Shown here piece by piece: positions 1 through 64,000 of a stretch of DNA of 64,000 nucleotides. Within the stretch, counting starts at the first letter, position 1; every line of letters begins with the position of its first letter. Source of the DNA: an uncultured Erysipelotrichaceae bacterium (GTDB lineage: Bacteria; Bacillota_I; Bacilli_A; RFN20; CAG-826). The stretch lies in the NCBI GenBank assembly GCA_902800355.1, contig CADCEE010000004.1, positions 16,175 to 80,174 of the forward strand. Direction: 5' to 3'. The notes below the pieces were generated by a model. That model searched no databases and had not been told where the DNA came from. It was given only the letters and a program-made list of their open reading frames with translations. A program made the translations under genes and the position numbers.

Positions 1-707
1 AGGAAGCAGTTTTACAAATTCGAGATTTAAAGAAATATTATGGAAGTGGAGACTCTCAAGTTAAAGCCCTTGATGGCTTAACTTTTGATGTATATAAAGG
101 CGAAATGCTTGTCCTTCTTGGTAATTCTGGATGCGGAAAATCAACTTTATTGAATATTATTGGGGGAATGGACTCTCCTACTTCAGGCCAAGTAATGTTA
201 GGTGACACTGATATTACATCTTTTAAGGATAAAGAATTAACATCTTTCCGTAAGGAAAAGATTGGTTTTATCTTCCAATTCTATAATTTATTGCCTGACT
301 TAACAGCTTTAGAAAACGTTCGTTTATCAATCAAAGGTAAAGACAAAGAGCATTTAGCAGAAAAAACATTAGAATTAGTGGGTTTAGGGGAAGATAGAAT
401 GCACCACTACCCATCTCAACTTTCTGGAGGAGAACAACAAAGAGTATCTATCGCTAGAGCGTTAGTGAAAAAAGCAGACATCATTCTTTGTGATGAGCCT
501 ACTGGTGCTCTTGATGATAAAACTGGGCGCTTAATACTTGAGTTACTTCAAGATATCGTTAGAAAAGAAGGTCAGACTATGGTGATAGTCACTCACACTA
601 CTCCAATTGCCTCAATGGCTAATCGAGTTATTACTTTAAAAAATGGCAAGATTCAAAAAGAAAAAGTTAATGAGCATCCTATTGATGCTAAAGATATTGA
701 ATGGTAA
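1..707 (+). CDS. ABC transporter ATP-binding protein (MacB/LolD-like), 5' end outside window
   Basis: The frame stays open upstream of the listed ATG back to position 3 (EAVLQIRDLKKYYGSG...). Walker A GNSGCGKST, ABC signature LSGGEQQR, Walker B IILCDEPT. Confidence 0.9.
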   Translation, partial: EAVLQIRDLKKYYGSGDSQVKALDGLTFDVYKGEMLVLLGNSGCGKSTLLNIIGGMDSPTSGQVMLGDTDITSFKDKELTSFRKEKIGFIFQFYNLLPDLTALENVRLSIKGKDKEHLAEKTLELVGLGEDRMHHYPSQLSGGEQQRVSIARALVKKADIILCDEPTGALDDKTGRLILELLQDIVRKEGQTMVIVTHTTPIASMANRVITLKNGKIQKEKVNEHPIDAKDIEW

Positions 708-711
708 ATAG

Positions 712-3011
712 ATGAAACTGGCAAAAACATTTCTTTTCCCATATTTAAAAAGATTCTGGCTAATGCTACTTAGTGTGGTATTTGTCGGAGCTTTTGGAAG
801 TGGAATCCTTATAGGATTAAGAGATTCATATTTATCACTAGAAACCAACATTTGGAATTTAGTTGATGAATGTGGTTATCCAGATTTTTATTTACAAACT
901 GTTCCTGAAATTGCAACGTCTGATATTCCTTCAATTCCAGATAGTTATCTAAGAGAAAAGCTTGATATTAACAAAATAGAATATCGTGCATCTTATAACA
1001 CTACTTTTGAATTTAAAGGTAAATCCTATTCTTGTAGAGTGATTTCTTATGACCATCAAGGATTATTAAAACACCACTTAATTGATGGCAAATTCTCTTA
1101 TAGTGGACTAAGAATGGAATATTATTTCTCTAACGCCAATCATGTTGGAGTTAATGATAACATCACCATTAGAATGCACAATGGAAATGATGTCACTTTA
1201 AAAGTTGAATCAACTTTTGTCTCTGCAGAAACATCTGTGGTTAAGGCTGATCCATATTCTGTTAGTTCTTCTCGTGATTTTGCCTATTTATATTTACCAA
1301 AACATGTGTTTGATGCTCATGTAAAAGACAATAAGCCATTTGTTAACGAGATATTGGTTGATTATGTCGATGGAAAAGAAAAAACTACTGATGTAGAGAG
1401 CTTAAGGCTAATATCGCTTATGTCACTACTTACGATGAATCAGAAGTTATCACTCAATATAGAAATGCCTTGAGGGCAATTAATATGATTTCTTTAGCAG
1501 TTCCTATGGCTTTCTTTTTGGTAGTTTTAATTGTGACTTCATTATTCTTATTCCAAATTGTTAGACAATGTCGAAAAGATATCGGCATTATGAGAGCGTT
1601 AGGTGAAAAGAAACGAAGTATCGCTTTGATATATGTTTTATTAGCCCTAGCAATCGCTACTATTTCTTGGGTAATCGGAGTAGGAGTAGGAGTAGGAGTA
1701 ACCGCCATTGCAAATCATGCCTATGGCACAGCGATGAAATTATATCCTTTATCTTTAGATATTAATCCTGGATTAGTCTTTATTGCTCTAGGAGCAATGG
1801 TTTTTGTCTGTGTTGTTACCTCCTTACTTGCTTCTTTATCGATTTCCAAAATTAAACCAGTAGAAGCAATGAAGGCTCTTCCTCCGATGAATAACAACAC
1901 TCCTTACTTAGTAAGAACGGTCTTTAAAAACGCTCCAATTACTTTAAAGATATCTATTTCTCAAACTTTAAGAAATTTAAGAAGATACATTCTTTCTGGA
2001 ATTTGTTTACTCGCTAGCGGGATGATGGTGTTTTTTGCTATCTCTTTGCAGTTAGCAAAGACCACGATGGTTAGTCAATTATATGAGACTAGACTCAACT
2101 ATGATGTCCAAGTTTATTTTGATGTCGCTGCTAGTGATGAGTTAGATAGTTATTTTGATAATGATAATAACATCAAAGCTAAAACCTTAATTAAATATAT
2201 TCCTTCAGAAGTCACCTTTGGTGATAATGAAGAAGTAATATTAATTAATGGAGTAAAGTCTAATCAAGATTTATTACGTGTTGTTAGTGATTATGATGAG
2301 GTAATGTCTATACCAAGTGAAGGTATTATCTTATCTAATTATCACGCAGGATTATTAGGCTGCAAAGTTGGAGATATTATCGATATCAATGGTGTTGATA
2401 CCGAAGTAAAAGGTATCTCTAAACAGTTCCTCTATCAAGTTAGTTATATGAGTTATGACTCTGCTAGTAGCACTTCAGAAAGAGCGTCTTTGCTCGCCCA
2501 AGTTAAAGATGTAAATGCTTTCTTTGAAAAATATAAAGATTATGAACCAGTAACTTATATCTCATTTAACGAAGTAATTAAACAAGAATATAATGACCGA
2601 TTAATGGCTTTCACATATTCTAGCTATATCTTAAACGCTGTTTCGATTATTCTAGGCTTTATGATTGTTTTTAATATGATGCAAACTAACTTAAAAGAGC
2701 AAAAGAGAACCTTCGCCACTATTAGAACTTTGGGTTATCAAAGAAAAGAAATCTCAATGTCTAATTTATTTATGAGCTTAGTACAGTACGTCTTTGCAAT
2801 GGCTTTAGCGATACCACTAGGTATGGTTTTATCTAAATTATTGCTTAACGGCATTTCTATACCAAGTCAAGTATTCCCGTTCCCTAGATCAGTATTAATG
2901 TATTTATTAGCATTAGGCTTGGTTTTAGCTTTCTTATTAATCAGTCACTTCATCTCGATGAACAGCATGAAAAGATGGAATCTTCCAGAGGCTGTTAAAG
3001 AAAGAGAATAA
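712..3011 (+). pseudogene. FtsX/MacB-type ABC permease split into two ORFs (712-1473 and 1470-3011) by an apparent 1-nt frameshift near 1399-1409
   Basis: The N-terminal ORF has TM1 plus an extracytoplasmic domain. The second frame is open from 1392 and reads ...KANIAYVTTYDESEVITQYRNALRAINMISLAVP, running into FtsX-type TM bundles. The gene is adjacent to its ABC ATPase (4-nt gap). Confidence 0.7.
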
Positions 3012-3043
3012 GAAAAAGCACGTTAATTAACGTGCTATTTTTT
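3012..3043. terminator. Bidirectional rho-independent terminator between convergent genes
   Basis: Perfect 20-nt palindrome AGCACGTTAATTAACGTGCT (3017-3036), preceded by an A-run and followed by ATTTTTT. Confidence 0.8.
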
Positions 3044-4681
3044 ACCAGTCTTACGTAGTAATTGAGCGGTTTGTCTCGCTAACTTTTTATCAATAAACAA
3101 GGAAATCTTTTTTAAACATATTTCTCTTAATTTTACTTCATCAAGTTTCCCGTTCGCTGTGGTTGGAAACTTTTTCATATAAATGATATGTGAAGGTACT
3201 TTTATTGAAGGAAGAGTTTTTCTTAATTCATCTAGATAAGTTTTCTCCACAAAGTGAGGTGGTTTTTTACTTAGAGTCACCACCGCTAACATAAATTCTC
3301 CATCATCAATAGATGGGAAACCTAAAACTCTCACCCCAGTAAATAGAGGAATTTTTAATAATTCTTGTTCTATTTCTTTTGGAGAAATATTTTCTCCTTT
3401 TCTAATAATAATATCTTTAATTCTTCCATTAAGCACCAAATAGCCATCGCTATCAATATAGCCAACATCACCAGTATGTAAATAACCATCTTTATCAAAT
3501 GGCTGAAGTTCTTTATCTAACTTATAGTAGCCATTAAAAACGTTATATCCTTTAACAAGGATTTCTCCACTTTTTTCTTCAGAGATAATCTTTTTAGTAT
3601 TCACATCCATGATTTTAATTTCAATATCTTCCATTGGTGTACCCACTGTGGATTTTTGCTTCTCTTTAGGAGAATCAGGATAAACTAAAGAAATCATTGG
3701 AGAACATTCAGTTTGTCCATATCCGTTCATGAATTTGCCTTTACCGTATTTTTTCTCTAAGAAATTAAATTCTTGTTCAGAGGTAAATCCCCCTCCTACT
3801 ATACAGTGTTTAACAAACCTTGCTCTATGCCACCACCAAAATGGAGCTCTAGCGAGTTTATCATAGATAAAACTAACAGAAGCGTAATCTCCACACTTAT
3901 TTTTTAAGAATTCTTTATATAGTTGAGCTGGATTAGATAAGTCATTAATATAAACTGTTCTTTGATAGGCTAAATATGCATTAACCACTAATAAACCAAA
4001 ACAATGAAACATTGGAAGTAGACACATAAACTTTTGAGGAAAGACAGGGTCTAACTTATAGAAGTTATGATAAATAATATTAAGCATGCTAAATTGACTT
4101 AACATTGCGGCTTTTGGTTTAGAAGTAGTTCCTGTAGTAAAAACAATATAAGAAGTTCTTTTACTATCCTCTTCTCTAGAGAAGGCACTAGGCACTTCTT
4201 CAATATGCTTATGTCTTTGTAAGACATTTTTAAAATGTAAGTCCGCTTTTAAAAGTGATAATTCGTGGTCTATATCAATATCTATTTCATTTAATAAACG
4301 ATGAAATTCGCCTTTTTCTCTAGTGGCCGCTAGATAGCCTCCTGCCACTAAATATTTGCAGTCAGTAAATTTAATCGCCTCAACTAAAGGCTCATGTCGA
4401 GACATATAATTTAACAAAACCGCCACGGCTCCAACTTTAATAATCGCATAAAAGGCCACTACCCAACTATAGGAGTTCATCCCAAGTAAAGCGACATGAT
4501 CATTTGGTTTAATGCCTTTTTTAAGTAATTTAGCAGCAAAATAGTTAACGCTATCATTTAATTCTTTAAAAGTATAAGTAACACCTTTAAAAGAGATAGC
4601 GGGAATATTTTGTTTATCTTCGCTAACTTTATAAACATCTTCAAAAATGTAATTATCTATAGGCTTTTGACTAGCAGGCAT
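3035..4681 (-). CDS. AMP-dependent acyl-CoA synthetase/ligase (fatty-acid-CoA ligase-like)
   Basis: Adenylate-forming motifs FTTGTTSKPK, GYGQTE, TGDVGYID, GRIKDIIIRKGENISPKEIE. Confidence 0.85.
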   Translation of the reverse strand: MPASQKPIDNYIFEDVYKVSEDKQNIPAISFKGVTYTFKELNDSVNYFAAKLLKKGIKPNDHVALLGMNSYSWVVAFYAIIKVGAVAVLLNYMSRHEPLVEAIKFTDCKYLVAGGYLAATREKGEFHRLLNEIDIDIDHELSLLKADLHFKNVLQRHKHIEEVPSAFSREEDSKRTSYIVFTTGTTSKPKAAMLSQFSMLNIIYHNFYKLDPVFPQKFMCLLPMFHCFGLLVVNAYLAYQRTVYINDLSNPAQLYKEFLKNKCGDYASVSFIYDKLARAPFWWWHRARFVKHCIVGGGFTSEQEFNFLEKKYGKGKFMNGYGQTECSPMISLVYPDSPKEKQKSTVGTPMEDIEIKIMDVNTKKIISEEKSGEILVKGYNVFNGYYKLDKELQPFDKDGYLHTGDVGYIDSDGYLVLNGRIKDIIIRKGENISPKEIEQELLKIPLFTGVRVLGFPSIDDGEFMLAVVTLSKKPPHFVEKTYLDELRKTLPSIKVPSHIIYMKKFPTTANGKLDEVKLREICLKKISLFIDKKLARQTAQLLRKTGKK

Positions 4682-4683
4682 TA

Positions 4684-5844
4684 TTACGCCTCCACTACAT
4701 GCTTTTTGCTTTTTATTAAAGCAACAAGATAGTCAACTAATAAGAAAATAACTACTAAGATTGCGATAGTCATAAAAACATATAGATATGGTTGAAAGCC
4801 TCCAACCACAGTTTTTTGTTCTTTAAAAATTACGGTGTGAATAAAACTTAAGCAAATTGGATGCGCTAAATATACATAAGCAGAGTGTCTACCATACCAA
4901 TCTAATATATTAGAAACAACAGGTACCAAAGTAATTAATCTACTGACTTGATGAATCACATACGTTCCTAAAAAGCCAATTGCGAAGGCAAAGAAAACAT
5001 CAAATCCTTTTAAGAATCCGTTAAAGCTACCTCCAGGAAGCGAACCCACTAAAGTCTGTCCCCAGTGATAATAAGAGAATAAACCGATACCAATAATGAT
5101 TCCTTCTGCAACTAAAACATTTGCGACGTGAATTACCCATCCTTTTTTAGTTTCAGGTTTTTTATCCAAGAAATTAAACTGCTTCAAATAGGCTGCTAGT
5201 AACATCATTGCTAAAGCAACTGGATAGCACTGCACCGTATAAGGAAGATAAATTCCAACAAACTCACCTAAACAAAATGCGATAAGTAGTAACCCAATAA
5301 TTATAGAGATAATTCTAGATAACTTTTTAACCGCAAAATCTACAAGCAAGAAGAAGAAAATCGAACAAATATATAAAGCGTATAAGAACCATAATATTCC
5401 AAGCGCTAATTTGATATCAAAGCTAATTGGAACTAAGCCTTCATGGAAATTAACCATTATTGATAATGGTTCACTCATTAAAGACATCAAGATTCCATTT
5501 TTTAACTTTTCAAGCTCATCAGCAGTATTACTCGCAGATGGAAGTCTAATGGCAAAAATCAATAAAGTTGAAACCACAAAAGTAATTACTAATGGTATTA
5601 ATAATTGCAATGTCCTTCTTTTAATATTTTGGCCAATGCTTCTTTTTCCTGGTGTGTAGTTATATCCAGCGTAGAAAAAGAACACCATCATTAAAAATGG
5701 GAACATTACTAGTAAGACATTGAAACTAGATAAAACATCAGCGGAGTCATTGGCCACAAACATTAAAGCGTGGAAGAAGACTACAGATGTGATTAATAAA
5801 CACTTAACAATATTTTGTGCACTTGATTTAGTTTGAGTTTTCAT
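4684..5844 (-). CDS. Integral-membrane acyltransferase (acyltransferase-3/OatA-like family)
   Basis: About 10 predicted TM helices. The N-terminal segment IVKCLLITSVVFFHAL is typical of acyltransferase_3. A 2-nt gap separates it from the downstream acyl-CoA ligase. Confidence 0.6.
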   Translation of the reverse strand: MKTQTKSSAQNIVKCLLITSVVFFHALMFVANDSADVLSSFNVLLVMFPFLMMVFFFYAGYNYTPGKRSIGQNIKRRTLQLLIPLVITFVVSTLLIFAIRLPSASNTADELEKLKNGILMSLMSEPLSIMVNFHEGLVPISFDIKLALGILWFLYALYICSIFFFLLVDFAVKKLSRIISIIIGLLLIAFCLGEFVGIYLPYTVQCYPVALAMMLLAAYLKQFNFLDKKPETKKGWVIHVANVLVAEGIIIGIGLFSYYHWGQTLVGSLPGGSFNGFLKGFDVFFAFAIGFLGTYVIHQVSRLITLVPVVSNILDWYGRHSAYVYLAHPICLSFIHTVIFKEQKTVVGGFQPYLYVFMTIAILVVIFLLVDYLVALIKSKKHVVEA

Positions 5845-5867
5845 AATGATGTAATAATCTTTAATAA

Positions 5868-7394
5868 TTAGAACAAGGTTCTAAATGTTTCTAATAATAC
5901 TTTAGCCACTTTAGCGCCAAAAGACAATTTAAACTTATCATCAATTTCTTGAGAGACTTCAAAGATATGTTGGAAGTCATTATAAATGTCTTTAATGCAA
6001 TCGTTTTTATAAAGCACTGCTCCACATTCAAAATGGTGAGTTAAGCTTCTAAAGTCCATATTAATAGTGCCCACAAACGCCATATCATCATCGCTAACAA
6101 GCATCTTGGCGTGGATAAAGCCTGGAGTATATTCATAAGCTCTAACTCCAGCTTTTCTTAGTTCTTTATAAGAACTACGAGTTAAACAGAAGACAATCTT
6201 TTTATCTGGGATATGAGGTGTAATGACTCTTACATCCACCCCTCTCATTGCTGCGTTTTTAAGAGCTTGAGTAAAGTGATGATCAATAATTAAATAAGGG
6301 GTAGAAATATAGAAGTATTTCTTTGCTTGTCCCGCAATATTGATGAAGTTTTCTTCACCGATTTGTTCATAGTAGAGTGGTCTAGGACCATCGCCAAACG
6401 GACAGATAGTGCCAGGAGTATTAAATTTCTCTGGGTTTTTATTAAAATAAAACTCGAATTCAGGAATTTCTCTTTTAGCAATAATAAAGTCAGTAAAGAA
6501 TAACGCGGTTAAAGAGTTAACAGCGGTTCCTCTCATTCTTAAACCAGTATCTTTCCAATGACCTAATCTATCATTTTCGTTGATATATTCATCTCCTAGA
6601 TTAATGCCACCAGTAAATCCAATTAACCCGTCCACTACCATAATCTTACGGTGGGAGCGGTTATTATAAACAGCAGAGACAATTGGGGTAAATGGATTAA
6701 ATTTATGAGCGTCAATGCCTTCTTTTCTAAGCTTTTTATAATAGCCACTTTTTAGCATGGTCATTGTCCCTAAATCATCATAGACAAGATGGACTCTTAC
6801 GCCTTCTTTAGCTTTTCTAGCTAAAATTTCATGAATGGAATCCCACATATGACCTGGATCAACGATAAAATATTCCATTAAGATAAATTTCTTAGCAGAC
6901 TCTAAGGCCTCAAGCATATCTTTCCACATTAATTCCCCTACTGGGTAATATTTCACTTCGTTATTTTGTTGAGGTCCTAAACCAGAATTCTCTTTTAAAT
7001 ATCGGTCAATACCTTGTTTATCACCCATGTATTCATATGTTTTTTCAATGTCTTTATCGATATCATTTACGTAAGGAAGAAGTTCTTCATACGCTTTAGC
7101 GTATATCTTTCTCATTTTTCTAGAAGCTTTCACTCTAGAGAACATTAAATAGAATAAAACACCAAATAGAGGTAAGAATAAAATTAAAAATAACCATGGG
7201 ATTTTATATTCCGGATTTTCTTTACGGTTGACACAAACAAAGAAAACAATCACTCCAATAACCAAGCTAACTACTTGGAACCAAATAAGGTATTCAAGTA
7301 AATAAATAGTCACTAAAACTATCGCTGCAACTTGGGCTAAAAGTAAAAGTACACTGATTAGCCATTTAGAAAATACAAGTCTCAAGATTTTCAT
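5868..7394 (-). CDS. cls: Cardiolipin synthase (PLD superfamily)
   Basis: Two N-terminal TM helices and two HKD motifs: HRKIMVVDGLIGFTGGINLGDE and HAKMLVSDDDMAFVGTINMDFRS. Confidence 0.92.
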   Translation of the reverse strand: MKILRLVFSKWLISVLLLLAQVAAIVLVTIYLLEYLIWFQVVSLVIGVIVFFVCVNRKENPEYKIPWLFLILFLPLFGVLFYLMFSRVKASRKMRKIYAKAYEELLPYVNDIDKDIEKTYEYMGDKQGIDRYLKENSGLGPQQNNEVKYYPVGELMWKDMLEALESAKKFILMEYFIVDPGHMWDSIHEILARKAKEGVRVHLVYDDLGTMTMLKSGYYKKLRKEGIDAHKFNPFTPIVSAVYNNRSHRKIMVVDGLIGFTGGINLGDEYINENDRLGHWKDTGLRMRGTAVNSLTALFFTDFIIAKREIPEFEFYFNKNPEKFNTPGTICPFGDGPRPLYYEQIGEENFINIAGQAKKYFYISTPYLIIDHHFTQALKNAAMRGVDVRVITPHIPDKKIVFCLTRSSYKELRKAGVRAYEYTPGFIHAKMLVSDDDMAFVGTINMDFRSLTHHFECGAVLYKNDCIKDIYNDFQHIFEVSQEIDDKFKLSFGAKVAKVLLETFRTLF

Positions 7395-7446
7395 AAGATT
7401 ACCTCTAACTATTTTATTATTGTTAATTTTACCCCTTTAGCGCGCA

Positions 7447-7475
7447 TAAGAAAAGACCGCTTTTCAATAGCGGCC
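7447..7475 (-). terminator. Rho-independent terminator after the feo operon
   Basis: On the minus strand: GGCCGCT-attgaaa-AGCGGTC hairpin followed by TTTTCTTAT. Confidence 0.7.
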
Positions 7476-7482
7476 TTTAAGG

Positions 7483-7665
7483 TTATTTTTTGGAATATAG
7501 TTTTTTATATTCTTTTAATAGCTGTTCTTTATTTTTATGAACCATCCCACATTCACAAGTATGAATATGATGCTTCTTCTTATAGAGGTATCTTAAAAAG
7601 AGGCCTAAAAAGAAGATAAAGATACTAACACCAACAATTATTTCAAGCCAAGGGGATGTATTCAT
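7483..7665 (-). CDS. FeoB-associated Cys-rich small membrane protein
   Basis: 60 aa with one TM helix followed by HHIHTCECG. It lies immediately downstream of feoB (5-nt gap). Confidence 0.7.
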   Translation of the reverse strand: MNTSPWLEIIVGVSIFIFFLGLFLRYLYKKKHHIHTCECGMVHKNKEQLLKEYKKLYSKK

Positions 7666-7670
7666 AATAA

Positions 7671-10019
7671 TTAGGCTCCTACTACTGGATGAGCTTTGTT
7701 ATATCTTCTAATGAAGTAAATAGCAACCGCTGCTAAAACTGCTAAGCCAGCAAAGCTTGGGATCGCCCACATATAGCTAGTAGCATCAAACATACTTAAG
7801 AATAAGTAGATAGCACTACTTCCGACATAGCTAGTAACAATCCAGAAGAGTAATGTCCATTTAAATTTACCTTTAGGTAATTCAGCTTTAGCGGTCGCAC
7901 AAGCAGCAAAGCAAGGAATAGTTAACATATTAAAGGCGATAAAGGCAATACAACCTTGCCATGTGATACCGGTACCGGCAATCATCGCACTAGTTGAAGC
8001 CACATCTCCATCTTCAATAGATTCGATAATTGCTGCCATTTCTGGAGAGACAACAATAATCGCTGCTAAAGTGGCGAATGTTGCAATAACATCTTCTTTA
8101 GCGATAAGTCCAGCAATCGCAGCAACCGCAAAGACAAAGCCAAATTGATTGAGTTGTGAACCAAATCCAAGTGGGGTGAAAAGTGGTTGAATAAATTGAC
8201 CTAATCCCGCGATCATGGAATTAGAAATATCACCATCTAAATAGTGCCAGTTCCAACCAAAGTTAGATAAGAACCAGACGACGATTGTAGAAGCTAAAAT
8301 GATAGTAAATGCTTTCTTGACGAAGTGTTTTGCTTTATCCCATAAATGGATCATTAAACTTCTAAATTGAGGCCAGTGATATTCTGGTAACTCCATAATA
8401 AATGGAGCAGTCTCACCTCTAAGAGTGGTATGTCTCATAATTAAGACAGTGATAATGGCTGCGGCAATACCAACAGCGTACATGCTATAAGTAATAACGT
8501 CGACATTACCAGCGTGGAAGACTTGTAAAATACCTCCAGCGATAGCGACTAAGATAGGAAGTTTAGCTCCACAAGAGAAGAAAGGAATAACTCTGATTGT
8601 GGAGGTTCTTTCTTTATCATCGGCTAAGGTACGAGTATTAATCATCGCAGGTACACTACAACCAAAGCCCATGATCATTGGGATAAAGGCTCTACCTGAT
8701 AAACCAAATTTACGGAATATTCTATCTAGAATAAAGGCTACACGAGCCATATATCCTGTATCTTCCATAATGGAGAAGAATAAGAATAAGAATAAGATTT
8801 GAGGCAAGAACCCTAATACTGCAAATAGGCCGTTAAGGGCACCATCGCAAACAAAACCGGTAAACCAGTGTCCTTCTCCTAAGGCATTAATCATGCCACT
8901 ACGGATAACGCCCATACCAATTCCAGGGACATCATCACCAATTAAAGCGGAGAATGACATATCAAAGAAGTTAAATAGCATCACCCCCGGAGAATTAATT
9001 CCTTTATCAGTCCAGAACAAACCTTCATAGATTGTTCCTTCTAAAGAAGGAGCGATACCGTTATTTTCAAAAATCTTACCTAAATAGAATAAGTTTTCTG
9101 AGAACGTAAAGTGGAATACTAAGAATAAAATGACCGCAAAAATGATTAAACCAAAGACTTTATGAGTTAAGACTTTATCAATTCGATCAGATTTTGATTC
9201 TTTGTGTTTTTTATGTTTTTTATCTTCAACGATTTCCACTTCTTTTCTTTTCACTGCGTTATGGAAATTGTTAGAAATAAATTGATATCTACTATCAGCG
9301 ATAACTGCTTCAAAGTCATTGCCGAATGTTTCATCGTTAAATGTCTTTTTATAAGCTTCCACCATCGGGATCAAATCAGGATGCATTTCTGTTTCTAATT
9401 CATCTTTTTCCACTAACTTAATTGCATGGAAAAGTGGATTTTCAACTTTTTGACCTTCAAAGGCAATACGAACATCGCCAATGAGATGTAATAAATCTTT
9501 ATTAGAGATAATTGTTTTTCCTTCTCTAGGAGAATTAGAAGCTTCTAAGGCTCTAGACATTAATTCTTCTAAGTTATTCTCTTTTAAAGCGGAAATAGAA
9601 ACTACTGGGACACCTAATTTCTTTTCGATAGATTCAACATCAATTGAGTCACCGTTTTTAACAAGGACATCCATCATATTTAAAGCGACAATTACTGGAA
9701 CATTAATTTCTAATAATTGAGTAGTTAAATATAAGTTTCTTTCTAAGTTTGTGGCATCCACTATGTTAATCACACAATCAGGATGCTCATCTAAGATGTA
9801 ATTTCTAGAAATTACTTCTTCTGGAGTATATGGAGATAAAGAATAAATTCCTGGTAAATCGATAATAGAAATTGGTTCTTTAAGTTTCTTATAAACTCCG
9901 TCTTTCTTTTCTACTGTAACTCCAGGCCAGTTACCGACATGTGCGGTACTACCGGTTAAAGAGTTAAATAAAGTGGTTTTACCACAGTTAGGATTACCCG
10001 CTAACGCAAAACGTTTCAT
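7671..10019 (-). CDS. feoB: Ferrous iron transporter FeoB
   Basis: N-terminal G domain (GNPNCGKTTLFN, DLPGIYSL) followed by a polytopic membrane domain; 782 aa. Confidence 0.95.
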   Translation of the reverse strand: MKRFALAGNPNCGKTTLFNSLTGSTAHVGNWPGVTVEKKDGVYKKLKEPISIIDLPGIYSLSPYTPEEVISRNYILDEHPDCVINIVDATNLERNLYLTTQLLEINVPVIVALNMMDVLVKNGDSIDVESIEKKLGVPVVSISALKENNLEELMSRALEASNSPREGKTIISNKDLLHLIGDVRIAFEGQKVENPLFHAIKLVEKDELETEMHPDLIPMVEAYKKTFNDETFGNDFEAVIADSRYQFISNNFHNAVKRKEVEIVEDKKHKKHKESKSDRIDKVLTHKVFGLIIFAVILFLVFHFTFSENLFYLGKIFENNGIAPSLEGTIYEGLFWTDKGINSPGVMLFNFFDMSFSALIGDDVPGIGMGVIRSGMINALGEGHWFTGFVCDGALNGLFAVLGFLPQILFLFLFFSIMEDTGYMARVAFILDRIFRKFGLSGRAFIPMIMGFGCSVPAMINTRTLADDKERTSTIRVIPFFSCGAKLPILVAIAGGILQVFHAGNVDVITYSMYAVGIAAAIITVLIMRHTTLRGETAPFIMELPEYHWPQFRSLMIHLWDKAKHFVKKAFTIILASTIVVWFLSNFGWNWHYLDGDISNSMIAGLGQFIQPLFTPLGFGSQLNQFGFVFAVAAIAGLIAKEDVIATFATLAAIIVVSPEMAAIIESIEDGDVASTSAMIAGTGITWQGCIAFIAFNMLTIPCFAACATAKAELPKGKFKWTLLFWIVTSYVGSSAIYLFLSMFDATSYMWAIPSFAGLAVLAAVAIYFIRRYNKAHPVVGA

Positions 10020-10258
10020 TATTGGTCCTCCTTAACTTCTAATATGACGAGATGTGCTTCGCTTTTTCGAAGCGTTAATTCGTATCCTCTAATCGTCACT
10101 TCTAAAGGATCACCGAGTGGGGCTTTTTTACGGAGATACACTGTCGCTCCGGGAGTGACACCCATATCAAATAGTCTTCGGCGAATTCTACCTTCACCTT
10201 CCACCATTTTAATTAGGCCAGTCTCGCCTACTTGAAACTCATCTAGTTTTTTAAGCAT
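10019..10258 (-). CDS. feoA: FeoA family protein
   Basis: 79-aa SH3-like FeoA (RRLFDMGVTPGATV). Its stop overlaps the feoB start. Confidence 0.9.
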   Translation of the reverse strand: MLKKLDEFQVGETGLIKMVEGEGRIRRRLFDMGVTPGATVYLRKKAPLGDPLEVTIRGYELTLRKSEAHLVILEVKEDQ

Positions 10259-10272
10259 AAATTCCTTCCTTT

Positions 10273-10485
10273 CTACGCTACTAGAATTTTACTTGCTATA
10301 GAACGATCTAAAGCGAGTCTACCTTCTTTAACAGCGACCACTACGCCACCATTAACAGAAGAGATAACAATTAAAGAGGAATTGACCAAAATACCTAAAC
10401 TTTCTAAATGCTTTTTGGTTTTATCATCAGCAAGAACTCTAACAACTTTTAATTCTTGATTAATTGGTGCTAATGCAATTGGCAT
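10273..10485 (-). CDS. feoA: FeoA family protein (second copy)
   Basis: 70 aa, HLESLGILVNSSL pattern; first gene of the feo operon. AGGAGG SD upstream. Confidence 0.8.
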   Translation of the reverse strand: MPIALAPINQELKVVRVLADDKTKKHLESLGILVNSSLIVISSVNGGVVVAVKEGRLALDRSIASKILVA

Positions 10486-10504
10486 AATATATCCTCCTTA
10501 AAAT

Positions 10505-10522
10505 AGTTAGTTTCAACTAACC
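10505..10522. promoter_or_regulatory. Operator-like palindrome AGTTAG-N6-CTAAC, about 20 nt upstream of the feoA start
   Basis: AGTTAGtttcaaCTAACc, located between a candidate -10 and the SD of the feo operon. Confidence 0.5.
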
Positions 10523-10562
10523 GAATATATTATATACCTATAATTACGCAAGTAAAGAAAAA

Positions 10563-10580
10563 AGTTAGTATTAACTAACT
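10563..10580. promoter_or_regulatory. Second operator-like palindrome AGTTAG-N6-CTAACT upstream of the feo operon
   Basis: AGTTAGtattaaCTAACT (7-4-7 perfect inverted repeat). Confidence 0.5.
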
Positions 10581-10615
10581 CTTATCTCTTTATTATATAT
10601 AATAAAATAATTTAA

Positions 10616-10984
10616 TTATTTGTGTTCGTCCCAGTGTTTTTTTATTAACACCCAGGTAGTATCAGAAATATCATGTTCCATACGACAAGCGTCTTCTGAA
10701 GCTGTCTCTTCATCTACTCCTAAATACATGAGCATTCTCGTTAAAACAATATGCTTTTCTAAAGTTTTTTGAGCGATTTCTTTTCCGGAATCAGTTAAAG
10801 AAATATCACCCTTGTCATTAATCTCGATATAACCTAATTCTTTAAGTTTATTCATCGCAATCGAAACTGAAGGTTTAGAAAAATTCATTTCACGAGCGAT
10901 ATCAATCGCATGAACTGATTCTTTCTTTTGAGAAATTTGTAAGATTTTTTCTAAATAATCTTCTTGTGATTCTAAACGTTTCAT
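10616..10984 (-). CDS. DtxR/MntR-family metal-dependent transcriptional repressor (short form)
   Basis: 122 aa. QEDYLEKI, wHTH IAREMNFSKPSVSIAMNKLKELGYI, and EKHIVLTRML...EDACRMEH dimerisation/metal-site region. Confidence 0.85.
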   Translation of the reverse strand: MKRLESQEDYLEKILQISQKKESVHAIDIAREMNFSKPSVSIAMNKLKELGYIEINDKGDISLTDSGKEIAQKTLEKHIVLTRMLMYLGVDEETASEDACRMEHDISDTTWVLIKKHWDEHK

Positions 10985-11006
10985 AACTTAATTATTTTAA
11001 TACTAA

Positions 11007-11801
11007 TTAAAATTGAATGCAATCAAGGGCTAACATAATAATAAAGCCTAAAATAAATGACCAAACTCCAAAATGATCATGACCTTCACTAGTCATTTCT
11101 GGAATCATTTCTTCGGCGACCACATAAATCATACATCCTGCAGCAAAAGCTAATGCCCAAGGCATAATGCCTTGAATTTGCATAGCTAAGAATAGACCAA
11201 TAACTGCAGCGATTGGTTCTACTATTCCTGATAACATTCCAAAGACAAATGCTTTTTTAGATGATCCTGTTTCACTTTTAATAGGTAAAGAGACCACTGC
11301 TCCTTCTGGGATATTTTGTATACCAATACCAACCGCTAATAATAAAGCGCCCATTAATAAAGCTGCGTTATTTGGTTGAGAAAGCGCGACACCAAAAGCA
11401 ATACCAACTGATAGTCCTTCTGGAACATTATGAATGGTGACTGCGATAAACATCTTACTTGTTTTACTTAGTCTTCTAGTTGGTAAACCTTCATCAGAAT
11501 TCTCAGAAGCGTGAAAGTGAGGAATAATTTTATCGATAAGCCATAAAAATCCCGCTCCTAGAGCAATAGATATCATTACTATCACCCAAGTAGGCATATA
11601 ACTTACATTTGCCTCTAAAGCTGGTTTAATTAATGAGAAAAATGAAGCGGAAAACATTACCCCAGCGGCAAAGCCAATAAATATCTTATTTAATCTAGGA
11701 GAAATATCTTTTTTTCTTATAAAGAAAACAAATAACGCTCCTAAAGTTGTACATATAAATATTAAAGGTATCCCAATTAAAGGGTAGACATATTGTTCCA
11801 T
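11007..11801 (-). CDS. ZIP-family divalent metal transporter (ZupT/GufA-like)
   Basis: 8 TM helices; HNVPEGLSVG and QNIPEGAVV motifs. Confidence 0.88.
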   Translation of the reverse strand: MEQYVYPLIGIPLIFICTTLGALFVFFIRKKDISPRLNKIFIGFAAGVMFSASFFSLIKPALEANVSYMPTWVIVMISIALGAGFLWLIDKIIPHFHASENSDEGLPTRRLSKTSKMFIAVTIHNVPEGLSVGIAFGVALSQPNNAALLMGALLLAVGIGIQNIPEGAVVSLPIKSETGSSKKAFVFGMLSGIVEPIAAVIGLFLAMQIQGIMPWALAFAAGCMIYVVAEEMIPEMTSEGHDHFGVWSFILGFIIMLALDCIQF

Positions 11802-11802
11802 A

Positions 11803-12051
11803 TTATCTCCATCTGAAGAATTTTTTAACCGCTATAGATTTATTATAAGAGGTAATTCGATATCCAGTTGAATCAAAAATCTTCTTAAAATCATCTTCGC
11901 TTAATTCTAATTCTGTAATAACAATAACATTATTTTTGATATGTGAGGCACTAACTTTTTTAAGTTTAATCGCTTTTCTTAATTTATCTTCGACATGCAT
12001 CTCACACATTCCACACCCCATGCCGTCGATTCCTAATATATATTTATTCAT
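11803..12051 (-). CDS. Heavy-metal-associated (HMA) domain protein, CopZ-like
   Basis: GMGCGMCEMHVE metal-binding motif near the N-terminus; 82 aa; 1-nt gap to the ZIP gene. Confidence 0.8.
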   Translation of the reverse strand: MNKYILGIDGMGCGMCEMHVEDKLRKAIKLKKVSASHIKNNVIVITELELSEDDFKKIFDSTGYRITSYNKSIAVKKFFRWR

Positions 12052-12075
12052 AATTCTTTATCTCCTTGATGACTG

Positions 12076-12093
12076 AGTTAGTCATAGCTAACT
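12076..12093. promoter_or_regulatory. Third operator-like palindrome AGTTAG-N6-CTAACT, upstream of the HMA-ZIP-repressor operon
   Basis: AGTTAGtcatagCTAACT lies directly downstream of a candidate minus-strand promoter (ATGACA-16 nt-TATTAT) and upstream of the GGAG SD. Confidence 0.5.
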
Positions 12094-12207
12094 ATAATAT
12101 CATAAACAATATTATTGTCATAGAATTACGATAATATTTTTTATAAGTGTGACACTTTTGTGCGCATATTTATATATAATATATATGTATGAAAGCGAGG
12201 ATAGTTC

Positions 12208-14385
12208 ATGAAAAAAAGTAAACTATTTTTATTTCCTGTTTTATGTGGAATGTTTTTAGGTTCATGTGGTGAAACTGCTCCAGCAAAAAAAGCCACAATC
12301 AATATTGAAGCAAATGAGTATATGACTACCACATTAAAAGAAGGAGAATACGAATTAAACAAAGCTATTGAATTTACTGTTAGCCCAATAAACGAAGAAT
12401 ATAGCGTTTCTTCCGTAAAGATGAATGAAGTGGAATTACCACCAAGTAATGGTAATAATTATACGTTCACTCCTACTGAAGAAAAGGCATATACCTTAAA
12501 AGTCACAACAAACAAATTAGAAAACAAAGTAGTCTACACTTTTGAAGAATTAACTGAAGAGAACTACGCACAAAAGCTAACAAAAGGTGGAACTAGAGTG
12601 TTTGTTGAACCTTATGTCACTGAGGCTGGCTTTGAAAACGTATTTAAAAATAACAATTTAAACGTTGCTAACGACAAACAATTTAAATTAATTTGTCGTA
12701 CTCAAAGCGAAGACAAAAACGTCTGGATTAGAAGAATTGAATTCACCTTTGTTGGAGACAAAAATCAGTTAGCGTTAATCAACGCTGATGAATTTGAAAG
12801 TTATGAAAATGGAGTTTGGACCACTACTTTAACTAAAGGTAATCTAGGACAAAATTCCATTGATTTTAAAGGTGTTAACGATGCGGTCATATCTAAAATT
12901 GTCATAACCACCGCTCCATATGTAGCTGAGAAAGCCAAATTAGTATTTAATGGCTTAGATGCTAATGACAAAGTTTATTCATTTGATGGTTTCGCATATG
13001 AAGAATGGCAAAAAAGAAAATTAGTCTCTTCAGATACTGAATTTGTGACTTTACAAACATATTATCTTTATGTCGAATTTAGCCAAAATCATGCTGAATA
13101 CTATAGTGCCTTAAGTATGAAATTTGGTAATAAAGCAGTCCAAGATCGTAAGCTTTATGATCCTGAGGGAAAAGAAATTGTTGTTTATAGCATCTTGCTA
13201 AGTGACGATGATGTAATAGATGGCAAAGTCACAATCAACGGTACTTGGACACCAAAAATTGCTAACGAACACTTTGTTATTGACGCTGAATCCGCGAATA
13301 AATATGTTAAAGGATTTATGGAAACAGAAGCTAAAGCTTCTCTATATTTAGAAAATGCGATTGGTTTTGGTAATAATGTTTCTATTAACTTAAGACCAAA
13401 AAGAGGATATAAAAATCTTAAAATGATTGTCAACGGACAAACCATTGAAAGAGAAGAAGAAAAAGATTTATATACTTTCACTGTTCCATTTGCTAAACCA
13501 ATTAATTTCTCCTTTACTGCTGAAGAAGGTGAAAGAGAAGAAGAAGGTAAAGAAGTTATCGAATTAACCGGCACCAATAAAGAGAAAGGCAAATTATTAG
13601 CCGCAGAACTTGAAGGTGCAATTTATGTAACATTCTACGCTAATGAAGATCATCCAACCGCTACTCTTACTGCTATATCATTTGAAGGCTCACCTTTATC
13701 TCCAGCTACACCTCCAGATGGCGAAGAAGAACCAGAAATGAAGATCTATAAGCTAAATAGCGAACAAACTCAAAAATATAAGGATGCTACTAAAGAACAA
13801 AGATCTAAGTATTTCGAAGTTACCATTGAAGAACAAGATTCTTATAAATCTACTTTAAGAATTAATAAAGGTGCTTTCAAAGTTGAAATCGAAGGTAAGC
13901 AAGCAAGGGAAGAAATGGGTTATGATGTTTATGAAGTTGATGGCAAGAGCTCTGTCACCGTTAAATTCACACTTAATGAATATAAAGATCTCCATTCTAT
14001 CGAAGTTAATGATAAGAGATTAACGGATGGTGAATACACCGTTAATCCAGATGGATCCATTAGTTATACTTTTGCTGCTAAAGCAAAAACTTATGATTTC
14101 ATAGTTCAAACCAAGGCTCAAAAAGTGACCTTATCTTTAGATGAGACTTCCACTACTGGATATACCATTAAAGAATTACCTAAAGAATTTGAAGTTGGTC
14201 TAAAAGTTAGATTATCTTTAGGAGTCACCGACGAGAATAAATATTCGTTATATGATAAAATCATTACTGTTACTTATAACGGAGCACAATTAGTTGTGGA
14301 TGAAACTAACTTCACATTTGAAATTCTTCCACTTAAAGGAATTGAAAAAATTAAGGTTGTCGTAACGGACAAGCCTCAAGCCTAA
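12208..14385 (+). CDS. Large surface lipoprotein of unknown function, built from repeated beta-rich modules
   Basis: Signal peptide with lipobox FLGSC. At least four modules end in a related YTF/FTF...x-F/L-x-V pattern (NNYTFTPTEEKAYTLKV, DLYTFTVPFAKPINFSF, ISYTFAAKAKTYDFIV, TNFTFEILPLKGIEKIKVVV). Confidence 0.75.
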   Translation: MKKSKLFLFPVLCGMFLGSCGETAPAKKATINIEANEYMTTTLKEGEYELNKAIEFTVSPINEEYSVSSVKMNEVELPPSNGNNYTFTPTEEKAYTLKVTTNKLENKVVYTFEELTEENYAQKLTKGGTRVFVEPYVTEAGFENVFKNNNLNVANDKQFKLICRTQSEDKNVWIRRIEFTFVGDKNQLALINADEFESYENGVWTTTLTKGNLGQNSIDFKGVNDAVISKIVITTAPYVAEKAKLVFNGLDANDKVYSFDGFAYEEWQKRKLVSSDTEFVTLQTYYLYVEFSQNHAEYYSALSMKFGNKAVQDRKLYDPEGKEIVVYSILLSDDDVIDGKVTINGTWTPKIANEHFVIDAESANKYVKGFMETEAKASLYLENAIGFGNNVSINLRPKRGYKNLKMIVNGQTIEREEEKDLYTFTVPFAKPINFSFTAEEGEREEEGKEVIELTGTNKEKGKLLAAELEGAIYVTFYANEDHPTATLTAISFEGSPLSPATPPDGEEEPEMKIYKLNSEQTQKYKDATKEQRSKYFEVTIEEQDSYKSTLRINKGAFKVEIEGKQAREEMGYDVYEVDGKSSVTVKFTLNEYKDLHSIEVNDKRLTDGEYTVNPDGSISYTFAAKAKTYDFIVQTKAQKVTLSLDETSTTGYTIKELPKEFEVGLKVRLSLGVTDENKYSLYDKIITVTYNGAQLVVDETNFTFEILPLKGIEKIKVVVTDKPQA

Positions 14386-14402
14386 TCAACACTCAAATAA
14401 TA

Positions 14403-14430
14403 ACAGCCCTTTATAGGGCTGTTTTCTTTT
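14403..14430. terminator. Bidirectional rho-independent terminator
   Basis: ACAGCCCT-ttat-AGGGCTGT followed by TTTCTTTT; A-rich on the other side; lies between convergent genes. Confidence 0.85.
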
Positions 14431-14432
14431 GC

Positions 14433-15377
14433 TTATCTTTTGCCTTTATCGTATGGCTCGCCTAGAGCTTTCGGGCCAACATTTTTCTTACTGGTAAATA
14501 TCAGAACAATTAAACACACCACATAAGGAAGCGCTAAATAGAAATAAGATGATATACCAAGTTTTTCTAAGAAATTAATTGAAGAATAGAAAACTGATAA
14601 TGTCTTAAATCCTGAGAAGATTAAAGCCCCTAATAAAATGTATAAAGGCTTCCACTGACCAAAGATTAATACCGCTAATGCGAGATAACCAAATCCCGTT
14701 GCCCCGTTAGCGAATTCCCATTCAGAATTCATAGTGATTAAGAATAACCCACCAAATCCTGCTAACATTCCAGAAAGAAGGATACCAATATATCTAGTCT
14801 TATTAACATTAATTCCTAAAGAATCCGCACTTGATGGGTTTTCTCCACAGCTAGAAAGTCTTAAACCAAATCTAGTTTTATAAATAACAACGTAAATAAT
14901 AGGGACTAAAACTAAAGCAATAATGATAAGCCAATTAAATCTCACTCCTTGCATACCAAAGAAGTTAACATTAAATATCTCATAAAATCTCATAAATGAG
15001 AGTCTAGAATTACCAACTGGTAAAGCTTCAGTTTTAGTGATTTGTTTAATTAAGACTACTGCTAAAGCAGTAGCTAAGATATTTAAAGCAGTTCCAACTA
15101 AAGTTTGATCGGCTTTAAAAGTGACACAGGCTACCGCTAATAAAAGAGAATATAGTCCTGCACTAACTATCGCCACTAGAATGACTATTAAAGCACTAAT
15201 TCCAGCTGGTACTGTATTAGGAAGTACATACATCACCATACCAGCGTTAAAAGCGCCAAAAGTCATGCAGCCTTCTAAAGACAAAGCTACTGTGCCGCTT
15301 TTTTCAGAGAACATTCCTCCTAAAGCGACAATAGTAAGAATAGAAACAAACGCTAAAAGAAATAATACAGCACTCAT
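14433..15377 (-). CDS. ABC transporter permease (BMP/nucleoside uptake family, YufQ/NupQ-like)
   Basis: Polytopic membrane protein; last gene of the BMP-type ABC operon; overlaps the upstream permease by 4 nt. Confidence 0.85.
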   Translation of the reverse strand: MSAVLFLLAFVSILTIVALGGMFSEKSGTVALSLEGCMTFGAFNAGMVMYVLPNTVPAGISALIVILVAIVSAGLYSLLLAVACVTFKADQTLVGTALNILATALAVVLIKQITKTEALPVGNSRLSFMRFYEIFNVNFFGMQGVRFNWLIIIALVLVPIIYVVIYKTRFGLRLSSCGENPSSADSLGINVNKTRYIGILLSGMLAGFGGLFLITMNSEWEFANGATGFGYLALAVLIFGQWKPLYILLGALIFSGFKTLSVFYSSINFLEKLGISSYFYLALPYVVCLIVLIFTSKKNVGPKALGEPYDKGKR

Positions 15378-16516
15378 ACTTTGTTCTCCTTATTCCTACT
15401 TAGCTTATTAAGTTCGTTTTTAATTTCAAATTTCCTCATCACTTCTTTTATAAAGAAGACAAATCCAGATAAATAAATAATTACTGAAGTCATAATTGAA
15501 GCAGTTTCAGGAGAGTAGCCTAAATCAGTAATCATCGAACCACCTTCAGTGATGTGCATAATGAAATATGAAGAGAAGATTACTCCAATTGGGTGAAGTC
15601 CTCCTAAGAAGGCGGATGATATACCTTGGAAACCAATTTCCGGAGGAACAGAAGATAATCTCCAAGTAGTAAAGCCGTTTTGTAGATTAAGCGAAGCTGC
15701 TAATCCTGCTAAAGCTCCAGAAATAGCAGTCGCTATTAAAATACTTTTAACTTTGCTAATTCCTGCGTATCTAGCCGCATCGCTATTTAATCCAGTAGCC
15801 TTAAGCTCATAGCCCACTGTGGTCTTCTTTAATAATATAAAGATGATAATCACCACTATTAAGATTAATATCATTCCTAATCCAACAATGGTGTTACCGG
15901 CAAACAATTTGTCTAGTCCAATAGAAGGAATAAAGGAATTAGATTCGCTTGTAATTGCAACTGATTCAGAGTGGGCACCATCCCAAATGGTTTTACCAGC
16001 ATTAGATAAAATGCCATTAACCAAATATAAAGCAATCCAGTTAAGCATAATTCCCGAAATAACTTCGTTAACATTAAAGAACGCTTTTAATAATCCAGTA
16101 ATAGCAGACCAAATAGCCGCAGCAATCATGGCGATAATCATCACAACAAACCATGGCCAATTCGCTCCTGAACCTAAAAGGCAAATCACAAGTACGGCAA
16201 TAGAATATTGTCCAGAAGCACCTAAATTAAATAGACCTGCTTTATAAGAAACTAAAATTGATAAGCTCATCGCAATTAAAGGCGCGGTCTTAGCTAAAGT
16301 TTGCCCAAAATAATTAATTCGATCACTATGGCTAGAAAAGATTAAATAGTTACCTAAAACCGATGTCATGCCATATCCAGCATTAGAAGGATTAATAACT
16401 AATAAAATTAAAAAACCTAAAATTAAACCAAGTAAAGCGCACCATATAGAGGTCACTACTGTCTTAGTGGCGTCTTTTTTAATTAAAGAAGAGAAAAATG
16501 ATTTCACTTTATTCAT
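15374..16516 (-). CDS. ABC transporter permease (BMP/nucleoside uptake family, YufP/NupP-like)
   Basis: Polytopic membrane protein in operon context; overlaps the ATPase gene by 8 nt. Confidence 0.85.
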   Translation of the reverse strand: MNKVKSFFSSLIKKDATKTVVTSIWCALLGLILGFLILLVINPSNAGYGMTSVLGNYLIFSSHSDRINYFGQTLAKTAPLIAMSLSILVSYKAGLFNLGASGQYSIAVLVICLLGSGANWPWFVVMIIAMIAAAIWSAITGLLKAFFNVNEVISGIMLNWIALYLVNGILSNAGKTIWDGAHSESVAITSESNSFIPSIGLDKLFAGNTIVGLGMILILIVVIIIFILLKKTTVGYELKATGLNSDAARYAGISKVKSILIATAISGALAGLAASLNLQNGFTTWRLSSVPPEIGFQGISSAFLGGLHPIGVIFSSYFIMHITEGGSMITDLGYSPETASIMTSVIIYLSGFVFFIKEVMRKFEIKNELNKLSRNKENKV

Positions 16517-18143
16517 TTACACCCTCCTTAATCGCATTAACTACGTCTTTTTTAGCGCCTGACATATATAAACCTAAAGTTTCTTTATTAACTTCATTAG
16601 GGGTAAATTCACCCACTATTTCTCCTTCATACATCACTAATATCCTATCTGAAAGAGCAAAGACTTGGTCTAATTCTAAAGAGACTAACAATATTGCTTT
16701 ATCTTCTTCTCTTTGCTTAAGCAAAAGGTTATGAATTCCTTCAATTGCACCAACATCTAAACCTCTAGTTGGTTGAACGGCAATTAATAAATCTTGGTTA
16801 CGTTCAATTTCTCGACCAACAATAATTTTTTGTTGGTTTCCTCCAGACATACTTCTAACGATGGTGTTTCCGTCTCCACTAGATCTCACATCATATTTAT
16901 CAATTAATTCATCCGCATATTTTTTAATGTTCTTTTCATTTAAAAATAAGCATTTAGAAAATTCTTTTTCATAATATCGATCTAATACAGTGTTCTCATA
17001 AATTGAATAATCCAAGATTAAGCCATGCTTATGTCTATCTTCTGGAATGTGAGAAATACCAGCTTTAATCTTTTCTCTAATTGAATAAGAAGATATATCT
17101 TTCTTATCTAAAGTGATAACTCCGTCATGGGCCTTTTTAATTCCAGTAATACCGTAAACCACTTCTTGTTGTCCGTTACCGTCAATTCCCGCTAAGGTGA
17201 CGATTTCTCCTTTTCTAACATTAAAGGAGACATCATTAACCACTTTCTTTTTAGAAAATGGGTCAATCATTGTTAAATGTTCTACTCTTAAGACTTCTTC
17301 TTTTGGAGTTTTTTTAGTTTTCCCATTAAATTCTTTAAGTTTCCTTCCTACCATTAAAGCGGAGATTTCTTCTTTAGTGGTCTCGCTAGTTTTTAAAGTA
17401 TCAATATATTGACCTTTTCTAATGACAGTGATTTCATCACTGACTTCAAATACTTCATTAAGTTTATGAGAGATAAAGATAATGGATTTACCTTCTTTTT
17501 TAAGGTTATTCATTACTTTTAAGAAGTCTTGAATTTCTTGCTCAGTTAATACCGCGGTTGGTTCATCAAAAATAAGGATCTCGTTTTTTCGATATAGCAT
17601 TTTAATGATTTCGACTTTTTGCTGCATTTCTACAGAGATATCTTTAATCTTCTTATCTAAATCAACTTGAAGATCATATTGATTAATAATTTTATTAATG
17701 TCTTCTCTAGCTTTTTTATAATCAATAATTTTAAAAATCTTTTTATTTAAATAATTAAGTGACTTCTTAACAAAGTTAAGATTGTCGCCTCTATATTCTT
17801 TAAGAGTTTCATCACCTAAAATAATATTTTGTAAAACGGTAAAGGTATCCACTAGTTTAAAATGTTGATGGACCATACCGATATTTAAACTGGTCGCATC
17901 ATTAGGATTGGTGATTTTTACCACTTCTCCTTCTTTTTTAATAACTCCCTCATCTGGAGTATAGAGCCCAAATAAAATCGACATGATTGTGGATTTACCC
18001 GCTCCATTTTCTCCGCATAACGCTAAAATGTGACCTTTTTGAAGTCTAATATCAATGTGGTCATTAGCCAATATATTACCAAATCTTTTGGTAATCCCTA
18101 ACATTTCAATCGCGTAATTTTCTTTCATATTAGTTAATATCAC
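16509..18143 (-). CDS. ABC transporter ATP-binding protein with duplicated ABC domains (YufO/NupO-like)
   Basis: First Walker A GENGAGKST, second-domain P-loop region GIDGNGQ, signature-like SGGNQQK; 544 aa. Confidence 0.9.
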   Translation of the reverse strand: MILTNMKENYAIEMLGITKRFGNILANDHIDIRLQKGHILALCGENGAGKSTIMSILFGLYTPDEGVIKKEGEVVKITNPNDATSLNIGMVHQHFKLVDTFTVLQNIILGDETLKEYRGDNLNFVKKSLNYLNKKIFKIIDYKKAREDINKIINQYDLQVDLDKKIKDISVEMQQKVEIIKMLYRKNEILIFDEPTAVLTEQEIQDFLKVMNNLKKEGKSIIFISHKLNEVFEVSDEITVIRKGQYIDTLKTSETTKEEISALMVGRKLKEFNGKTKKTPKEEVLRVEHLTMIDPFSKKKVVNDVSFNVRKGEIVTLAGIDGNGQQEVVYGITGIKKAHDGVITLDKKDISSYSIREKIKAGISHIPEDRHKHGLILDYSIYENTVLDRYYEKEFSKCLFLNEKNIKKYADELIDKYDVRSSGDGNTIVRSMSGGNQQKIIVGREIERNQDLLIAVQPTRGLDVGAIEGIHNLLLKQREEDKAILLVSLELDQVFALSDRILVMYEGEIVGEFTPNEVNKETLGLYMSGAKKDVVNAIKEGVNE

Positions 18144-19233
18144 CGTGAGAAAAAACTTTTGTATATTCGCTTACAGGTAATTTGTCAGGATCCAAATCAG
18201 TTTTGCTACTTACTGCTTCTGGATTATCAACTAAGAATTGGACCAAGGCTTTATATTCATCGATAGTGAATTTTTTCATTCTCCAAGTATCTAAAGGAAG
18301 TTGAACATAATTTTCTTCAAGGTGCTCACCAGATTCTAATCCAAGATTCATCATTTTGTGTTCAAGCGGTATACCTTGATAGCACATTTCAAGCTTATCA
18401 ATAACTGTCTTTTTAATCATTTTCATGGCGCTAGTGACGCAAATACCTTCTCCATAGTCACGATCAACAATTGGAGCTTGATCGCTATCAACTCCAACCA
18501 TATAACCGCCATTCCCTTTAGCAGCTAACGCCACAGAAGTATAAATACTTCCTCCACAAGAAAATACTATTTCTGTGCCTTTTTTATACCATTGGTCTAT
18601 GTAACTAAATATTTCAGGAGAACCGAAAAATTGCCCACCATAAACAAAATCTATATCAATATGTTCTTTTAGTTCTTTAGCAGCAGCGTCTGCTCCTTGA
18701 ATATAGCCATAACCATATCTAGTAATCGATTCGAATTTCTGCCCACCTAAAAAGCCTAGTTCTCTAAATCCTTCTTTTACCACTGCATATCCTGCTAAAT
18801 AACCCGCTATTTCTTCGTGATAGTTATAAATAGTGACGTTATTATGCATAGTAACACTAGAAATATCTAAACCGATAAATTCCACATTTGGGTGTTCAGC
18901 AGCGACAACAGAAATTGGGTTGCCTAATGCAAACCCTGGACACAAAATAACATCATAGCCTCTATCAATAGCTAAACGCATTGATTTAATTCTTTCAGCG
19001 TCAGATGTCGCGGCAGGTTTATAGTAGTTAAAAGTAACATTATGTTTTCTACTCCACTCTTTAGCCCCTTCATAACACGCTTGGTTAAATGAGCCATCAT
19101 TAACATCAGAGAAATCAGTAACCATCGCTACTTTAAATTCATCGCCATTATTTCTACCCACTGTTCCTAAAGTAAAAACAAGAGTAAAAAATACTGATGC
19201 AGTGACAAGTAATGCTATAAGCATTTTTTTCAT
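18130..19233 (-). CDS. BMP-family (PnrA/Med-like) substrate-binding protein, probable nucleoside receptor
   Basis: VAMVTDFSDVNDGSFNQ signature region. The N-terminus is an uncleaved-looking TM anchor without a lipobox Cys. Confidence 0.85.
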   Translation of the reverse strand: MKKMLIALLVTASVFFTLVFTLGTVGRNNGDEFKVAMVTDFSDVNDGSFNQACYEGAKEWSRKHNVTFNYYKPAATSDAERIKSMRLAIDRGYDVILCPGFALGNPISVVAAEHPNVEFIGLDISSVTMHNNVTIYNYHEEIAGYLAGYAVVKEGFRELGFLGGQKFESITRYGYGYIQGADAAAKELKEHIDIDFVYGGQFFGSPEIFSYIDQWYKKGTEIVFSCGGSIYTSVALAAKGNGGYMVGVDSDQAPIVDRDYGEGICVTSAMKMIKKTVIDKLEMCYQGIPLEHKMMNLGLESGEHLEENYVQLPLDTWRMKKFTIDEYKALVQFLVDNPEAVSSKTDLDPDKLPVSEYTKVFSHGDIN

Positions 19234-19270
19234 AACAACAATTGTATACCTTTTATATTTACTTGTTTAG

Positions 19271-19297
19271 CAAAAAAACTAACACATCGTGCCAGTT
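19271..19297 (-). terminator. Possible rho-independent terminator after the lipoprotein gene
   Basis: On the minus strand: AACTGGCAC-gat-GTGTTAGTT imperfect hairpin followed by TTTTTTT. Confidence 0.45.
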
Positions 19298-19304
19298 TAT
19301 TTTT

Positions 19305-20207
19305 TTACTTATAATAATAGGATTTTGGGATATCAATTTCCGTTTTAAATGATAGCTTGATTTCAAATTTAGACATCGTGCTATAAAGGATATAAGTCAA
19401 ACTAGATAGGTAGCCCTTTTGGAATTTAATTTGTGAACTAAAGACGCCACTTTCATTATATAAATAATAACCACCAAGTTCGGCGTTAAATTCATATTCT
19501 TTAAAATCAAACATATGGACATAGATTTCGTGTTGAATTCTATATGTATATTTATTTTCTAAGTCTAGGCTAGTTTCTTGCCTTGAATATTCTCCTTTAG
19601 AATAAATGTATTCATAAAAGGTATTACCTGTACTATTTTTTCTTTCGTAATATAAAGTTCCGGCTGAAGTTTCAACATGATAGCCGTTTTTAGTGAATTC
19701 TTCTAATGTATATGTTCCACCAGAATAGGCTTCATAAGTATAGTTATAATTCTTCCTAAATTCAGACAAAGAGGCACTTCTAAATGCGTTCCATGTACTT
19801 TCAGTCACCATTTCTCCATCTCCATCAGAATCAAAAGGAGGATTAGAGTCTTTTAATGTATGAGCGGGTACAGTGACTTTCTCAGGATCCCCTCCACCTT
19901 TAGGCGAACTAGCAAATGTGGCGGTATAAGTAGCGTCCGCAACTGCTGCCACTACTTTAGGAGTCCAACCGCTCCAAGTATATTTATAAGAACTATCATC
20001 AGGTTTAGTAGGTGTGGCCCCATCATAACTAGGGACAGCACCTTCTTTTACTCTTCTATCGGTTTCTAAAATAGTCCCGTCATAGTTTTTCCAAGTAATA
20101 CGGTAATAATTTGTCCCGCTTGGTGGATCGACTGGATCACCGCCTTTAGAACAACTAGATACTAAAATAAGACTAGTTAATAGGAGAAACGTTCCACTTC
20201 TTTTCAT
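19305..20207 (-). CDS. Lipoprotein of unknown function
   Basis: Lipobox LVSSC. The N-terminal segment YRITWKNYDGTILE...YKYTWSGWTPKV...ATYTATF resembles a Listeria/Bacteroides-type beta repeat. Confidence 0.7.
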   Translation of the reverse strand: MKRSGTFLLLTSLILVSSCSKGGDPVDPPSGTNYYRITWKNYDGTILETDRRVKEGAVPSYDGATPTKPDDSSYKYTWSGWTPKVVAAVADATYTATFASSPKGGGDPEKVTVPAHTLKDSNPPFDSDGDGEMVTESTWNAFRSASLSEFRKNYNYTYEAYSGGTYTLEEFTKNGYHVETSAGTLYYERKNSTGNTFYEYIYSKGEYSRQETSLDLENKYTYRIQHEIYVHMFDFKEYEFNAELGGYYLYNESGVFSSQIKFQKGYLSSLTYILYSTMSKFEIKLSFKTEIDIPKSYYYK

Positions 20208-20215
20208 AATAAAGA

Positions 20216-20569
20216 TTATTTTACCATATTAAAATAAGGGCAAGCAATTTTGCCTTCTAAAGTCATAAGTCCTTTTTTATCTAATTCAATGCATCGATTA
20301 ATATTTGTGTCGGTCCAATGGGATTTCTTTTTTCTTGGTGAAAATCTTAATATAAGTGATCCATTTATATTTCGTAATGTAGAATCTATCCAACCAAAGC
20401 ATAAGGCTGCATTAACGGAATCAATATAACTTATCGTGTCGATGCATTCTTCAGGTTTCTTTTTTAATATCTTTACATATAATTCATTTTCTTTTTGATA
20501 GTTAGTTAAAAACCAAGAATACATTTCTTCAAAGCTTTTAAATTCAAAAAAAGTCATGTCGGTTTTCAC
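20216..20569 (-). CDS. YdeI/OmpD-associated family protein
   Basis: AALCFGWIDS...RFSPRKKKSHWT pattern typical of this family; 117 aa. Confidence 0.65.
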   Translation of the reverse strand: MKTDMTFFEFKSFEEMYSWFLTNYQKENELYVKILKKKPEECIDTISYIDSVNAALCFGWIDSTLRNINGSLILRFSPRKKKSHWTDTNINRCIELDKKGLMTLEGKIACPYFNMVK

Positions 20570-20805
20570 ATGACTATTATAGCAAAGTAATCTAAATAAT
20601 AGATTAGCTTTTATCCTTTAATCGTTTTCTTTTTAACGTTATCAAGCAAGAAGCCCCCCACTTCTATAAGTGGTGGGAGTATGTCACTAACAAACTAGAA
20701 TATAGTGAATACCGCTACTTTTACACTAAAGTAACACTAGTAATATGATGTCTATAAGATTCGCTAACTTGTTAATCATTAAGCGTCTATTGTAGAACAC
20801 TCACA

Positions 20806-20822
20806 AATGATTTAAAATCATT
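20806..20822. promoter_or_regulatory. 17-bp perfect palindrome upstream of the glycan locus (possible operator)
   Basis: AATGATTT-A-AAATCATT, about 50 nt upstream of the GT2 start codon. Confidence 0.3.
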
Positions 20823-20870
20823 CATCAATTTGCGGACAAAGTATGATATACTTGTCGAAGGTAAACAAAT

Positions 20871-21854
20871 ATGTCTAAACCATTATTCAGTGTTGTCATA
20901 CCTGTCTATAACGTTGAACAATTCATCGAAAAATGTTTAACCACTGTTATCAATCAAACATTTAAAGATTTTGAAGTAATCATTGTTAATGATGGAACTA
21001 AAGACAATAGTCTTTCTATATGTGAAAAATTCGCTAAAGAAGATAAAAGAATCACTATTATCTCTCAAGAAAATAAAGGTTTAGCAGCAGCGAGAAACAC
21101 AGGCGCTAAAGCAAGCAAAGGCCAATATATCATTAATATCGATTCTGATGACTGGGTGGATTTGAATTACTTTGAAACCCTTGCCGATATTATTAGAAAT
21201 AATAACGAACCTGATTTAGTGTGCCTTAATTATCATGAAAACGATGATAAGCTGATTGAGAATCCTGGTTTTAATAATGTCCTACTAAATAAGATACAAA
21301 TTGAAAAAGAGATTTATCCATATTTAATTAGAAATAAGAGATACGAATATTTCTTCCCAACCGCGTGGTCTAAAGCAATTAGAAGGGATTTATTCGCTAA
21401 CAATACTTGTGAGAAAAGAATCCAAGTCGGTGAAGATGGCGCGGTCATTGATTCCGTTGTTACTCAATGCCAAACAATCTATCTCTCAAATAAAACTGGT
21501 TATCACTATCGAGTCGCTGAGAATTCGATGATTCAAAACAAAAAACCACGTAACTATAACGATGTTATAAATACATACGAACATATCGCGAGTAGAATTA
21601 ACTTAGATGAAGCTGATTTTAGACTTCAATTAGATCGATTAGTTGCCCATTTAACTTTTAACTGTTCAGTTACTCAGTTTTATGGTCAAAAATATAAAGA
21701 AGCAAAAAAAATTATCTTAGAAAATCTTTCTACCCCTATTATTAAATCCGCAATCGAACATATCGACGCTAAAGGATTTAAGGGCAGACTTATGAGATAT
21801 TCTTTAAAACACCGCAGAATTTATTTAATGAAACTTTATAGTTACATTATGTAG
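20871..21854 (+). CDS. Family 2 glycosyltransferase
   Basis: SVVIPVYNVEQFIEKCL...IIVNDGTKDNS and IDSDDWV (DxD) motifs. Confidence 0.9.
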   Translation: MSKPLFSVVIPVYNVEQFIEKCLTTVINQTFKDFEVIIVNDGTKDNSLSICEKFAKEDKRITIISQENKGLAAARNTGAKASKGQYIINIDSDDWVDLNYFETLADIIRNNNEPDLVCLNYHENDDKLIENPGFNNVLLNKIQIEKEIYPYLIRNKRYEYFFPTAWSKAIRRDLFANNTCEKRIQVGEDGAVIDSVVTQCQTIYLSNKTGYHYRVAENSMIQNKKPRNYNDVINTYEHIASRINLDEADFRLQLDRLVAHLTFNCSVTQFYGQKYKEAKKIILENLSTPIIKSAIEHIDAKGFKGRLMRYSLKHRRIYLMKLYSYIM

Positions 21855-21868
21855 TTAGGAATTAACAT

Positions 21869-22921
21869 ATGAAAATCATTACATGTGCAAGTTATTTCGG
21901 CTCTGGCAGCAGCACCCTCACAGATTTAGTGTCCGAATATTCTACCGTTCAAGAGAATTCGGAATTTGAATTCCGTTTTATTCATGACCCTGACGGAATT
22001 AGTGACCTTGAATATCATTTAGTAGAAAACCATAACCGTGAGGTTTCCGGTTTTGCTTTAAAAAGATTTATCAAGGTATCCAACTTCAATAGCGGTACTT
22101 GGTTCAATAAAAAATATGAAGCCTACTTTAACGGTAAATATAAAGAATACACAAAACAATATGTTAATGATCTTTTAGATTTTTCATATAAGGGATTCTG
22201 GGTTTATGACGTCGCTTCTAAAGGTAAGTTTAGATATTATCTAAGAGGCATCTTTAATAAGATATTTATTAAACTCAATGTTGCTAAACCTCAAATCCTT
22301 CCAAAAGAAATCACTTACTGCGCTCATCCAAGCAAAGAAAAATTCCTTGAATGCACTCAAAGATATACCTCAAATTTAATGGAATATCTTAATAAAGATA
22401 ACAAACCATATCTCGTCGTTGATCAACTCCTTCCAAGTAGCAACATCAAAAGGTGTATGAGATATTTTAAAGATGAAATATTCGTTGTTATCTTTGACCG
22501 CGATCCAAGAGATTTATACGTCTTATCAAATCTCGTTTGGAAATGGGATCATATCTTTCCGCATAATTCCATTGAGACCTGGTGCAAATGGTTTGAATAC
22601 GCAAGAAAAAGCGCAACTGAAAAATATAACGATTCCCATATCATGTACATGAGATTTGAAGACATGATTTATAACTACGATGAATCAGTCAATAAAATTG
22701 AAAAATTCACTGGATTAGATCCTAAAGATCACGATAAACAATTCGCAAGACTAAATCCTAAAAAATCAGTCATCAACACTCAAATATGGAAAAGACATCC
22801 CGAATTCGATAAAGATGTTAAATATATCGAGGAACATTTATCAGAATATCTTTATGATTTCTCTAAAGTAGAAAATAACGAAATCAAAGGAATAGGAGTT
22901 AATAACAAAAAGGTTTTCTAA
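21869..22921 (+). CDS. Sulfotransferase-like protein (PAPS-dependent family signature)
   Basis: 5'-PSB-like loop YFGSGSSTLTDL, 3'-PB-like FDRDPRDLYVLS, and C-terminal MRFEDMIYNYDESVNKIEKFTGL resembling the YEDL...FLGL region of sulfotransferases. Confidence 0.55.
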   Translation: MKIITCASYFGSGSSTLTDLVSEYSTVQENSEFEFRFIHDPDGISDLEYHLVENHNREVSGFALKRFIKVSNFNSGTWFNKKYEAYFNGKYKEYTKQYVNDLLDFSYKGFWVYDVASKGKFRYYLRGIFNKIFIKLNVAKPQILPKEITYCAHPSKEKFLECTQRYTSNLMEYLNKDNKPYLVVDQLLPSSNIKRCMRYFKDEIFVVIFDRDPRDLYVLSNLVWKWDHIFPHNSIETWCKWFEYARKSATEKYNDSHIMYMRFEDMIYNYDESVNKIEKFTGLDPKDHDKQFARLNPKKSVINTQIWKRHPEFDKDVKYIEEHLSEYLYDFSKVENNEIKGIGVNNKKVF

Positions 22922-22922
22922 G

Positions 22923-24023
22923 ATGAAAAAAGTCTTAATCGTTTTTAACTATATGCAACCCGCTGACGGAGTGTGTCGTACAGCGATATCTTTTGCTAAC
23001 GCTCTCGCTGAACTAAATGAATATGAGATTACTTTTGTGCCAATGTTTAAGCTTGATAAGAAAATGATTCCATTATTAAACCCAAGTATTAAAGTTAGAA
23101 AAGTATTAAAAATACCTTATATCAGAGGAATTGATAGATTAACGAGTAAATTACCTCCAAAATGGATTTATAAATCAATCGTTAAAAAAGAGAAGTTTGA
23201 TATCGAGTTTGGATATTGTTGGAGAAACCCTACTATCGCAATCGCTAATTCTTTAAATAAAGATGCAAAACATATTATCTATACTCATGGATATAACAAT
23301 GCATCAAAATATTACCCTCTAGCGGATTTAGTTATCGCTATCTCTACTAAGAACGCTAAACGTATCTCTGAAGAAGTAAATGGAAGAGTTCCGGTTATTC
23401 AATTCACCAATATGTATAACGAGGAAAAAATACTCAAAAACGCGGAAGAAACCCCTTCTTTTACTAAAAATTACGATAAATTCCTCTTTGTCACTTGTAG
23501 CCGATTATCCGAAGAAAAAGGATACTTAAGAATGCTTGAAAGCGCTAAAAAAATAAAAGACGAAGGATATGATTTTAATATCTGGATGATCGGAGATGGA
23601 CCAGAAAGAAATAATATCGAAGAATACATCAAAAACAACAATCTAAAAGAGACAGTTACTTTAGTGGGCAATCAAATGAACCCATTCCCATATATGAAGC
23701 AAGGAGACTGCATGATTTGTTCTTCTTTTTCTGAAGGCTATAGCACAGTCTGCGTTGAATCATGTATTTTAGGAGTTCCTGTCTTATCTACTGATATCAG
23801 TGGAGCAGATGACATCATCAATAAAGCAAAAGCCGGAAAGATTGTTTCTAATGATGAAAAAGGAATTTATGAAGGAATGAAATATTTCCTTGATCATCCT
23901 GAAAAAGTTAACGAATGGAAAGAAACATTAAAAACCACTAGGACCTCTTTCTATAAAGAAAACGGGATGAAAGAATTAAAAAAATTAATGAGGACAATAG
24001 AGAATATCGAGCACAAGGAATAA
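22923..24023 (+). CDS. Family 4 (GT-B) glycosyltransferase
   Basis: EGYSTVCVESCILGVPVLSTD (EX7E region); 1-nt gap to the upstream gene. Confidence 0.88.
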   Translation: MKKVLIVFNYMQPADGVCRTAISFANALAELNEYEITFVPMFKLDKKMIPLLNPSIKVRKVLKIPYIRGIDRLTSKLPPKWIYKSIVKKEKFDIEFGYCWRNPTIAIANSLNKDAKHIIYTHGYNNASKYYPLADLVIAISTKNAKRISEEVNGRVPVIQFTNMYNEEKILKNAEETPSFTKNYDKFLFVTCSRLSEEKGYLRMLESAKKIKDEGYDFNIWMIGDGPERNNIEEYIKNNNLKETVTLVGNQMNPFPYMKQGDCMICSSFSEGYSTVCVESCILGVPVLSTDISGADDIINKAKAGKIVSNDEKGIYEGMKYFLDHPEKVNEWKETLKTTRTSFYKENGMKELKKLMRTIENIEHKE

Positions 24024-24077
24024 ATGATTTACTTTACGAATATTTCGTAAACATATATAATCATTAAGACTTTAAAA

Positions 24078-25718
24078 TTGGCTAATTTTACTAATATGAC
24101 AAAGATTAGTGATGAAACGAATATAGAAAGAATAGAACACAAGAGTAAAAAGAATATGGCTCTTGGAACCATTTTCGGTTACTTATCTATTTTAGTGAGC
24201 GTTGTTCATGGCTTTATTCTCACTCCAATGATTATGGATTCTGTTGGTGTTGAAGAATATGGTTTTTTTGGTATTGCTACTTCAATCATCACTTTGTTCC
24301 TTCTTGATTTTGGATTAAACACTACTACAGAAACCTATTTAGCAAAATTAAGAGCTAAAGGCGATAAAGATGGTGTTCAAAAATTCTTAGCTTCTATCTT
24401 TAAGATATATCTAGCACTGGACATTATCTTTATCGTTGTTATCGGTTCTATATATTTCCTTAGTCCAATAATCTATAGATCGTCATACACTCCTGAACAA
24501 ATTCAAAAATTACAATATCTATTACTCATCATCGGTGGATACACTCTTGTAAGCTTCCCAACTAACACATTCTCAGGAATGATTCAAGCCTATGAAAAAT
24601 TTGGGTTTAATAAATTTACCGACTTAATTCAAAAGTCTCTCTATTTAGTGTTCACAATCGTCGCAATTAAGTTAAATTGGGGTATTGTTGGTATCACTGT
24701 CGTTAACGTCGTTAGTTTTACTGTTGCAATCATCATGAGATTCTTCTACATGAGATTCTATTTAGGAATCAAATTAGATCTCAGATTAAAGATTGAACGA
24801 AGCGAACTTAAATCCGTTATTGCTTTCTCGGCTTGGGGATTAATTATCGCTATTGGAAATAGATTAGTGTTTAATATCACTCCTTCTATTTTAGGTATTG
24901 TTTCTAGTAGTGACCAAGTCAGTATGTTTATGTTAATAAACACAATCGAAGGATACGTCTATTTATTCGGTGCGATGACTGGAACCTTCCTCATGGCAAA
25001 AGTTGCTCGAGTAGAATCAACTGGTTCACCAGAAGAAAAACGAGCAAGATTACAAGCTTTAGCGAATAAAGTCGGTAAACTGCAATTCTTCGTTATCGCC
25101 TTTATCATCTTTGGATTTGCTTCAGTTGGACTTGATTTCATTCATATCTGGATTCCAGCTCAAGTAGCTGAGCACCCAGACTTTGTTAACATCTATTGGT
25201 GTATCTTAGCGATATGTGCCTATGAACTTGTTCATATCCCTGAATTACCTCTATATAATGCGATGCTAACCGGAGGTCATATTAGGCCTTTAGCAATTAG
25301 CACTATTATTAAGGCTGTTGTTAATGTTGGATTATCATTCACCTTATCGTCCTTCTATGGCGCGGTTGGTGCCTGTGTTGCGATTGCCGTTGCGCGTGTT
25401 ATCGATTGCACTATCACTAACTTCACTTATAAGAAGTATCTCGGAATATCTTTACTCAACTTCTTTGGGTTTATCTATATTAGAGGATTTATCACAGTTG
25501 CTATTTCCTTTGGATTAGCGTTACTCTGCTACTTCTTCTTACCTGTTAAAAACCTCTATTTAAAATTCTTTATCGAAGGAATTGTGTTCGTCGTATCATA
25601 TATCGTTTTAGCGTTCACGGTGTTATTTACGAAAAATGAACGAAGATATTATTTAGACGTCTTTTTTGAAATCTTACACATTAAAAAGAAAGCCAAGCCA
25701 CAAAATGAAAAAGCTTAA
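24078..25718 (+). CDS. Wzx-type oligosaccharide flippase (MOP superfamily)
   Basis: About 14 TM helices, polysaccharide-biosynthesis-protein pattern. The start is uncertain (TTG at 24078 or ATG at 24096). Confidence 0.8.
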   Translation: MANFTNMTKISDETNIERIEHKSKKNMALGTIFGYLSILVSVVHGFILTPMIMDSVGVEEYGFFGIATSIITLFLLDFGLNTTTETYLAKLRAKGDKDGVQKFLASIFKIYLALDIIFIVVIGSIYFLSPIIYRSSYTPEQIQKLQYLLLIIGGYTLVSFPTNTFSGMIQAYEKFGFNKFTDLIQKSLYLVFTIVAIKLNWGIVGITVVNVVSFTVAIIMRFFYMRFYLGIKLDLRLKIERSELKSVIAFSAWGLIIAIGNRLVFNITPSILGIVSSSDQVSMFMLINTIEGYVYLFGAMTGTFLMAKVARVESTGSPEEKRARLQALANKVGKLQFFVIAFIIFGFASVGLDFIHIWIPAQVAEHPDFVNIYWCILAICAYELVHIPELPLYNAMLTGGHIRPLAISTIIKAVVNVGLSFTLSSFYGAVGACVAIAVARVIDCTITNFTYKKYLGISLLNFFGFIYIRGFITVAISFGLALLCYFFLPVKNLYLKFFIEGIVFVVSYIVLAFTVLFTKNERRYYLDVFFEILHIKKKAKPQNEKA

Positions 25719-26745
25719 AGTATTACAAATTATCGGAAGTATGAACGCCGGAGGCGTTGAATCTTTCGTCATGAGTTATTTCCGTGAACTCCACGAATTA
25801 TGTGAATTTACTTTCCTTTGCTTTGATCATGTAAAACATCTTCACGCTTTTAATAAAGCATTAACAAAAGTCTTTAAAGATAATCATTTTGATATCGTCC
25901 ACTCTCACTTAAATACATTAAGTGTCTTTCCTTTAAGGGTGGCAAAGAAATGTAAGCAGCCAATTAGAATCGCTCACTCCCACTCAATAAGTAGTAAAAA
26001 AGAATGGAAGAGACATTTAGCGAAGTCAGTGTTAAAAACATTCTCCAAAACATATTCTAATGTCTATTTCTCTTGTAGTGAGCTCACTGGAAGATATCAA
26101 TTTGGCAATAAAGCCTTTGATAAAGGTGAAGTGACTGTTATTAAGAATGCGATTAAAACTTCACGCTTTGAATTTAATGAAGGATATCGCAAAGAAATCC
26201 GTAATGAATTAGGCTTAGGCGAAAAAGACTACGTCATTGGAACTTTAGGACGTTTCGTTGATACAAAGAACCATCAATATGTCTTAAAGCTCGCCAAAGA
26301 TAATCAAGATATCAAATTCATCATCGTTGGTAATGGGCCACTTGAAGTTGAATATAACGCCTTTTTAAAAGAAAATAACTTAAGCAATATCCAAATCATC
26401 GTTCCAGATCAAAATAAAGAAATCGCTAGATACTATTCAGCGATTGATATGTTTATTCTTCCTTCACTATATGAAGGATTCCCACTATCATCCTTAGAAG
26501 CCCAAGTTAATGGATTATATATCATTTATAGCGAATCAGTTCCTAAAGAAGGATTTATTACAGGTTATGGTGAATTCCTTCCAATCACTGAAGAAGGTCT
26601 TGCTAAGTGGAAAGAATCATTCCATAAGCCACATCCAAGAAACAATAAGCTCGCGAATGTTGTTAGAGAGCGTGGTTATGATATCAAAGACGCCGCTAAG
26701 GCTTTATATGACAAATATCTAGAGCTATTAGAAACCCACAAATAA
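25705..26745 (+). CDS. Family 4 (GT-B) glycosyltransferase
   Basis: Start taken at MKKLKVLQIIGSMNAGGVE. EGFPLSSLEAQVNG (EX7E). Overlaps the flippase stop by 14 nt. Confidence 0.85.
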   Translation: MKKLKVLQIIGSMNAGGVESFVMSYFRELHELCEFTFLCFDHVKHLHAFNKALTKVFKDNHFDIVHSHLNTLSVFPLRVAKKCKQPIRIAHSHSISSKKEWKRHLAKSVLKTFSKTYSNVYFSCSELTGRYQFGNKAFDKGEVTVIKNAIKTSRFEFNEGYRKEIRNELGLGEKDYVIGTLGRFVDTKNHQYVLKLAKDNQDIKFIIVGNGPLEVEYNAFLKENNLSNIQIIVPDQNKEIARYYSAIDMFILPSLYEGFPLSSLEAQVNGLYIIYSESVPKEGFITGYGEFLPITEEGLAKWKESFHKPHPRNNKLANVVRERGYDIKDAAKALYDKYLELLETHK

Positions 26746-26770
26746 AACTCGAAATTAATCGAGTTTTTTT
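26746..26770 (+). terminator. Rho-independent terminator of the glycan locus
   Basis: AACTCGA-aattaa-TCGAGTT followed by TTTTT. Confidence 0.85.
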
Positions 26771-26804
26771 AAACAAAAACAGTACCGAATTATATCAGTA
26801 CTGT
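26771..26804 (-). terminator. Rho-independent terminator next to the displaced tRNA 3' fragment (probable original tRNA-fMet terminator)
   Basis: On the minus strand: CAGTAC-N12-GTACTG followed by TTTTTGTTT, immediately downstream of the 12-nt tRNA remnant. Confidence 0.6.
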
Positions 26805-26812
26805 AGTTTACA

Positions 26813-26824
26813 CTTGGTTGCGGA
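26813..26824. repeat. Direct repeat, copy 1: duplicated 3' end of tRNA-fMet (att-like islet boundary)
   Basis: CTTGGTTGCGGA is identical to 29927-29938. The extended match TAC(A/G)CTTGGTTGCGGA is 15/16. Confidence 0.7.
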
Positions 26825-26900
26825 TAACTAAAGTGGTACATTTTACCCTAAAAAGCGGGGGTGCAGACACCACAAGTGATACGTTTTGATCTAAAAACTA

Positions 26901-27731
26901 TTAATCATCTATTTCTCGATACATTTTATTTCTGTTTTTCAATAGTTTTTGTAATTCGTTTTGAACAGCTTTATTCTTTTTGATAAAATCCCTTGCCCAA
27001 GGTTGTAAAGAAAAGGCGAATTCATATAGTCCAATGGAAACACTTGAAACTCTCACAACAAAAAACTCAGATTGAAGTAAACAAATAGTTCCATTAGATA
27101 AAGAATAGTAACCAACGCCACTTTCGGAATAATATATTTCTCCCAATATTCTTTTTGCTCCAGGAGCCAAATCCTTATACTGAGATTCTAAGAACTTTAT
27201 TCTTTCTTTTTCTAATTCTTTTTCGCTTTTGTTCTTGTTCTCAACAAGGATTTCAACATCTGATTTTGCAGACTCCAAAAAAGTTGAAATAGCTTTATTT
27301 AAGATTGAAATCTTGTTTGTGATTTCTAAAAAATCTCCACACCAATCACAAAGTGCGGAAATTCCATCAGTGTTAATAAGATTATACTTATAAGAATTAT
27401 CGACAAAACCCGATATTTCCTCATCTTCTATATCATTTGCTTTAAGAATGAAAAATGGCTTATCATCATTAGAAAGGCAGGCAGCACCCAGTTCTTGAGT
27501 GCAGTAGGAACTGTTAATAAAGTTCTTCGTTATGAAATACAGAATTGCAGAGCAGTCATTTATCTCTTTTTTAATTTCGGTATTAATTCTTTTTCCGTTT
27601 TTCACGCCTTGGCCTTCAACAGAACTACAAAAAATATCATCTGGCTTTACACCGATTGAATTTAATAAAGTAATCAGTTTCTTTATAACCGATATATCTT
27701 TTGAAGAATGACTTATAAAAATTTTACCCAT
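26901..27731 (-). CDS. TIR-domain protein with coiled-coil and an uncharacterised C-terminal domain
   Basis: The N-terminus IFISHSSKD...AILYFITKNFINSSYCTQELGAA matches the bacterial TIR pattern, including a candidate catalytic Glu. Residues ~150-190 are a K/E-rich coiled coil. I do not recognise the C-terminal ~90 aa. Confidence 0.75.
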   Translation of the reverse strand: MGKIFISHSSKDISVIKKLITLLNSIGVKPDDIFCSSVEGQGVKNGKRINTEIKKEINDCSAILYFITKNFINSSYCTQELGAACLSNDDKPFFILKANDIEDEEISGFVDNSYKYNLINTDGISALCDWCGDFLEITNKISILNKAISTFLESAKSDVEILVENKNKSEKELEKERIKFLESQYKDLAPGAKRILGEIYYSESGVGYYSLSNGTICLLQSEFFVVRVSSVSIGLYEFAFSLQPWARDFIKKNKAVQNELQKLLKNRNKMYREIDD

Positions 27732-27752
27732 ATTATACCCTTAACATTTTTG

Positions 27753-27761
27753 ATTATACCA
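27753..27761 (-). promoter_or_regulatory. Extended -10 promoter element (TGGTATAAT) for the TIR gene
   Basis: The minus strand reads TGGTATAAT about 20 nt upstream of the ATG; an AAGGG SD follows. Confidence 0.4.
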
Positions 27762-27871
27762 AAAATGCATTTCTAAAAAAACATCATCAGTCATAAAGAT
27801 AGTCTTCAAACGAATAAGTATATTCAGATGTCTTCATTAATAACCTTGCATCTTAATGAAAGACGACAGCA

Positions 27872-27893
27872 ATAAAAAAGCGGGAATCCCCGC
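27872..27893 (-). terminator. Rho-independent terminator after the Abi_2 gene
   Basis: On the minus strand: GCGGGG-att-CCCGC followed by TTTTTTATTG. It separates the Abi and TIR transcription units. Confidence 0.8.
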
Positions 27894-27946
27894 AACCAGT
27901 ATTTCTCTGGCTATGTACCTATATTATATATAAAGTTATACAAAAG

Positions 27947-28792
27947 TCAAAGAATTTTCGACACTGTATTTGCAGACAAAGAGTGTCTAGATGGATATGT
28001 CGCAAGTAGCGTTGAAAAATCTTTTATCAATCTCTTAAGTTCTTTTCTAAATTCATTGCCACAACTCAATTGTTTAATTAGAAAAAACAACACTGCTTCG
28101 AAATATGATAAGTAGACACCCGTCATTGGAGAATAAGCATTATTGATAATGTAACGACCACCATATTTAGATAATTGATCTGCAAATTTCTTAGTAATTA
28201 TATGATTGCCGTGCGCACATCGATTTCGTAAGACCCTAATAGATTCGAAATAATTGAGCAGTAAATCATATGTATGAACAGGTAAATGCGAAGTGTATTT
28301 ATCGATAAACGGTTGTTCATATGTTGTGTCTATATATCTATAAACAGTTTCAAAACAGCCAAAAGACATAGAATACATAGCAACATAATTCAATGGACCA
28401 ACGCTGGAAGGTGACATTTTATCAATACTGTTTTGAACATTGTTTTTGGTTAAACAAAAAATAGTTTTTTTACCAGGACGTCGTACTCTAGCTGTTGGAG
28501 TATAATATTTGCTAACTTTCCAAAATTGTTTTGATCTAGTTGCGTTTTCTACCATTTTGGCGAAGTCGCTCTTAATTTGAATTTCAAACCGCATTAAATA
28601 TTGAGTCAATAAAGCCCTCAGCCTTTCATCCAAGAAAAAGAATCCTAAAGCGTCGTTAACATTACCGTTTGAACATCTTAAAAAACCAAGAAAATAATAT
28701 TCACTGCATTTATTAGAAATATAGCTATTAATCTTTCTTAATTCAGCGGCGGTTACTGATGGATATTCTTTTCTAATTAAAGACTTTGCCAT
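27947..28792 (-). CDS. Abi_2 family (AbiD/AbiF-like) abortive-infection protein
   Basis: 281 aa. FLDERLRALLTQYLMRFEIQIKSDF and the conserved VLRNRCAHGNHI motif are typical of Abi_2. Confidence 0.75.
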   Translation of the reverse strand: MAKSLIRKEYPSVTAAELRKINSYISNKCSEYYFLGFLRCSNGNVNDALGFFFLDERLRALLTQYLMRFEIQIKSDFAKMVENATRSKQFWKVSKYYTPTARVRRPGKKTIFCLTKNNVQNSIDKMSPSSVGPLNYVAMYSMSFGCFETVYRYIDTTYEQPFIDKYTSHLPVHTYDLLLNYFESIRVLRNRCAHGNHIITKKFADQLSKYGGRYIINNAYSPMTGVYLSYFEAVLFFLIKQLSCGNEFRKELKRLIKDFSTLLATYPSRHSLSANTVSKIL

Positions 28793-28869
28793 ATTTATAT
28801 TGTAAATTTAAAGATTGTTTATTTCATTATTTTTATGAAATATTTTTATTTTATATGAGGAACAACTCA

Positions 28870-29862
28870 ATGATTAAGAAGGCACAATTATTAGAAGAAA
28901 ACAAGAAATTAAAAAGAAAACTATTTATTTGGGAAAACATAAATATAAGTATCAATTCATCAGTTAAAGAAAAAGAAATCGCTGCGGAAAAGTTTTTAAA
29001 CGAACACCCTGATTACAATCTTTATGAGGTAAGTGACACCATCAAAATCAATAGAGGAACATTATACCACCACCTTTATACAAGAGTAGAAAAACCTTGG
29101 TATGTTAAAAAGATTGAAACTTTATCAAAAGAAGTCATTGAAGTATTCGAAGAATCTAAAAGACTGTATGGTGCAGAAAAGATAGTCCTCGCTCTTAAAA
29201 GAAAAGGGATTACAACTGACAAGAAAATGGTTCTAAAGATAATGAGGGAAAATAAGTTAGAAAAAGCCACTATTGTTAAAAAGAAGAAACCAACTATTAA
29301 TTCTTGGAAATATAAAAAATTTAAGGATTTAGTAAATAGAGATTTTAAACAAGAAGCACCAAATAAAGTTTGGACCAGCGACTTTGTCGAAATAAAAGTT
29401 AGAGGGGTTAAATTCTATCTATGTATCATCTTGGATTTATATGCAAGAATGATCGTTGGGTGGCGATTATCTCATAATAAAAACGAGAATTTAGCCATCA
29501 ATACATTCAAGGATGCATTTGAAAAACGAAACGAACCTAGAAATTTGATTTTTCACTCGGATAGAGGAGCGGAATATACTTCCAATAATTTTAGAAAACT
29601 ATTAGAAATGCTGGGTGTCCAACAATCATTTTCTAAACCCGCTTCTCCAAATGATAATGCATGTACCGAAGGTTTTATTTCTAGGCTAAGAAGAGAAGAA
29701 ATCAATGTTAACATTGAAAGATATGAAAATTCTATGGTGATGCGAGAGTATTTAAGTCAATATTTTAATTTCTATAACAATAAAAGAATTCATACATTTA
29801 ATAATGGTCTAACCCCAAAAGAAAAAGAGGATGAATATTACCAAAATCACCCTCAAAAATAG
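28870..29862 (+). mobile_element. IS3-family transposase gene (single ORF; element ends not defined)
   Basis: HTH_21-like YGAEKIVLALKRKGITTDKKMVLKIMRENKL. DDE triad context WTSDF / HSDRGAEY / NACTEGF. Start taken at MIKKAQLLEENKKLKRK. I could not identify terminal inverted repeats by eye. Confidence 0.8.
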
Positions 29863-29882
29863 CCATAATTTTTTATTTATCC

Positions 29883-29916
29883 ATAAATAAAGCCGGAATC
29901 TATGTTCAATTCCGGC
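29883..29916 (-). terminator. Rho-independent terminator directly downstream of tRNA-fMet (islet side)
   Basis: On the minus strand: GCCGGAAT-N9-ATTCCGGC followed by TTTATTTAT. Confidence 0.75.
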
Positions 29917-29926
29917 ATACTGTACG

Positions 29927-29938
29927 CTTGGTTGCGGA
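29927..29938. repeat. Direct repeat, copy 2 (within and adjoining the tRNA-fMet 3' acceptor strand)
   Basis: CTTGGTTGCGGA is identical to 26813-26824. Confidence 0.7.
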
Positions 29939-30006
29939 GGTGAGATTTGAACTACACGACCTCCGGGTTATGGGCCCGACGAGCTACCAGGCTGCTCTAC
30001 TCCGCG
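29929..30006 (-). tRNA. Initiator tRNA-fMet (anticodon CAT)
   Basis: The reverse complement is CGCGGAGTAGAGCAGCCTGGTAGCTCGTCGGGCCCATAACCCGGAGGTCGTGTAGTTCAAATCTCACCTCCGCAACCA. It has the C1:A72 mismatch and three GC pairs closing the anticodon stem, and is close to E. coli tRNA-fMet. Encoded CCA. Confidence 0.85.
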
Positions 30007-30054
30007 ATGTTTTCCGGAGAGAGCTCGTCTAGGGCCCCTCCAGTTTTATCGTAA

Positions 30055-30231
30055 TTATTTACGATTTTTTCTTCTAGCGTTTTCGGATTTGAGTTTTCTT
30101 TTTAAACCAGGTTTAAGATAGAATTCTCTTTTCTTCGCTTCTTGGATCGTACCAGCTTTATTCACTTGGCGTTTAAAACGTCTGAGTGCATCATCTAATG
30201 ATTCATTTTCACGAACAACGACTTTTGGCAT
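30055..30231 (-). CDS. rpsU: 30S ribosomal protein S21
   Basis: [22 protein letters not shown].... AAGGAGGTG SD 6 nt upstream of the ATG at 30231. Confidence 0.95.
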
Positions 30232-30301
30232 GATATTCACCTCCTTAGCGATAACGCTTTAACTATGTTACTAGTGTTAACTCATATAAGTCAACACTTT
30301 T

Positions 30302-30328
30302 TATAAATAAAAGGACCTTGCGGCCCTT
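30302..30328 (-). terminator. Rho-independent terminator after deoC
   Basis: On the minus strand: AAGGGCC-GCAA-GGTCCTT (GNRA loop) followed by TTATTTAT. Confidence 0.7.
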
Positions 30329-30351
30329 AGATAATCATTATTAAGAATGAT

Positions 30352-30987
30352 TTAGATGATTTTTGTTCCGTTAGAGGTACCAATTCTATTAGCACCTGCT
30401 TCTACCATAGCGAGTAAATCTTCGTGAGTTCTAACTCCACCACTAGCCTTAACTCCCATTTCTGGTCCCACTGTTTCTCTCATGAGTTTGACATCGTGAG
30501 CGGTCGCACCACCAGTAGAGAATCCGGTAGATGTTTTCACAAAGTCTGCGCCTGCTTCTTTAGAAAGCTTGCAAGCTCTAACTTTTTCTTCATCGGTTAA
30601 TAAACAGGTTTCAATAATCACTTTTAAGACTAATTTACCAGCAACTTCTTTAAGAAGTTTGATTTCTTCTCTAACATAATCATCGTGTCCCGCTTTAAGC
30701 ATACCAACATTGATCACCATATCAATTTCAGTTGCGCCTTGAGCGATACATAATTTCGCTTCATCAACTTTGGTTCTAGTTAAATTCATGCCTAGTGGGA
30801 AACCAATAACAGTACAAACTTTAACGTCGCTTCCTTTTAAACATTCAGCGGCTAAAGGTACATAAGCTGGATTAACACAGACTGACATGAAGTCAAATTG
30901 TTTGGCTTCTTCACAGAGTTTAACGATTTGTTCTGGTTGAGCATCTTGTTTTAACAAGGTGTGGTCAATTAATTTATTGTATGACAT
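30352..30987 (-). CDS. deoC: Deoxyribose-phosphate aldolase
   Basis: [11 protein letters not shown] (Schiff-base Lys) and KASGGVRT motifs; 211 aa. Confidence 0.93.
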
Positions 30988-31040
30988 ATATTTTTCTCCT
31001 AACTTCTATTATAACAAAAAAAGAGTCTAAAGTTAGACCC

Positions 31041-31310
31041 TTATTTCGCTTCTTCTTTAGGTGCTTTAGCTTTGGAAGATTTTTTTGCTGGAGCTTTTTT
31101 AGCAGGAGCAGCTTTCTTTTCTTCTTTCACTAATTTGCCATCTAAATATTGAGCTTTACCAGCGTAATATCCACATTTTGGACATACGTGATGGGATTTG
31201 ATCATTTCACCACAGTTTGGGCAAGTAACTAATCCTTCAACGCTAAGTTTGAAGTGAGTTCTTCTCATTCTTTTACGGGTTTTACTAATTCTTCTTTGTG
31301 GGACTGCCAT
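31041..31310 (-). CDS. rpmF: 50S ribosomal protein L32 with a Lys/Ala-rich C-terminal extension
   Basis: [19 protein letters not shown], zinc ribbon CPNCG...CPKCG, then about 30 aa [27 protein letters not shown]. Confidence 0.92.
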
Positions 31311-31416
31311 AAGATATTCCTCCTAAATAGTCGCTAGTTATTATATTCATTATATGAATGGAAAGCAAATATTTTTAGACATTTTCTAAATAATCTTATT
31401 TTTATTCGATTACATC

Positions 31417-32673
31417 TTACTTTTTGAAAATGGTTTTTATAATTTTGCCTGATTTATCTATATCGCCTGGGATTCTTACTTCTAAATAATTAGAAGTGTG
31501 ACCAATATTACATTTGTTTTTATTGTCGTATTGCTCCGCTAATACTTCTACTTCTTTATTCACGAATCTATTCGTGTATTCATCCCAGAGTTTATTAGAT
31601 AACTCTATAAGCTCTAATGCTCGTTGCTTTTTAATACGCGGATCAATTTGATTTGGCATCTTAGAAGCAAGAGTTCCTTCTCTAGAAGAAAATGGGAATA
31701 CATGTAACATATGGAATCCACATTTTTTGATAAACTCATACGTCTCATTAAATTCTATTTCACTCTCTCCTGGGAAACCTACTATCACGTCTGTAGTAAG
31801 AGTGACTTGAGGGCAAGCTTTCTTGATAAGATTAATCTTATTTAAGAATTGCTCTGAATTATATTTACGGTTCATTCTTTTAAGCACTGTATCACTTCCA
31901 CTTTGAAGTGGGATATGGAAATGCATTGCTAAATTGTCCCGTTCGTTAATTAAACGAATTAATTCATCATCGATTTCACTTTCTTCTATAGAAGAAATTC
32001 TAAGTCTATATAAACCTTTAATATCTAAAAGGTCTCTCACTAACGAAGAGAAATTGTATTCCTTGTTTTTGCCGTACCCTCCAACGTGGATACCAGTTAA
32101 AACAATCTCTTTATAGCCTTGAGAGACAATATATTCTGCTTCTTTTAAAATGCTTTTTGCGTCTCGATCTCTTGCTTTACCTCTACGATAAGGAATTAAA
32201 CAATAACTACAAAAATTATCACAGCCATCTTGTATTTTAAGATAGGCTCTCACATTTTCAAAATGAGTGGTTAATCCTAACTCCTCATATTCATAAGTTC
32301 GAGGATTAGAAGAAGTTAAATCAATTGGTTTATGAGTAAGCTCATATTCATTAATTAATTCAATGATTTTATCTCTATTAGAGGTACCAGTAATAATATG
32401 AGGTTTAATCTCATTTTTAATAAACTCATGTTGGCCTTGGCTATAACACCCCATCACTACCACAATTGCATTTGGATAATTGTTAATTAATTTACGAATG
32501 TGTTGTCTAGATTTTTGATCCGCTGTTGCGGTTACTGAACAAGTATTAATAATAGCAATATCAGGATTTATGTTATCTTCTTTATAGCCTAATTCGATAA
32601 GCCTAGAAGTTAAAGCGCTTATTTCATAAGCGTTCACTTTACATCCTAAAGAAGTTGTCGTATATGTTTTCAT
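31417..32673 (-). CDS. mtaB: MiaB-like tRNA methylthiotransferase (MtaB/YqeV-type radical SAM enzyme)
   Basis: MTTase N-domain SLGCKVNAYE and radical SAM GCDNFCSYC. The ATG at 32673 sits 1 nt after the rsmE stop (alternative TTG at 32685). Confidence 0.85.
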   Translation of the reverse strand: MKTYTTTSLGCKVNAYEISALTSRLIELGYKEDNINPDIAIINTCSVTATADQKSRQHIRKLINNYPNAIVVVMGCYSQGQHEFIKNEIKPHIITGTSNRDKIIELINEYELTHKPIDLTSSNPRTYEYEELGLTTHFENVRAYLKIQDGCDNFCSYCLIPYRRGKARDRDAKSILKEAEYIVSQGYKEIVLTGIHVGGYGKNKEYNFSSLVRDLLDIKGLYRLRISSIEESEIDDELIRLINERDNLAMHFHIPLQSGSDTVLKRMNRKYNSEQFLNKINLIKKACPQVTLTTDVIVGFPGESEIEFNETYEFIKKCGFHMLHVFPFSSREGTLASKMPNQIDPRIKKQRALELIELSNKLWDEYTNRFVNKEVEVLAEQYDNKNKCNIGHTSNYLEVRIPGDIDKSGKIIKTIFKK

Positions 32674-32674
32674 A

Positions 32675-33388
32675 TTATTTTTCAAGTAAATAAGAGATTA
32701 CACTTAAAGCGTATACCGCTGCAGTTTCACATCTTAAAATTCTTTTTCCTAAGGAAATAGATTTAAAGCCTAGTTCTTTAAGAAAACTCACTTCATTTTC
32801 ATCAAATCCACCTTCTGGACCAATGATAATAGAAACTGATTTATGACCTTTTAATTCACTTTCAATATCTGTAGCCTTACCGGCTTCTAATTCATAAGCA
32901 AGTAGATTAATATCTTCGAGATATTCTTTAACCCCTTTAATCGAATCAACATATTTGATCTCAGGGATATATTCACGGTGACACTGCTCGCTAGCTTCTT
33001 TAGCAATGCTAATATATCTAGCTTCTTTACGAATAAAATCACTATTAGAGAATTTCACCACGCTTCTTTTACCTTGGAATAGCACTACTCTTTTAGCGCC
33101 TAGTTCTGTAGCTTTTTGAATCACAAACTCATTTTTGTCTGATTTTGCTAAAGCAAAAAAGATAGTGACATCTTTATCTAATTCGCTTTCTTTTACAATT
33201 GGTTCTTGAATATGAACTATAAGTGGATTTGTGGATTCAATAACTGCTAAATAGGCTTGATGAGTGGCTTTATCCACTACTTCGATATTATCACTAACCT
33301 TAGCTCTCATGACTTTTGTTAGATGAAAAATATCATCTTTAGATAAAGAGACTACGTTATTAACAATATCAACAAAATATCTTTGCAT
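32675..33388 (-). CDS. rsmE: 16S rRNA (uracil1498-N3)-methyltransferase
   Basis: MQRYFV start, IIIGPEGGFDENEV and LGKRILRCETAA motifs. Confidence 0.9.
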   Translation of the reverse strand: MQRYFVDIVNNVVSLSKDDIFHLTKVMRAKVSDNIEVVDKATHQAYLAVIESTNPLIVHIQEPIVKESELDKDVTIFFALAKSDKNEFVIQKATELGAKRVVLFQGKRSVVKFSNSDFIRKEARYISIAKEASEQCHREYIPEIKYVDSIKGVKEYLEDINLLAYELEAGKATDIESELKGHKSVSIIIGPEGGFDENEVSFLKELGFKSISLGKRILRCETAAVYALSVISYLLEK

Positions 33389-33390
33389 AA

Positions 33391-33828
33391 TTAAACAACA
33401 AATTGATCATTACCATCTTTAAGGTTTGGTCTAGAAACCACAATTAAACCAAAAACGATATTAAGCAAATACATTGAACCAATAGAAATTAAAATCGAAG
33501 ATAAAACATCTAAAGATGTGAAATAGGCTAATAAGAAAGACATCACTCCAATAACAATAACGTTAGAAATAAGCTGAATAATGCCTTCCTTTTTCTTTTT
33601 TAAATAAAAGAAAGGAGCACCAAAAACACCTAATAATGCAAAGAATAAGAATAACTCTTTCTTGCGACAAGGACGGTAATCACTTTCTACTCCATCAACA
33701 TCAATATTAGTGGTGATTTCTATCGTTTCACTATTCATTCCTTCAAAAGGAAATGTTGTCCCACAAATTGGGCAACGGTCTTTATTAAATCTATCTATTC
33801 GACTTCCACAGTTTTTACATTTTGGCAT
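33391..33828 (-). CDS. Zinc-ribbon / TM2-like membrane protein
   Basis: N-terminal CKNCG...CPICG zinc ribbon, then two TM helices with LLGVFGAPFFYLKKKKEG (TM2-like). Confidence 0.6.
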   Translation of the reverse strand: MPKCKNCGSRIDRFNKDRCPICGTTFPFEGMNSETIEITTNIDVDGVESDYRPCRKKELFLFFALLGVFGAPFFYLKKKKEGIIQLISNVIVIGVMSFLLAYFTSLDVLSSILISIGSMYLLNIVFGLIVVSRPNLKDGNDQFVV

Positions 33829-33845
33829 AATTATTTCCCTATATT

Positions 33846-36719
33846 TTAACTAATTTGGCTTAATGTTCCAGTATAAGAGTTTTCTAAGACAAACACCGCT
33901 AAATTACCTTGTCCAGAAACAGATACACTTAAAGAACCATTATTAACTGGCTTTCTTTCTCCGGTTACTAAATTAACATAAGTACCATTAGGTAAGCCGG
34001 TAAATGTTGTGCTATTAGAAATAGCAACAGCGGCTAAAGAATCAATGTTTCCGCTTGTATATCTTCTAACAAAGGCCATATTATCAAAAGTGCTATATTG
34101 GCCCATAGATAAAGCAGGAACTTTTAATCTAATCTTATTAAGCATCATAAGATGCTTGGATAAAGTAGAATTTAAAGTATCTTCTACATTTCCACTAGCA
34201 GTATAACTACCAAATCCAGTCGCATTAACTGTACCTTCTAAATATTCTCCATAATAGGCTCTACCAGAATTAGATAGATTTTGATATTGATCTATTTTCT
34301 TGCCCTTCATAAATTCAATTTCCGAACCATAATAAACACAAGGCACTCCTCTAAAAGTAAACATTAAAGACATATTTTCTTTCCAAGCATCTGTACCTTG
34401 GTTATATCTTACTTCTTCTGGGTTGCCATCAGGAGCATAGTCATGTGAATCGACATAAACGATGTTATAAGTTGCATCGTTATAAACACTATCGTTTTGT
34501 CTTGCTACTTGATAAGCATCGTTAGCGTATTTAAAGTTCCAGTGCATGGCAAAATCAATAACCCCAAATCCGCTACTCTTAGAGTAGTCAGGAGTGTGAT
34601 AGGTATAATTATTACCTAAATAAACATTGTTACTTGTTGGATGACCAGCAGGGTTAATATTATCGTTCCAATTTTCTTCGGTAGAAGCTTCGTTAGTTTT
34701 TCTATCACCCCAAGCGTATTCTTTAGATTCTTTCCAAGTATAGAAACATGCTGAATCAGATCCAACATTATGGTTCCACACTCCACGTTCTCTATTACAA
34801 ACTTCACCAAACATGAAGAAGTTAGTATTTCCACATTTTTTAGCGATTTCGTATAATCCAGGAATTAGATATTTATTCATCGTTAATCGGGAAATATGTT
34901 TTACAGTATCCACTCTAAAAGCGTCTACACCTAATCTAATGAAATCTCCATATTTATCTACCAGATAATTAGCAACAGTTGGATTCTCTGTATTTAAATC
35001 AATACAATCTCCTGCCATTGAGCCAGTTTGTTCAATATATTGCTCATAACCCATACTCATTTCATGATGATAAATGTTATAGGCATCAGAAGAAGTTTTC
35101 ATCGCTTGAATTCTCGCTTGGAATTGGCCTTCACCATTTAAAGAGGTGTAATTACTAGGTAATAAGTGAGAATAATATGTACTAGGAGATAATCCGTTTT
35201 GAGTGCCGTTAAGGCTATCATAAGTAAACATTGGGAAAAGATTTTCTTCTCCTAAATTAGATGTATGATTAAAGACCACATCTAATACGATTTTCATATC
35301 TCGCTTATGCGCTTCTTTAATCACATCTGCGAACTTCACATCTTCACTTTCGTATCTTGGGTCGACTTGTGAAAAATTAATCGCATGATAGCCGTGATAA
35401 TCATATCCAGAAGCATTTTTCACTACTGGAGTAATCCAAATAGCGGTAAAGCCTAAGGCTTTAATATAATCCATCTTTTGAATTAGGCCTTTAAAATCAC
35501 CTCTCCACTCTGGATCATTTGCGTTATTATTAGCCCAGCATTTTCTATTATTAGAAGCGTCCCCATCATAAAATCTAGTGGTCATCGCAAAATATATAGA
35601 TTCTTGTCTAAAATCAGTTCTAACTCCAGTATAAGGATTAATTACTAATCCTTTATTATAGTCTTTAACCGCTGGAAGTTCGGTATAATCTTTAGCGGAA
35701 CTCACTACTTCAAAATTACCTTGTGGTAAATCACTAGTTGGGTCATCTCCAGAAGGTTTCTTGTTATATAAGCGGTTATTATAACACCAATAGTATCCCA
35801 CTTGAGTAACTGCTAAATTGCCAGTTTGTTTTTGACTACTGCCAACATTAAAGATGAGATTAAATGATGTATAAGATGAATCAAAATCATAAGTGTTCCA
35901 CTCATCATCATAACTACTCATCTGGTCTCCAGGCCAACTCTTTGTAATAGTGTTAACATTTCCACTATTTTCGCTCCAAGCATAAACATATGAATATTCT
36001 TCTTTATAAGCAAATACTTTAACAAAGTTGATTTCTGGTAAATCTTCTTCTTTTCCTTCCCCAGGGTCTTCAGGGTCAGGATCTGGGTCAATAGGCTTTT
36101 TAGTAACAGTTAATTTGCATACTGATTCAAATCCGCCATCAACAGAGGTGATTGTAATATCGGTTTTTCCTTCATTCAAAGCTTTAACCACTCCGTTACT
36201 AACGGAAGCGATATTTTCATCTTTAATAGTCCATCTCACTGTCTGATTATCCGCATTACTTGGATAAACCTTATAAGTTAATCTTTCTTCTTGTTCTTCT
36301 TGCAAAGTTAAAGTGGGTTTATCAAAAGCGACACTTGTGACATGAACTACAGTTCCTTGTTCTTCTTCGTTAACCACTACTCTACAAGTTGCTTCAAAAC
36401 CGCCATCAGTGGTAGTTGCTTTAATTAAAGCTACTCCTTCGCTATAAGTGGTAACATTTCCGTTAGCATCAACCCTCGCAGTTGAAGTTTCATCGCTTTC
36501 AATAGTAAATGATTTATCACTAGCGTTTTCTGGGCTAACAGTAACTTTAAGAGAATATGATTCTCCAACAGTTAATTCCACTCTATTTACGTCAAAAGAA
36601 ATGCCGGTGACATGAATAACAGGTGGTTCTGGAGGATTGTCTTTAGGTGTACTAGTGTTACATGCAGCAACTAACGCCACTAAAGGAAGAATTAAGAAAT
36701 TTAAAAACTTAGTTCTCAT
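33846..36719 (-). CDS. Surface lipoprotein alpha-amylase (GH13) with two Big_2 Ig-like domains and a probable starch-binding module
   Basis: Lipobox LVAAC. Two repeats (VTGISFD.../VTSVAFD...) are typical of Big_2. GH13 regions DVVFNHTS, GVDAFRVDTVKHI, FMFGEV, YVDSHD. Confidence 0.88.
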   Translation of the reverse strand: MRTKFLNFLILPLVALVAACNTSTPKDNPPEPPVIHVTGISFDVNRVELTVGESYSLKVTVSPENASDKSFTIESDETSTARVDANGNVTTYSEGVALIKATTTDGGFEATCRVVVNEEEQGTVVHVTSVAFDKPTLTLQEEQEERLTYKVYPSNADNQTVRWTIKDENIASVSNGVVKALNEGKTDITITSVDGGFESVCKLTVTKKPIDPDPDPEDPGEGKEEDLPEINFVKVFAYKEEYSYVYAWSENSGNVNTITKSWPGDQMSSYDDEWNTYDFDSSYTSFNLIFNVGSSQKQTGNLAVTQVGYYWCYNNRLYNKKPSGDDPTSDLPQGNFEVVSSAKDYTELPAVKDYNKGLVINPYTGVRTDFRQESIYFAMTTRFYDGDASNNRKCWANNNANDPEWRGDFKGLIQKMDYIKALGFTAIWITPVVKNASGYDYHGYHAINFSQVDPRYESEDVKFADVIKEAHKRDMKIVLDVVFNHTSNLGEENLFPMFTYDSLNGTQNGLSPSTYYSHLLPSNYTSLNGEGQFQARIQAMKTSSDAYNIYHHEMSMGYEQYIEQTGSMAGDCIDLNTENPTVANYLVDKYGDFIRLGVDAFRVDTVKHISRLTMNKYLIPGLYEIAKKCGNTNFFMFGEVCNRERGVWNHNVGSDSACFYTWKESKEYAWGDRKTNEASTEENWNDNINPAGHPTSNNVYLGNNYTYHTPDYSKSSGFGVIDFAMHWNFKYANDAYQVARQNDSVYNDATYNIVYVDSHDYAPDGNPEEVRYNQGTDAWKENMSLMFTFRGVPCVYYGSEIEFMKGKKIDQYQNLSNSGRAYYGEYLEGTVNATGFGSYTASGNVEDTLNSTLSKHLMMLNKIRLKVPALSMGQYSTFDNMAFVRRYTSGNIDSLAAVAISNSTTFTGLPNGTYVNLVTGERKPVNNGSLSVSVSGQGNLAVFVLENSYTGTLSQIS

Positions 36720-36916
36720 ACATAAATATTATCTATGAGAAAACGCTTCTTTTCCATCTCAAGTTATTATTTTTTGAATAAATTCAACTTCCAAATTATT
36801 TATTATTTTTTATGTAAAAATTTTTATTAACTAGTTAATAAGAGCAGTTATTTGATAGATTCAAAAACTTTTTTTCACAAGTTTGGCGATTTTTTCACTC
36901 TGTTATATATGAGAGG

Positions 36917-37060
36917 GTGTTATTTACCTTATAGCGGTAAAGGCGCTTTCTAACTCTTAGATCGATATCCGCGGGTATCGACTAAGTCCTATCTTTTAGT
37001 GGTTTCTCTTGGACTAATTCGTCCCGTGGATGAAATCTAGGGGGTTGCTAGAGGGGAGGT
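36917..37060 (+). ncRNA. Candidate structured RNA or 5' leader, class unknown
   Basis: The segment is clearly more GC-rich than its AT-rich flanks. It holds 4-5 consecutive hairpins, for example TTTACC-N7-GGTAAA, CTTAGaTCGATA-N8-TATCGACTAAG and GTCC-N21-GGAC. A possible extended -10 (TGTTATATA) lies at ~36900-36908. Strand assignment is tentative. Confidence 0.3.
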
Positions 37061-37067
37061 ACATTTT

Positions 37068-37133
37068 ATGAGTGAAATCATATTTGTTCTCATTTTACTA
37101 TGTTACCTTGTGTACATAATAAAAAGGCCATAA
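37068..37133 (+). CDS. Candidate 21-aa hydrophobic peptide (type I toxin-like), hypothetical
   Basis: MSEIIFVLILLCYLVYIIKRP, preceded by GAGGGGAGG about 8 nt upstream. The 3' end overlaps, in antisense, the terminator of the convergent gene. Confidence 0.25.
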   Translation: MSEIIFVLILLCYLVYIIKRP

Positions 37134-37150
37134 CCCAAGAGGTTAAGGCC
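37116..37150 (-). terminator. Rho-independent terminator ending the NRPS/partner-switch operon
   Basis: On the minus strand: GGCCTTAACC-tcttg-GGTTATGGCC (one mismatch) followed by TTTTTATTAT. Confidence 0.8.
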
Positions 37151-37194
37151 CCAACACAATTATAGAGTAAACCGCTACAAGGAAAATGTCAATA

Positions 37195-39336
37195 TTATAG
37201 AACTAGTTCAATAATAGAATGACCGTCTTTATAAAAGTATTTATGAGACTTAGTTAAATCCTTAACAATAATTAAACCAAATCCACCAGGAGCAATTTCT
37301 GAATGGAATTTATCTAGAAATTTCTCTTTATGATTTTTAAATGGATCATAATCTTTCCCATTAGAGGTGATAGTGAGTTTTAAATCGCCATTAACGTATT
37401 CAAAGTGGATATCGATAACTAAATCTTCTCTTTTTTCATAAGAAACAAGATTATTCACTAATTCATCAATAATAATACCTACAGATGATCTAGTTTTCTC
37501 TTCTAAATAAGAGAATGAATCATTAAATTTATCAACAATTTCGTTGATGATGGAATAATCTTTTTTCTCATAGTGGAGATCAAATTCCGCTTTTTTATTT
37601 CTAATAAGAATCATGGTGATGTCATCAAATTGTTCTTTCTTACCAATGAAGTCGTTGAGATTCTTATTAACTTTATTAATCACTTCTTCAAGTGGTAATT
37701 CACTTGTTGAGGCAATAGTCTTTTCAATTCTTTCATAGCCGAATTCTTCTTCACTTGCGTTAATGGATTCATTTAATCCATCAGTAAACATGAATAAGTA
37801 GTCTCCCTTATTAAACTTATGAGATTCTGCTTTAAATTCATATCCTTCTTCAACACCTAATACGATGTTGGATTCTCCGTCTAACTTCGTAACTTTATTA
37901 TCAGAAACAATATAAGGTTTTTCATGTCCTGCATTAACATATTTAATCTCATTCTTCTTAAAGTCAATGACACCGATAAATGAAGTGATGAATAATAATT
38001 CTTTATTATTCTTCGCTAGCATATTGTTCACACTATTAATGGCATCAACAAGATTATCATATGATTCAACAGCGGATTTAATTAATTCCTTGCCCTTCAT
38101 CATGAATAAGCTAGCAGGTATACCTTTACCAGAAACATCACAAATAGAAACAACTAATCGATGGTCATCTAAATAGAAATAATCATAGAAGTCACCACTA
38201 ACTTCTTTAGCAGGTTTAATATACGCTCTTAAAGAGCAATTATAATCATCACATTTGTTATTTGGTAAAGAATCAAGTTGAATCTTACTAGCAATCTCTA
38301 ATTCTGCGTTGATTTTTTCTTTTTCTTTCGCATCTTTCTTAATGATGTCAACATAGTTGACAATCTGGTCTTGCATTAAGATAAAGGAGTCTTCTAATGT
38401 CTTAATTTCATCACGAGATTTAATGTTTGGATTGATCGTTTTAAGTGGTTTATTAGCTTTTAGTTGATTAGAAACATCCACTGCGGCTTTATTTAGCTTA
38501 TTGATGTTTCTAACAAACATAAAATAAGATAAAACTGCATATAAAATAATGACCGCTAATCCACTACCTAAAAGGATCAATATCTCATTTCTTAATATTG
38601 GAGCGTAGTCACTTGAAACTCTACTAGTCTCATAAGCGGCAAATAAATATCCAATGGTCTCTACATCACCGCTATCATCGCTTTTAATCTCGATAAATCT
38701 AGTTTCATAAGACCCTAATCTATAACCTTTAATATAGCTATGTCCAATATCAAATATTTGATCAGTGGGTTTTAAATCATAATGACTACCAACGCAGAAA
38801 TAGAAAACATTCTTTTCCATGGATGTACCCATTCTTGAGTCGGTAATAAAAATAAAACGATTTGGATTAGTTGGGTCTTTCATCGCATAGAAAGTATATT
38901 GAGAAGCATAAAATGAGGCATTAAATAAAGTATCAGTTATATCGTTATAGACTCTTTTAAATTCAAAATAATCTTTGCTACCTGGAAGTCCTTTTGGATA
39001 AAAGTACGGATAAGCATTTTCAAATTCTTTCTCATAATCTTTAAAAGAGGAATAATTTGAAAGTTCAACATTTTTAACGTAATCATATCCTTCTATAACC
39101 TTGTCTCTCACAACTTCAAAAGAGTCAGTTTTACGGGTAGTAGAATCTAAAGCATAATAAGTATTAGCGTATTCTAAAGCAGCAATACCGTCGGCGTTTA
39201 AATCTTCTTTTGCTTTAGAGATCATGTTGTTATAACTAACAACAACAGCGACTGTACCCGCGATAAAAGAAGCGATTATTCCAAGCAAAATCACTTTTAA
39301 AAGAATTGGAAAATGTAAACGCTTCTTATCTTTCAT
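37195..39336 (-). CDS. Membrane sensor - PP2C (SpoIIE/RsbU-type) phosphatase - RsbW-like HATPase fusion protein
   Basis: Two TM helices flank a ~220-aa extracytoplasmic domain. PP2C motifs are ELEIASKIQ, SGDFYDY, CDVSGKG, FTDGL, DDITMI. The C-terminal ~130 aa carry kinase-like N box IDELVNNLVSY and G box GGFGLIIVKDL. Confidence 0.85.
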   Translation of the reverse strand: MKDKKRLHFPILLKVILLGIIASFIAGTVAVVVSYNNMISKAKEDLNADGIAALEYANTYYALDSTTRKTDSFEVVRDKVIEGYDYVKNVELSNYSSFKDYEKEFENAYPYFYPKGLPGSKDYFEFKRVYNDITDTLFNASFYASQYTFYAMKDPTNPNRFIFITDSRMGTSMEKNVFYFCVGSHYDLKPTDQIFDIGHSYIKGYRLGSYETRFIEIKSDDSGDVETIGYLFAAYETSRVSSDYAPILRNEILILLGSGLAVIILYAVLSYFMFVRNINKLNKAAVDVSNQLKANKPLKTINPNIKSRDEIKTLEDSFILMQDQIVNYVDIIKKDAKEKEKINAELEIASKIQLDSLPNNKCDDYNCSLRAYIKPAKEVSGDFYDYFYLDDHRLVVSICDVSGKGIPASLFMMKGKELIKSAVESYDNLVDAINSVNNMLAKNNKELLFITSFIGVIDFKKNEIKYVNAGHEKPYIVSDNKVTKLDGESNIVLGVEEGYEFKAESHKFNKGDYLFMFTDGLNESINASEEEFGYERIEKTIASTSELPLEEVINKVNKNLNDFIGKKEQFDDITMILIRNKKAEFDLHYEKKDYSIINEIVDKFNDSFSYLEEKTRSSVGIIIDELVNNLVSYEKREDLVIDIHFEYVNGDLKLTITSNGKDYDPFKNHKEKFLDKFHSEIAPGGFGLIIVKDLTKSHKYFYKDGHSIIELVL

Positions 39337-39347
39337 TAAAGCTCCTA

Positions 39348-39644
39348 TTATTTAACAGTTAAGATGTTATTAAATCCAGTGACTTTAAAGACTTCTTGAC
39401 AGACCGGATTTAAATTATGGATTTCTAAAGCTTTATTAGAGGCCGCTAAAGATTTCTTTAACGCTAGTAAAGCACGTAATCCAGCAGAAGAAATATATTC
39501 GAGGTCTTTAGCTTCGATGATCACTTTTGCTTCTTTAATTTCTTCCTTAGAAAGAGCGTCAGTGAATTCAACGGAAGTCACTGTATCAAGTCTTCCTTTT
39601 AGAGCTACAACAAGCTCTTCTCCGCGTTTCATACTAATTTCCAT
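39348..39644 (-). CDS. STAS-domain anti-sigma-factor antagonist (SpoIIAA/RsbV-like)
   Basis: 98 aa. DLEYISSAGLRALLAL contains the conserved phosphorylatable Ser context. AAGGAGA SD. Confidence 0.88.
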   Translation of the reverse strand: MEISMKRGEELVVALKGRLDTVTSVEFTDALSKEEIKEAKVIIEAKDLEYISSAGLRALLALKKSLAASNKALEIHNLNPVCQEVFKVTGFNNILTVK

Positions 39645-39648
39645 ATAT

Positions 39649-41406
39649 TTATTCTCCTTTGAGTTTTATTTCAAACACTGTGTTATTTAAGTTAAGTATA
39701 CGCATATAAGTCATCTTATCGGTAATATTTTTGATAAGTTTTAATCCACTTGTAGAATATTCTTCTTTCTCATCAAACTCCACTTTAGTCGGATCAAATG
39801 GCACTCCATCATCCCTTATTCTTAATAATAAGGTATCTTTGAAAAGTTTTAAATTAATATCAATATAATCGTGACTCTTTTTCTTATAGCCATGGTTTAT
39901 GATGTTATCCACCATCTCTTCAGCGGCAAGTCCCACTATTTGGCTTTCTCTATTTGGAATATTATGACTTTTGGCAAATTCAGTAATTTGTTCTGAAACA
40001 ATAGATGCGTTTTGTTCATTGTTATCTAACGAGACATCAAATGATTCAACATCAAGTTTCTCAAGCATGAAAATACCACTACATTTTTTTCGTTTGTTAT
40101 AGAAGTGGATGAAGATATAAACAATTATTACTGTCGCTACTTCATTAATCCAACATGCCATGCAATACCCCATAAGTCCGTTTGTGTGCAGCAACACAAG
40201 CGTTAAAGGTAAGACAATTATTAATTCTCTTAAAAATACAGTAACCATAGATGGAACTGTCTTATCGATGGTTGGATAGTAGTTAGTTGAGAATTTGTTA
40301 ATTTCATATGGGATAAAGGAAATAAGATAAACCCATAAGACAGAATTAATAGTAGCAATATCTCCAGAATAATCCGCTCCAAAGATCGCACAATACGCTC
40401 CTGGGAAAATCAAAACAAATAAAGAAATAAGGACAGTAATTCCAATGTTAATCCAGTAAATTTTTCTTGTTACTGATTTAAGTGAATAATAGTCTTTTTC
40501 TCCATAAAAGATGCCACACAAGTTAGGAATAATATTAAGCACTCCTCCACAAAGTAGGTCAAACAAGAACACCATATTTGAGATTAATCCATAGAGCACT
40601 AATTCATCCCCAGTAAATAATTTTCCGATAAAAATATTGACGATTAGCATTTGAATTGCTGTCAAAAACATATTAATTGCAGAAGCAGAGGTAGCCTTGA
40701 AAATACTCTTAGCCCCACTATTTCTAATATTAAAAGTTAAGGTTAACATTTTCTTTTTACTAGTTAAGTAGAAAATAGTAACAATCGCCCCCACTAAATA
40801 TCCTGCTCCAGTAGATAAGGCAGCACCTAACATTCCATATCCTGAATCTTTCATAACAGTAATAAGTAAGACTTCAAGTCCAACTTTTGCGGCGTTAGAA
40901 ACAATATAGAAAACTGATGATAATTTAGGGCTATTATCTACCGCCATAAAAGATCCAATTAACAACGCATAAGTAATAATTGGATCAGTTAATAAGAAAC
41001 CTAAAATATATTGTCTACAAAGTTCAGTATCTCCTCCAAATAAAGAGGCTAATGGTTCGGCAACAGGGAAAGCAATAAGAGCAAATAATATCGAAATTGA
41101 CATACCAACAATAATAGAGAAAGAGTATGCTTTTTTAGCGCCTATTACATCTCTTTTGCCTAGTAAGGTCGCAACGACTATCGCCCCTCCAATTCCTAAA
41201 GCGAATCCTGGAATTTGTACAATATATAAAATCGGCATCACTAAAGATGACGCACTAAGAGCGGTTGGTCCAAGATAGTTGCCAATTAAAATACCGTCGA
41301 CAAGTGAGCCGAACTGCATCGCAAAAATCATTAAGATTGAAGGAATTAAATAAGTAATGAATTTACGATTAATAAGTTTAGAATTTCTTTTTAATGTTGT
41401 CGTCAT
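39649..41406 (-). CDS. MATE-family efflux transporter fused to a C-terminal RsbW/SpoIIAB-like HATPase domain
   Basis: About 12 TM helices (aa 1-440) with a MATE-like pattern. The C-terminal ~140 aa (nt 39649-40074) carry N box EEMVDNIINHG, G1 RDDGVPFDP and GLKLIKNITDKMTY. The start ATG overlaps the NRPS TGA stop (ATGA). Confidence 0.8.
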   Translation of the reverse strand: MTTTLKRNSKLINRKFITYLIPSILMIFAMQFGSLVDGILIGNYLGPTALSASSLVMPILYIVQIPGFALGIGGAIVVATLLGKRDVIGAKKAYSFSIIVGMSISILFALIAFPVAEPLASLFGGDTELCRQYILGFLLTDPIITYALLIGSFMAVDNSPKLSSVFYIVSNAAKVGLEVLLITVMKDSGYGMLGAALSTGAGYLVGAIVTIFYLTSKKKMLTLTFNIRNSGAKSIFKATSASAINMFLTAIQMLIVNIFIGKLFTGDELVLYGLISNMVFLFDLLCGGVLNIIPNLCGIFYGEKDYYSLKSVTRKIYWINIGITVLISLFVLIFPGAYCAIFGADYSGDIATINSVLWVYLISFIPYEINKFSTNYYPTIDKTVPSMVTVFLRELIIVLPLTLVLLHTNGLMGYCMACWINEVATVIIVYIFIHFYNKRKKCSGIFMLEKLDVESFDVSLDNNEQNASIVSEQITEFAKSHNIPNRESQIVGLAAEEMVDNIINHGYKKKSHDYIDINLKLFKDTLLLRIRDDGVPFDPTKVEFDEKEEYSTSGLKLIKNITDKMTYMRILNLNNTVFEIKLKGE

Positions 41407-44400
41407 AAGTCGGTCCTCTCAAAGAAGCCAAGAGTGTCGAGCGACTCAATCGCATTCTTTAAATATTGATAATCAGTAATCGGCCACTTATATCCTAAGT
41501 GATAAAGGCTCTTATTAGTGAACTCATTATCAGAAAGAATAAAGCTGTGGGTATGCATATCACTACTAGAATAAGAGATTAAGGATGAGACTAACATGCT
41601 CTTAGAATCATCTAGCATCATTTCTTTCATCGATTTTAAGAATTCATCGTCGCTCACTATTTCAATTCCAAATCCAAGTTCATTTAAGACATAGATTATG
41701 TCACCCATCTGCACCATATGTGAGTTAGCAGAGTGATAAACAGTGAATTTAGATGGAGTTTTACTAAGTAAAAGAATAGTCTTAGCAACTTCATCAATTG
41801 GAGAGAAGTCAACTTCAACATCCATAGAATTCACTGGGAATTTCTTAAGCGTAGCGTAGCCTTTTAAGTCTCTCATAAAGCCGTTAGTAATAGAGTTAGC
41901 CTGGAATTCTCCGTCACTTTGTCTACTCATAAGATTACCAACACGGATGATCTTGCCGTCTAATCCATCTTTATCTACGGCTTCAAGTAATGCTTTTTCA
42001 GCATCAAACTTGGAGTGGACATATTTGTTAGATACGTCTTGACCAAAGTCTAACATATCTTCTTTCATCCTAAAGGATGAGTCGAATTTATTATCAATAT
42101 TTTCGCCCGCAACTGAAAGTGTAGAGATTTGAACCAATCTCACTTTCTTCTTTTTAGCGATTTCAATTAAGTTTTTCACTCCTCCAACATTAACGTGTTC
42201 AATAATGTCGTCATTAGCGAAGTGTTTCACTATTGCGGCAGAGTTAATAATTAAGTTGAAATCATAATCTTTAAGTTTTTCACCTAATGTCTCATCAGTG
42301 ACATCCCCATCAACAATAGTGACATATTTATCAACTTCCTCAGTTAAAGGAGAATCAAAATAGTAAGCAAGTAAGCCTAATAAACGATCTTTAGGATTGA
42401 GCTTACCGCCTCTAATTAAAGCGATAGTAGCAACCTTTTGATCTAATAACTCTTTTAAGATGTGGATACCTAAGAATCCTGTAGAACCGGTTAATAAAAC
42501 TTTACTAACTTTATATTCATCTTTTGTGTCATTAACTTCGTCTACAATATTATGGGCCAAACTACCTAGTTCAGCTTTTTGTTCTTTAGCTTCTACTTTA
42601 GTAGGCTCACTAGTGTCTACCCCTGAAAGAGAATTGATATGTTTTTCAAGTTCTAAAACAGTGGAGTAATCAAAGACGTCGCCATAGGCAATTGGTAAAC
42701 CCATATTTAAGGCAAGCATTGCCACTTTAGAAACGCTTAATGATGTACCTCCCATTTCAAAGAAGTCATCATCCACTCCGACATTATCTTTACCTAAAGC
42801 TTTCTTAAATAATGTTAAGAGTTTTTCTTCTAAATCATTAGAAGCAGATTTCACTTCTTTCTTTTCTTCCTTAACTTCAATCTCTGGAAGTGATTTCTTA
42901 TCAATTTTGCCGTTAGGGGTAAGTGGGAATTTATCTAACTGCATCACCACTTTTGGAACCATATATGGAGTTAAGTATTTACCCATATGTTCAAGTAATT
43001 GATCTTTATCAACTTGGCTTGAAGCAGTAAAGTATGCCGCTAAATAATCTCCTTCTGGGCTTTGTTTAACTAAAATAATGCTTCTAGTAACTGAGTTATA
43101 GGAGTTAAGGACTCTTTCAATTTCATCAAGTTCCACTCTTAAGCCTCTTAATTTCACTTGGTTATCAAGTCGACCAAAGAATTCAACGTTACCTTCGCTG
43201 TTGATTCTAGCCATATCACCACTTCGATAAGCTTTTAAGCCGTTAATTTCAATAAAGGCTTCTTTAGTTTTTTCTGGTAAACCCAAATAACCTAAACCAA
43301 CTGATTCGCCGGCAATAGTTAAATCACCAATAGCGTTGATTGGTAAGATATGTCCGTGTTTATCTAAAGTAAATACTTTAGAGTTAGCGACCGGTTTACC
43401 AATAGTCATATATTTATCTTTGACTAAAGCGTATGTTGCGGTAATTGTAGTTTCGGTTGGACCATATCCATTTAAGATATTCGCGTTAACGCCTAAACTT
43501 CTAAGTCGATTACATAGTTCCATAGGTACAGCTTCTGCACCCATATCTAGATATTTAAATCCCTTTAAAGCGTCCACGAAGACATCAATATCTAATAAAT
43601 TAGATACAAAGGATGGAGTCATGAACATATATTTCACATGGTTCTCTTTTAAAGTTTTAGCGAGTAACATTGGATTTTCAATTTCTTCTTCACTGGCAAT
43701 TACTGCGGTATAGCCGTGAGTAAGAGGCACAAATTCTTCTTGCAAAGAAGCGTCAAAAGATAAAGAAGCAAATGAACAGCTCACGCAGTCCTCTCCAATG
43801 TCGCGATAGCAAATTGTCGCTAAGTTAGAGTCATCTAAAACATAGTTAAGTAAATTCTTGTGAGCGATCATCACTCCTTTTGGTTTACCTGTAGAACCAG
43901 AAGTATAAATGACATAGGCCATGGAAGATTGAGGAATCTTAACATCAGGATTATTAATCTCTTTAGACTGTAAAAGATCTTCAATCGCTAAAGTCTTCAC
44001 TTTAGTGGATTTAATTAATTCTTGTTTTTGCTTAATAATTTCACGAGTGGAAATTAATAATTTAGAGCCAGAATCAGTAATAATATAGCTCACTCTTTCA
44101 TCTGGATATTTTGGATCTACAGGAACAAAAGCTCCACCAGATTTCGCAATACCTTGTCTTACAACATATGCTTCTTTAATTCGCGGCATAAACATCACTA
44201 CACAATCCGCAAGTTTCACGCCTTCTTTAATTAAAGCGTGCGCAACTTTATTGGCGGATTCGTTAAGTTCTTGATAAGTTAATTTGCCGTTTTTGGCCAC
44301 TACTGCCACTTTACTTGGTCTATCTATAGCTTGTTTTTCAACTAACTTATTAACAGTAATGTCTTTAGGCATTTCTACTTCAGTTTGATTGAACTTCTCA

Positions 44401-47400
44401 TATTGAGCTTTATCAAACTCAGGGAGGCAATTAATATCTTTGATATTCTTTTTAGTTAATAACTCATTTAAGACTAATTCATATAAGCGTTTAAAGGAGT
44501 CAATTGTGTCTTTAGTGTACACGGCTTGATCCCATTCAAAATGAGCGCGATATTTCTCGTTTTCTAAGAAAATATCTAAACCAAAATCACTCTTAGGAGT
44601 TTCACTTTCCATTAAAATTGGAGTGACTTTAAACCCCCCTAAAGTTTCAAAATTAAAGTTATCTCCTTGATAAGCGAAAATAACATCCGCTTTTAAATTA
44701 TAGTCATTAGCGACATCGCCAAAGGAATATAAATCGTTTTCTTCTAAGCCAGAAAGTAATTCTTGCATTTGTTTAACTTTTGATAAAACTAAATCTTCTT
44801 CCGTATATTTGATATAAACCGGTAAGGTTTTAACAAACATGGAAACACTATTCATCACTTTCGAAGATTTTCTACCGTTATAAATGGTTTCATATAAGGA
44901 ATCATCTTTATAGATGAATTTTGATAATGTAAAAGCAAAAGCGAAGTTAAATAAGGCGTTATTAGTTAGCTTGTTAGACTCAACGTATTTCTTTACTAAC
45001 TCGTTGTCTAAATCTAATTCATAGTCGATAGATTGGAGTTTAGAGATTTCTTCAACCTTTAAATCCTTTTTAAGAGTGTATTCCCCGTCTACATCCTTAA
45101 GAACTTCGTTATAGTAGGCTTTAGCCTTATCTAATTTAGGAGAGGCTAAATCTTCTTTTTCTTGAAGCGCCACTTCATAGCCTGTATAGGTTTCTGGAGT
45201 TAATTTTTCTCCTGAATAAGCTTTATCAATATCACTTAAAATAATAGCTTCAGAAGTGCCGTCACATAAAATGTGATGGAAATCTAAGAAGAGATAGTTT
45301 TCTTTTCCTTCATAAATCTCTACGCGGTATAATTCACCATCTAAAATCGAGAACGGTCTCACTAAAGATTTAATATCAATTTCTTTTTTAAGAATTTCCA
45401 CTTTAGCAGGGTTACTATTTCTTCTAGCGACAATATCCCCACTATCATTCATATGTAAGATAGATTTTAAATATGGATGGTTATCAATAGTTTGACTAAC
45501 CGCTTCTTTTAATTTGGCTAAATCCATCTTTTTATCTAACTTAAATAAGTAAGGGATATTGTAATTAGTGCTATTAGGTTTAGAAACGCATTCAACAAAT
45601 ATTCCTTCTTGAGTTTTAGTAAGAGGATATTCATCTAAAACTTCAAAAGTCTTATCGTCTTCTTTATTTGCTAAAAATTCCGCTAAAGAAGCAATTGTGG
45701 AATGTGCTTTTAAATCACCATTTTCAACAGACTTGTTATATTTCTTTGATAAAAGAATAGTAAACCTAATAGATGATACTGAAGTTAATCCTACTTCAAA
45801 GATGTCATTAGTGACACCAAATTGGTCATGACCTAATACACCTTTTAAGATATCAAAGATATCTTGTTCAGCAGCGTTTCTCGGAGCAACCATTTCTTCA
45901 ACTTTAAGTTCAGGAACTGGTAAAGCTCTCTTATTAACCTTTTGATTTTGGTTAAGAGGAATCTTATCAATCTGCATTGTATAAGCAGGAACCATATAAG
46001 GTGGTTTTTGCTCTAAGATGAAATTATTAAGTTCTTCAACATTAATCTTTTTATCGCTAACTACATAAGCCACGATATATTTCACCCCACTAGGGTCGGT
46101 AAAATCTTTTACAGTGGCGTCTTTAATATCTTTAAAGTCTCTAATCACTTTTTCAACTTCAGAAAGTTCCACTCTAAAGCCACGGATCTTTACTTGTCCG
46201 TCTTTTCTTCCGATAAAGTCAATTGTCCCATCTTCTAATAGACGCACAATGTCACCGGTTTTATATAACTTTTCAAATTTTTCTTCTTTGGTAAACCAGT
46301 TAGATAAGAACGCTTCGCTATTTTCTTTTTCTCTATTTAAATAGCCTCTAGCAACTTGAGGTCCAGAGATATATAGTTCTCCACTAGTTAAAATTGGTAA
46401 TCTCTTTTTATTCTTGTCTAAGATATAAATCTTATAATCACTCAAGCATTTTCCAATCGGGATACGGTGATAGAATTTGTCCACTAATTGGAGGGTGCAG
46501 AAGACTGTACCTTCGGTAGGTCCATATAAGTTATAGAATTTATAGCCTTTAGGAGGATCCATAGGTACTAACTTTTCTCCTCCAACAGCGAAATATTTTA
46601 ATGATTTCACTTCAATCTCACTAGCGAATTGTCTACCAACTTGAGTAGTCATAAAAGCGTGAGTGATTTGATTTTTATTATAATATTCACCTAATTCCAC
46701 TAAATTGAGTCTCATCTCATCAGGAATGATATAGACAGTGGCCCCACTAGTTAATGATGGGTATAAATCCATCATATCTGCGTCAAAGCCATAACTAGCA
46801 TAGGCTGCACTTCTATTACCGACGCCTAGATTAAATTCTTGGCGGTAATATCTCACAAAACTAAAGATGTTGCCATGCTCTAACATCACACCTTTAGGAA
46901 CTCCTGTGGAGCCAGAAGTATAAAGCATGATAAATAAATCTTTAGGGGATGGTCGAGTTTTAATTTCTGTATTATCTTTTAAAGATAAAAGTTCATCAGT
47001 AAATAACTCTTTACCTTTAAAGTCATCCACTAAATCATTAAGTTCTCTATCTCTAATTAAGATAATGGCACTAGAGTCTTTAACCATGAAAGTTAATCTA
47101 TCTTTTGGATAAGTTGGGTCTAATGGCTGATAAGCTGCTCCAGACTTGATAACACCTAAAGAAGCTAAAACGATATATTCAGATTTCTTCACTAAAATAG
47201 AAACAACTTTCTCTTTTTTAGCTCCTAATCTAATTAATTCATTAGCGATTCTAGTAGAGATCTCATCAACTTCCTTATAAGTGTACTTTTTATCTTTAAA
47301 AACTACCGCCACTTCGTTAGGATGTTTTTTCACTACATCTAAGAAGTCATCTAAGATGGTTTTACCATCTTCAATATATGGGAAATTGGTATTATTAAAG

Positions 47401-48635
47401 GAATCAAGTAATTTAGTTTCTTCTTCGTCTAATAAATCAATATCAATAAGTCTTTCTTTCTTTAAGAATTCTGACATCACCACTTCATACATTTTAATGA
47501 TGTGTTTAATTGTGGACTCATTATATAAATCAGCACGATATTCCACCCAGATAATATATTTACCTTCTAAACGATGAAGTTCGACACTGAGTTTTTCTTT
47601 GCCATCTTTTCTTAATAATGGAGTAACTTCAAGTAATTTACCTTGATATTCACCAGAATAGAAATAATCACCTTGATAAGAGAATAAGACATCCGCACTT
47701 ACTCCAAAGTCTTTATTCATATCCGCAAAAGGATAGATGTTATGCTTAACATTATCAATTTGTTGTGCATTTGTTTTTAACAAATAATCTTTAACTTTAT
47801 CTTCGTCAGTATAGCTTAAATAAAGTGGATAAGTTTTAACATATGAACCTACACTCCTAGCGACGCTTTCATCTCTTCCGTTATGTACCGCTAAGAATAA
47901 AGCCTCGTTTTCCATATTAATCTTACTTAATAAGTAAGAGAACGCACCTAAGAAGAAGGAAGATGTTTTAATACCTAGTTTCTTAGTCAAAACTTTAACG
48001 TCTTTATCAGTAACATCTAAAGGAACACGGATATTGCCCCAAGAAACTTCTTTATCTTGTTTATCTTCTACTGGGGTAGAGTCAGTTTCAACTCCTCCAA
48101 CTAACTTTTCATAGTAATCTTTTGCTTCAATATATTTTTTAGACTTCAAGTCTTTTTCTTCTTTACTCGCAAATTCATTCGCATCAGATTTTTCAACTTC
48201 TAATTTCTTGCCCTCAAGAGCTTTTAAGAAATCACTTATAAAGATATGAATTGAAGTTCCGTCCATAATAATGTGATGGAAATCAAAATAGAAAACATAT
48301 TCATCTTTTACTCTGTAAAGTTTGAATCTATATAGGTGTTTATTAGTTAATTCATATGGTTTTGAATCAATCTTCACTTCCTTAACTTCTTCATAAGGGA
48401 GTTTGATTTCTTCTTCTTCGATGTGTTTAGTGATATTTCCTTCTTCATCAATGGATAAAACAGTAAATAAATAAGGATGAGCCTCAAAAACTGCTTTTAA
48501 GGCGTTAGCGACTTGTTCTTTAGTAACACCTCTACCTAAGTTAATCGTATTAGCGAGGTTATATGCATCTCCTGAATTTAAAGAAGAGATATATAATCCT
48601 TGTTCACTTTTAGATAATGGATAATGTTTATTCAT
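41403..48635 (-). CDS. Bimodular nonribosomal peptide synthetase, C-A-T-C-A-T-R (terminal thioester reductase)
   Basis: C1 FHHIIMDGTS (~nt 48262-48282). A1 LYTSGSTGVPKG (~46888-46925), YKTGD, GRKDGQVKIRGFRVEL. T1 FEVGLTSVS (~45790). C2 FHHILCDGTS (~45260-45285). A2 IYTSGSTGKPKG (~43876-43912), YRSGD, GRLDNQVKLRGLRVEL. T2 FEMGGTSLS (~42740-42760). R domain LLTGSTGFLG (~42470-42500) and YVHSKFDAEK (~41995-42028). Confidence 0.93.
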   Translation of the reverse strand: MNKHYPLSKSEQGLYISSLNSGDAYNLANTINLGRGVTKEQVANALKAVFEAHPYLFTVLSIDEEGNITKHIEEEEIKLPYEEVKEVKIDSKPYELTNKHLYRFKLYRVKDEYVFYFDFHHIIMDGTSIHIFISDFLKALEGKKLEVEKSDANEFASKEEKDLKSKKYIEAKDYYEKLVGGVETDSTPVEDKQDKEVSWGNIRVPLDVTDKDVKVLTKKLGIKTSSFFLGAFSYLLSKINMENEALFLAVHNGRDESVARSVGSYVKTYPLYLSYTDEDKVKDYLLKTNAQQIDNVKHNIYPFADMNKDFGVSADVLFSYQGDYFYSGEYQGKLLEVTPLLRKDGKEKLSVELHRLEGKYIIWVEYRADLYNESTIKHIIKMYEVVMSEFLKKERLIDIDLLDEEETKLLDSFNNTNFPYIEDGKTILDDFLDVVKKHPNEVAVVFKDKKYTYKEVDEISTRIANELIRLGAKKEKVVSILVKKSEYIVLASLGVIKSGAAYQPLDPTYPKDRLTFMVKDSSAIILIRDRELNDLVDDFKGKELFTDELLSLKDNTEIKTRPSPKDLFIMLYTSGSTGVPKGVMLEHGNIFSFVRYYRQEFNLGVGNRSAAYASYGFDADMMDLYPSLTSGATVYIIPDEMRLNLVELGEYYNKNQITHAFMTTQVGRQFASEIEVKSLKYFAVGGEKLVPMDPPKGYKFYNLYGPTEGTVFCTLQLVDKFYHRIPIGKCLSDYKIYILDKNKKRLPILTSGELYISGPQVARGYLNREKENSEAFLSNWFTKEEKFEKLYKTGDIVRLLEDGTIDFIGRKDGQVKIRGFRVELSEVEKVIRDFKDIKDATVKDFTDPSGVKYIVAYVVSDKKINVEELNNFILEQKPPYMVPAYTMQIDKIPLNQNQKVNKRALPVPELKVEEMVAPRNAAEQDIFDILKGVLGHDQFGVTNDIFEVGLTSVSSIRFTILLSKKYNKSVENGDLKAHSTIASLAEFLANKEDDKTFEVLDEYPLTKTQEGIFVECVSKPNSTNYNIPYLFKLDKKMDLAKLKEAVSQTIDNHPYLKSILHMNDSGDIVARRNSNPAKVEILKKEIDIKSLVRPFSILDGELYRVEIYEGKENYLFLDFHHILCDGTSEAIILSDIDKAYSGEKLTPETYTGYEVALQEKEDLASPKLDKAKAYYNEVLKDVDGEYTLKKDLKVEEISKLQSIDYELDLDNELVKKYVESNKLTNNALFNFAFAFTLSKFIYKDDSLYETIYNGRKSSKVMNSVSMFVKTLPVYIKYTEEDLVLSKVKQMQELLSGLEENDLYSFGDVANDYNLKADVIFAYQGDNFNFETLGGFKVTPILMESETPKSDFGLDIFLENEKYRAHFEWDQAVYTKDTIDSFKRLYELVLNELLTKKNIKDINCLPEFDKAQYEKFNQTEVEMPKDITVNKLVEKQAIDRPSKVAVVAKNGKLTYQELNESANKVAHALIKEGVKLADCVVMFMPRIKEAYVVRQGIAKSGGAFVPVDPKYPDERVSYIITDSGSKLLISTREIIKQKQELIKSTKVKTLAIEDLLQSKEINNPDVKIPQSSMAYVIYTSGSTGKPKGVMIAHKNLLNYVLDDSNLATICYRDIGEDCVSCSFASLSFDASLQEEFVPLTHGYTAVIASEEEIENPMLLAKTLKENHVKYMFMTPSFVSNLLDIDVFVDALKGFKYLDMGAEAVPMELCNRLRSLGVNANILNGYGPTETTITATYALVKDKYMTIGKPVANSKVFTLDKHGHILPINAIGDLTIAGESVGLGYLGLPEKTKEAFIEINGLKAYRSGDMARINSEGNVEFFGRLDNQVKLRGLRVELDEIERVLNSYNSVTRSIILVKQSPEGDYLAAYFTASSQVDKDQLLEHMGKYLTPYMVPKVVMQLDKFPLTPNGKIDKKSLPEIEVKEEKKEVKSASNDLEEKLLTLFKKALGKDNVGVDDDFFEMGGTSLSVSKVAMLALNMGLPIAYGDVFDYSTVLELEKHINSLSGVDTSEPTKVEAKEQKAELGSLAHNIVDEVNDTKDEYKVSKVLLTGSTGFLGIHILKELLDQKVATIALIRGGKLNPKDRLLGLLAYYFDSPLTEEVDKYVTIVDGDVTDETLGEKLKDYDFNLIINSAAIVKHFANDDIIEHVNVGGVKNLIEIAKKKKVRLVQISTLSVAGENIDNKFDSSFRMKEDMLDFGQDVSNKYVHSKFDAEKALLEAVDKDGLDGKIIRVGNLMSRQSDGEFQANSITNGFMRDLKGYATLKKFPVNSMDVEVDFSPIDEVAKTILLLSKTPSKFTVYHSANSHMVQMGDIIYVLNELGFGIEIVSDDEFLKSMKEMMLDDSKSMLVSSLISYSSSDMHTHSFILSDNEFTNKSLYHLGYKWPITDYQYLKNAIESLDTLGFFERTDL

Positions 48636-49225
48636 AACCTTTCCTCCTTGATGTTGATTTCAAATGGTGATTCATTTTCTCTAGTGACACAAATCACTGA
48701 GTCTAAATATTTAATTGTTTTTGATCGATATTTATTATTTTTATAGCTCTTCACGTTATTTATTGGAATTGAAGGAATGTCTTTAATCTTTTCTTTTATT
48801 CCTGTTCCAATACATTTAGTGAGCGACTCTTTATTAGTCCAGACTTCATAGAAAGATTTTTCATCTTTAATATATTCTTTTTCTTCTTTAGAAGAGATAT
48901 ATTCTATTAAGTCATCTTCTACTGGTCTTATCTTTTCTATATCCACTCCTATGGGGACATCATCTTTTATAAAGACTACACATCCTTTGGAGTGAGAAAT
49001 ATTAAAGAAGCAATCTTTACTAATCGGCTTACCATAAGAGTTAAGTGAATATTCCCCTATATATTTGTTTTTTAAAATAAGTGAGACTGCTTTTTCTTTT
49101 TTGGTTTCCTCTAGTTTATATCTAGATAACTCCATAATATTTTCTTCACTTAAAAACGAGGATGATAAAAGATCTTCAAGCGATAATATATTAGAATCTA
49201 CGAACAATAGATTAAGAATAATCAC
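48632..49225 (-). CDS. 4'-phosphopantetheinyl transferase (Sfp-type)
   Basis: GVDIEKI and WTNKESLTKC motifs. The TGA stop overlaps the NRPS ATG (ATGA). Confidence 0.85.
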   Translation of the reverse strand: MIILNLLFVDSNILSLEDLLSSSFLSEENIMELSRYKLEETKKEKAVSLILKNKYIGEYSLNSYGKPISKDCFFNISHSKGCVVFIKDDVPIGVDIEKIRPVEDDLIEYISSKEEKEYIKDEKSFYEVWTNKESLTKCIGTGIKEKIKDIPSIPINNVKSYKNNKYRSKTIKYLDSVICVTRENESPFEINIKEERL

Positions 49226-49314
49226 GTATTTATTATAACTATAATATAAATAAAAAAAACCAAAATTGAGATATAATCTACAATATTTGGTTTTTATCTA
49301 GCTAATTTACTTAA

Positions 49315-49725
49315 TTAAAAAGCGACGCTGAAGGAAGTTTGTGAACCAACATAGGCAACGTTATTGTGAGAGCCGTATTTACCGACTAAATTCTTGCCTA
49401 ATTCTTCCTTAGCACTATCAAACAGACGAATGTTATCGCCAGTTGTGACGAAACTAGAAGCTTGATCAGCGTTTCCAAAGAAGAATGCTAACAAGAAGTC
49501 CAAGTTATCTCCTTCTCCTTTAGTGCCATAAACAGCATCAACTAATTCAAAACCTTCAAATGTAAATCCTTTGTATCTTTCCTTAGCTTGTTCAGCTGTA
49601 TAAACAGTTGTTGAATAGCCACTACCAGCGAGTTTGCTTTTAACAGAACCTGAAGATTCGCTAGCGCCACAAGCGGTTAAACATAAAGAACTAGCAAATA
49701 ATAATGATGCAAATAGTTTTTTCAT
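49315..49725 (-). CDS. Small lipoprotein of unknown function
   Basis: Start taken at MKKLFASLLFASSLCLTACG (lipobox LTAC), with a GGAGG SD 7 nt upstream. Confidence 0.7.
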   Translation of the reverse strand: MKKLFASLLFASSLCLTACGASESSGSVKSKLAGSGYSTTVYTAEQAKERYKGFTFEGFELVDAVYGTKGEGDNLDFLLAFFFGNADQASSFVTTGDNIRLFDSAKEELGKNLVGKYGSHNNVAYVGSQTSFSVAF

Positions 49726-49800
49726 AATTTGACCTCCGATAATATATGAGTTGATGGATATATTATACAATAGCAATCGTCATAAATGTGTCACAAAAAG

Positions 49801-50727
49801 TCACAAATCACCAAACATAAATTCATTAATCCATTTTTTTATACATTTAAGTTGCCCTGGTGTATGAAAATAATGATCTCCATTTTTTAATATTGTCAAT
49901 GAGCAATTATGGGCACTAGCAAAGCTAAATATCGACTCATGATCCACAAGTTTATCATTTTGTCCATAAAGAATATGTGTCTTAACATCCCAATGATCAA
50001 CGTTATCTAAAGACTGATAAAAATCAAAGGAAATAGCCTGACCATTTTCAAGAACGATTATTTTTTCATTTTTGAATCTCTCTAAGGTAATGCTGTATTT
50101 TTTCATCATTTTATCAATAATTTTTCTCATATTAACTAACGGAGATATAAAGAAAGCTTTTTTTATTTTGAACGACGATAAATATCTATATGCATAAAAT
50201 GCACCAATTGAATTTGCTATTAGATAGACATTCCTATATTTTTTTGATATTTCACTAAATTCGTGAATGATTTTATCTTTAACTTCCCAAGGGTTGCCGT
50301 CATCATAATCTAGACCGATTACATCATATTTATTTGCAAGAAATGAATAAAAATTAGCTTCACCACTATTACCGTATAATCCGTGTATATAAACAAGGCA
50401 TGAATCTTTTTGTGGTTTCGTTGTTTTTTCAATTAATTCATCTATTTTTTCAAACTCTTTTTCAGTATTATCAAACAAATCTTTTGCACTAAGCATATAT
50501 TCTTTTAAAAGAACCAAAATCTTTTGATACGACATATCTTCTAATCCAGATTCAATTTTATTGATAGTCGATTTATGTGCGTAGCCTAAAGAATCCGCAA
50601 ACTCTTGCTGGGTAAGTCCTCTGTCTTTTCTAATCTTTTTTATTTTTAGTCCAAATTCATTCTTCATATTGATTTTTATAACTGTTTTTGTTTTAATATT
50701 TTTGCAACCGGTACGCGTTGACTCCAT
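49801..50727 (-). CDS. XRE-family HTH domain fused to an alpha/beta-hydrolase domain
   Basis: HTH LKIKKIRKDRGLTQQEFADSLGYAHKSTINKIESG. Hydrolase part has VYIHGLYGN, nucleophile elbow ANSIG, Asp in GQNDKLV and His in NGDHYFH. The start may instead be the ATG at 50667. Confidence 0.75.
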   Translation of the reverse strand: MESTRTGCKNIKTKTVIKINMKNEFGLKIKKIRKDRGLTQQEFADSLGYAHKSTINKIESGLEDMSYQKILVLLKEYMLSAKDLFDNTEKEFEKIDELIEKTTKPQKDSCLVYIHGLYGNSGEANFYSFLANKYDVIGLDYDDGNPWEVKDKIIHEFSEISKKYRNVYLIANSIGAFYAYRYLSSFKIKKAFFISPLVNMRKIIDKMMKKYSITLERFKNEKIIVLENGQAISFDFYQSLDNVDHWDVKTHILYGQNDKLVDHESIFSFASAHNCSLTILKNGDHYFHTPGQLKCIKKWINEFMFGDL

Positions 50728-50780
50728 GTGGGTTCATCGGTTGTTTTTTATTTTTTAAGAGATGGTGCCTTAACTGGTGT

Positions 50781-51122
50781 TTATCTAGATACAAATTTCA
50801 CTTTGTCAAAATCTTTTGGATTAAAGCTTATTCCTATTAATTCTTTGCCAATGTCTTTGCGTTTACAAAGCATTGGTCTATTTTTGATGTATGATTTAGT
50901 AACTTTATCTTCAGTTGGATAATCTAAATCTGTCAGATGTCTTTTATCAGCATTTCTTTTAGAGACATTGCCCGGTTTGTCACTTTCAGTAATAACGACT
51001 AAATATCGATTTGACTTATCGTCCTTTTGTACCACAAAACCTGGATGCCCTGTTTTACTATCATCATGAATTAAGTAGAATTTACCAATTTCTATTATCT
51101 TAGATAAAGCTATGTTTTCCAT
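50781..51122 (-). CDS. Hypothetical protein, weak PemK/MazF-like pattern
   Basis: 113 aa. GKFYLIHDDSKTGHPGFVVQKDD...RYLVVITESDK loosely follows the MazF SH3-like layout. No adjacent antitoxin-sized ORF. Confidence 0.35.
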   Translation of the reverse strand: MENIALSKIIEIGKFYLIHDDSKTGHPGFVVQKDDKSNRYLVVITESDKPGNVSKRNADKRHLTDLDYPTEDKVTKSYIKNRPMLCKRKDIGKELIGISFNPKDFDKVKFVSR

Positions 51123-51229
51123 GAAAAAATAATACCATTTAATAATTGAAAAATGTAGTTTTTTAGGAAACTTTTTTAAAACTCAAAAAAGTAATTATTA
51201 ATCTAATATGTCAAAAAGAATAAAGTAAT

Positions 51230-52828
51230 CTATTTTCTTCTTGAAGAACTCTTCTTATAAGTTTTTACACTCTTTTTCATAGTGGACAACATTCTTTTTC
51301 TTTTCTTCTTGCCGCTATTGATAAAGATAATGCCTAAGGCTAATAAAACTACTACTCCTCCACCAATAGCGATATAAAGAACATATTTTGGAACCCCTTT
51401 TTTAGCGTTGCTAACAGTAACAAAAATAGTTTGTTCAACTAATTTACCTTCGTAATTTGCAGAAGCTTTTATTGTGGCTGTGCCGTTTGCTAAAGCGGTA
51501 ATAGTTATTTCTTCATCATTAACAGATGTTGTTTTACTTAAACTAACAATATTTGGATCATCAACAGTCCAAGTAATCTCTCCATCTGCGTTACTACCTG
51601 ATACTTTAAAAGTATCACCTTTAGAAAAGCTAATCTTATCTACTGATAAAGTAAAGCCACTACCAATAGGGTCGGTAAGAGGACTTGCATAACCAGTTAC
51701 ATCAGGATTGTAGTTAGTGCCGTCTTTATCAGCGGTTCCCCAAATATAATCAGCCCATTCTGGGAAATCAATAAATGGATTTCTATTATTAGTGTAGTTA
51801 TTGAATAATAGGTTATTTCTATGAACTTCATATTCATCAACGGGATCTAGTTTGTTCCACGCTAATAAATCACTTAGCAAGCCCATGCCATATGCTTCAG
51901 TAGCGCTACTAGTGCCAGTTTTATTATTTTCTGACAAATCGTTTAGTAAAACTAAATTAGGGTTATTGCCGTCTATAGGAGCGGTATCACTACCAGAGAA
52001 ATAATTATAACGAGCCGCCATATAGAAAATTGATCTAGCAATATCGCCTTTATCGCTATCTTGAGGTTCAAATACTGTTTCACTACCACCGGCATTTTTA
52101 GATTTGCCGGTTAAATTGCCTTTAACGGTGTTATATTTACTTCCAGCATCACTATACGATTGATTCTTATCAACAAAAGCAAAGAAATAGTTACTATGTT
52201 CATGGTTAGCCCAGCCATTTCCTGCCCATAAATGAATTGGGTCTCCACGCGCTCCACCACTAGAATCGCTTCCTTTAGTGTCAAAGCCATGTGATTTAGC
52301 CCAAATATGCTCTTGGTTAATTCCCCAAGCATCTTGCTCGTGACTACCCCAGGCTCTAGCCTCGTTAGGGATATTTCTATCGTTATATAAGGCATGAATA
52401 TATGGATTATTTTTTCCGTTAGATGTACTGCCATATTCATACCCAGTGATAGTATTTGTACTTGGATCATATGAACCATATGTTGTACTACTAGCAGGAG
52501 ACTTTTTCCAGTCTCTATCAGTAATCTCATACATCTGCCAAATCTTAGTATTACTATCGTAGCTATAATATTTTTGTCCGTTTTTAAGAATCTCTTTTAA
52601 GTTCTTAAGAAGGTTTGTTCCTTGTCTTTCAGATGTGCTTAAAGAATTTAAAGCAGAATAATAATTTCTAATATCAGTTTTAGAAGTGTCATTTAAATTG
52701 ATGGTAGTTGGTAAATTAGCGATGCTATAAGCATCTGCTTTACTTACATCATTGAAATTTAGATTAAGCGAAATACTAGTTATAGATAAAAGTCCAATTG
52801 ACATTACTGGTATAAGTACTTTTTTCAT
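51230..52828 (-). CDS. Surface-anchored endonuclease I-family nuclease with Big_2 domain and C-terminal TM anchor
   Basis: NQEHIWAKSHG, DPIHLWAGNGWANHEHSN, KGDIARSIFYMAARY and NRNPFIDFPEWADYIWG match endonuclease I blocks. There is a Big_2-like repeat near the C-terminus, then a TM helix plus a basic tail. Start at MKKVLIP with a GGAGG SD. Confidence 0.8.
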   Translation of the reverse strand: MKKVLIPVMSIGLLSITSISLNLNFNDVSKADAYSIANLPTTINLNDTSKTDIRNYYSALNSLSTSERQGTNLLKNLKEILKNGQKYYSYDSNTKIWQMYEITDRDWKKSPASSTTYGSYDPSTNTITGYEYGSTSNGKNNPYIHALYNDRNIPNEARAWGSHEQDAWGINQEHIWAKSHGFDTKGSDSSGGARGDPIHLWAGNGWANHEHSNYFFAFVDKNQSYSDAGSKYNTVKGNLTGKSKNAGGSETVFEPQDSDKGDIARSIFYMAARYNYFSGSDTAPIDGNNPNLVLLNDLSENNKTGTSSATEAYGMGLLSDLLAWNKLDPVDEYEVHRNNLLFNNYTNNRNPFIDFPEWADYIWGTADKDGTNYNPDVTGYASPLTDPIGSGFTLSVDKISFSKGDTFKVSGSNADGEITWTVDDPNIVSLSKTTSVNDEEITITALANGTATIKASANYEGKLVEQTIFVTVSNAKKGVPKYVLYIAIGGGVVVLLALGIIFINSGKKKRKRMLSTMKKSVKTYKKSSSRRK

Positions 52829-52938
52829 GATAGCTCCTCCATAATACTTCATTTTTATTATAAATTAAAAATGACTATTAGACAAACCCCTATTTATAGA
52901 CTATGAAAAAAGACCCTTTTGGGTCAATCATTTTCATC

Positions 52939-53015
52939 TGGTCGGGACGACAGGATTTGAACCTGCGGCCTTCTGCTCCCAAAGCAGACGCGATACCAAG
53001 CTACGCTACGTCCCG
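52939..53015 (-). tRNA. tRNA-Pro (anticodon TGG)
   Basis: The reverse complement is CGGGACGTAGCGTAGCTTGGTATCGCGTCTGCTTTGGGAGCAGAAGGCCGCAGGTTCAAATCCTGTCGTCCCGACCA, which folds as a cloverleaf. Encoded CCA. Confidence 0.9.
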
Positions 53016-53036
53016 ATTTTCTTTTATAGCACTAAT

Positions 53037-53113
53037 TGGCGCGCTAGAGAGGATTCGAACCCCTGACTTCAACATTCGTAGTGTTGCACTCTATCCAACT
53101 GAGCTACTAGCGC
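53037..53113 (-). tRNA. tRNA-Arg (anticodon ACG)
   Basis: The reverse complement is GCGCTAGTAGCTCAGTTGGATAGAGTGCAACACTACGAATGTTGAAGTCAGGGGTTCGAATCCTCTCTAGCGCGCCA, which folds as a cloverleaf. Encoded CCA. Confidence 0.9.
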
Positions 53114-53185
53114 ACGATTTTTGTGCTATATGATTTTATCACATTAACAATTTCTTTCAATAACATTATTAATGTTTTATTTTGC

Positions 53186-53261
53186 TGGAGGTTCCTGGGG
53201 GATTCGAACCCTCGATCATTGAGTTGCAGTCAATTGCCTTACCAGACTTGGCTAAGGAACC
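53186..53261 (-). tRNA. tRNA-Cys (anticodon GCA)
   Basis: The reverse complement is GGTTCCTTAGCCAAGTCTGGTAAGGCAATTGACTGCAACTCAATGATCGAGGGTTCGAATCCCCCAGGAACCTCCA, a cloverleaf with one A-C mismatch in the T stem. Confidence 0.85.
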
Positions 53262-53315
53262 AGGTACAGCGATAGGTATTCTATCACTGCGTTTTTTTCT
53301 ATTCAAGAAAGAGTG

Positions 53316-55427
53316 TTATTTTTGCTCTTTTCCTTTTCTTTTTTTGCGGATACGTTTCACCAATAACTTAGTGGTGATTAAGTAAGCACCTAAGCCTACT
53401 CCCGCACCAATGATGACGATAAATAGGACCAAAGAAGAAGTTGGGAGTGGGTCACTCTTAAATTCTTCCCACATCTTCATTACTAATTTATTGTTCTCAC
53501 CAAAGTCCTTCATAACTGCACATCTAATGATGGTGTCAGCGTCTGGATATTGGGTAAAGAATTGTCTTCCAACAGAGAAATTACTATGAGTGGAAATAAT
53601 ATTTCCTTCTTCGTCATAGTGACGGCACATTCCTTCTAGTCCAGCAACATAATCTTCCGCTTCAGGATTAGAATATAAATCAGCGTAATATGAGTCACTA
53701 TAGAAAATCATATCTTCTTCACCATAATCGCTATCAGTTAAAGTGCCGTCGAAGAAATAAGTGAGATCCACAGCGAGCTCTTCATAGTTTTCATCACTAT
53801 TTACAATAGTGAGGTCACCGTATTTCTTATGTTCATCATCTTCGGTTAGGACTGGATGAGAATGTTTGACGTCTAAACAATCCTCTACTGATTCTGGCTC
53901 TTCGACTACTATTACTTCTTTGGTTTCTTTATCAACATATGAATATGGAACAAAATAGTAAAGTAGATATTCGTCACATTCACTTCTATGATTAGCGGTT
54001 TCAGGGTCTAAATCATCCTTCATGAAGTCAGGATAATCTAAAGCAAAGAAATCTTTGTTTTCTTCGACTTCATCATTATGAACCGCGTAGACTTGATAAT
54101 ATTCATAGTTATATTTTTTAACTTCGACTTCTTCATAGATCTCGTCGGTTCTGATATCGTACCAATCTCTAACAAGTTCTAAGATATCTCCACCACCAAT
54201 AAAGGAAGTATAACCTGTATAATCCATATTTTGAGAGGCATTAGCAGGGTCAGACATAAAGTCTAAGAACATTAACGCTAATTCTCTTCTTTCTTCACTT
54301 CTATTATCGTTTTTAGGCATCACCCAAGTATCAAACCAAAGGTTACTGCCAAGTTCAGGGACACAGTAATATAACTCAGATTGATTTTCACCAACTAAGT
54401 TCCCATCTTCAGCTTGATCCATAGAGTAAACCGCATCACCACTCCAAGCAAGGTTAATACCAATCTTGCCAGTAACAATATCTTGTTTACCACTATCAAC
54501 TTCAAGTCCAAAGATATTATTTTTAAGGGTATCTAAAGAGTTTTGAACTTTAGCGACAACAGTAGAGAAATTATCTTCGCTTTCTCCGTTAAATACTTTC
54601 GCATATTCTTGCATATAAGTATCAACATCATAAATACCTTCATCATACATTTCTTTTAAAGAAATGAATTCGTTTTCATAAGCTTTCATAAGTCCGGCCG
54701 CGAAAGTATCTCTCATGGAGTTTTTAATAGAAATTGTTCCGTTATATTTAGAGTTCCATAAACTAGAGAAAGAATAATGCATATCATTAATCACTTCATC
54801 TCTAGAAGTTACTCTACTAGAGAAACCGCTATAATCTGGGTTAAATAAGATACCTAAAGTACCCCACATATAACCAACTGCATAATCTTCTAGTCGAACA
54901 TATTTAGTTTCAGTTTTGCTTGTATCTTTGTTAACTACTTTAACTGGGGCTTCAATATTGTCTAATAAACCTCTAATGGTTGGAGAAGCATATTGTAAAT
55001 AATTTGGAACTTTATCTTCTCTTCTTTGTTCTGGTTCATCTCGATATAAAGGCACTACTAGTCCTTCAGAGACCATCTTTTGGGCCATATAATCAGAAAC
55101 GTTAATTAAATCGTAGTCTGACTTACCGGTTTGTAATTCACTATATAAGGTTTCATTAGTGTCGCTTGTGTCATAAACAACATCGACATTAGCGTATTTA
55201 GAATCAATTTCGCCTTTACTAGCTAAATCTTTAACATAGGCTTTAAATTGGTTCACCATATCCGCTGGAGCGTCAGGGTCACCTTCATTTAAATAGATAT
55301 AGTCTTCACTATTAATGATTTTAAGAGTGAACCTTTCACTAACGCTATCACCACCACAGCTAGTAAGCCCGCTAGACATACCTAAAAAGATAGGAGATAA
55401 AAGAAGAATTTTTGTAATCTTTTTCAT
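53316..55427 (-). CDS. potD: Spermidine/putrescine ABC transporter substrate-binding lipoprotein, enlarged form with C-terminal TM anchor
   Basis: Lipobox LTSC. The PotD-like N-terminal half sits in potABC operon context. There is a long acidic C-terminal region and a terminal TM helix plus KRIRKKRKGKEQK tail; 703 aa. Confidence 0.7.
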   Translation of the reverse strand: MKKITKILLLSPIFLGMSSGLTSCGGDSVSERFTLKIINSEDYIYLNEGDPDAPADMVNQFKAYVKDLASKGEIDSKYANVDVVYDTSDTNETLYSELQTGKSDYDLINVSDYMAQKMVSEGLVVPLYRDEPEQRREDKVPNYLQYASPTIRGLLDNIEAPVKVVNKDTSKTETKYVRLEDYAVGYMWGTLGILFNPDYSGFSSRVTSRDEVINDMHYSFSSLWNSKYNGTISIKNSMRDTFAAGLMKAYENEFISLKEMYDEGIYDVDTYMQEYAKVFNGESEDNFSTVVAKVQNSLDTLKNNIFGLEVDSGKQDIVTGKIGINLAWSGDAVYSMDQAEDGNLVGENQSELYYCVPELGSNLWFDTWVMPKNDNRSEERRELALMFLDFMSDPANASQNMDYTGYTSFIGGGDILELVRDWYDIRTDEIYEEVEVKKYNYEYYQVYAVHNDEVEENKDFFALDYPDFMKDDLDPETANHRSECDEYLLYYFVPYSYVDKETKEVIVVEEPESVEDCLDVKHSHPVLTEDDEHKKYGDLTIVNSDENYEELAVDLTYFFDGTLTDSDYGEEDMIFYSDSYYADLYSNPEAEDYVAGLEGMCRHYDEEGNIISTHSNFSVGRQFFTQYPDADTIIRCAVMKDFGENNKLVMKMWEEFKSDPLPTSSLVLFIVIIGAGVGLGAYLITTKLLVKRIRKKRKGKEQK

Positions 55428-56284
55428 TATCCGACCCTCCTTTTAGCCATATTAAGCTTTTTATCTTGATGGTTACGATAAATCGTAATTCCAATAACCG
55501 CTAAAATAACAGCGACAAATAAAATTGTGGTTAAGGCTCTCATTTCTGGAGGAATTGGACCCTTTTTAATCTTAGCCTGAACTAAGGTTGATAAGGTTTC
55601 AATATTCTTACTTCCAGAAAGTAAACCACTACCTCTAGTAAAAGCGGTAACAATAAAGTCATCTAAAGATAAAGTAATCGAAAGTAAGAAGCCAGATAAC
55701 ACACCAGGCATAATCTCAGGAACAATGACTTTAAATAAAGCTTTTGAAGGAGATGCACCTAAATCTAAAGCAGCCTCATATAGACTTGGATCCATTTGTT
55801 GTAATTTTGGTTTAACAGAAATATAGACAAATGGTAAAGATAAACAGCAATGACCAATTAATAAGGTCCAGAATGAGAATATATAACTATCTCCACCCAT
55901 AGCCTTAAAGATTTTTCCTAAGAAAACAAACATTACTGTTAAAGAGAACGCCACAACGATTTCCGCATTAACAACTGGAATTTGAGTGGCTAAATCTAAG
56001 GCATTTCTCATTCTGCGTTTAGAATAATACGCACCAATCGCGCCTAAAGTACCAATAATAGTACTAACCACCGCAGAAATAAGAGCGATTAAGACAGTGT
56101 TGCCTAGGGCAATCATAATTTCCTTTGATTGGAATAATCTCGGGAATAAATTGAAAGAGAATCCTGCCCATTGTCCAATATTTACTGATTCAGTAAATGA
56201 GAAGGCAATTAACACTAAAACAGGAAGATACATTAAGATCAAAATAAGCCAAATATAGGACTTACCAATAATTTTCTTTACCAT
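55427..56284 (-). CDS. potC: Spermidine/putrescine ABC transporter permease
   Basis: 6 TM helices, EAA-loop-like SLYEAALDLGASPSKALFKV. Confidence 0.85.
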   Translation of the reverse strand: MVKKIIGKSYIWLILILMYLPVLVLIAFSFTESVNIGQWAGFSFNLFPRLFQSKEIMIALGNTVLIALISAVVSTIIGTLGAIGAYYSKRRMRNALDLATQIPVVNAEIVVAFSLTVMFVFLGKIFKAMGGDSYIFSFWTLLIGHCCLSLPFVYISVKPKLQQMDPSLYEAALDLGASPSKALFKVIVPEIMPGVLSGFLLSITLSLDDFIVTAFTRGSGLLSGSKNIETLSTLVQAKIKKGPIPPEMRALTTILFVAVILAVIGITIYRNHQDKKLNMAKRRVG

Positions 56285-57129
56285 GATCCGCCCTCCTTTT
56301 TGCCTTCTTTAGAAGACTTTTGAGAGATGAGCATAGTTAAACCAATAAACACTAACATGACTAAGGCCATAAATGAGCCATCATGCCATGCTTTATTAGT
56401 GAATTCTAATTCAATATAATTACCGAATAAGGTAATCTTGCCTTCTGATAAAACATCAGAAATAACATAGCTAGACATTGTTGGCATAAATGTCATTAAG
56501 CAAGCAGAAACAATACCAGGGAAAGCTTGAGGAAGAATATTCTTAATAAAGACTTGAGTTGGATTAGCACCTAAATCTCTAGCAGCTTCAATTTGTGATT
56601 TATCTAACTTCAACATCGTTGTGTATAAAGGAAGGATCACAAATGGTAAATAGTTTTGCACCATACCAATTAAAGTGGCGATATAAGGGTGATTACCACC
56701 ATTAATACCCATCCAAGTTAATAAGTCACGAGTGGCACCAGTACGCAAGACGAAGTTAATCCACATCGGAGCAATAAATAAAGTCACTAAAACCGCATTC
56801 TTATTGACTTTCTTGTCCGCTAAGAAATAGGCAAGAGGAAAACCAATTAACAAGCATATTAATGTTGTTAAAGTAGCAATAAATAAGGAGACAAATAAAA
56901 CGTTCCATTTGCTCCAACTAGTAAAGAAATTTAAAAACGCTTGGCCAGAGGCAGAAATATATTTCACTCCAGTTACAGGGTCAGTGTATTCATAGGTGAA
57001 AGCATAAAATAAGACAATCCCTATCGGCACAATAATGAATAACACTAAAAAGACGATGTAAGGAATCGATAAATATTTTCTTTGTAAGGTGAAAAAGCGT
57101 TTCGCCTTATTCGACTTCATATCTATCAA
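56278..57129 (-). CDS. potB: Spermidine/putrescine ABC transporter permease
   Basis: 6 TM helices, EAA-loop-like SQIEAARDLGANPTQVFIKN. Confidence 0.85.
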   Translation of the reverse strand: MIDMKSNKAKRFFTLQRKYLSIPYIVFLVLFIIVPIGIVLFYAFTYEYTDPVTGVKYISASGQAFLNFFTSWSKWNVLFVSLFIATLTTLICLLIGFPLAYFLADKKVNKNAVLVTLFIAPMWINFVLRTGATRDLLTWMGINGGNHPYIATLIGMVQNYLPFVILPLYTTMLKLDKSQIEAARDLGANPTQVFIKNILPQAFPGIVSACLMTFMPTMSSYVISDVLSEGKITLFGNYIELEFTNKAWHDGSFMALVMLVFIGLTMLISQKSSKEGKKEGGSW

Positions 57130-58636
57130 TATTTCCTTTCAATGTAAGAGAAATCTTTTCTGGTTTGACAATAACAGAAACTAAATCGCCTTCATTCCAA
57201 GTATCTTGGGTATCAACGACAAAGTCTTCTTCTTCTTTAGTACGGACAATAACTTGCCAGTGATCACCAATATAAATAGTAGAAACCACGACACCGTTAG
57301 CGTTACCGTTATCATAACCATCCACAATTTCAATATCGCCTAAGCCGATTTCAGCGATGACATCCGCATCATCTAAATCATATTTTTTGCCGTTATCTGC
57401 AATTAAATATAATTCATCATCAACGTGGGATCCTTTTAATAGTTGAGTTACATCAACATCAAAAGAAGCATCAGAAATAATAAGCTTATTGTTTTTATCT
57501 AGATAAGCTTCTGGATATAAGTTCTTGGTTAATTCTTTCTTCATGATTTGGATATTCTCTGGTTCAAAATCAATATAAACAAGAGAATTATCTCCATAAT
57601 CTTTAGTGGATTGAGCCACTATTTCAGATTTACCAACTTCTAACACGTATTCATAATGAATACCTTTAAAGATTTTGGTTACAATTTTTGCAGTTAATTT
57701 ATCAGATTTTGGTTCACCAGTAACTTTAGTCATTTCCACGTCTTCTGGTCTCACCACAACATCCACTTTTTCGTTTAATGGGAAATCATCAACACAGTCA
57801 AAAACATGATTTAAAAATTTAACTTTGAGTTTACCCACCATAGTGGCGTTATAAATATTAGATTCACCAATAAAGTTAGCGACATATGCACTAACTGGTT
57901 CATTATAAATATCTATTGGAGTACCAACTTGTTGGATTTCTCCGCTTTTCATAACCACAATTGTGTCAGACATCGTTAAAGCTTCTTCTTGGTCGTGAGT
58001 AACATAAATAAAGGTAATACCTAATTTCTTATGCATCTCTTTTAACTCGAGTTGCATTTCTTTTCTCATCTTGAGATCTAATGCCCCTAAAGGTTCATCT
58101 AGAAGTAAGATTTCTGGTTCATTAACAATCGCTCTAGCAATCGCCACTCTTTGTTGTTGCCCACCCGATAAAGTAGAGATATCACGAGTTTCAAGATCTT
58201 CTAAATCAATAATTTTTAAAGCGCGCATCACTTTCGCATCAATCTCTTCACGAGTGAAATGACGCATCTTGGTCACTACTGTTCCATCTTTTTTAGTTTT
58301 TTCATATGGAATCTTTTTAAGCTTTAAACCAAATGCGACATTATCATAAACATTTAGATATGGAAATAATGCATATCTTTGGAAGACCGTATTAATTGGT
58401 CTTTTGTGTGGAGGAATGCGAGTGATATCCTCACCATTTAATAAAATTTGTCCACTTGTTGGAGTTTCAAAACCCGCAATCATACGAAGGGTCGTAGTCT
58501 TTCCACATCCAGAAGGACCTAAAAAGGTAACAAATTCACCTTTAGTAATGTCAAGGTTAAAGTCACTAACGACAGTGTTGCCGTCATAAACTTTGTTCAC
58601 ACCTTGAAGTGAGATAATACAGTTTTCTTTCGCCAT
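57107..58636 (-). CDS. potA: Spermidine/putrescine ABC transporter ATP-binding protein (extended form)
   Basis: GPSGCGKTT, LSGGQQQRVAIARA, LLLDEPLGALD. At 509 aa it has an insertion in the helical subdomain and a long C-terminal region. Confidence 0.88.
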   Translation of the reverse strand: MAKENCIISLQGVNKVYDGNTVVSDFNLDITKGEFVTFLGPSGCGKTTTLRMIAGFETPTSGQILLNGEDITRIPPHKRPINTVFQRYALFPYLNVYDNVAFGLKLKKIPYEKTKKDGTVVTKMRHFTREEIDAKVMRALKIIDLEDLETRDISTLSGGQQQRVAIARAIVNEPEILLLDEPLGALDLKMRKEMQLELKEMHKKLGITFIYVTHDQEEALTMSDTIVVMKSGEIQQVGTPIDIYNEPVSAYVANFIGESNIYNATMVGKLKVKFLNHVFDCVDDFPLNEKVDVVVRPEDVEMTKVTGEPKSDKLTAKIVTKIFKGIHYEYVLEVGKSEIVAQSTKDYGDNSLVYIDFEPENIQIMKKELTKNLYPEAYLDKNNKLIISDASFDVDVTQLLKGSHVDDELYLIADNGKKYDLDDADVIAEIGLGDIEIVDGYDNGNANGVVVSTIYIGDHWQVIVRTKEEEDFVVDTQDTWNEGDLVSVIVKPEKISLTLKGNIDRYEVE

Positions 58637-58773
58637 ATTTAATCCCTAGCCTTTCAAAAAATCAGTGAGAATATTTATTCAATATTTCGCAAAAAAATAT
58701 AAAGGAAAAATAATTAAAAAACAAATAAAAATTTTGCTAACTTTTTTCTAAGTTGATTTTTGAGGAGGTCAAA

Positions 58774-58857
58774 ATGTTAAAAAGATATGATGTAATCAAG
58801 TTTTTGTTTAAATTATTTTTTTCAAAAAATTGCTTATTTTTTTATCAACTTTTTTGA
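58774..58857 (+). CDS. Candidate 27-aa small ORF with strong SD, hypothetical
   Basis: GAGGAGG lies 6 nt upstream of the ATG. Peptide MLKRYDVIKFLFKLFFSKNCLFFYQLF; 37 nt upstream of the lipoprotein gene. Confidence 0.25.
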   Translation: MLKRYDVIKFLFKLFFSKNCLFFYQLF

Positions 58858-58894
58858 CTAAAAACTCGATTTGAAATATACTTAAGAAAACAAT

Positions 58895-59938
58895 ATGAAA
58901 AAATCACTACTATTTTTGTCAATTTTAACTAGTATTTCCTTAGCCTCTTGTGGGGGTGACGATGTCGATACCAGCAAGATTGCTTTAGACTATGGTTATG
59001 AATATAAAAACGACATTGTCTCCGCAGATGAATTAGAGATTGGTTACTCCTCTTTAGTGAACCTAATTGACAATCAAGAAAGTTTTGTTTTATTAATCTT
59101 CCATAATCGTACATGTCTTTGCTGGGAAGGCTTCAGTCCTTTAGCTGTCCAATTCATGAATAAATATAATTTAAGATTCTACGCGTTTGATAACGCTTTA
59201 TTAGAAGGAGAGAATAATTATGGTATTTATCGCGGCACTGACGCGATGCCTGGTATCTGCTTCTTCAGAAGAGGAACTTTAATAAGACAATCAATCTATG
59301 GGAAAATAGACATCAATCATCGTAATTTCTTTAAATATTATGAAGATTTAGAGAAATATATGTTTGATAATATCTACCTACCAAAAATGTATTATATCGA
59401 CTCTACCTTATTAGATGAAAAGATCGCTAATAATGAAAAGATTAATCTTTATATCGCTAGAAGCGGATGTGGAGATTGTAAAAAAGTTAATAAGAGCTAT
59501 TTATATAGTTGGTCTGAAAGTAAAAAAGAAACCACTCTTACAAATAACTTATATATCTTTGATATAGAAAAATATAGAGGCACAGATGAATATCAAACCA
59601 TCAAAGATAAATACGGCTTATCTGTTGCAGGTAATCCAACCTTTGGTTTTGATACTGGATATATTCCAACATTCCAAAGAATTGAAAACGGTCATATTAA
59701 AGACATGATTACTGTACTAAATGATCAAGGAGATAAAGAGACTGGTTTAGTGACTTCTTATTTTAATGATAGTAGAATCGCAAGTAGCCCAATCTTATCT
59801 ACTGCAGGCTTTGCAAGTCTTGACGGCACCACTGTTGATGCTTCTTTGATTAAACCTTGGGGATCAATCGATCAAGAAAAACAATATGAATGGCATTTAC
59901 CTGCCATCCAACTATATTTTGATACATACGTGAAATAA
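58895..59938 (+). CDS. Lipoprotein with CxxC motif (possible thioredoxin-like fold)
   Basis: Lipobox LASC. Cys pairs CLC (aa ~74-76) and SGCGDCKKV (CxxC). Confidence 0.6.
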   Translation: MKKSLLFLSILTSISLASCGGDDVDTSKIALDYGYEYKNDIVSADELEIGYSSLVNLIDNQESFVLLIFHNRTCLCWEGFSPLAVQFMNKYNLRFYAFDNALLEGENNYGIYRGTDAMPGICFFRRGTLIRQSIYGKIDINHRNFFKYYEDLEKYMFDNIYLPKMYYIDSTLLDEKIANNEKINLYIARSGCGDCKKVNKSYLYSWSESKKETTLTNNLYIFDIEKYRGTDEYQTIKDKYGLSVAGNPTFGFDTGYIPTFQRIENGHIKDMITVLNDQGDKETGLVTSYFNDSRIASSPILSTAGFASLDGTTVDASLIKPWGSIDQEKQYEWHLPAIQLYFDTYVK

Positions 59939-59944
59939 TATTTA

Positions 59945-60952
59945 TTATTCTTCTTTAATAATGAGATCGAAGTAACTATCGATCTTTTTATTTAACTCAT
60001 TTAATAACATCGACTTAGTATTAGAGTCAGAAAATGAAGCGTTGATAGAATTAGTGAGTAAGTGTCTTACTTCATATTTTTGTAAATTAAATTCTTTATA
60101 TAAATGTCTATATTCTTTTAAGACATCAGTATTACTAACAGTCATATTATCGGAGTTAATAGTAACCGCGATTCCATATTTATCAAACTCTCTTAAAGGC
60201 ACTGATTTATATTCAGGAAGTGAGGTTGTTTGTAGGTTACTGGTAGGACAGAATTCAAATGTGATTCTTTTCTCCACCATCTTCTTTACATTTTCTCTAG
60301 TAAGTTCTAAATGGACACCATGCCCAATTCTTTGAGCGTGAAGAAGATCAACCGCTCTAATAACTTCATCACTACCACATGCTTCTCCAGCATGAATGAT
60401 AATATTTAAATTAAGTCTTTTAGCTTCATCAAATAAAGGGGTATAAAAGTCACCAGTATGGAACTTCTCAGGACCAGCTAAATCAACAGAAACTACTTTT
60501 TTTGTACGATATTTGTCGGCTAATTTAATAGTTTCCATATTTATTTCGTCTGAAGCCTGCCTCATACAACAAAGAATCAAATTAGCGTCAAAACCAACTT
60601 TTTCTTTTAAAGCAAAATTAAGCCCAGAGATTGCTGATATAACTGCATTTTCTTGAGACATTCCTTTTAAAGTATGAAGCTGAGGAGCAAATCTAATTTC
60701 CGCATAAATATAGCCAGAATTATATAATCGATTCACTAAACTAGTAACCACATAAGCAATAGAAAATTCATCTTGAAGTAATGAACATGGTAGGTCAAAT
60801 CTAGTTAAGTATTCTTCTAAAGATGTACAGCCTTCTGGAACATAAACATTCTCTGGAAAATTATCACCTAAATAAATGTGATTTCTTTCAGATAAATAAT
60901 TAAAATCTTCTATAGATAAAGAGCCGTCTAAATGTAAATGTAAATCAATCAT
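59945..60952 (-). CDS. add: Adenosine deaminase
   Basis: IDLHLHLDGS, IIHAGE, TINSDNMTV motifs; 335 aa. Confidence 0.92.
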   Translation of the reverse strand: MIDLHLHLDGSLSIEDFNYLSERNHIYLGDNFPENVYVPEGCTSLEEYLTRFDLPCSLLQDEFSIAYVVTSLVNRLYNSGYIYAEIRFAPQLHTLKGMSQENAVISAISGLNFALKEKVGFDANLILCCMRQASDEINMETIKLADKYRTKKVVSVDLAGPEKFHTGDFYTPLFDEAKRLNLNIIIHAGEACGSDEVIRAVDLLHAQRIGHGVHLELTRENVKKMVEKRITFEFCPTSNLQTTSLPEYKSVPLREFDKYGIAVTINSDNMTVSNTDVLKEYRHLYKEFNLQKYEVRHLLTNSINASFSDSNTKSMLLNELNKKIDSYFDLIIKEE

Positions 60953-61039
60953 AATTTTTTCCTCAACAACATAATAAACAAAAAGTATTTAAAATTAAAG
61001 TCGTTTGAATTATCATTAAAACGAAAGGACTTAATTTAT

Positions 61040-61480
61040 ATGGCAAAAGATCCAAATAAGAAAGGATTCTTTGGTGAGTTCAAAGAATTCATTACCCGTG
61101 GTAACGTCATGGATATGGCCGTTGGTGTCATTATCGGTGGTGCGTTTACCGCGATTGTCACAGCCTTAACTGGTGGCATTCTTCAACCATTAATTAACTA
61201 TTTAATTGGTGGTAGCGGAGGATTAGAAAACGCTAGAACTGTCTTAGGTAATAGAGTACTCAACGACCTTGGTGAAACCGACTGGGCTAAGACCAACTAC
61301 ATCGACTGGGGAGCATTTATCTCTGCTGTTATCAACTTCTTATTAGTCGCTCTCATCCTCTTCATCATTATTAAGGTCATTAATAGTGTTCATAGAAAAG
61401 GGCTTGAAGCTAAAGCTAAATTAGAAGCAAAAGCAAAGAACGAAGAAGCTCCTGCAGAAGAAGAAAAGAAAGCTGAATAA
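61040..61480 (+). CDS. mscL: Large-conductance mechanosensitive channel
   Basis: FKEFITRGNVMDMAVGVIIGGAF N-terminus, two TM helices, charged C-terminal helix. Confidence 0.93.
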   Translation: MAKDPNKKGFFGEFKEFITRGNVMDMAVGVIIGGAFTAIVTALTGGILQPLINYLIGGSGGLENARTVLGNRVLNDLGETDWAKTNYIDWGAFISAVINFLLVALILFIIIKVINSVHRKGLEAKAKLEAKAKNEEAPAEEEKKAE

Positions 61481-61490
61481 TTCTATTCTT

Positions 61491-61529
61491 AAAAAGAATA
61501 ACTCGGTTTGACCCGAGTTATTTTTTTAA
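61491..61529. terminator. Bidirectional rho-independent terminator
   Basis: AATAACTCGG-tttgac-CCGAGTTATT, flanked by an A-run and a T-run, between convergent genes. Confidence 0.85.
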
Positions 61530-61952
61530 TTTTTTAGCAATTGATTCCACTGCTTTTTTTATTCTTTGATAAACGTATTCAAATCTATCTGTATACCATG
61601 GGTCTTCTATTTCAATATTATCTAAAAATTCAGTAATTAGATGATATTTATCACTAGGCCCAAATAATTTTTCTAAATAATATAAATTATTCCTATCCAT
61701 ATAGAAAATGTAATCAGCAGATTCAAATTCACTTCTAGAGATTCTAGTAGCGGAATGATATACATCGTCATAACCATGATTATGTAGCACTCTTTTCATA
61801 GGAGGATAGATGTCATTACCTATTTCTTCTAATGAAGTCGCTCTACTTGATACATTAATGTCTAATTTATTTACTTTAACTAAGTCAGAAAAAAGAATCT
61901 CCGCTACAGGGGATCGACAAATATTTCCGTGACATATAAAAATAATATTCAT
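61518..61952 (-). CDS. Low-molecular-weight protein-tyrosine phosphatase
   Basis: Start at MNIIFICHGNICRSPVAE (CX5R-S P-loop); DPWY acid loop. Confidence 0.88.
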   Translation of the reverse strand: MNIIFICHGNICRSPVAEILFSDLVKVNKLDINVSSRATSLEEIGNDIYPPMKRVLHNHGYDDVYHSATRISRSEFESADYIFYMDRNNLYYLEKLFGPSDKYHLITEFLDNIEIEDPWYTDRFEYVYQRIKKAVESIAKKLKK

Positions 61953-61970
61953 ATTATAAGTATAACAAAA

Positions 61971-61988
61971 GGAGACCATAAGGTCTCC
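61971..61988 (-). terminator. Rho-independent terminator after the yafQ-like toxin gene
   Basis: On the minus strand: GGAGACC-ttat-GGTCTCC followed by TTTTGTTAT. Confidence 0.75.
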
Positions 61989-61999
61989 TAAATATTTTG

Positions 62000-62278
62000 C
62001 TAATTGAACAGGTCGGAGTGAGATCCAGTTCTAGATAATGTAAGAATTAAAGAATTGTTTTCGATTGTATAGATTAATAACCAATCAGGTTCAATGTGAC
62101 ACTCTCTTAAGCCAATAAACTCGCCAGCTAATGCATGGTCTCGATATTTATCTTCTAGATTCTCGCAATTAGCTAATTTAGAAATAACAAGATCTAGTTT
62201 CTCAATTTTAAATCCGCGTTTAATGGCCTTTTTATAATCTTTCTTAAAACTATTAGTCCATTTAACAATCAATGTCAT
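62000..62278 (-). CDS. yafQ: Type II toxin, YafQ/RelE family mRNA interferase
   Basis: 92 aa. KKDYKKAIKRG, HALAGEFIGLRECHIEPDWLLIY, RTGSHSDLF. Confidence 0.85.
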   Translation of the reverse strand: MTLIVKWTNSFKKDYKKAIKRGFKIEKLDLVISKLANCENLEDKYRDHALAGEFIGLRECHIEPDWLLIYTIENNSLILTLSRTGSHSDLFN

Positions 62279-62550
62279 CTCTTGAGTTCGTCAAGCGCTT
62301 CTTCTAGAGAATATCCTTTATAATTAGGATTGTTTAATATTTCTCTAGTTTCTTCAATAGCTTTTAGAGTTTCTTTGTTAGGGGTCACTGTAGTAACAGC
62401 GAAAGGTAGACCTTTCTCTCTAACAGATTGTCTTAAGAAAATATTAAAAGCTGTAGTAAGTGTCATGCCTAAGCTTTCAAACAAGCTTGTGGCCTCATCT
62501 TTTAAATCTTTGTCAATTCTGAAACTTACATTAGAAATACTTTTACTCAT
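62275..62550 (-). CDS. dinJ: Type II antitoxin, RelB/DinJ family
   Basis: FRIDKDLKDEATSLFESLGMTLTTAFNIFLRQ (RHH). The stop overlaps the toxin start by 4 nt. Confidence 0.85.
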   Translation of the reverse strand: MSKSISNVSFRIDKDLKDEATSLFESLGMTLTTAFNIFLRQSVREKGLPFAVTTVTPNKETLKAIEETREILNNPNYKGYSLEEALDELKR

Positions 62551-62645
62551 ATATAGTACCTCCTCTCAACTTTATTATATATTATTGCAACGTAATTACA
62601 ATGTTATTTCAATGCAAATAGCATTATATAAGAATACAAGGAAGC

Positions 62646-62672
62646 AAATAAAAAGGAGACATTTCTGTCTCC
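62646..62672 (-). terminator. Rho-independent terminator after fba
   Basis: On the minus strand: GGAGACA-gaaa-TGTCTCC followed by TTTTTATTT. Confidence 0.85.
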
Positions 62673-62691
62673 TATAATTTAATAAATTAAA

Positions 62692-63666
62692 TTAGATCTT
62701 GTCGTTAGAGCCAAGAACTTCAGTGATTTTATGTTTCACTAATTCTTTAACATATTTACGACCATCACCGACATATTGACGTGGGTCAAAGTGATCTGGA
62801 TGTTCTTCGAAGTGTTCTCTAATTCCCGCAGTCATTGCTAAGCGGAGATCACTATCAATATTAATCTTACAAACCGCTAATCTAGCAGCGTGTCTAAGTT
62901 GTTCTTCTGGAACACCAACCGCGTCAACGAGTTTTCCGCCGTGCGCATTAATAATATCAACATATTCTTGGTTAACTGAGCTAGAGCCATGTAAAACAAT
63001 TGGGAATCCAGGAAGTCTTCTAGATACTTCTTCTAAGATATCAAATCTAAGTGGAGGTGGAAGAAGTTTTCCGGTTTTTGGATCTCTAGTACATTGTTCT
63101 GGTTTGAATTTATAAGCTCCGTGAGAAGTACCAATAGCAATAGCTAAGCTATCACAACCAGTTCTTTTAACGAATTCTTCAACGTCTTCTGGCTTGGTGT
63201 AGCTTTCGGCACCATGTTCAACTTTAACATCATCTTCAATACCTGCTAAAGTTCCAAGTTCGGCTTCAACGGTGACATATGGTTTATGGGCGTGAGCGTA
63301 TTCAACAACTTTACGAGTAATAGCGATATTTTCTTCAAATGGTTTACTTGAACAGTCAATCATAACTGAAGTGAAACCACCATCGATACAATCTTTACAA
63401 ATTTCAAAATCGGCGCCGTGGTCTAAATGTAAAACGATTGGTAAGCCTGTATCTTCTACAGCTGCTTCCACCATTTTCTTTAAATAGACAGGTTTAGCAT
63501 ATTTTCTAGCTCCAGCAGAAACTTGTAAGATGACTGGAGAATTACATTCTTTAGCTGCTTCTGTAATGGCTTGAACAATTTCCATGTTGTTGCAGTTAAA
63601 AGCGCCAATGGCATAACCGCCTTTATAGGCCTTTTCAAACATTTCAATAGTGTTAACTAATGGCAT
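62692..63666 (-). CDS. fba: Class II fructose-1,6-bisphosphate aldolase
   Basis: PVILQVS, VLHLDHG, GTSHGAYKF, LHGSSSV motifs; 324 aa. Confidence 0.93.
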   Translation of the reverse strand: MPLVNTIEMFEKAYKGGYAIGAFNCNNMEIVQAITEAAKECNSPVILQVSAGARKYAKPVYLKKMVEAAVEDTGLPIVLHLDHGADFEICKDCIDGGFTSVMIDCSSKPFEENIAITRKVVEYAHAHKPYVTVEAELGTLAGIEDDVKVEHGAESYTKPEDVEEFVKRTGCDSLAIAIGTSHGAYKFKPEQCTRDPKTGKLLPPPLRFDILEEVSRRLPGFPIVLHGSSSVNQEYVDIINAHGGKLVDAVGVPEEQLRHAARLAVCKINIDSDLRLAMTAGIREHFEEHPDHFDPRQYVGDGRKYVKELVKHKITEVLGSNDKI

Positions 63667-63725
63667 AATATTTCCTCTTTTCTTTTGTATTATATAACAA
63701 TTTTAAAATTGTTGTATATAGTTTA

Positions 63726-63953
63726 CTACGCAGAAGTCGTAATAAGTGGTAATAGCATATTAATGAGGTCAATTAATTCATTAATATTTAAACTTCCAAC
63801 AGTTCTTCCTCCATAAGGATTGGTGATTCCATAAATATTATTCTTTAGAACACTATCAAATGGTAATGCCGTAGTAATAAACCCAGCGTCATATAATGAT
63901 TCAAGACTCTCTTTTTTGATATGAGATACCATATTATCAGTAAAATTACTCAT
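63726..63953 (-). CDS. Hypothetical protein (75 aa)
   Basis: ORF only; no recognisable motif and no clear SD. Confidence 0.3.
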   Translation of the reverse strand: MSNFTDNMVSHIKKESLESLYDAGFITTALPFDSVLKNNIYGITNPYGGRTVGSLNINELIDLINMLLPLITTSA

Positions 63954-64000
63954 ATCATTTATTGTATAGGTATATCCTTTTTTTAAGACAAAGAGATGGT

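Follow-up and report, generated by a model that had tools for sequence, protein, structure and literature searches.

How did a segment of about 3.1 kb, carrying two defence-type genes and an IS3-type transposase gene, come to lie at the 3' end of a tRNA-fMet gene in an uncultured Erysipelotrichaceae bacterium? No Phage_integrase or Resolvase protein was found among the open reading frames (ORFs) of this islet, which the first-pass annotation had described as a decayed or satellite-type element without an integrase. We examined the islet within a window of 64 kb (the whole stretch of DNA analysed; all coordinates refer to it) and in comparison with related loci.

Insertion between tRNA-fMet and its terminator

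On the minus strand, ARAGORN identified an intact tRNA-Met(CAT) gene that spans 29929-30006 and whose CCA end is encoded (Rfam tRNA, 50.7 bits). A C1:A72 mismatch and a GGG/CCC anticodon stem, both read from the sequence, are initiator features and identify the target as tRNA-fMet. Given this placement of the gene, CTTGGTTGCGGA consists of the final 10 nt of the tRNA, including CCA, and of 2 flanking nt. The perfect 12-nt repeat reported by the first-pass annotation was recovered, since the window contains exactly two plus-strand copies of CTTGGTTGCGGA, 26813-26824 and 29927-29938. A repeat search extended the similarity to 18 identical positions out of 21. About 0.002 exact matches are expected by chance from base composition; in 100 shuffled windows searched with up to one mismatch, the mean was 0.10 matches and none of the 100 reached two.

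The distal side of the islet is bordered by a hairpin and T-tract at 26779-26804 on the minus strand (terminator scan; fold z = -3.96), designated terminator A. In islet-less relatives, found through DeoC, the homologue of this hairpin (window positions 26775-26812) directly follows the tRNA CCA (loci L005, L007, L008, L009, L013, L018 and L019). Because tRNA-fMet abuts the 26779-26804 hairpin directly in these relatives, an insertion of about 3.1 kb, as first suggested, is the outcome of the empty-site comparison. Both of the minus-strand hairpin/T-tract terminators previously described were confirmed (29916-29892 and 26804-26779). The former belongs to the right end of the islet (29863-29926, plus strand), which has the tip ...CTGTACG and whose hairpin at 29892-29916 is the minus-strand terminator of the tRNA (terminator scan; fold z = -3.97). 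The islet thus brings its own tRNA terminator, in agreement with the earlier description. It does not replace the tRNA 3' end, as had also been supposed, since the insertion point of sibling elements is located 2 nt past the CCA.

The islet and both junctions were 99.9-100% identical in three independent metagenome assemblies, indicating that the arrangement is not a misassembly. Samples containing the islet include ERZ28614624/SAMEA5384006, ERZ1029116 and ERR3201395. Possibly, terminator A is in turn a right end, belonging to relatives that lack the transposase, so that the "empty" sites may not be virgin. A look-up based on the exact glycosyltransferase protein retrieved no same-species empty site on record. 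The GC profile was discarded as a marker of the islet, as islet and flanks are not distinguished by it (31% versus 33%).

These data dispose of the simplest alternative, namely, a coincidental repeat in ordinary ancestral sequence that never received an insertion. The shortness of the repeat, and nothing else, speaks for this explanation, which is refuted by the shuffled controls, by the direct junction of the tRNA with the distal hairpin in relatives, and by element ends, including the conserved left end described below, that recur with other cargo. Its probability is negligible.

Cargo genes and transposase

The gene content was as initially stated: a TIR-domain protein, an Abi_2 protein and a transposase with rve and HTH_21 domains. 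Cargo gene 1 (26901-27731, minus strand) encodes a protein of 276 aa with an N-terminal TIR domain (Pfam TIR_2, 4.9e-10) and a C-terminal half to which no domain was assigned; the protein matched the SpbK (1.3e-20) and ThsB models of PADLOC. Our own reading of the sequence located the conserved TIR glutamate in this protein (..YCTQELG..) and a HEPN-like RNRCAH motif in the product of cargo gene 2 (27947-28792, minus strand), an Abi_2/AbiD-like protein of 281 aa (Pfam Abi_2, 1.4e-14; PF07751, 55.3 bits for a cutoff of 25.6; PADLOC AbiD, 3e-17). An intact copy of the latter gene, 91.6% identical, is present at the same site in L003. A small hairpin/T-tract detected by the terminator scan lies between the cargo genes (27880-27893, minus strand); its fold alone is not significant (z = -0.74).

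The PADLOC matches to SpbK-type TIR and AbiD models agree with the previous designation of both cargo genes as defence-type, and the domain matches predict that abortive-infection-type phage defence is the most likely role of the TIR and Abi_2/AbiD-like cargo. The islet proteins resemble the SpbK-type TIR and AbiD/Abi_2 single-gene defences in matching these models, except that the SpbK profile was matched in its C-terminal part, whereas the TIR domain of the islet protein is N-terminal. The matches to the ThsB models were weak (1.5e-9), and no ThsA (SIR2/Macro-SLOG) partner was found in the islet, indicating that the TIR protein does not belong to a Thoeris system.

The third gene (28870-29862, plus strand) encodes an IS3-family DDE (rve) transposase of 330 aa in a single ORF. 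Its score against NCBIfam NF033516 (transpos_IS3) was 247.2 bits for a cutoff of 160, placing it within the family, and it matched Pfam rve, rve_3 and HTH_21. Alignment revealed an intact DDE triad in which D171 (WTSD) and D231 (HSDRG) are invariant and E267 is at least 90% conserved, with R at +7. The dN/dS ratio was 0.08-0.16, and the transposase is under purifying selection. No orfA/orfB frameshift pair was found: the gene is a single ORF located 78 nt from the Abi_2 start, and an upstream orfA is absent. The protein also lacks the N-terminal HTH_Tnp_1 part of canonical OrfAB proteins; in IS911, the N-terminal HTH binds the ends of the element. A PDB sequence search with the transposase returned 0 matches.

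Conserved scaffold, variable cargo and element ends

Comparison of elements of the fMet clade revealed two conserved parts, a module comprising the transposase and the right end and a left end of 68 nt, between which the genes vary. The cargo consists of TIR and Abi_2 in the window and, elsewhere, of transporters, HTH membrane proteins, a nuclease or a PDC-S45 protease. In 11 comparisons, homology to siblings began at 28869, the right module being conserved throughout, with the ATG of the transposase gene as its inner limit and the tip as its outer one, and the right end was 94-97% identical in L081, L082, L083 and L003 regardless of the sequence that follows. Locus L121 is a cargo-less IS form of 1.25 kb. 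Since the transposase and the right end form a conserved module while the cargo varies, and since the transposase is under purifying selection, the islet cannot be regarded as devoid of a recombinase. It showed no visible decay either, contrary to its initial description.

The left end (26815-26882, plus strand; alignment of 8 copies) has sharp edges on both sides, beside three different flanking terminators, and contains two direct repeats of the form ..GCAGA..ACTAAAGTG(G/A)TAC. Its tip in the window, TGGTTGCGGA at 26815-26824, is identical to the tRNA end, and 8 sibling elements carry TGGGGGCAGA at this position, whatever the flank. As judged from this alignment, the left 10-mer is the element's own left tip, and not the displaced tRNA fragment that had been proposed; it matches the tRNA exactly only in the window copy. 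Because the left tip is TGGGGGCAGA in the 8 siblings, the perfect 12-nt repeat is an exception rather than a standard att core. An element-encoded guide RNA was considered and dropped, since an Rfam search of the islet at a permissive threshold gave only the tRNA and the 68-nt left end had no significant fold (z = -1.7 and -0.4).

The window element starts with TGG.. at the left tip and ends with ..TACG at the right tip, and elements of other clades end with ..CA. Terminal inverted repeats are clear in the Clostridia cluster and weak in the window clade; a symmetry search in 30 distant loci identified no convincing IRL, and left ends of the His clade were not found. A right-end hairpin with TGAAC at about 18 nt from the tip is present in the Bacilli clades and absent from the His, Ser, Lys and Clostridia clades. 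Mimicry of the T-arm by this hairpin fails in the latter clades and is noted only in passing.

The right tip is separated from the tRNA CCA end by the 2-nt spacer CT (29927-29928, plus strand); this spacer is of 2-3 nt in all clades and differs among near-identical insertions. The left tip is flanked by an identical CT (26813-26814, plus strand), making a 2-bp target duplication possible in the window. Such a duplication is unproven because the flanking dinucleotides are mismatched in five other fMet-clade elements (L081, L118, L084, L085 and L121); they agree in two of the seven, namely the window element (CT/CT) and L082 (TT/TT). Duplications of 12, 3 and 2 bp were considered, and no length fits every copy.

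Association of the transposase family with tRNA and tmRNA genes

Homologues of the islet transposase (30-97% identity) were nearly always convergent to a tRNA or tmRNA gene. The targets comprise about 25 tRNA species and tmRNA, and a gap of 2-3 nt separates the right tip from the CCA. Enough DNA was available past the match in 52 near-full-length homologues. In 35 of these, an intact tRNA or tmRNA gene lies 62-86 nt past the match in convergent orientation, and a tRNA 3' fragment or the tip of the next element occupied the expected spot in a further 9. Another 69, more distant homologues came from a profile scan; a convergent tRNA was present within 250 nt in about 45 of them, always in the order right tip ..TTCA, 2-3 nt, TGG. 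In total, the transposase lies beside a tRNA end in constant position and orientation at about 90 loci, nearly all from metagenome-assembled genomes and metagenome contigs, many of these loci representing related strains rather than independent events.

The target follows the transposase clade. All 11 loci of the fMet clade are at tRNA-fMet, and separate clades are associated with Glu, Thr, His/Ser and Lys. In a promiscuous Arg/Leu/Ser/tmRNA cluster, copies that are 94-95% identical in DNA are found at different tRNAs. Comparison of L081 with L084 revealed two different sub-clade elements at the identical position of one flank. Tandem arrays of elements at one tRNA site were also observed. The hosts include cultured bacteria, namely Flavonifractor sp. 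An92, Pseudoflavonifractor phocaeensis, Bittarella massiliensis, Oscillibacter sp. 1-3 and Sinanaerobacter chloroacetimidivorans. The canonical IS3 protein P0050 (source-named [Clostridium] leptum) was used as a control: one of its contexts contained a hairpin, ..TTCA, CT and tRNA-Gly, and the remaining contexts were without a tRNA, so that it is only a partial control.

This geometry bears on a model in which a tyrosine or serine integrase, later lost or acting in trans on a satellite, inserted the islet at the tRNA 3' end, the 12-bp repeat being the att core and the IS3 gene a later passenger. Three observations are in keeping with this model: the perfect 12-bp direct repeat of the tRNA end, the presence of large serine recombinase and tyrosine integrase elements at the tRNA-fMet site of related genomes (L261 and L264), and a 22-nt tRNA 3' fragment downstream of the tRNA in L023, as is typical of integrase scars. 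With respect to the first of these, TGGGGGCAGA at the left junction of 8 siblings leaves no common att core beyond TGG. Searches with phmmer and two tyrosine integrases as queries, which are of limited sensitivity, detected none in the 15-42 kb part of the window or in the tRNA-associated loci and matched only outgroup loci without tRNA association. Purifying selection on the transposase also argues against this model, as does the fixed tRNA-end geometry at about 90 loci and about 25 tRNAs, which indicates that the transposase is not a chance passenger. We consider insertion by such an integrase very unlikely; the IS3 transposase is probably part of the element, not cargo as first thought.

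A different history was considered, in which the transposase, right end and tRNA on one side, and the left end and terminator on the other, are long-resident homology arms between which TIR and Abi_2 arrived by homologous recombination after DNA uptake. Cross-cargo homology indeed has exact limits, the transposase ATG on one side and the inner edge of the left end on the other, the tRNA-fMet flank is hypervariable in this group, and the sister species L003 also has this Abi_2 cargo, at the corresponding site and with host-like divergence, suggesting vertical inheritance rather than recent hopping. However, such an exchange leaves unexplained the spread of the scaffold to about 25 tRNAs and tmRNA, the 94-95% identical copies at different tRNAs, and the L081 and L084 elements at an identical position. 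As a full account it is unlikely, and it is better seen as an added layer over transposition than as a replacement for it.

Proposed mode of insertion

We favor, with a probability of roughly two in three, the conclusion that positions 26815-29926 are an autonomous, cargo-carrying transposon of an IS3 subgroup that homes to tRNA 3' ends. It begins with the left end, followed by the two cargo genes (minus strand), the transposase gene (plus strand) and the right end with its hairpin; the 2-nt spacer and the CCA of tRNA-fMet come next. The element sits between the tRNA and its former terminator, for which the right end is the replacement. Insertion would be the work of the DDE transposase itself, which presumably follows the copy-out/paste-in pathway of the IS3 family and uses a circular intermediate, with a predicted circle junction of the form ...CTGTACG-(2-4 nt)-TGGTTGCGGATAAC... 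and a predicted empty site of the form ...GTAGTTTACA-CT-TGGTTGCGGAGG.... The enzyme would recognize the DNA of the 3' portion of the tRNA gene and join the right tip 2-3 nt beyond the CCA, in a single orientation. More speculatively, the enzyme may treat the tRNA end as a stand-in for a transposon end, by analogy with the "targeted insertion" of IS911, and host resolution within the short homology between left tip and tRNA end might have rendered the left tip of the window copy identical to the tRNA.

With somewhat less assurance, we lean toward extending this proposal to an IS3-family DDE subgroup of gut and rumen Firmicutes. Its members would be site- and orientation-specific "tRNA-end integrases" that home to lineage-specific tRNA or tmRNA genes, place the right tip 2-3 nt after the CCA and perhaps use the tRNA 3' end as a surrogate transposon end, and would serve as minimal vehicles that carry one to three cargo genes, frequently of the defence or conflict type, along with a replacement tRNA terminator. 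This group of tRNA-end IS3-type transposons is widespread and apparently undescribed, as no description of tRNA-targeting IS3 elements was found in the open-access literature searched.

If the transposase does the targeting, it would be a bacterial DDE system made of a single protein, whose safe-site specificity looks programmable and which reaches a precise and harmless site beside highly conserved genes in one orientation. The choice of different tRNAs by different lineages would then make target choice by IS3-type enzymes directly testable, and a compact tool for site-specific integration is suggested. The annotation of "integrase-less" tRNA islets would also be affected, since an adjoining "IS3 transposase" may be the integrase. 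At 1.2-3 kb, the elements would be very small vehicles by which accessory genes, those of the defence type among them, spread in uncultured Firmicutes of the gut and rumen.

Comparison with known systems

The elements resemble the IS3 family (IS911, IS2 and IS150) by the NCBIfam IS3 equivalog match, the combination of HTH_21, rve and rve_3 with an intact DDE triad, the TG...CA/CG-type tips and the existence of the cargo-less L121. The right tip, which abuts a sequence starting with TGG across a 2-3-nt spacer, is reminiscent of the IS3 circle junction, which has a spacer of 3-4 bp (PMC2909936). Targeted insertion of IS911 adjoins IS-end-like sequences and requires RecG (PMC7986276). Unlike these IS, the islet has a transposase encoded by a single ORF, with no orfA/orfB frameshift and, in the window clade, no N-terminal HTH. 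In addition, the elements described here are strictly site- and orientation-specific at tRNA and tmRNA 3' ends, carry 1-3 kb of cargo between the left end and the transposase, and have asymmetric ends without a clear 3-4-bp duplication. An IS of the IS1202 family, ISAjo2, inserts at dif/pdif sites, 5 bp away on the XerC side, and is likewise a DDE IS at a fixed distance and orientation from a conserved functional site (PMC10132070); it differs by its IS family, its dif rather than tRNA target and the lack of cargo.

Islands and prophages that integrate into tRNA genes share with these elements the tRNA 3' flank, the accessory and defence genes, the tandem arrays and, for the window copy, a direct repeat of the tRNA end. 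In contrast, the islet has no integrase and its recombinase is a DDE enzyme, insertion occurs after the CCA rather than by a crossover inside the tRNA, and siblings share only TGG and partial similarity with the tRNA.

The attachment site of Tn7, attTn7, lies downstream of glmS, and type V-K CRISPR-associated transposons are targeted to the region past tRNA genes. The logic of these systems, shared by the mode of insertion proposed here, is the recognition of a conserved essential gene, insertion downstream in one orientation, a DDE enzyme of the rve superfamily and cargo. They differ from the islet, which has one small transposase gene and no TnsA, TnsC, TniQ, CRISPR array or Cas12k. No Tn7-like or CRISPR-associated transposon gene set was found in the 3.1 kb, which contain one transposition gene, the other ORFs being TIR and Abi_2. 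The size is also different, 1.2-3 kb versus 10 kb or more. Ty3 and the TRE elements of Dictyostelium use retroviral-type integrases of the rve fold and tRNA genes as safe havens; they rely on RNA polymerase III factors, and their insertions lie some way upstream or downstream, whereas the islet is a bacterial DNA transposon located 2-3 nt after the CCA.

Sequence features and genes of the islet

The 12-mer CTTGGTTGCGGA occurs at 26813-26824 and 29927-29938 only in the whole window. With up to one mismatch allowed, 100 dinucleotide-preserving shuffles contained 0.10 matches on average, and in none of them were there two; the extended repeat matches at 18 of 21 positions. ARAGORN and Rfam both identified a minus-strand tRNA-Met(CAT) at 29929-30006, so that the right copy is made up of the final 10 nt of this tRNA (CCA included) and two bases of its flank. 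A terminator scan identified a minus-strand hairpin with a T-tract after the right copy (29916-29892) and another after the left copy (26804-26779; terminator A), both with folding z scores of about -4. Between the copies, domain matches revealed genes for a TIR_2 protein (26901-27731, minus strand), an Abi_2 protein (27947-28792, minus strand), and an rve/HTH_21 protein (28870-29862, plus strand), the last classified by NCBIfam as an IS3 family transposase (247 bits versus a cutoff of 160). The repeat, the two terminators, and the TIR, Abi_2, and IS3 genes reported in the first-pass annotation were confirmed by these analyses. The islet and both junctions were 99.9-100% identical across three independent assemblies.

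The PADLOC check proposed in that annotation matched the TIR and Abi_2 genes to the defence models SpbK-type TIR (1e-20) and AbiD (3e-17), respectively. Both ORFs are intact and, from their domain matches, are predicted to encode abortive-infection defences. The best promoter-like site of the islet (TTGACT-16-TATAAT, 11/12; 27950-27923, minus strand) overlaps the Abi_2 stop codon, lies upstream of a small hairpin, and is directed toward the TIR gene, which may thus have its own promoter.

Elsewhere in the window, a glycosyltransferase gene (25666-26745) differs at 25827 from L256, the same strain in another assembly, which has 63 more in-frame bases (21 amino acids, ..DSLVIPKEEIESLGGKVIIVP..). 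Contig L257 terminates exactly at the corresponding point, and the window's gene may have lost a short stretch there or been joined during assembly. A 2410-aa ORF is located at 41403-48635 (minus strand).

Association of the transposase with tRNA and tmRNA 3' ends

In 36 genome loci and 43 metagenome loci that encode homologues of the transposase (L-numbers denote loci throughout), the homologue nearly always faced a tRNA or tmRNA gene in convergent orientation, and the protein match ended 62-86 nt short of the 3' end of that gene. Among 52 near-full-length homologues with sufficient downstream DNA, 35 had an intact tRNA or tmRNA in the expected position, 9 had either a fragment from a tRNA 3' end or a different element's left tip exactly there, 1 had a tRNA at 168 nt, and 7 had none. 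The targets were the fMet, Glu (two anticodons), Thr, His, Ser (three anticodons), Arg, Lys, and Leu tRNAs and tmRNA. Protein clustering of the transposases revealed that clade agrees with target, all 11 members of the window's clade being located at fMet. One Clostridia cluster was promiscuous: Arg-ACG, Leu-CAG, and tmRNA are occupied by copies that share 94-95% DNA identity, and Ser tRNAs by members that have diverged further. Loci without a tRNA belonged mostly to outgroup clusters, and a search of the loci detected a tyrosine recombinase near the transposase in tRNA-less outgroup clusters only.

A profile-based scan retrieved 69 further, more distant homologues (30-57% identity), approximately 45 of which had a convergent tRNA within 250 nt, each with a hairpin, ..TTCA, 2-3 nt, and the TGG of the tRNA. 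This brought the tRNA species used to approximately 25. The tRNA-adjacent homologues include those of cultured Flavonifractor, Pseudoflavonifractor, Bittarella, Oscillibacter, and Sinanaerobacter strains. The fixed geometry and the agreement between clade and target contradict the earlier view of the transposase as mere cargo. They also contradict the construction of the islet by an integrase with the IS as a passenger, since the transposase family is fixed at tRNA and tmRNA ends, clade by clade.

The window transposase retains D171, D231, and E267, with R at +7, and its dN/dS of 0.08-0.16 versus four relatives indicates a maintained gene. A single ORF encodes this protein, in which the N-terminal HTH_Tnp_1 region of the canonical 375-390-aa IS3 fusion proteins is missing. 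The control P0050, a canonical IS3 protein, was linked with an upstream gene for a 791-aa AAA_13 ATPase in different downstream contexts (L166, L167, and L173; 270-2645/182-2557), possibly another defence-type cargo in a related element.

Conserved ends around variable cargo

In all clades, a 2-3-nt spacer inward from the tRNA precedes a YG tip. Read from the tRNA, the right tip is CGTACAG.. in the window and TGTGAAC.., TGGAACAC.., TGAGGGG.., TGCACTGG.., or TGAAYGAG.. in others; on the other strand, these YG tips read as the CA/CG 3' end that characterises IS3 elements. In Bacilli clades, the right-end hairpin is followed by a T-tract on the strand of the tRNA, forming a replacement terminator for that gene. 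Right-end hairpins often hold a T-loop-like GTTCGAA/GTTCAA/TTGAAC approximately 16-18 nt from the tip (29892-29916 in the window; last 60 nt before the tRNA in L187, L200, L207, and L224), a position that approximately mirrors the T-arm of the adjacent tRNA; the motif is absent from the His, Ser-GCT, and Lys clades.

Homology of the fMet clade to the window extends from 28869, one base before the transposase ATG, to the right tip (11 comparisons). At the left end, a 68-nt segment (26815-26882) is conserved with sharp edges in eight loci, preceded by three different tRNA-fMet terminators and followed by unrelated cargo. In tandem arrays (L122, L082, L117, and L085), the right tip is followed by two bases and the left tip of the next element. 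A symmetry search found no left ends in distant clades.

Cargo was always located between the left end and the transposase module, on the strand opposite to the transposase in every case examined. In place of the TIR and Abi_2 genes of the window, other elements carry an ArsR-like protein and a cation transporter (L081, L161, L162, and L085), XRE-HTH membrane proteins with lipoproteins (L082, L084, L118, and L163), an acetyltransferase and a PBECR4 nuclease (L083), a PDC-S45 trypsin-like protease (L100; 1.5e-73), an S51 peptidase (L110), or RNxxAH-motif proteins (L099 and L113); a 1.25-kb form has no cargo (L121). Conservation of the transposase with the right end and of the 68-nt left end around varying cargo is again at odds with an integrase-built islet. 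Homologous recombination, with the conserved ends as arms, could plausibly have swapped cargo in addition, in line with the sharply bounded homology and with the host-like divergence of L003. This locus, closest to the window in DNA, shares its right end and Abi_2 gene, and its transposase gene is internally deleted. Cargo exchange of this kind cannot account for the spread to many tRNAs.

Origin of the repeat

In eight other fMet-clade elements (L081, L082, L118, L161, L162, L163, L164, and L165), the left end begins with the ten bases TGGGGGCAGA whatever the flank, a tip that matches the tRNA end TGGTTGCGGA at 7/10 positions and is evidently carried along by the element. Other sub-clades start with TGTACCGGTG.. 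or TGG(A/C)AAT(A/G)AGC... The exact tRNA sequence was found at the left tip of the window copy only; therefore, the perfect repeat is not the att core of the family, and displacement of a tRNA fragment does not by itself explain the left copy, contrary to the att signature proposed in the first-pass annotation. The supply of a new tRNA end, as also proposed there, is not supported, because siblings are inserted two bases past CCA and leave the tRNA untouched. A left tip that is not tRNA sequence and this insertion point likewise contradict the integrase explanation.

The dinucleotides flanking the tips are equal in the window (CT/CT) and L082 (TT/TT) and unequal in five other elements. At the otherwise near-identical tRNA-Ser-CGA junctions of related human-gut contigs (L134-L148), the right tip TATGCA is followed by the spacer CT, AA, CA, TG, GA, or GTT. 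Target duplication is therefore not established, and the spacer variation may reflect separate insertions that occurred more than once, or variability in the joining step.

States of the tRNA-fMet site in relatives

Loci of relatives, retrieved via the neighbouring DeoC gene, originate from MAGs of the rumen and gut that carry the label Erysipelotrichaceae or Bacilli. In seven of them (L005, L007, L008, L009, L013, L018, and L019), the tRNA CCA is followed by two bases and ..TGTAAACTACAGTnCTGATA..CAGnACTGTTTTT, the homologue of the window's distal hairpin (26775-26812). Since this hairpin adjoins the tRNA without the islet in relatives, approximately 3.1 kb has been placed between tRNA and terminator in the window, which upholds the insertion initially suggested. 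In L001, a transposase-less 1.24-kb element (lipoprotein and XRE membrane protein) occupies the same interval.

Further modules without a transposase occupy the interval between tRNA-fMet and a transposase element, or adjoin the tRNA itself (L082, 8062-8700; L117, 3387-5552; L085, 8060-9250; L005, 11058-13216). They consist of a left tip TGG(A/C)AAT(A/G)AGCGAAAG.., variable cargo (a DUF5131/MarR/radical-SAM operon, GNAT, or a 159-aa ORF), and terminator A, which may be their right end. Terminator A is perhaps a relic right end, because it has TACTGTA and a ..CA/CG tip in common with the right end of the islet. Sites empty of this islet may yet not be virgin.

In related genomes, the tRNA-fMet flank also harbours large serine recombinase elements, a methylase/GmrSD island, or transporter operons and is a general hotspot. 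The rpsU-tRNA-fMet site is a multi-system integration hotspot, containing two large serine recombinases and a tyrosine integrase in L261 (6512-9797) and L264 (6462-9772) and a resolvase/EcoRI-methylase/GmrSD island in L265 (6574-12177). L023 contains, at approximately 11085-11110, a 22-nt piece from the 3' portion of tRNA-fMet (GTTCAAATCCACCCTCCGCAAC, lacking CCA); the intact tRNA lies about 75 nt upstream, and the piece resembles an att scar of the integrase type. A second, type B terminator (AAAAAAAGACCC..GGGTC) is followed by a decayed inverted partial tRNA-fMet copy in L004, L010/L082 (approximately 5400-5450 in L082), L015, L017, and L022, so that tRNA and pseudo-tRNA converge on one hairpin.

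Proposed mechanism of insertion

The loci establish the position and orientation of the elements, their conserved scaffold and variable cargo, and the association of transposase clade with tRNA. Insertion is probably performed by the DDE transposase, via an IS3 copy-out/paste-in circle. In such circles, 3-4 bp separate the two joined ends (PMC2909936), and IS911 inserts beside sequences similar to its own ends in a reaction that depends on RecG (summarised in PMC7986276). Because the junction of right tip, 2-3 nt, and TGG of the tRNA looks like an end-to-end circle junction, and IS911 can insert beside end-like sequences, we hypothesize that the 3' end of the tRNA gene is taken as a surrogate transposon end. 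The window's tip could then have become tRNA sequence through resolution inside the short homology that the left tip shares with the tRNA end. Right tips followed by partial tRNA ends of 7, 10, and approximately 22 nt in other clades (L138, L127, and L145) would fit such a resolution.

Comparison with known systems

The window transposase belongs to the IS3 family, from which the element differs by its single ORF, asymmetric ends, strict homing to tRNA ends, and internal cargo. No description of tRNA-targeting IS3 elements was found in the open-access literature searched. Integrase-type tRNA islands rely on another enzyme and another crossover position. The element resembles Tn7/attTn7 and type V-K CASTs in using a safe site immediately past a conserved gene but, as predicted from its genes, would need only one small protein.

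Follow-up and report, generated by a model that had tools for sequence, protein, structure and literature searches.

The window, the whole 64-kb stretch of DNA that was analysed, carries on its minus strand a run of five tightly coupled genes flanked by two terminator hairpins, as read from the open reading frames. From the upstream end, the features are:

49252-49295, minus strand: hairpin followed by a U-run, 5' boundary of the operon (fold -13.1 kcal/mol, z -4.4)
48632-49225, minus strand: 4'-phosphopantetheinyl transferase (PPTase; Pfam ACPS 8e-12)
41403-48635, minus strand: dimodular NRPS of 2410 aa, C-A-T-C-A-T-R (Pfam)
39649-41406, minus strand: MATE-H1 fusion of 585 aa (Pfam MatE 4e-25, and HATPase_c_2 6e-15 at residues 466-569)
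40087-41406, minus strand: MATE (MOP superfamily) domain of the fusion, residues 1-440 (Pfam MatE, two repeats; ~12 TM helices)
39652-40053, minus strand: H1, cytoplasmic SpoIIAB/RsbW-like GHKL domain of the fusion, residues ~452-585 (Pfam HATPase_c_2 6e-15)
39348-39644, minus strand: single-domain STAS protein of 98 aa (Pfam STAS 1.6e-13)
37195-39336, minus strand: sensor-PP2C-H2 protein of 713 aa (Pfam SpoIIE/PP2C 7e-43 and HATPase_c_2 8.6e-7)
38512-39336, minus strand: N-terminal sensor part of this protein (hydrophobic segments read from the translation)
37600-38169, minus strand: SpoIIE/RsbU-type PP2C domain, residues 390-579 (Pfam SpoIIE 7e-43, full profile)
37198-37512, minus strand: H2, second GHKL domain, at the C-terminus of the PP2C protein, residues ~609-713 (Pfam HATPase_c_2)
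37116-37150, minus strand: intrinsic terminator, 3' boundary of the operon (hairpin -18.5 kcal/mol, then a U-run)

An earlier, sequence-only reading had placed the five genes at these coordinates and on this strand, joined by ATGA overlaps or gaps of at most 12 nt and closed by a terminator at 37116-37150, and all of this agrees with the sequence. ATGA overlaps are found at the PPTase/NRPS and NRPS/fusion junctions, 4 nt separate the fusion and STAS genes, 11 nt separate the STAS and PP2C genes, and every junction carries a Shine-Dalgarno-like GGAG. The upstream hairpin, whose stability was equalled by 0 of 200 shuffles, is probably the intrinsic terminator of an upstream lipoprotein gene (a 153-aa ORF without Pfam match) and thus brackets the operon; a TATAAT-like hexamer follows it at ~49232-49237. 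Translation of the PPTase may truly start at an internal Met31 rather than at the GTG. The NRPS comprises Condensation, AMP-binding and PP-binding domains, two of each, and a terminal NAD_binding_4 reductase (Pfam), with a starter condensation domain at its start and a thioester reductase at its end. This is the domain order of the gut N-acyl dipeptide aldehyde NRPS family, and from the literature on that family we predict a product of the N-acyl dipeptide aldehyde class.

An exporter fused to a SpoIIAB-like domain

The MATE part of the fusion has the 12-TM MatE fold and the acidic TM1 residue of its family. Asp37 in TM1 is invariant in the family alignment columns, and the AF2 model behind the fold assignment (pLDDT 77) finds 6FHZ, 4LZ6 (DinF), 3VVN (PfMATE) and 4Z3N (ClbM) in Foldseek at target TM-scores of 0.6-0.8, the PfMATE, DinF and NorM matches scoring 0.7-0.8. 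H1 matches the NCBIfam spIIAB and RsbW models below their cutoffs, has SpoIIAB and RsbW as its sole matches in a PDB sequence search, and resembles 1L0O, 1TIL and 1TH8 in Foldseek (target TM-score 0.71-0.79). The proposal that an RsbW-like domain is covalently joined to the efflux pump is therefore upheld by profile, sequence and fold searches alike. An origin of the fusion in an assembly artefact was considered and rejected, since the fusion recurs in hundreds of independent assemblies. Across 154 family members, H1 conserves an N-box (E496-E497-x3-N501), a G1 box (D532-D533-G534) and an invariant, family-specific motif (Y567-x-R-x-L-N-x-N-N-T). Of the 154 members, 148-153 keep the Glu and Asn of the N-box and the Asp of G1; in the G2 box only [GS]-G-[IL]-x-[LM] is left, and this box is degenerate family-wide, as is the ATP lid.

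The STAS protein scores above the cutoff of the NCBIfam anti-sigma factor antagonist model (TIGR00377) and weakly matches the mlaB model. It contains the YISSAGLRAL motif that had drawn attention at first sight, the second Ser of which is Ser53 (codon 39486-39488), the predicted phospho-acceptor, aligned to SpoIIAA Ser58. The motif LEYISSAGLR is invariant in 32 STAS orthologues and recurs in distant and enzyme-fused STAS domains. The PP2C metal-binding motifs GDFYD, DVSGKG, TDGL and FDD are likewise conserved in 28 orthologues. The sensor part of the same protein consists of TM1 (~residues 11-35), an extracytoplasmic region of ~215 aa without Pfam match, TM2 (~251-275) and a coiled-coil linker to ~385; it is fast-evolving among orthologues, and its AF2 model has a pLDDT of 43. 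H2 scores just above the HATPase_c_2 gathering cutoff (29.5 against 27.4 bits) and conserves the N-box Asn and the G2 GGFG, with the G1 Asp replaced by Ser (TSNG) in the window's clade. The window thus encodes two HATPase_c_2 domains, the catalytic motifs being partly degenerate in each. That the parts of a partner switch are complete and that no sigma factor accompanies them, as first supposed, is borne out by profiles and motifs, and by Pfam and NCBIfam profile searches of the window's ~25.6-63.7 kb section, which found no sigma factor gene.

The cassette across gut bacteria and the role of the fused domain

The fusion family was represented by 143 non-redundant species loci from gut and rumen Firmicutes. 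Its census was limited to the 78 loci with full flanks and is biased to fusions at least ~33% identical to two query types. Within it, the anticipated co-occurrence with an NRPS is very strong (74/78); STAS is found in 59, PP2C in 56, H2 in 55, the complete set in 52 and the PPTase in 22 of the 78 loci. The NRPS genes in related loci are orthologues (56-98% identity) lying directly upstream of the fusion. Gene content is kept while gene order differs (at least five orders), and conservation extends to five gene families only: the flanks vary and no sixth conserved family was found in related loci. The hosts belong to the Erysipelotrichales, Acholeplasmatales, Christensenellales, Oscillospirales, Lachnospirales and Selenomonadales, again with unrelated flanks. 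The sequence-only reading had named four observations that would speak against it, namely C-terminal domains unlike GHKL or RsbW, a fusion made by misassembly, a nearby sigma factor that explains the module and a lack of co-occurrence with transporters or NRPSs, and none of the four was encountered.

One possibility is a classical partner switch in which the target is a sigma factor whose gene lies elsewhere in the genome; H1 would tether this factor to the membrane, and the STAS protein would release it for transcription of the cluster. The closest solved relatives of H1 are indeed anti-sigma factors, and the window represents only 64 kb of the genome. However, none was found in the searched part of the window or as a conserved gene in the 143 loci, and neither a sigma factor nor a DNA-binding protein goes with the cassette. 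Given its spread over six orders with unrelated flanks, any sigma factor of its own would need to move along. Moreover, a comparable neighbourhood has been noted in an archaeon, Methanobrevibacter ruminantium (Leahy et al. 2010, PMC2812497), and this host has no sigma factors. We therefore regard this scenario as very improbable.

A more appealing scenario, to which we give about an even chance, is that of a self-contained NRPS cassette of the gut N-acyl-dipeptide-aldehyde type, which moves horizontally and in which a sigma-independent partner switch has the cassette's own MATE exporter as its receiver. An external cue read by the extracytoplasmic domain of the sensor would set the phosphorylation state of the STAS protein, PP2C removing the phosphate and H2, possibly also H1, adding it. 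Unphosphorylated STAS would dock on H1, as SpoIIAA does on SpoIIAB, and docking would change how active the pump is, or how it is coupled to the assembly line, in either direction (opening or closing). Release of the peptide aldehyde would then be controlled post-translationally. The inferred output is the MATE pump, with phosphorylation gating export or self-protection. Judging from its motifs, H1 may receive the signal instead of being the kinase: standalone H2 proteins retain all kinase motifs (17/17 fully canonical), whereas the G2 box of H1 is always degenerate, which fits H2 as the kinase and the MATE-fused H1 as the receiver. Among 49 H2 domains fused to PP2C, 20 have the G1 Asp and 19 have Ser, and the loss of this Asp in the window's clade makes the kinase assignment uncertain there.

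The same motifs can be turned around. Perhaps the exporter does the sensing and is not the output; H1 would be a true RsbW-type kinase and "anti-X" factor that reports substrate load or conformational cycling of the MATE pump. H1 would then phosphorylate STAS or sequester X (possibly the NRPS, a different biosynthetic enzyme or a factor encoded elsewhere), the output would be feedback on synthesis instead of export, and H2 would be RsbT-like and activate PP2C. The near-invariance of the H1 N-box Glu and Asn and G1 Asp is what is expected of a nucleotide-binding domain, the missing G1 Asp of H2 in the window's clade points the same way, and H1 is kept in orphan fusions. Near one distant fusion there are STAS domains joined to an AMP-binding (adenylating) enzyme and to an APH kinase, each with the Ser motif of the window's STAS protein; the adenylating one would be in keeping with an action of H1 on enzymes of biosynthesis. 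Yet H1 has a degenerate G2 box and ATP lid throughout the family, unlike the fully canonical standalone H2, each cassette has one STAS protein, so that an RsbT-RsbS-like second layer lacks a substrate, and no candidate X is conserved in cis in related loci. We consider an exporter acting as sensor unlikely.

It is also conceivable that H1 and STAS are not directly coupled. The STAS/PP2C/H2 trio would then be a self-sufficient switch for something else, such as transcription of the cluster via an unlinked factor, and H1 would serve the pump separately, in regulation or dimerisation, for instance by sensing ATP or energy state. In 17 of the 78 clusters, the fusion occurs without STAS, PP2C or H2 within 10 kb and its H1 motifs are intact and equally conserved, indicating that the fused domain does not strictly depend on a cis-encoded switch. 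By its motifs, the trio has a kinase of its own in H2, and in mirror-tree comparisons STAS distances track those of PP2C (partial r 0.54), the coupling of STAS to H1 and to H2 being weak and equal (partial r ~0.10 each). However, STAS accompanies the fusion even where NRPS and PP2C are missing (L045, L136, L147, L286, L288 and P0158), and the STAS domains concerned form one subfamily with the LEYISSAGLR motif. To our knowledge, the SpoIIAB-like fold has no partner class other than STAS proteins and sigma factors. We hold an uncoupled H1 to be decidedly unlikely.

In favour of the exporter as receiver we counted the architecture with its tight translational coupling, the SpoIIAB-like sequence and fold of H1, and the conserved STAS Ser and PP2C motifs. 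The 78-locus census, the five conserved families with differing flanks and the lack of a sigma factor in the window were counted likewise, as were the archaeal neighbourhood and the established non-sigma switches with enzyme outputs. The fusions of STAS to the AMP-binding enzyme and the APH kinase were taken as Rosetta-stone support, and we also counted that fusion and STAS occur beside other carrier-protein or condensation-domain enzymes, or without any NRPS. Counted against it were the weak and equal mirror-tree coupling, the 17 of 78 fusions without the trio, the loss of the H2 G1 Asp in the window's clade and the possibility of a sigma factor or other target outside the 64-kb window. The presence of this design in over a hundred gut species suggests that the release of the compound is controlled by signals without a sigma factor.

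Relation to known systems

The first reading knew of no description of such a switch. Within the literature searched, this holds for the fusion and its family-wide linkage, of which we found no prior account, but not for the neighbourhood. An NRPS, a MatE protein, STAS and a Ser-phosphatase had already been noted together in M. ruminantium M1 (mru0066-mru0071), with proposed roles in sensing, regulation and export and no mention of a fusion (Leahy et al. 2010, PMC2812497). The archaeal genes form the same neighbourhood in a different order, the MatE gene being mru0069, and the account is a note on a single genome, not a family-level analysis.

On the biosynthetic side, the gut dipeptide-aldehyde/pyrazinone NRPS family has the same domain order with terminal reductase and occurs in gut Clostridia and Ruminococcus; it was reportedly described by Guo et al. 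in 2017, and ruminopeptin by Schneider and Balskus in 2018. The MATE gene of the colibactin island, clbM, lies inside a biosynthetic cluster as does that of the window, and its structure 4Z3N is among the matches of the window's exporter; we know of no cytoplasmic GHKL domain in ClbM or other characterised MATEs, nor of partner-switch genes alongside them. STAS domains are known to modulate membrane transporters, as does the C-terminal STAS domain of SulP/SLC26 proteins or MlaB on the MlaFEDB ABC transporter. In the window, by contrast, the transporter is a MATE protein, the 98-aa STAS protein is free and predicted to be phosphorylatable, and the domain fused to the pump is instead the kinase-like GHKL partner (Pfam).

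The Bacillus switches RsbU-RsbV-RsbW and SpoIIE-SpoIIAA-SpoIIAB share with the window a PP2C phosphatase, a phospho-Ser STAS protein and a GHKL (HATPase_c_2) domain, and it is their SpoIIAB and RsbW that best match H1 in sequence and fold. In contrast to them, the window's genes have no sigma factor among them, carry the SpoIIAB-like domain at the C-terminus of a 12-TM MATE transporter and add another GHKL domain to the phosphatase; H1 itself has a degenerate G2 box and the family-specific YxRxLNxNNT motif. Partner switches without sigma factors are established: SiaABCD, HsbR-HsbA-HsbD and BgrU/V/W-BgrR, with diguanylate cyclase outputs, and HenR-All4160 of Anabaena. SiaA is the best named NCBIfam match of the window's sensor phosphatase, which is not a family member at 64.4 bits against an equivalog cutoff of 700 (NF038263). 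HsbR combines an N-terminal receiver domain controlling PP2C with a C-terminal HATPase_c_2, which the union of PP2C and GHKL on one polypeptide in the window presumably resembles; here, however, the N-terminus is a two-TM sensor with an extracytoplasmic domain, and Pfam finds no REC domain. In these non-sigma switches, a STAS-like protein binds its target directly and controls it according to whether the protein is phosphorylated, the target being a non-transcriptional one; the same idea is proposed for the window, where the presumed target would be a secondary transporter with a GHKL-like receiver fused on.

The operon and its domains

Five minus-strand ORFs, recognised from the sequence alone, all lie where that reading had placed them, and Pfam upheld each of its domain calls. 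Two hairpins with U-runs flank them:

48632-49225, minus strand: PPTase (ACPS)
41403-48635, minus strand: NRPS, 2410 aa (C-A-T-C-A-T and a terminal NAD_binding_4 reductase)
39649-41406, minus strand: fusion protein, 585 aa (MatE and HATPase_c_2)
39348-39644, minus strand: 98-aa protein (STAS)
37195-39336, minus strand: 713-aa protein (SpoIIE/PP2C and HATPase_c_2)
37116-37150: hairpin and U-run, fold of -18.5 kcal/mol
49252-49295: hairpin and U-run at the end of the upstream lipoprotein gene

Read from the sequence, the PPTase/NRPS and NRPS/fusion junctions are ATGA overlaps, the spacing upstream of the STAS and PP2C genes is 4 nt and 11 nt, respectively, and a GGAG-type ribosome-binding site precedes the downstream gene of each junction. 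Since hairpins stand at both ends, the five genes form a bracketed unit. Riboswitch control of the operon was rejected, as the Rfam matches were tRNAs only. No sigma factor is encoded within ~25.6-63.7 kb of the window; orf153, considered as a hidden ECF sigma factor, was discounted because it carries a lipoprotein signal peptide and a lipobox.

Searched against PDB sequences, the GHKL domain at the C-terminus of the fusion (H1) matched SpoIIAB and RsbW only, with the N-box and G1 box in register, and it also matched the NCBI spIIAB and RsbW models with scores under their cutoffs. In an AlphaFold2 model of the fusion built from an alignment of 45 family members (pLDDT 77), the first ~440 residues matched the MATE structures PfMATE, DinF, NorM and ClbM (target TM-score at most 0.8), and the top non-MATE matches were the SpoIIAB structures 1L0O, 1TIL and 1TH8 (target TM-score 0.71-0.79). 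Because these sequence and fold matches agree, H1 is GHKL/RsbW-like, as had been proposed. The second GHKL domain (H2), fused to PP2C in the window, gave a Pfam HATPase_c_2 match that is weaker than that of H1 and still significant. For the STAS protein the matches are SpoIIAA, TM1442 and RsbV, and its Ser53 aligns with SpoIIAA Ser58. The 713-aa protein begins with two hydrophobic segments around a ~215-aa extracytoplasmic stretch. A homologue search with this N-terminal sensor domain returned four proteins only, and a model on a shallow alignment (pLDDT 43) was discarded; the secondary-structure pattern of the domain, helices followed by a sheet of 6-7 strands, no more than hints at a fold of the Cache/PDC type.

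Two large secreted Big_2 enzymes, an alpha-amylase with CBM26 and an Endonuclease I, stand on either side of the cassette (33846-36719 and 51230-52852). Just upstream of the operon, one ORF (49801-50727) joins an N-terminal HTH_3 (Xre-type) domain to a C-terminal alpha/beta-hydrolase-like region; as it is kept in the closest relatives only (locus L004), it lies outside the cassette. The flanks of the cassette vary from species to species, and three tandem tRNA genes (52942-53261), which lie ~3.7 kb 5' of the NRPS operon, may be a hotspot for its integration. A likely small defence or mobile island (26901-29862 and 29932-30006) has genes for a TIR_2-domain protein and for Abi_2 (abortive infection) beside a tRNA gene and an integrase/IS element of the rve family, and a RelB-YafQ type II toxin-antitoxin pair is found at 62000-62550.

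Distribution and conserved gene content

Homologues of the fusion with both Pfam domains number in the hundreds, so that it is a real protein and not an artefact. An exhaustive search with H1 alone yielded 216 cluster representatives (E < 1e-10), most of them 575-600 aa long with the H1 domain at ~455-590; among 69 proteins from this search, whose identity to the window protein is as low as 20%, MatE was present in all 69 and HATPase_c_2 in 65. Annotation pipelines call the fusion homologues simply 'MATE family efflux transporter' or 'ATP-binding protein'. Three genome scans gave 143 non-redundant species loci bearing the fusion, nearly all from rumen or gut samples. Their hosts are Erysipelotrichaceae and 'Bacilli' MAGs, Acholeplasmatales, Christensenellales, Ruminococcus and other Oscillospirales, Lachnospiraceae, Monoglobus and Selenomonadaceae, and cultured carriers include Petralouisia muris, Eubacterium sp. 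14-2, E. plexicaudatum ASF492 and Lachnospiraceae bacterium 3-1. The pattern RIRDDGxxFDP, searched genome-wide in DNA, retrieved mostly unrelated GHKL proteins among the matches listed, from which a few distant fusion loci were kept.

Synteny of PPTase-NRPS-fusion-STAS-PP2C~H2 (~, fused) holds throughout the 33 closest species wherever the contig is long enough, and the conserved gene families are the five of the cassette only, with variable flanks. A wider census took in the 78 loci whose flanks reach 7 kb or more on either side of the fusion, a sample skewed to relatives of the two query types.

Features within 10 kb of the fusion gene in the 78 loci
NRPS: 74/78, nearly always directly upstream of the fusion
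STAS: 59/78
PP2C: 56/78
Second GHKL domain: 55/78
Complete set: 52/78

The association with an NRPS noted in the window thus recurs across these full-flank loci, and the observation as a whole extends far past the window. STAS and PP2C are present together or absent together in all except 3 loci. The genes are arranged in five or more different orders, such as H2-PP2C-NRPS-FUS-STAS, STAS-NRPS-FUS-PP2C~H2 and NRPS-FUS-STAS-PP2C-H2 (FUS, fusion gene), with H2 fused to PP2C in some loci and encoded by its own gene in others; the same content in reshuffled order is a classical signature of functional coupling. In some Clostridia/Christensenella loci (L033:11538-12140, L169, L170) the PPTase gene lies 3' of the PP2C gene rather than 5' of the NRPS, which places the switch genes inside the biosynthetic cluster. 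In one Erysipelotrichaceae genome (L012:14355-17685) a second STAS and PP2C~HATPase pair directly follows the first, as a duplicated switch.

The conserved gene set across loci contains neither a sigma factor nor another DNA-binding protein, in agreement with the earlier claim that no sigma factor is encoded in or beside the operon. It is therefore improbable that the switch targets a sigma factor from another part of the genome. Methanobrevibacter ruminantium is an archaeon and has no sigma factors, so that its NRPS neighbourhood fits a non-sigma output, the MatE fusion there being only putative; this locus was absent from the matches of the Ruminococcus-type-fusion search and of the last genome scan.

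It is also conceivable that H1 acts independently of the STAS, PP2C and H2 trio. NRPS and fusion occur together without the switch genes in 17 of the 78 loci, chiefly in Selenomonadaceae plus L015 and L016, and the H1 motifs are as conserved there as in the other loci. We consider this rather unlikely; at the distant end of the family it is STAS that stays with the fusion. Fusions at 20-27% identity have no constant NRPS neighbour and often retain a nearby STAS gene, so that the fusion-STAS pair seems to be the more ancient core, with NRPS-type chemistry as its main setting. STAS lies near a distant fusion in P0158 and in L045 (Roseburia), L147 (Oscillibacter sp. MSJ-31) and L136, where a ~452-aa ORF without a Pfam match accompanies the two. 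In the non-NRPS loci L045 (3064-4422) and L147 (5022-6383) the start codon of this ORF overlaps the stop codon of the fusion gene, the two ORFs being putative homologues; an Asp/Glu racemase gene is close to the fusion and STAS genes of L045. Locus L037 combines the fusion with a 3015-aa NRPS, a standalone GHKL protein and STAS. In the small cluster L286, fusion and STAS stand beside a carrier protein, a PPTase and a protein that joins a standalone condensation domain to a cyclic-nucleotide-binding (cNMP-binding) domain (1524-3665). Directly 3' of the fusion in L288 (4956-9311), STAS is tethered N-terminally to two enzymes, an APH-family kinase (404 aa) and an AMP-binding adenylating enzyme (624 aa), with an Acyl_transf_3 gene between them. 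The STAS domains of distant loci, these enzyme fusions included, share LEYISSAGLR with its invariant Ser.

The two GHKL domains and the proposed switch

Across 154 H1 sequences, the N-box Glu-Glu-x3-Asn and the G1 Asp are nearly invariant, the second G1 Gly is replaced by Pro, the G2 box is cut down to one conserved Gly, and a C-terminal YxRxLNxNNT motif is invariant. Standalone H2 domains (n=17) have all canonical kinase motifs; those fused to PP2C (n=49) retain the N-box and G2, and the G1 Asp in only 20 of the 49, with Ser at this position in the clade of the window. Judged by these motifs, the STAS kinase is more likely to be H2, with H1 as a receiver that binds nucleotide; the case is not decisive, and it is weakest in the window's lineage. 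In a mirror-tree analysis of 74 complete cassettes, STAS distances correlated strongly with those of PP2C (partial r 0.54), and equally weakly with those of H1 and H2 (partial r ~0.10 each).

The best-supported reading, to which we give an even chance, is a sigma-independent partner switch with the exporter as receiver. A membrane sensor, acting through PP2C and a GHKL kinase, would set the phosphorylation state of STAS; unphosphorylated STAS would bind H1, the domain that ends the MATE pump on its cytoplasmic side, and this docking would alter export or the coupling of the pump to the assembly line. Of the partner switch first proposed from the window, the parts, their conservation and linkage, and the lack of a sigma factor are observations; we infer the STAS-H1 interaction, its effect on export and the direction of that effect, the identity of the kinase and the signal. 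Information could instead flow the other way, with the pump as the sensor that feeds back onto synthesis, which we judge to have a minor share of the probability. Extending the exporter-as-receiver reading to the family is tentative: H1 may be a phosphorylation-controlled docking site for STAS, whether STAS is free as in the window or, as in L288, tethered to adenylating enzymes and kinases, so that natural-product clusters in the hundreds, from gut, rumen and possibly archaea, might couple assembly line to exporter, or gate the exporter, by a sigma-free partner switch.

Significance and relation to known systems

The textbook role of partner switches is sigma-factor regulation, and to our knowledge just a handful act on enzymes. 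If the proposal is true, an anti-sigma-like module resides inside a secondary transporter and the partner-switch paradigm reaches membrane transport, revealing an unrecognised post-translational control layer over the release of secondary metabolites across an entire family of NRPS clusters from the gut microbiome. If a signal gates export or synthesis, this could help explain why products of these clusters are silent or hard to detect in culture, and the clusters might be turned on through handles such as S53A in STAS or loss of the kinase. The cultured strains in the family open the hypothesis to direct testing.

The module shares its part types with RsbU/V/W and differs from it in having no sigma factor. 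Transporters under STAS control are known in SulP/SLC26 and MlaB, but the topology is opposite to that in the window. Closest in working to the proposed module are SiaABCD, HsbA-HsbD, BgrV-BgrR and a recently reported Anabaena system; there the phosphorylation of a STAS-like protein decides whether it binds an enzyme, and no sigma factor takes part. MATE exporters within NRPS/PKS clusters have precedents, such as ClbM. The NRPS has the same architecture as those of the gut dipeptide-aldehyde family, whose products are difficult to detect in culture; characterised relatives of these gut clusters make protease-inhibiting peptide aldehydes. For the M. ruminantium NRPS neighbourhood (mru0066-mru0071), which also comprises MatE, STAS and Ser-phosphatase genes, roles in sensing, regulation and export have been proposed (Leahy et al., 2010; PMC2812497). 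No account of a MATE-GHKL fusion, nor of the linkage seen across its family, turned up in the literature covered. What appears to be new here, and is partly supported, is a partner switch built from known switch parts, with a receiver fused to a transporter and set inside NRPS clusters.

Follow-up and report, generated by a model that had tools for sequence, protein, structure and literature searches.

The locus analyzed here raises the question of what an RsbW-like domain does at the C-terminus of a MATE transporter that is encoded in an operon with an NRPS. Partner-switching modules, composed of a STAS protein, an RsbW-type kinase, and a PP2C phosphatase, are textbook regulators of sigma factors. 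In the window, the whole stretch of 64,000 nucleotides from an uncultured Erysipelotrichaceae bacterium that was analyzed, the gene of this MATE-GHKL fusion is the third in a five-gene operon. The operon is tightly packed, with neighbouring genes overlapping or lying 4-11 nt apart, and has the following order:

48632-49225, (-) strand: 4'-phosphopantetheinyl transferase (PPTase), 197 aa, first gene of the cassette (Pfam ACPS, E 8e-12), overlapping the NRPS start by 4 nt
41403-48635, (-) strand: NRPS, 2410 aa, C-A-T-C-A-T-R with terminal reductase (Pfam Condensation x2, AMP-binding x2, PP-binding x2, NAD_binding_4)
39649-41406, (-) strand: MATE-GHKL fusion, 585 aa, single ORF (Pfam MatE and HATPase_c_2), stop codon at 39649-39651
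39348-39644, (-) strand: STAS protein, 98 aa, single-domain, anti-sigma-antagonist type (Pfam STAS, E 1.6e-13; TIGR00377, 56.2 bits, above the cut-off)
37195-39336, (-) strand: membrane sensor phosphatase (PP2C) with a second GHKL domain, 713 aa (Pfam SpoIIE, E 6.7e-43; HATPase_c_2, E 8.6e-7)

The NRPS stop codon overlaps the MATE start codon (ATGA), and all three partner-switch components (STAS, GHKL, and PP2C) are encoded by consecutive genes within the window; a PADLOC search for anti-phage defence gave no match for any of the three proteins. A promoter and terminator scan over the operon yielded fewer promoter-like sites than shuffled sequences and no convincing terminator.

The first-pass annotation had proposed that an RsbW-like domain is fused to the C-terminus of a 12-TM MATE protein. 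This was confirmed by the single 585-aa ORF, in which all strings it had quoted lie in frame (VYIFIHFYNKRKK, aa 429-441; AAEEMVDNIINHGY, aa 494-507; IRDDGVPFDP, aa 530-539; SGLKLIKNITDKMTY, aa 553-567), and the span 39649-40074 that it had assigned to the additional domain corresponds to aa 445-585 plus the stop codon. The fusion protein is organized as follows:

40087-41406, (-) strand: MATE body, aa 1-440, 12 TM helices, DinF-type (Pfam, phmmer, AF2/Foldseek)
40048-40086, (-) strand: linker, aa 441-453 (KCSGIFMLEKLDV), holding an A7 run at the TM12/tail junction
39652-40047, (-) strand: GHKL domain (HATPase_c_2, RsbW/SpoIIAB-type), aa 454-585 (Pfam, Foldseek)
39886-39927, (-) strand: N box AAEEMVDNIINHGY, aa 494-507, with E497 and N501 corresponding to SpoIIAB E46 and N50 (alignment)
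39784-39819, (-) strand: G1 box region IRDDGVPFDPTK, aa 530-541, with D532-x-G534 corresponding to SpoIIAB D81-x-G83 (D81-E-G83)
39733-39759, (-) strand: reduced G2 box and start of the next helix, YSTSGLKLI, aa 550-558, with only G554 conserved

The fusion is represented in more than 120 protein clusters at 60-94% identity, and with a 12-sequence alignment of the family as query it was located at 264 loci in GTDB species-representative genomes. The hosts belong to Erysipelotrichaceae/Bacilli, Acholeplasmatales, Christensenellales, Ruminococcus, Lachnospiraceae, and Selenomonadales. Homologues at 60-94% and at 20-50% identity alike consist of one ORF of ~580-600 aa with both domains, and among the best 150 tail relatives, all 66 with a length of at least 550 aa had the combination MatE plus HATPase_c_2. 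Since close and distant homologues keep a single ORF with both domains, the fusion is real, and a split into two genes by a hidden stop codon or frameshift is ruled out for the family. Among the tail relatives, no clear case of a stand-alone soluble protein of the tail subfamily was found; 18 of 19 short tail matches with more than 60 aa before the tail and no detectable MATE match had TM-like segments in front of the tail and thus look like fragments. The tail was better conserved than the pump body (72% versus 67%, and 37% versus 28%). The A7 run, which on gaining an A would give a stop codon and, 14 nt further on, an ATG in frame, would fit a MATE gene and a small RsbW-like gene joined by a homopolymer error or a chimeric assembly, but the same ORF recurs in hundreds of independent assemblies with differing junction sequences and down to 20% identity, and the 13-aa linker has conserved residues (G444, M447, and E449 in the alignment of homologues) and is modelled confidently by AF2 (pLDDT ~90), so that on these sequences such an artefact has a negligible probability and is essentially refuted for the family.

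The pump body is a bona fide DinF-type MATE. It was matched in two stretches by the Pfam MatE profile (PF01554, MOP superfamily; 88.7 bits), and its best solved sequence relative was DinF-BH (4lz6, E 7.6e-21, phmmer). The AF2 model of this part contains 12 long helices with pLDDT values above 90 and superimposed with PfMATE, VcmN, and DinF-BH at TMt values of 0.81-0.84, and with ClbM at 0.69 (Foldseek). The architecture had been called unusual in the first-pass annotation. In comparison with characterized pumps this is correct, because no solved MATE is longer than ~450-490 residues: the structures matched by Foldseek end soon after TM12, span only ~440 residues of the fusion, and carry no C-terminal signalling domain. 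It is not a one-off, however, but the hallmark of a conserved family with hundreds of members. From its family membership and its position in an NRPS operon, the protein would be expected to catalyze the cation-coupled export of a small molecule.

The full-length AF2 model reached a pLDDT of 91 and a pTM of 0.89. The MATE residues account for 0.75 of the chain, which puts a ceiling on their contribution to the pTM. The GHKL tail is predicted to be rigidly docked on the pump, although the pTM measures such docking only indirectly. A conserved YGEKDY loop (aa 301-306) was considered as a family-specific docking site and dropped, as it resembles what we take to be a generic MATE motif present after TM2 and TM8.

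Profile and predicted fold support the assignment of the tail as a GHKL domain of the RsbW/SpoIIAB type. Residues 466-569 matched HATPase_c_2 (PF13581) with 55.8 bits (gathering score 27.4, E 6e-15), and the GHKL fold expected by the first-pass annotation was recovered in the AF2 model of the tail, which matched SpoIIAB (1l0o_A) with an E value of 4e-9 and a TM score of 0.74 (Foldseek), followed by RsbW, UsfX, the RsbW domain of Rv1364c, and SiaB. The sequence identity to SpoIIAB is only ~20%, and the scores to the NCBIfam models of SpoIIAB and RsbW were below threshold (equivalog 28.6 bits against a cut-off of 135).

The N box and G1 box of anti-sigma serine kinases that had been read from the sequence held up in the alignment with SpoIIAB (E497/N501 and D532-x-G534). 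In these kinases, the Glu and Asn of the N box serve catalysis and Mg2+ binding, and the Asp-x-Gly of the G1 box contacts adenine. In the tail alignment, E496 and E497 were present in 85/85 tails and N501 in 84/85; in the G1 region, where the second Gly is replaced by Pro, D532 was found in 84/85 and G534, F537, and P539 in 85/85 each. E496, E497, N501, D532, and G534 were also kept by 90% or more of the sequences in a broader set, whose overall identity falls to 20%. The proposed G2-like segment stood in part: G554 is retained in 83/85 tails, but the canonical GGxG has shrunk to [ST][SG]G, a helix begins at this segment in the AF2 model, and the ATP lid lacks ~7 residues relative to the PP2C-linked paralogue, in which a perfect GGxG box was found in 53/54 sequences. 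Thus, neither a canonical G2 box (Gly-x-Gly/GGxG) nor a full-length ATP lid was found in the 85-tail alignment, and with a single Gly left in the G2 box and a shortened lid, the tail may be impaired in ATP binding or catalysis.

The STAS protein and the phosphatase provide the context of this domain. Ser53 of the STAS protein (codon 39486-39488), located in the loop Y-I-S-S53-A-G-L-R, which fits the D/S-S-x-G-L pattern conserved in such proteins, aligned with Ser58 of SpoIIAA (1auz) and Ser56 of RsbV (6m36_B) and was invariant in 70/70 locus homologues. In the 713-aa protein, TM1 and TM2 flank an extracytoplasmic domain of ~215 aa; they are followed by a HAMP-like segment, the SpoIIE/PP2C domain (aa 390-579), and HATPase_c_2 (aa 609-704). 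Its best solved relative was Rv1364c (3ke6), with SpoIIE and SiaA (6k4e) as further ones, and its top NCBIfam match was SiaA, below the cut-off of that model. The G1 Asp of its GHKL domain was present in only 26/54 sequences and is Ser in the window copy; in some loci, this domain is encoded by a separate gene of ~135 aa. STAS and PP2C genes were both present in 47 of the 63 loci for which 3 kb or more of sequence was available downstream and were kept in Ruminococcus and Lachnospiraceae despite different gene orders. The suggestion of the first-pass annotation that the pump carries, on its cytoplasmic face, a module that binds or phosphorylates a STAS protein is favoured by this context, because the STAS gene starts 4 nt past the MATE-GHKL stop codon and is followed by the PP2C gene, Ser53 is invariant, and the tail is confidently placed on the pump by AF2. 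From domains and context, binding or phosphorylation of the STAS protein by the tail is therefore predicted.

Reductase-terminated NRPS clusters are linked to peptide aldehydes that inhibit host proteases. In 78 of 83 loci, the gene immediately upstream of MATE-GHKL encodes an NRPS, and a PPTase gene was found in most related loci; in the window, a two-module NRPS with a terminal thioester reductase (NAD_binding_4 at aa 2048-2287, Pfam) is combined with a PPTase. Judged from these domains, a reductively released, probably N-acylated, dipeptide aldehyde should be made and exported by the products of the operon.

We propose a partner-switching module that is tethered to the pump exporting a peptide-aldehyde-type NRPS product and that has this pump, and not a sigma factor, as its likely output; we estimate the probability of this reading at roughly 55%. 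The GHKL domain of the DinF-type MATE would be held against the cytoplasmic face of the pump, where it would bind the co-encoded STAS protein and phosphorylate it on Ser53 with ATP/Mg2+. The membrane PP2C, under the control of its extracytoplasmic sensor domain and the HAMP-like segment, would strip the phosphate from the STAS protein. Because the occupancy of the tail by the STAS protein would set pump activity, the transporter would replace the sigma factor as the output of the partner switch. The favoured mode is the relief of an auto-inhibitory contact between tail and pump, analogous to RsbV freeing sigma-B from RsbW. We infer the sign and direction of this control as well as the product and the substrate of the pump. 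The second GHKL domain, on the PP2C protein, could be the true STAS kinase in place of the pump tail.

The role of this second domain bears on a further reading, which we consider unlikely: the tail may be a regulatory or structural domain independent of the STAS protein, either a nucleotide-binding domain that senses ATP/ADP or a pseudokinase, and gate or stabilize the MATE on its own, while the STAS protein and the PP2C-GHKL protein form a self-contained switch with another target. The degenerate G2 box and the short lid of the tail would fit such a role, and with the GHKL domain of the PP2C protein, kinase, phosphatase, and STAS protein are complete without the pump. Neither STAS nor PP2C was found nearby in the available sequence of 12 of the 63 loci that extend 3 kb or more downstream, among them two whose proteins share 62-63% identity with the window protein, and four distant family members (20-25% identity) lie outside any NRPS/STAS/PP2C context, which counts against the proposed module; these 12 loci and the four distant members nevertheless keep the N-box and G1 residues. 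The Selenomonadales loci likewise lack STAS and PP2C nearby. On the other hand, the 47 loci in which STAS and PP2C accompany the fusion belong to several orders, the closest structural relatives of the tail are STAS-binding kinases, and the operon's two GHKL domains resemble paralogues (25% identity, E 3e-7).

The predicted rigid coupling of tail and pump would also suit a wiring in the reverse direction, in which the tail kinase responds to the substrate load or flux of the transporting MATE and STAS phosphorylation acts elsewhere in the cassette; unphosphorylated STAS protein might, for example, bind the NRPS or the PPTase and so couple the synthesis of a reactive aldehyde to its export. The only conserved partners outside the signalling module are the NRPS, the PPTase, and the pump, enzyme-acting partner switches are documented (SiaABCD, Anabaena HenR/All4160), and a second input is plausible with a PP2C protein that already has an extracytoplasmic sensor domain of its own. 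Nothing indicates a contact between STAS protein and NRPS, however, and in classical systems the output is held by the GHKL protein rather than by the STAS protein, so that we regard this wiring as distinctly doubtful. The same low probability is assigned to its most far-reaching form, which would make the fusion the founding member of a class of partner switches embedded in transporters: the kinase domain of the pump would read the pump's conformational cycle, and STAS phosphorylation would couple aldehyde synthesis to export, giving a post-translational 'synthesis waits for export' checkpoint with an extracellular input via the sensor PP2C.

A membrane-tethered anti-sigma factor, with the tail sequestering a sigma factor until unphosphorylated STAS protein displaces it and thereby controlling transcription of the cluster, would agree with the fold and motifs shared with SpoIIAB, RsbW, and UsfX and with the co-encoded STAS antagonist and PP2C. 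It appears highly improbable, as none of the loci inspected revealed a conserved gene for a sigma factor or another transcription factor within or next to the cassette, and the genes flanking the cassette vary from locus to locus; a sigma factor may be encoded elsewhere in the genome.

A literature search found no report of MatE plus HATPase_c_2 fusions or of STAS/PP2C genes in such NRPS clusters. To our knowledge, only a few partner switches acting on enzymes or secretion machines are known, and the post-translational control of secondary-metabolite exporters is largely unknown. The MATE-GHKL NRPS cluster, which occurs in many rumen and gut Bacillota, suggests that export is coupled to a phosphorylation switch of a kind usually devoted to gene expression. 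If the proposed control of the pump is true, the cluster would allow regulated MATE transport to be studied directly in a compact genetic system, add a new class of output to partner switching, and provide a handle to turn on and off the export of microbiome metabolites that are hard to detect in culture. If the checkpoint exists, signalling parts known from sigma-factor control would now serve self-protection in a natural-product pathway that is widespread among gut and rumen Bacillota. The conserved residues E497, N501, and D532 of the tail and Ser53 of the STAS protein make the hypothesis testable.

Among known systems, SpoIIAB/RsbW with SpoIIAA/RsbV from Bacillus (PDB 1l0o, 1th8, and 6m36) share with the window proteins the GHKL fold, the N-box Glu/Asn, the G1 Asp-x-Gly, and a co-encoded single-domain STAS protein with the phospho-serine at the same position, plus a PP2C. 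Unlike in these systems, the MATE-GHKL tail is fused to a 12-TM exporter, the cassette contains no sigma factor, and the tail has a one-Gly G2 box and a shorter lid. Rv1364c of M. tuberculosis is a PAS-RsbU-RsbW-RsbV fusion. The 713-aa neighbour has the same order of PP2C followed by GHKL as this protein (3ke6) and, as in Rv1364c and V. fischeri SypE/SypA, combines kinase-like and phosphatase domains in one protein with a STAS partner. The phosphatase described here differs from both in being membrane-anchored with an extracytoplasmic domain, the STAS protein is separate, and an extra GHKL domain resides on the transporter.

SiaABCD of P. aeruginosa and HenR/All4160 of Anabaena resemble the module in having a membrane/HAMP PP2C, a STAS-like switch, an RsbW-like kinase, and a non-sigma output, the last of which is proposed here. 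In these systems, the output is an enzyme or machine and not a sigma factor: SiaC binds SiaD, and All4160 controls a glycosyltransferase (PMC8457831; bioRxiv 10.64898/2026.04.08.717354). There, the STAS-like protein binds the diguanylate cyclase or glycosyltransferase, whereas here the kinase-like domain is part of the transporter. A member of the partner-switch toolkit is also physically present on the transporter in SLC26/SulP-STAS fusions and in MlaFEDB (MlaB-MlaF), where the attached STAS domain affects function (PMC8256260, PMC7367683). The MATE-GHKL protein is their mirror image, with the putatively STAS-binding kinase-type domain on the transporter and the STAS protein free, and it involves a MATE where those systems involve SLC26 or ABC transporters.

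As in the colibactin cluster with ClbM, a MATE is encoded within an NRPS cluster, and the 12-TM MATE fold is common to PfMATE, DinF-BH, and ClbM; unlike these three, MATE-GHKL has a C-terminal signalling domain. Dipeptide-aldehyde/pyrazinone NRPS clusters of gut Clostridia were reportedly described by Guo et al. in Cell in 2017, and the ruminopeptin 'rup' cluster of Ruminococcus bromii is said to have been described by Schneider et al. The gut Clostridia clusters (reviewed in PMC12327764) have in common with the present one a two-module NRPS with a terminal reductase, a PPTase, and an occurrence in gut and rumen Bacillota including Ruminococcus and Lachnospiraceae, whereas the clade of the window consists of Erysipelotrichaceae-like rumen Bacilli.

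The pump and the RsbW-like tail proposed in the first-pass annotation are encoded by one ORF of 585 aa, and all strings quoted there lie in its frame (VYIFIHFYNKRKK, aa 429–441; AAEEMVDNIINHGY, aa 494–507; IRDDGVPFDP, aa 530–539; SGLKLIKNITDKMTY, aa 553–567); the stretch assigned to the tail, 39649-40074, covers aa 445–585 plus the stop codon. Pfam analysis identified MatE (88.7 bits, two stretches) and HATPase_c_2 on aa 466–569 (55.8 bits, E 6e-15, gathering score 27.4), and in NCBIfam the body matched MATE models and the tail gave sub-threshold matches to SpoIIAB (TIGR01925), RsbW, and RsbA. The cassette and its surroundings comprise the following features.

33846-36719, minus strand: flanking 957-aa alpha-amylase with two Big_2 domains and a CBM26 starch-binding module
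37195..39336, minus strand: 713-aa membrane PP2C protein, start 11 nt after STAS
38581-39231, minus strand: extracytoplasmic domain (aa 36–252) of the 713-aa protein, between two TM segments
39348..39644, minus strand: STAS protein, 98 aa, start 4 nt past the MATE stop codon
39649..41406, minus strand: MATE-GHKL fusion, 585 aa
41403..48635, minus strand: NRPS, 2410 aa, C-A-T-C-A-T-R, 4-nt overlaps with the PPTase and MATE genes
48632..49225, minus strand: PPTase, 4-nt overlap with the NRPS gene
49315-49776, minus strand: 153-aa ORF directly upstream of the PPTase gene, no Pfam match
49801-50727, minus strand: 308-aa protein, N-terminal HTH_3 (XRE-type) and alpha/beta-hydrolase-like domain
51230-52852, minus strand: flanking 540-aa Endonuclease_1 protein with a Big_2 domain

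The two flanking enzymes are probably secreted, which is in keeping with a starch-degrading Bacillota host in the rumen or gut. The 308-aa protein might act as a local transcriptional regulator; neither its gene nor that of the 153-aa ORF is conserved at the corresponding position in two related loci (L001, L002).

An A7 homopolymer (40085-40091, minus strand) is located exactly at the TM12/tail junction (...AAC AAA CGA AAA AAA TGT..., read from the DNA), and one additional A would introduce a stop codon with an in-frame ATG after it, leaving a MATE gene and an RsbW-like ORF of 139 aa that starts at M447; the concern about a frameshift was therefore fair and needed a test with homologues. Such a junction could easily be mis-annotated by gene callers or long-read assemblies, and a 140-aa database entry (P0121) begins at M447. 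A search of 5.8 billion proteins revealed more than 120 clusters with 60–94% identity to the fusion. Among 120 clusters from the matches listed, all but one contained both PF01554 and PF13581, and 116 had a length of 570–600 aa, the shorter members appearing truncated; the few named members come from MAGs of Erysipelotrichaceae or Bacilli and are annotated as 'hypothetical protein' or 'ATP-binding protein'. Exhaustive HMMER searching with the tail only (141 aa) gave 216 representatives at E ≤ 1e-10, and the architecture was checked for the best 150. Here, all 66 proteins of at least 550 aa combined MatE with HATPase_c_2; thus, within the best 150 of 216, the closest relatives of the tail are other MATE tails, not free RsbW. 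Nineteen shorter matches had more than 60 aa N-terminal of the tail and no detectable MATE match; 18 of them contained TM-like segments and therefore look like fragments. When a single genome was scanned for each GTDB species, the fusion was identified in 264 loci, almost all from rumen or gut MAGs (Erysipelotrichaceae/Bacilli, Acholeplasmatales, Christensenellales, Ruminococcus, Lachnospiraceae, Acutalibacteraceae, and Selenomonadales). The fusion is genuine and conserved, and a wrong joining of two genes is essentially excluded by its retention among homologues. Sequence conservation is higher in the tail than in the pump body, at 72% versus 67% identity in 115 close homologues and 37% versus 28% in a diverse set. 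Two database proteins, P0130 (786 aa, L085:888-3248; NRPS-linked, with a downstream STAS gene) and P0204 (754 aa), carry two tandem HATPase_c_2 domains on the MATE body; a third, P0230 (937 aa), combines MatE, HATPase_c_2, and a transglycosylase domain and may be a fusion made by the gene caller.

The MATE body is nearest in sequence to DinF-BH (4lz6, E 7.6e-21). In Foldseek comparisons, the full-length AF2 model (52-sequence alignment, pLDDT 91.1, pTM 0.89) matched PfMATE, VcmN, and DinF-BH with TMt values of 0.81–0.84 and ClbM with 0.69. These matches span only ~440 residues and no solved MATE among them has a C-terminal tail of this kind, bearing out the notion that the tail is unusual for such a pump. 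MATE residues amount to 75% of the chain, so that a free-floating tail would cap the predicted TM-score at ~0.75; the pTM of 0.89 and a pLDDT of ~90 for the linker (aa 441–460) thus indirectly suggest that AF2 places the GHKL domain at a defined, predicted site on the cytoplasmic face of the pump.

When modeled separately by AF2 (25-sequence alignment, pLDDT 76.6, pTM 0.73), the tail had its best PDB match to SpoIIAB (1l0o_A, E 4e-9, TM 0.74; also 1th8, 1til, and 1tid), followed by Bacillus subtilis RsbW (6m36, 6m37), Mycobacterium tuberculosis UsfX, the RsbW domain of Rv1364c, and SiaB; the predicted structure thus has the GHKL fold that the first-pass annotation required. The N box and G1-like box of the first-pass annotation were both recovered: E497 and N501 align with SpoIIAB E46 and N50, and D532-D-G534 with D81-E-G83. 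Among 85 family tails, E496, E497, G534, F537, and P539 are kept in all and N501 and D532 in 84 each; selection on the Mg2+ and adenine ligands is strong. The G2-like segment held up in part: G554 is its sole conserved residue among the 85 tails, so that the G2 box is not canonical, and the PP2C-linked GHKL paralogue has an ATP lid longer by ~7 residues.

The 713-aa protein consists of two TM segments around the ~215-aa extracytoplasmic domain, a weak HAMP-like match, a SpoIIE/PP2C domain (E 6.7e-43), and a second HATPase_c_2 domain. Among solved structures, it is closest to Rv1364c, which shares the PP2C-then-GHKL order, SpoIIE, and SiaA. The extracytoplasmic domain, which has no Pfam match, is only 10–20% identical in loci with ~50% identical MATE bodies and evolves far more rapidly than the other parts of the cassette, a pattern typical of a ligand-sensing domain.

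Iterated HMMs built from the window proteins were run on 83 related loci, and the NRPS was directly upstream of the fusion in 78; three of the other five are cut by contig ends, and L053 and L082 have upstream sequence with no NRPS match. Downstream sequence of at least 3 kb was available for 63 loci; of these, STAS and PP2C were both present in 47, STAS only in four, and neither in 12. The components survive changes in gene order, e.g., STAS or PP2C upstream of the NRPS in Ruminococcus loci, and in four loci a gene of its own, of ~135 aa, encodes the PP2C-linked GHKL domain; conservation of genes outside the cassette was not found in the loci inspected. One Lachnospiraceae locus (L083:7998-17312) contains two MATE-GHKL genes, with a cNMP-binding protein, STAS, a GNAT acetyltransferase, PP2C, and a separate 136-aa GHKL gene between and after them. 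In L002:14358-17688 (also L003 and L016), a second partner-switch-like set directly follows the cassette: a 97-aa STAS, a 384-aa STAS with an APH-type (PF01636) kinase-like domain, itself an unusual fusion, and a 620-aa SpoIIE+HATPase_c_2 protein; a radical-SAM/SPASM enzyme, a 127-aa ORF, and a C39-peptidase ABC exporter come next and look like a RiPP cluster.

We favor, with a probability of about 0.55, a partner-switching module anchored on the exporter. The tail would bind STAS and probably phosphorylate Ser53, the sensor PP2C would undo this phosphorylation, and occupancy of the tail by STAS would alter pump activity, the transporter taking the place of the sigma factor in the circuit. The earlier proposal of a STAS-binding or STAS-phosphorylating module on the cytoplasmic face gains support from the STAS gene 4 nt downstream and from Ser53, which aligns with SpoIIAA Ser58 and RsbV Ser56 and is invariant in 70/70 STAS proteins of related loci. 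Judged from sequence, the kinase could be either the tail (adenine-binding Asp in 84/85, degenerate G2 box) or the PP2C-linked GHKL domain (G2 in 53/54, Asp in only 26/54 and Ser in the window copy); the two domains are 25% identical (E 3e-7).

Among the rivals, reverse wiring would make the pump a sensor of flux and the NRPS the target of STAS. Alternatively, the tail could be a STAS-independent nucleotide-sensing or pseudokinase domain. Some evidence against a STAS/PP2C context comes from L023 and L024 (62–63% identical) and several Selenomonadales loci, which contain only NRPS, MATE-GHKL, and PPTase within the locus sequence examined, and from four distant MatE+HATPase_c_2 proteins with 20–25% identity (P0238, P0195, P0260, and P0217 in L084, L086, L087, and L088). 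On the short contigs of the latter (2.4–6.9 kb), no NRPS, STAS, or PP2C gene lies beside the fusion, the neighbors being aldose epimerase, GGDEF-EAL plus FtsW/RodA, and TatD; the fusion thus predates its association with the NRPS or extends beyond it. A tethered anti-sigma factor would agree with the fold and motifs of the tail, but no sigma factor recurs in or near the cassette in the loci inspected; for this reason and because of its G2 box, the tail falls outside the anti-sigma-factor equivalogs.

The MATE-GHKL architecture is genuine, occurs widely, is under selection, and is unstudied: a full-text literature search, which did not reach the primary dipeptide-aldehyde cluster papers, retrieved no report of a MatE+HATPase_c_2 protein. 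With the functional roles we infer for MATE-GHKL, STAS, and PP2C, the cassette would represent a compact and testable example of how a metabolite exporter is controlled post-translationally. The ruminopeptin cluster is a gut NRPS cluster of a type like that in the window. Gut dipeptide-aldehyde NRPS clusters of such a type were reportedly also described by Guo et al. in 2017. The NRPS type of gut dipeptide-aldehyde clusters, as reviewed (PMC12327764), matches that of the window NRPS. The cassette has the same parts as the SpoIIAB/RsbW–SpoIIAA/RsbV–PP2C system, and its closest likeness in logic is to the partner switches with non-sigma targets, SiaABCD, SypE/SypA, BtrUVW, and Anabaena HenR/All4160. 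In SLC26-STAS and MlaB-MlaF, it is the STAS side that is attached to the transporter, and the MATE-GHKL fusion is their mirror image.
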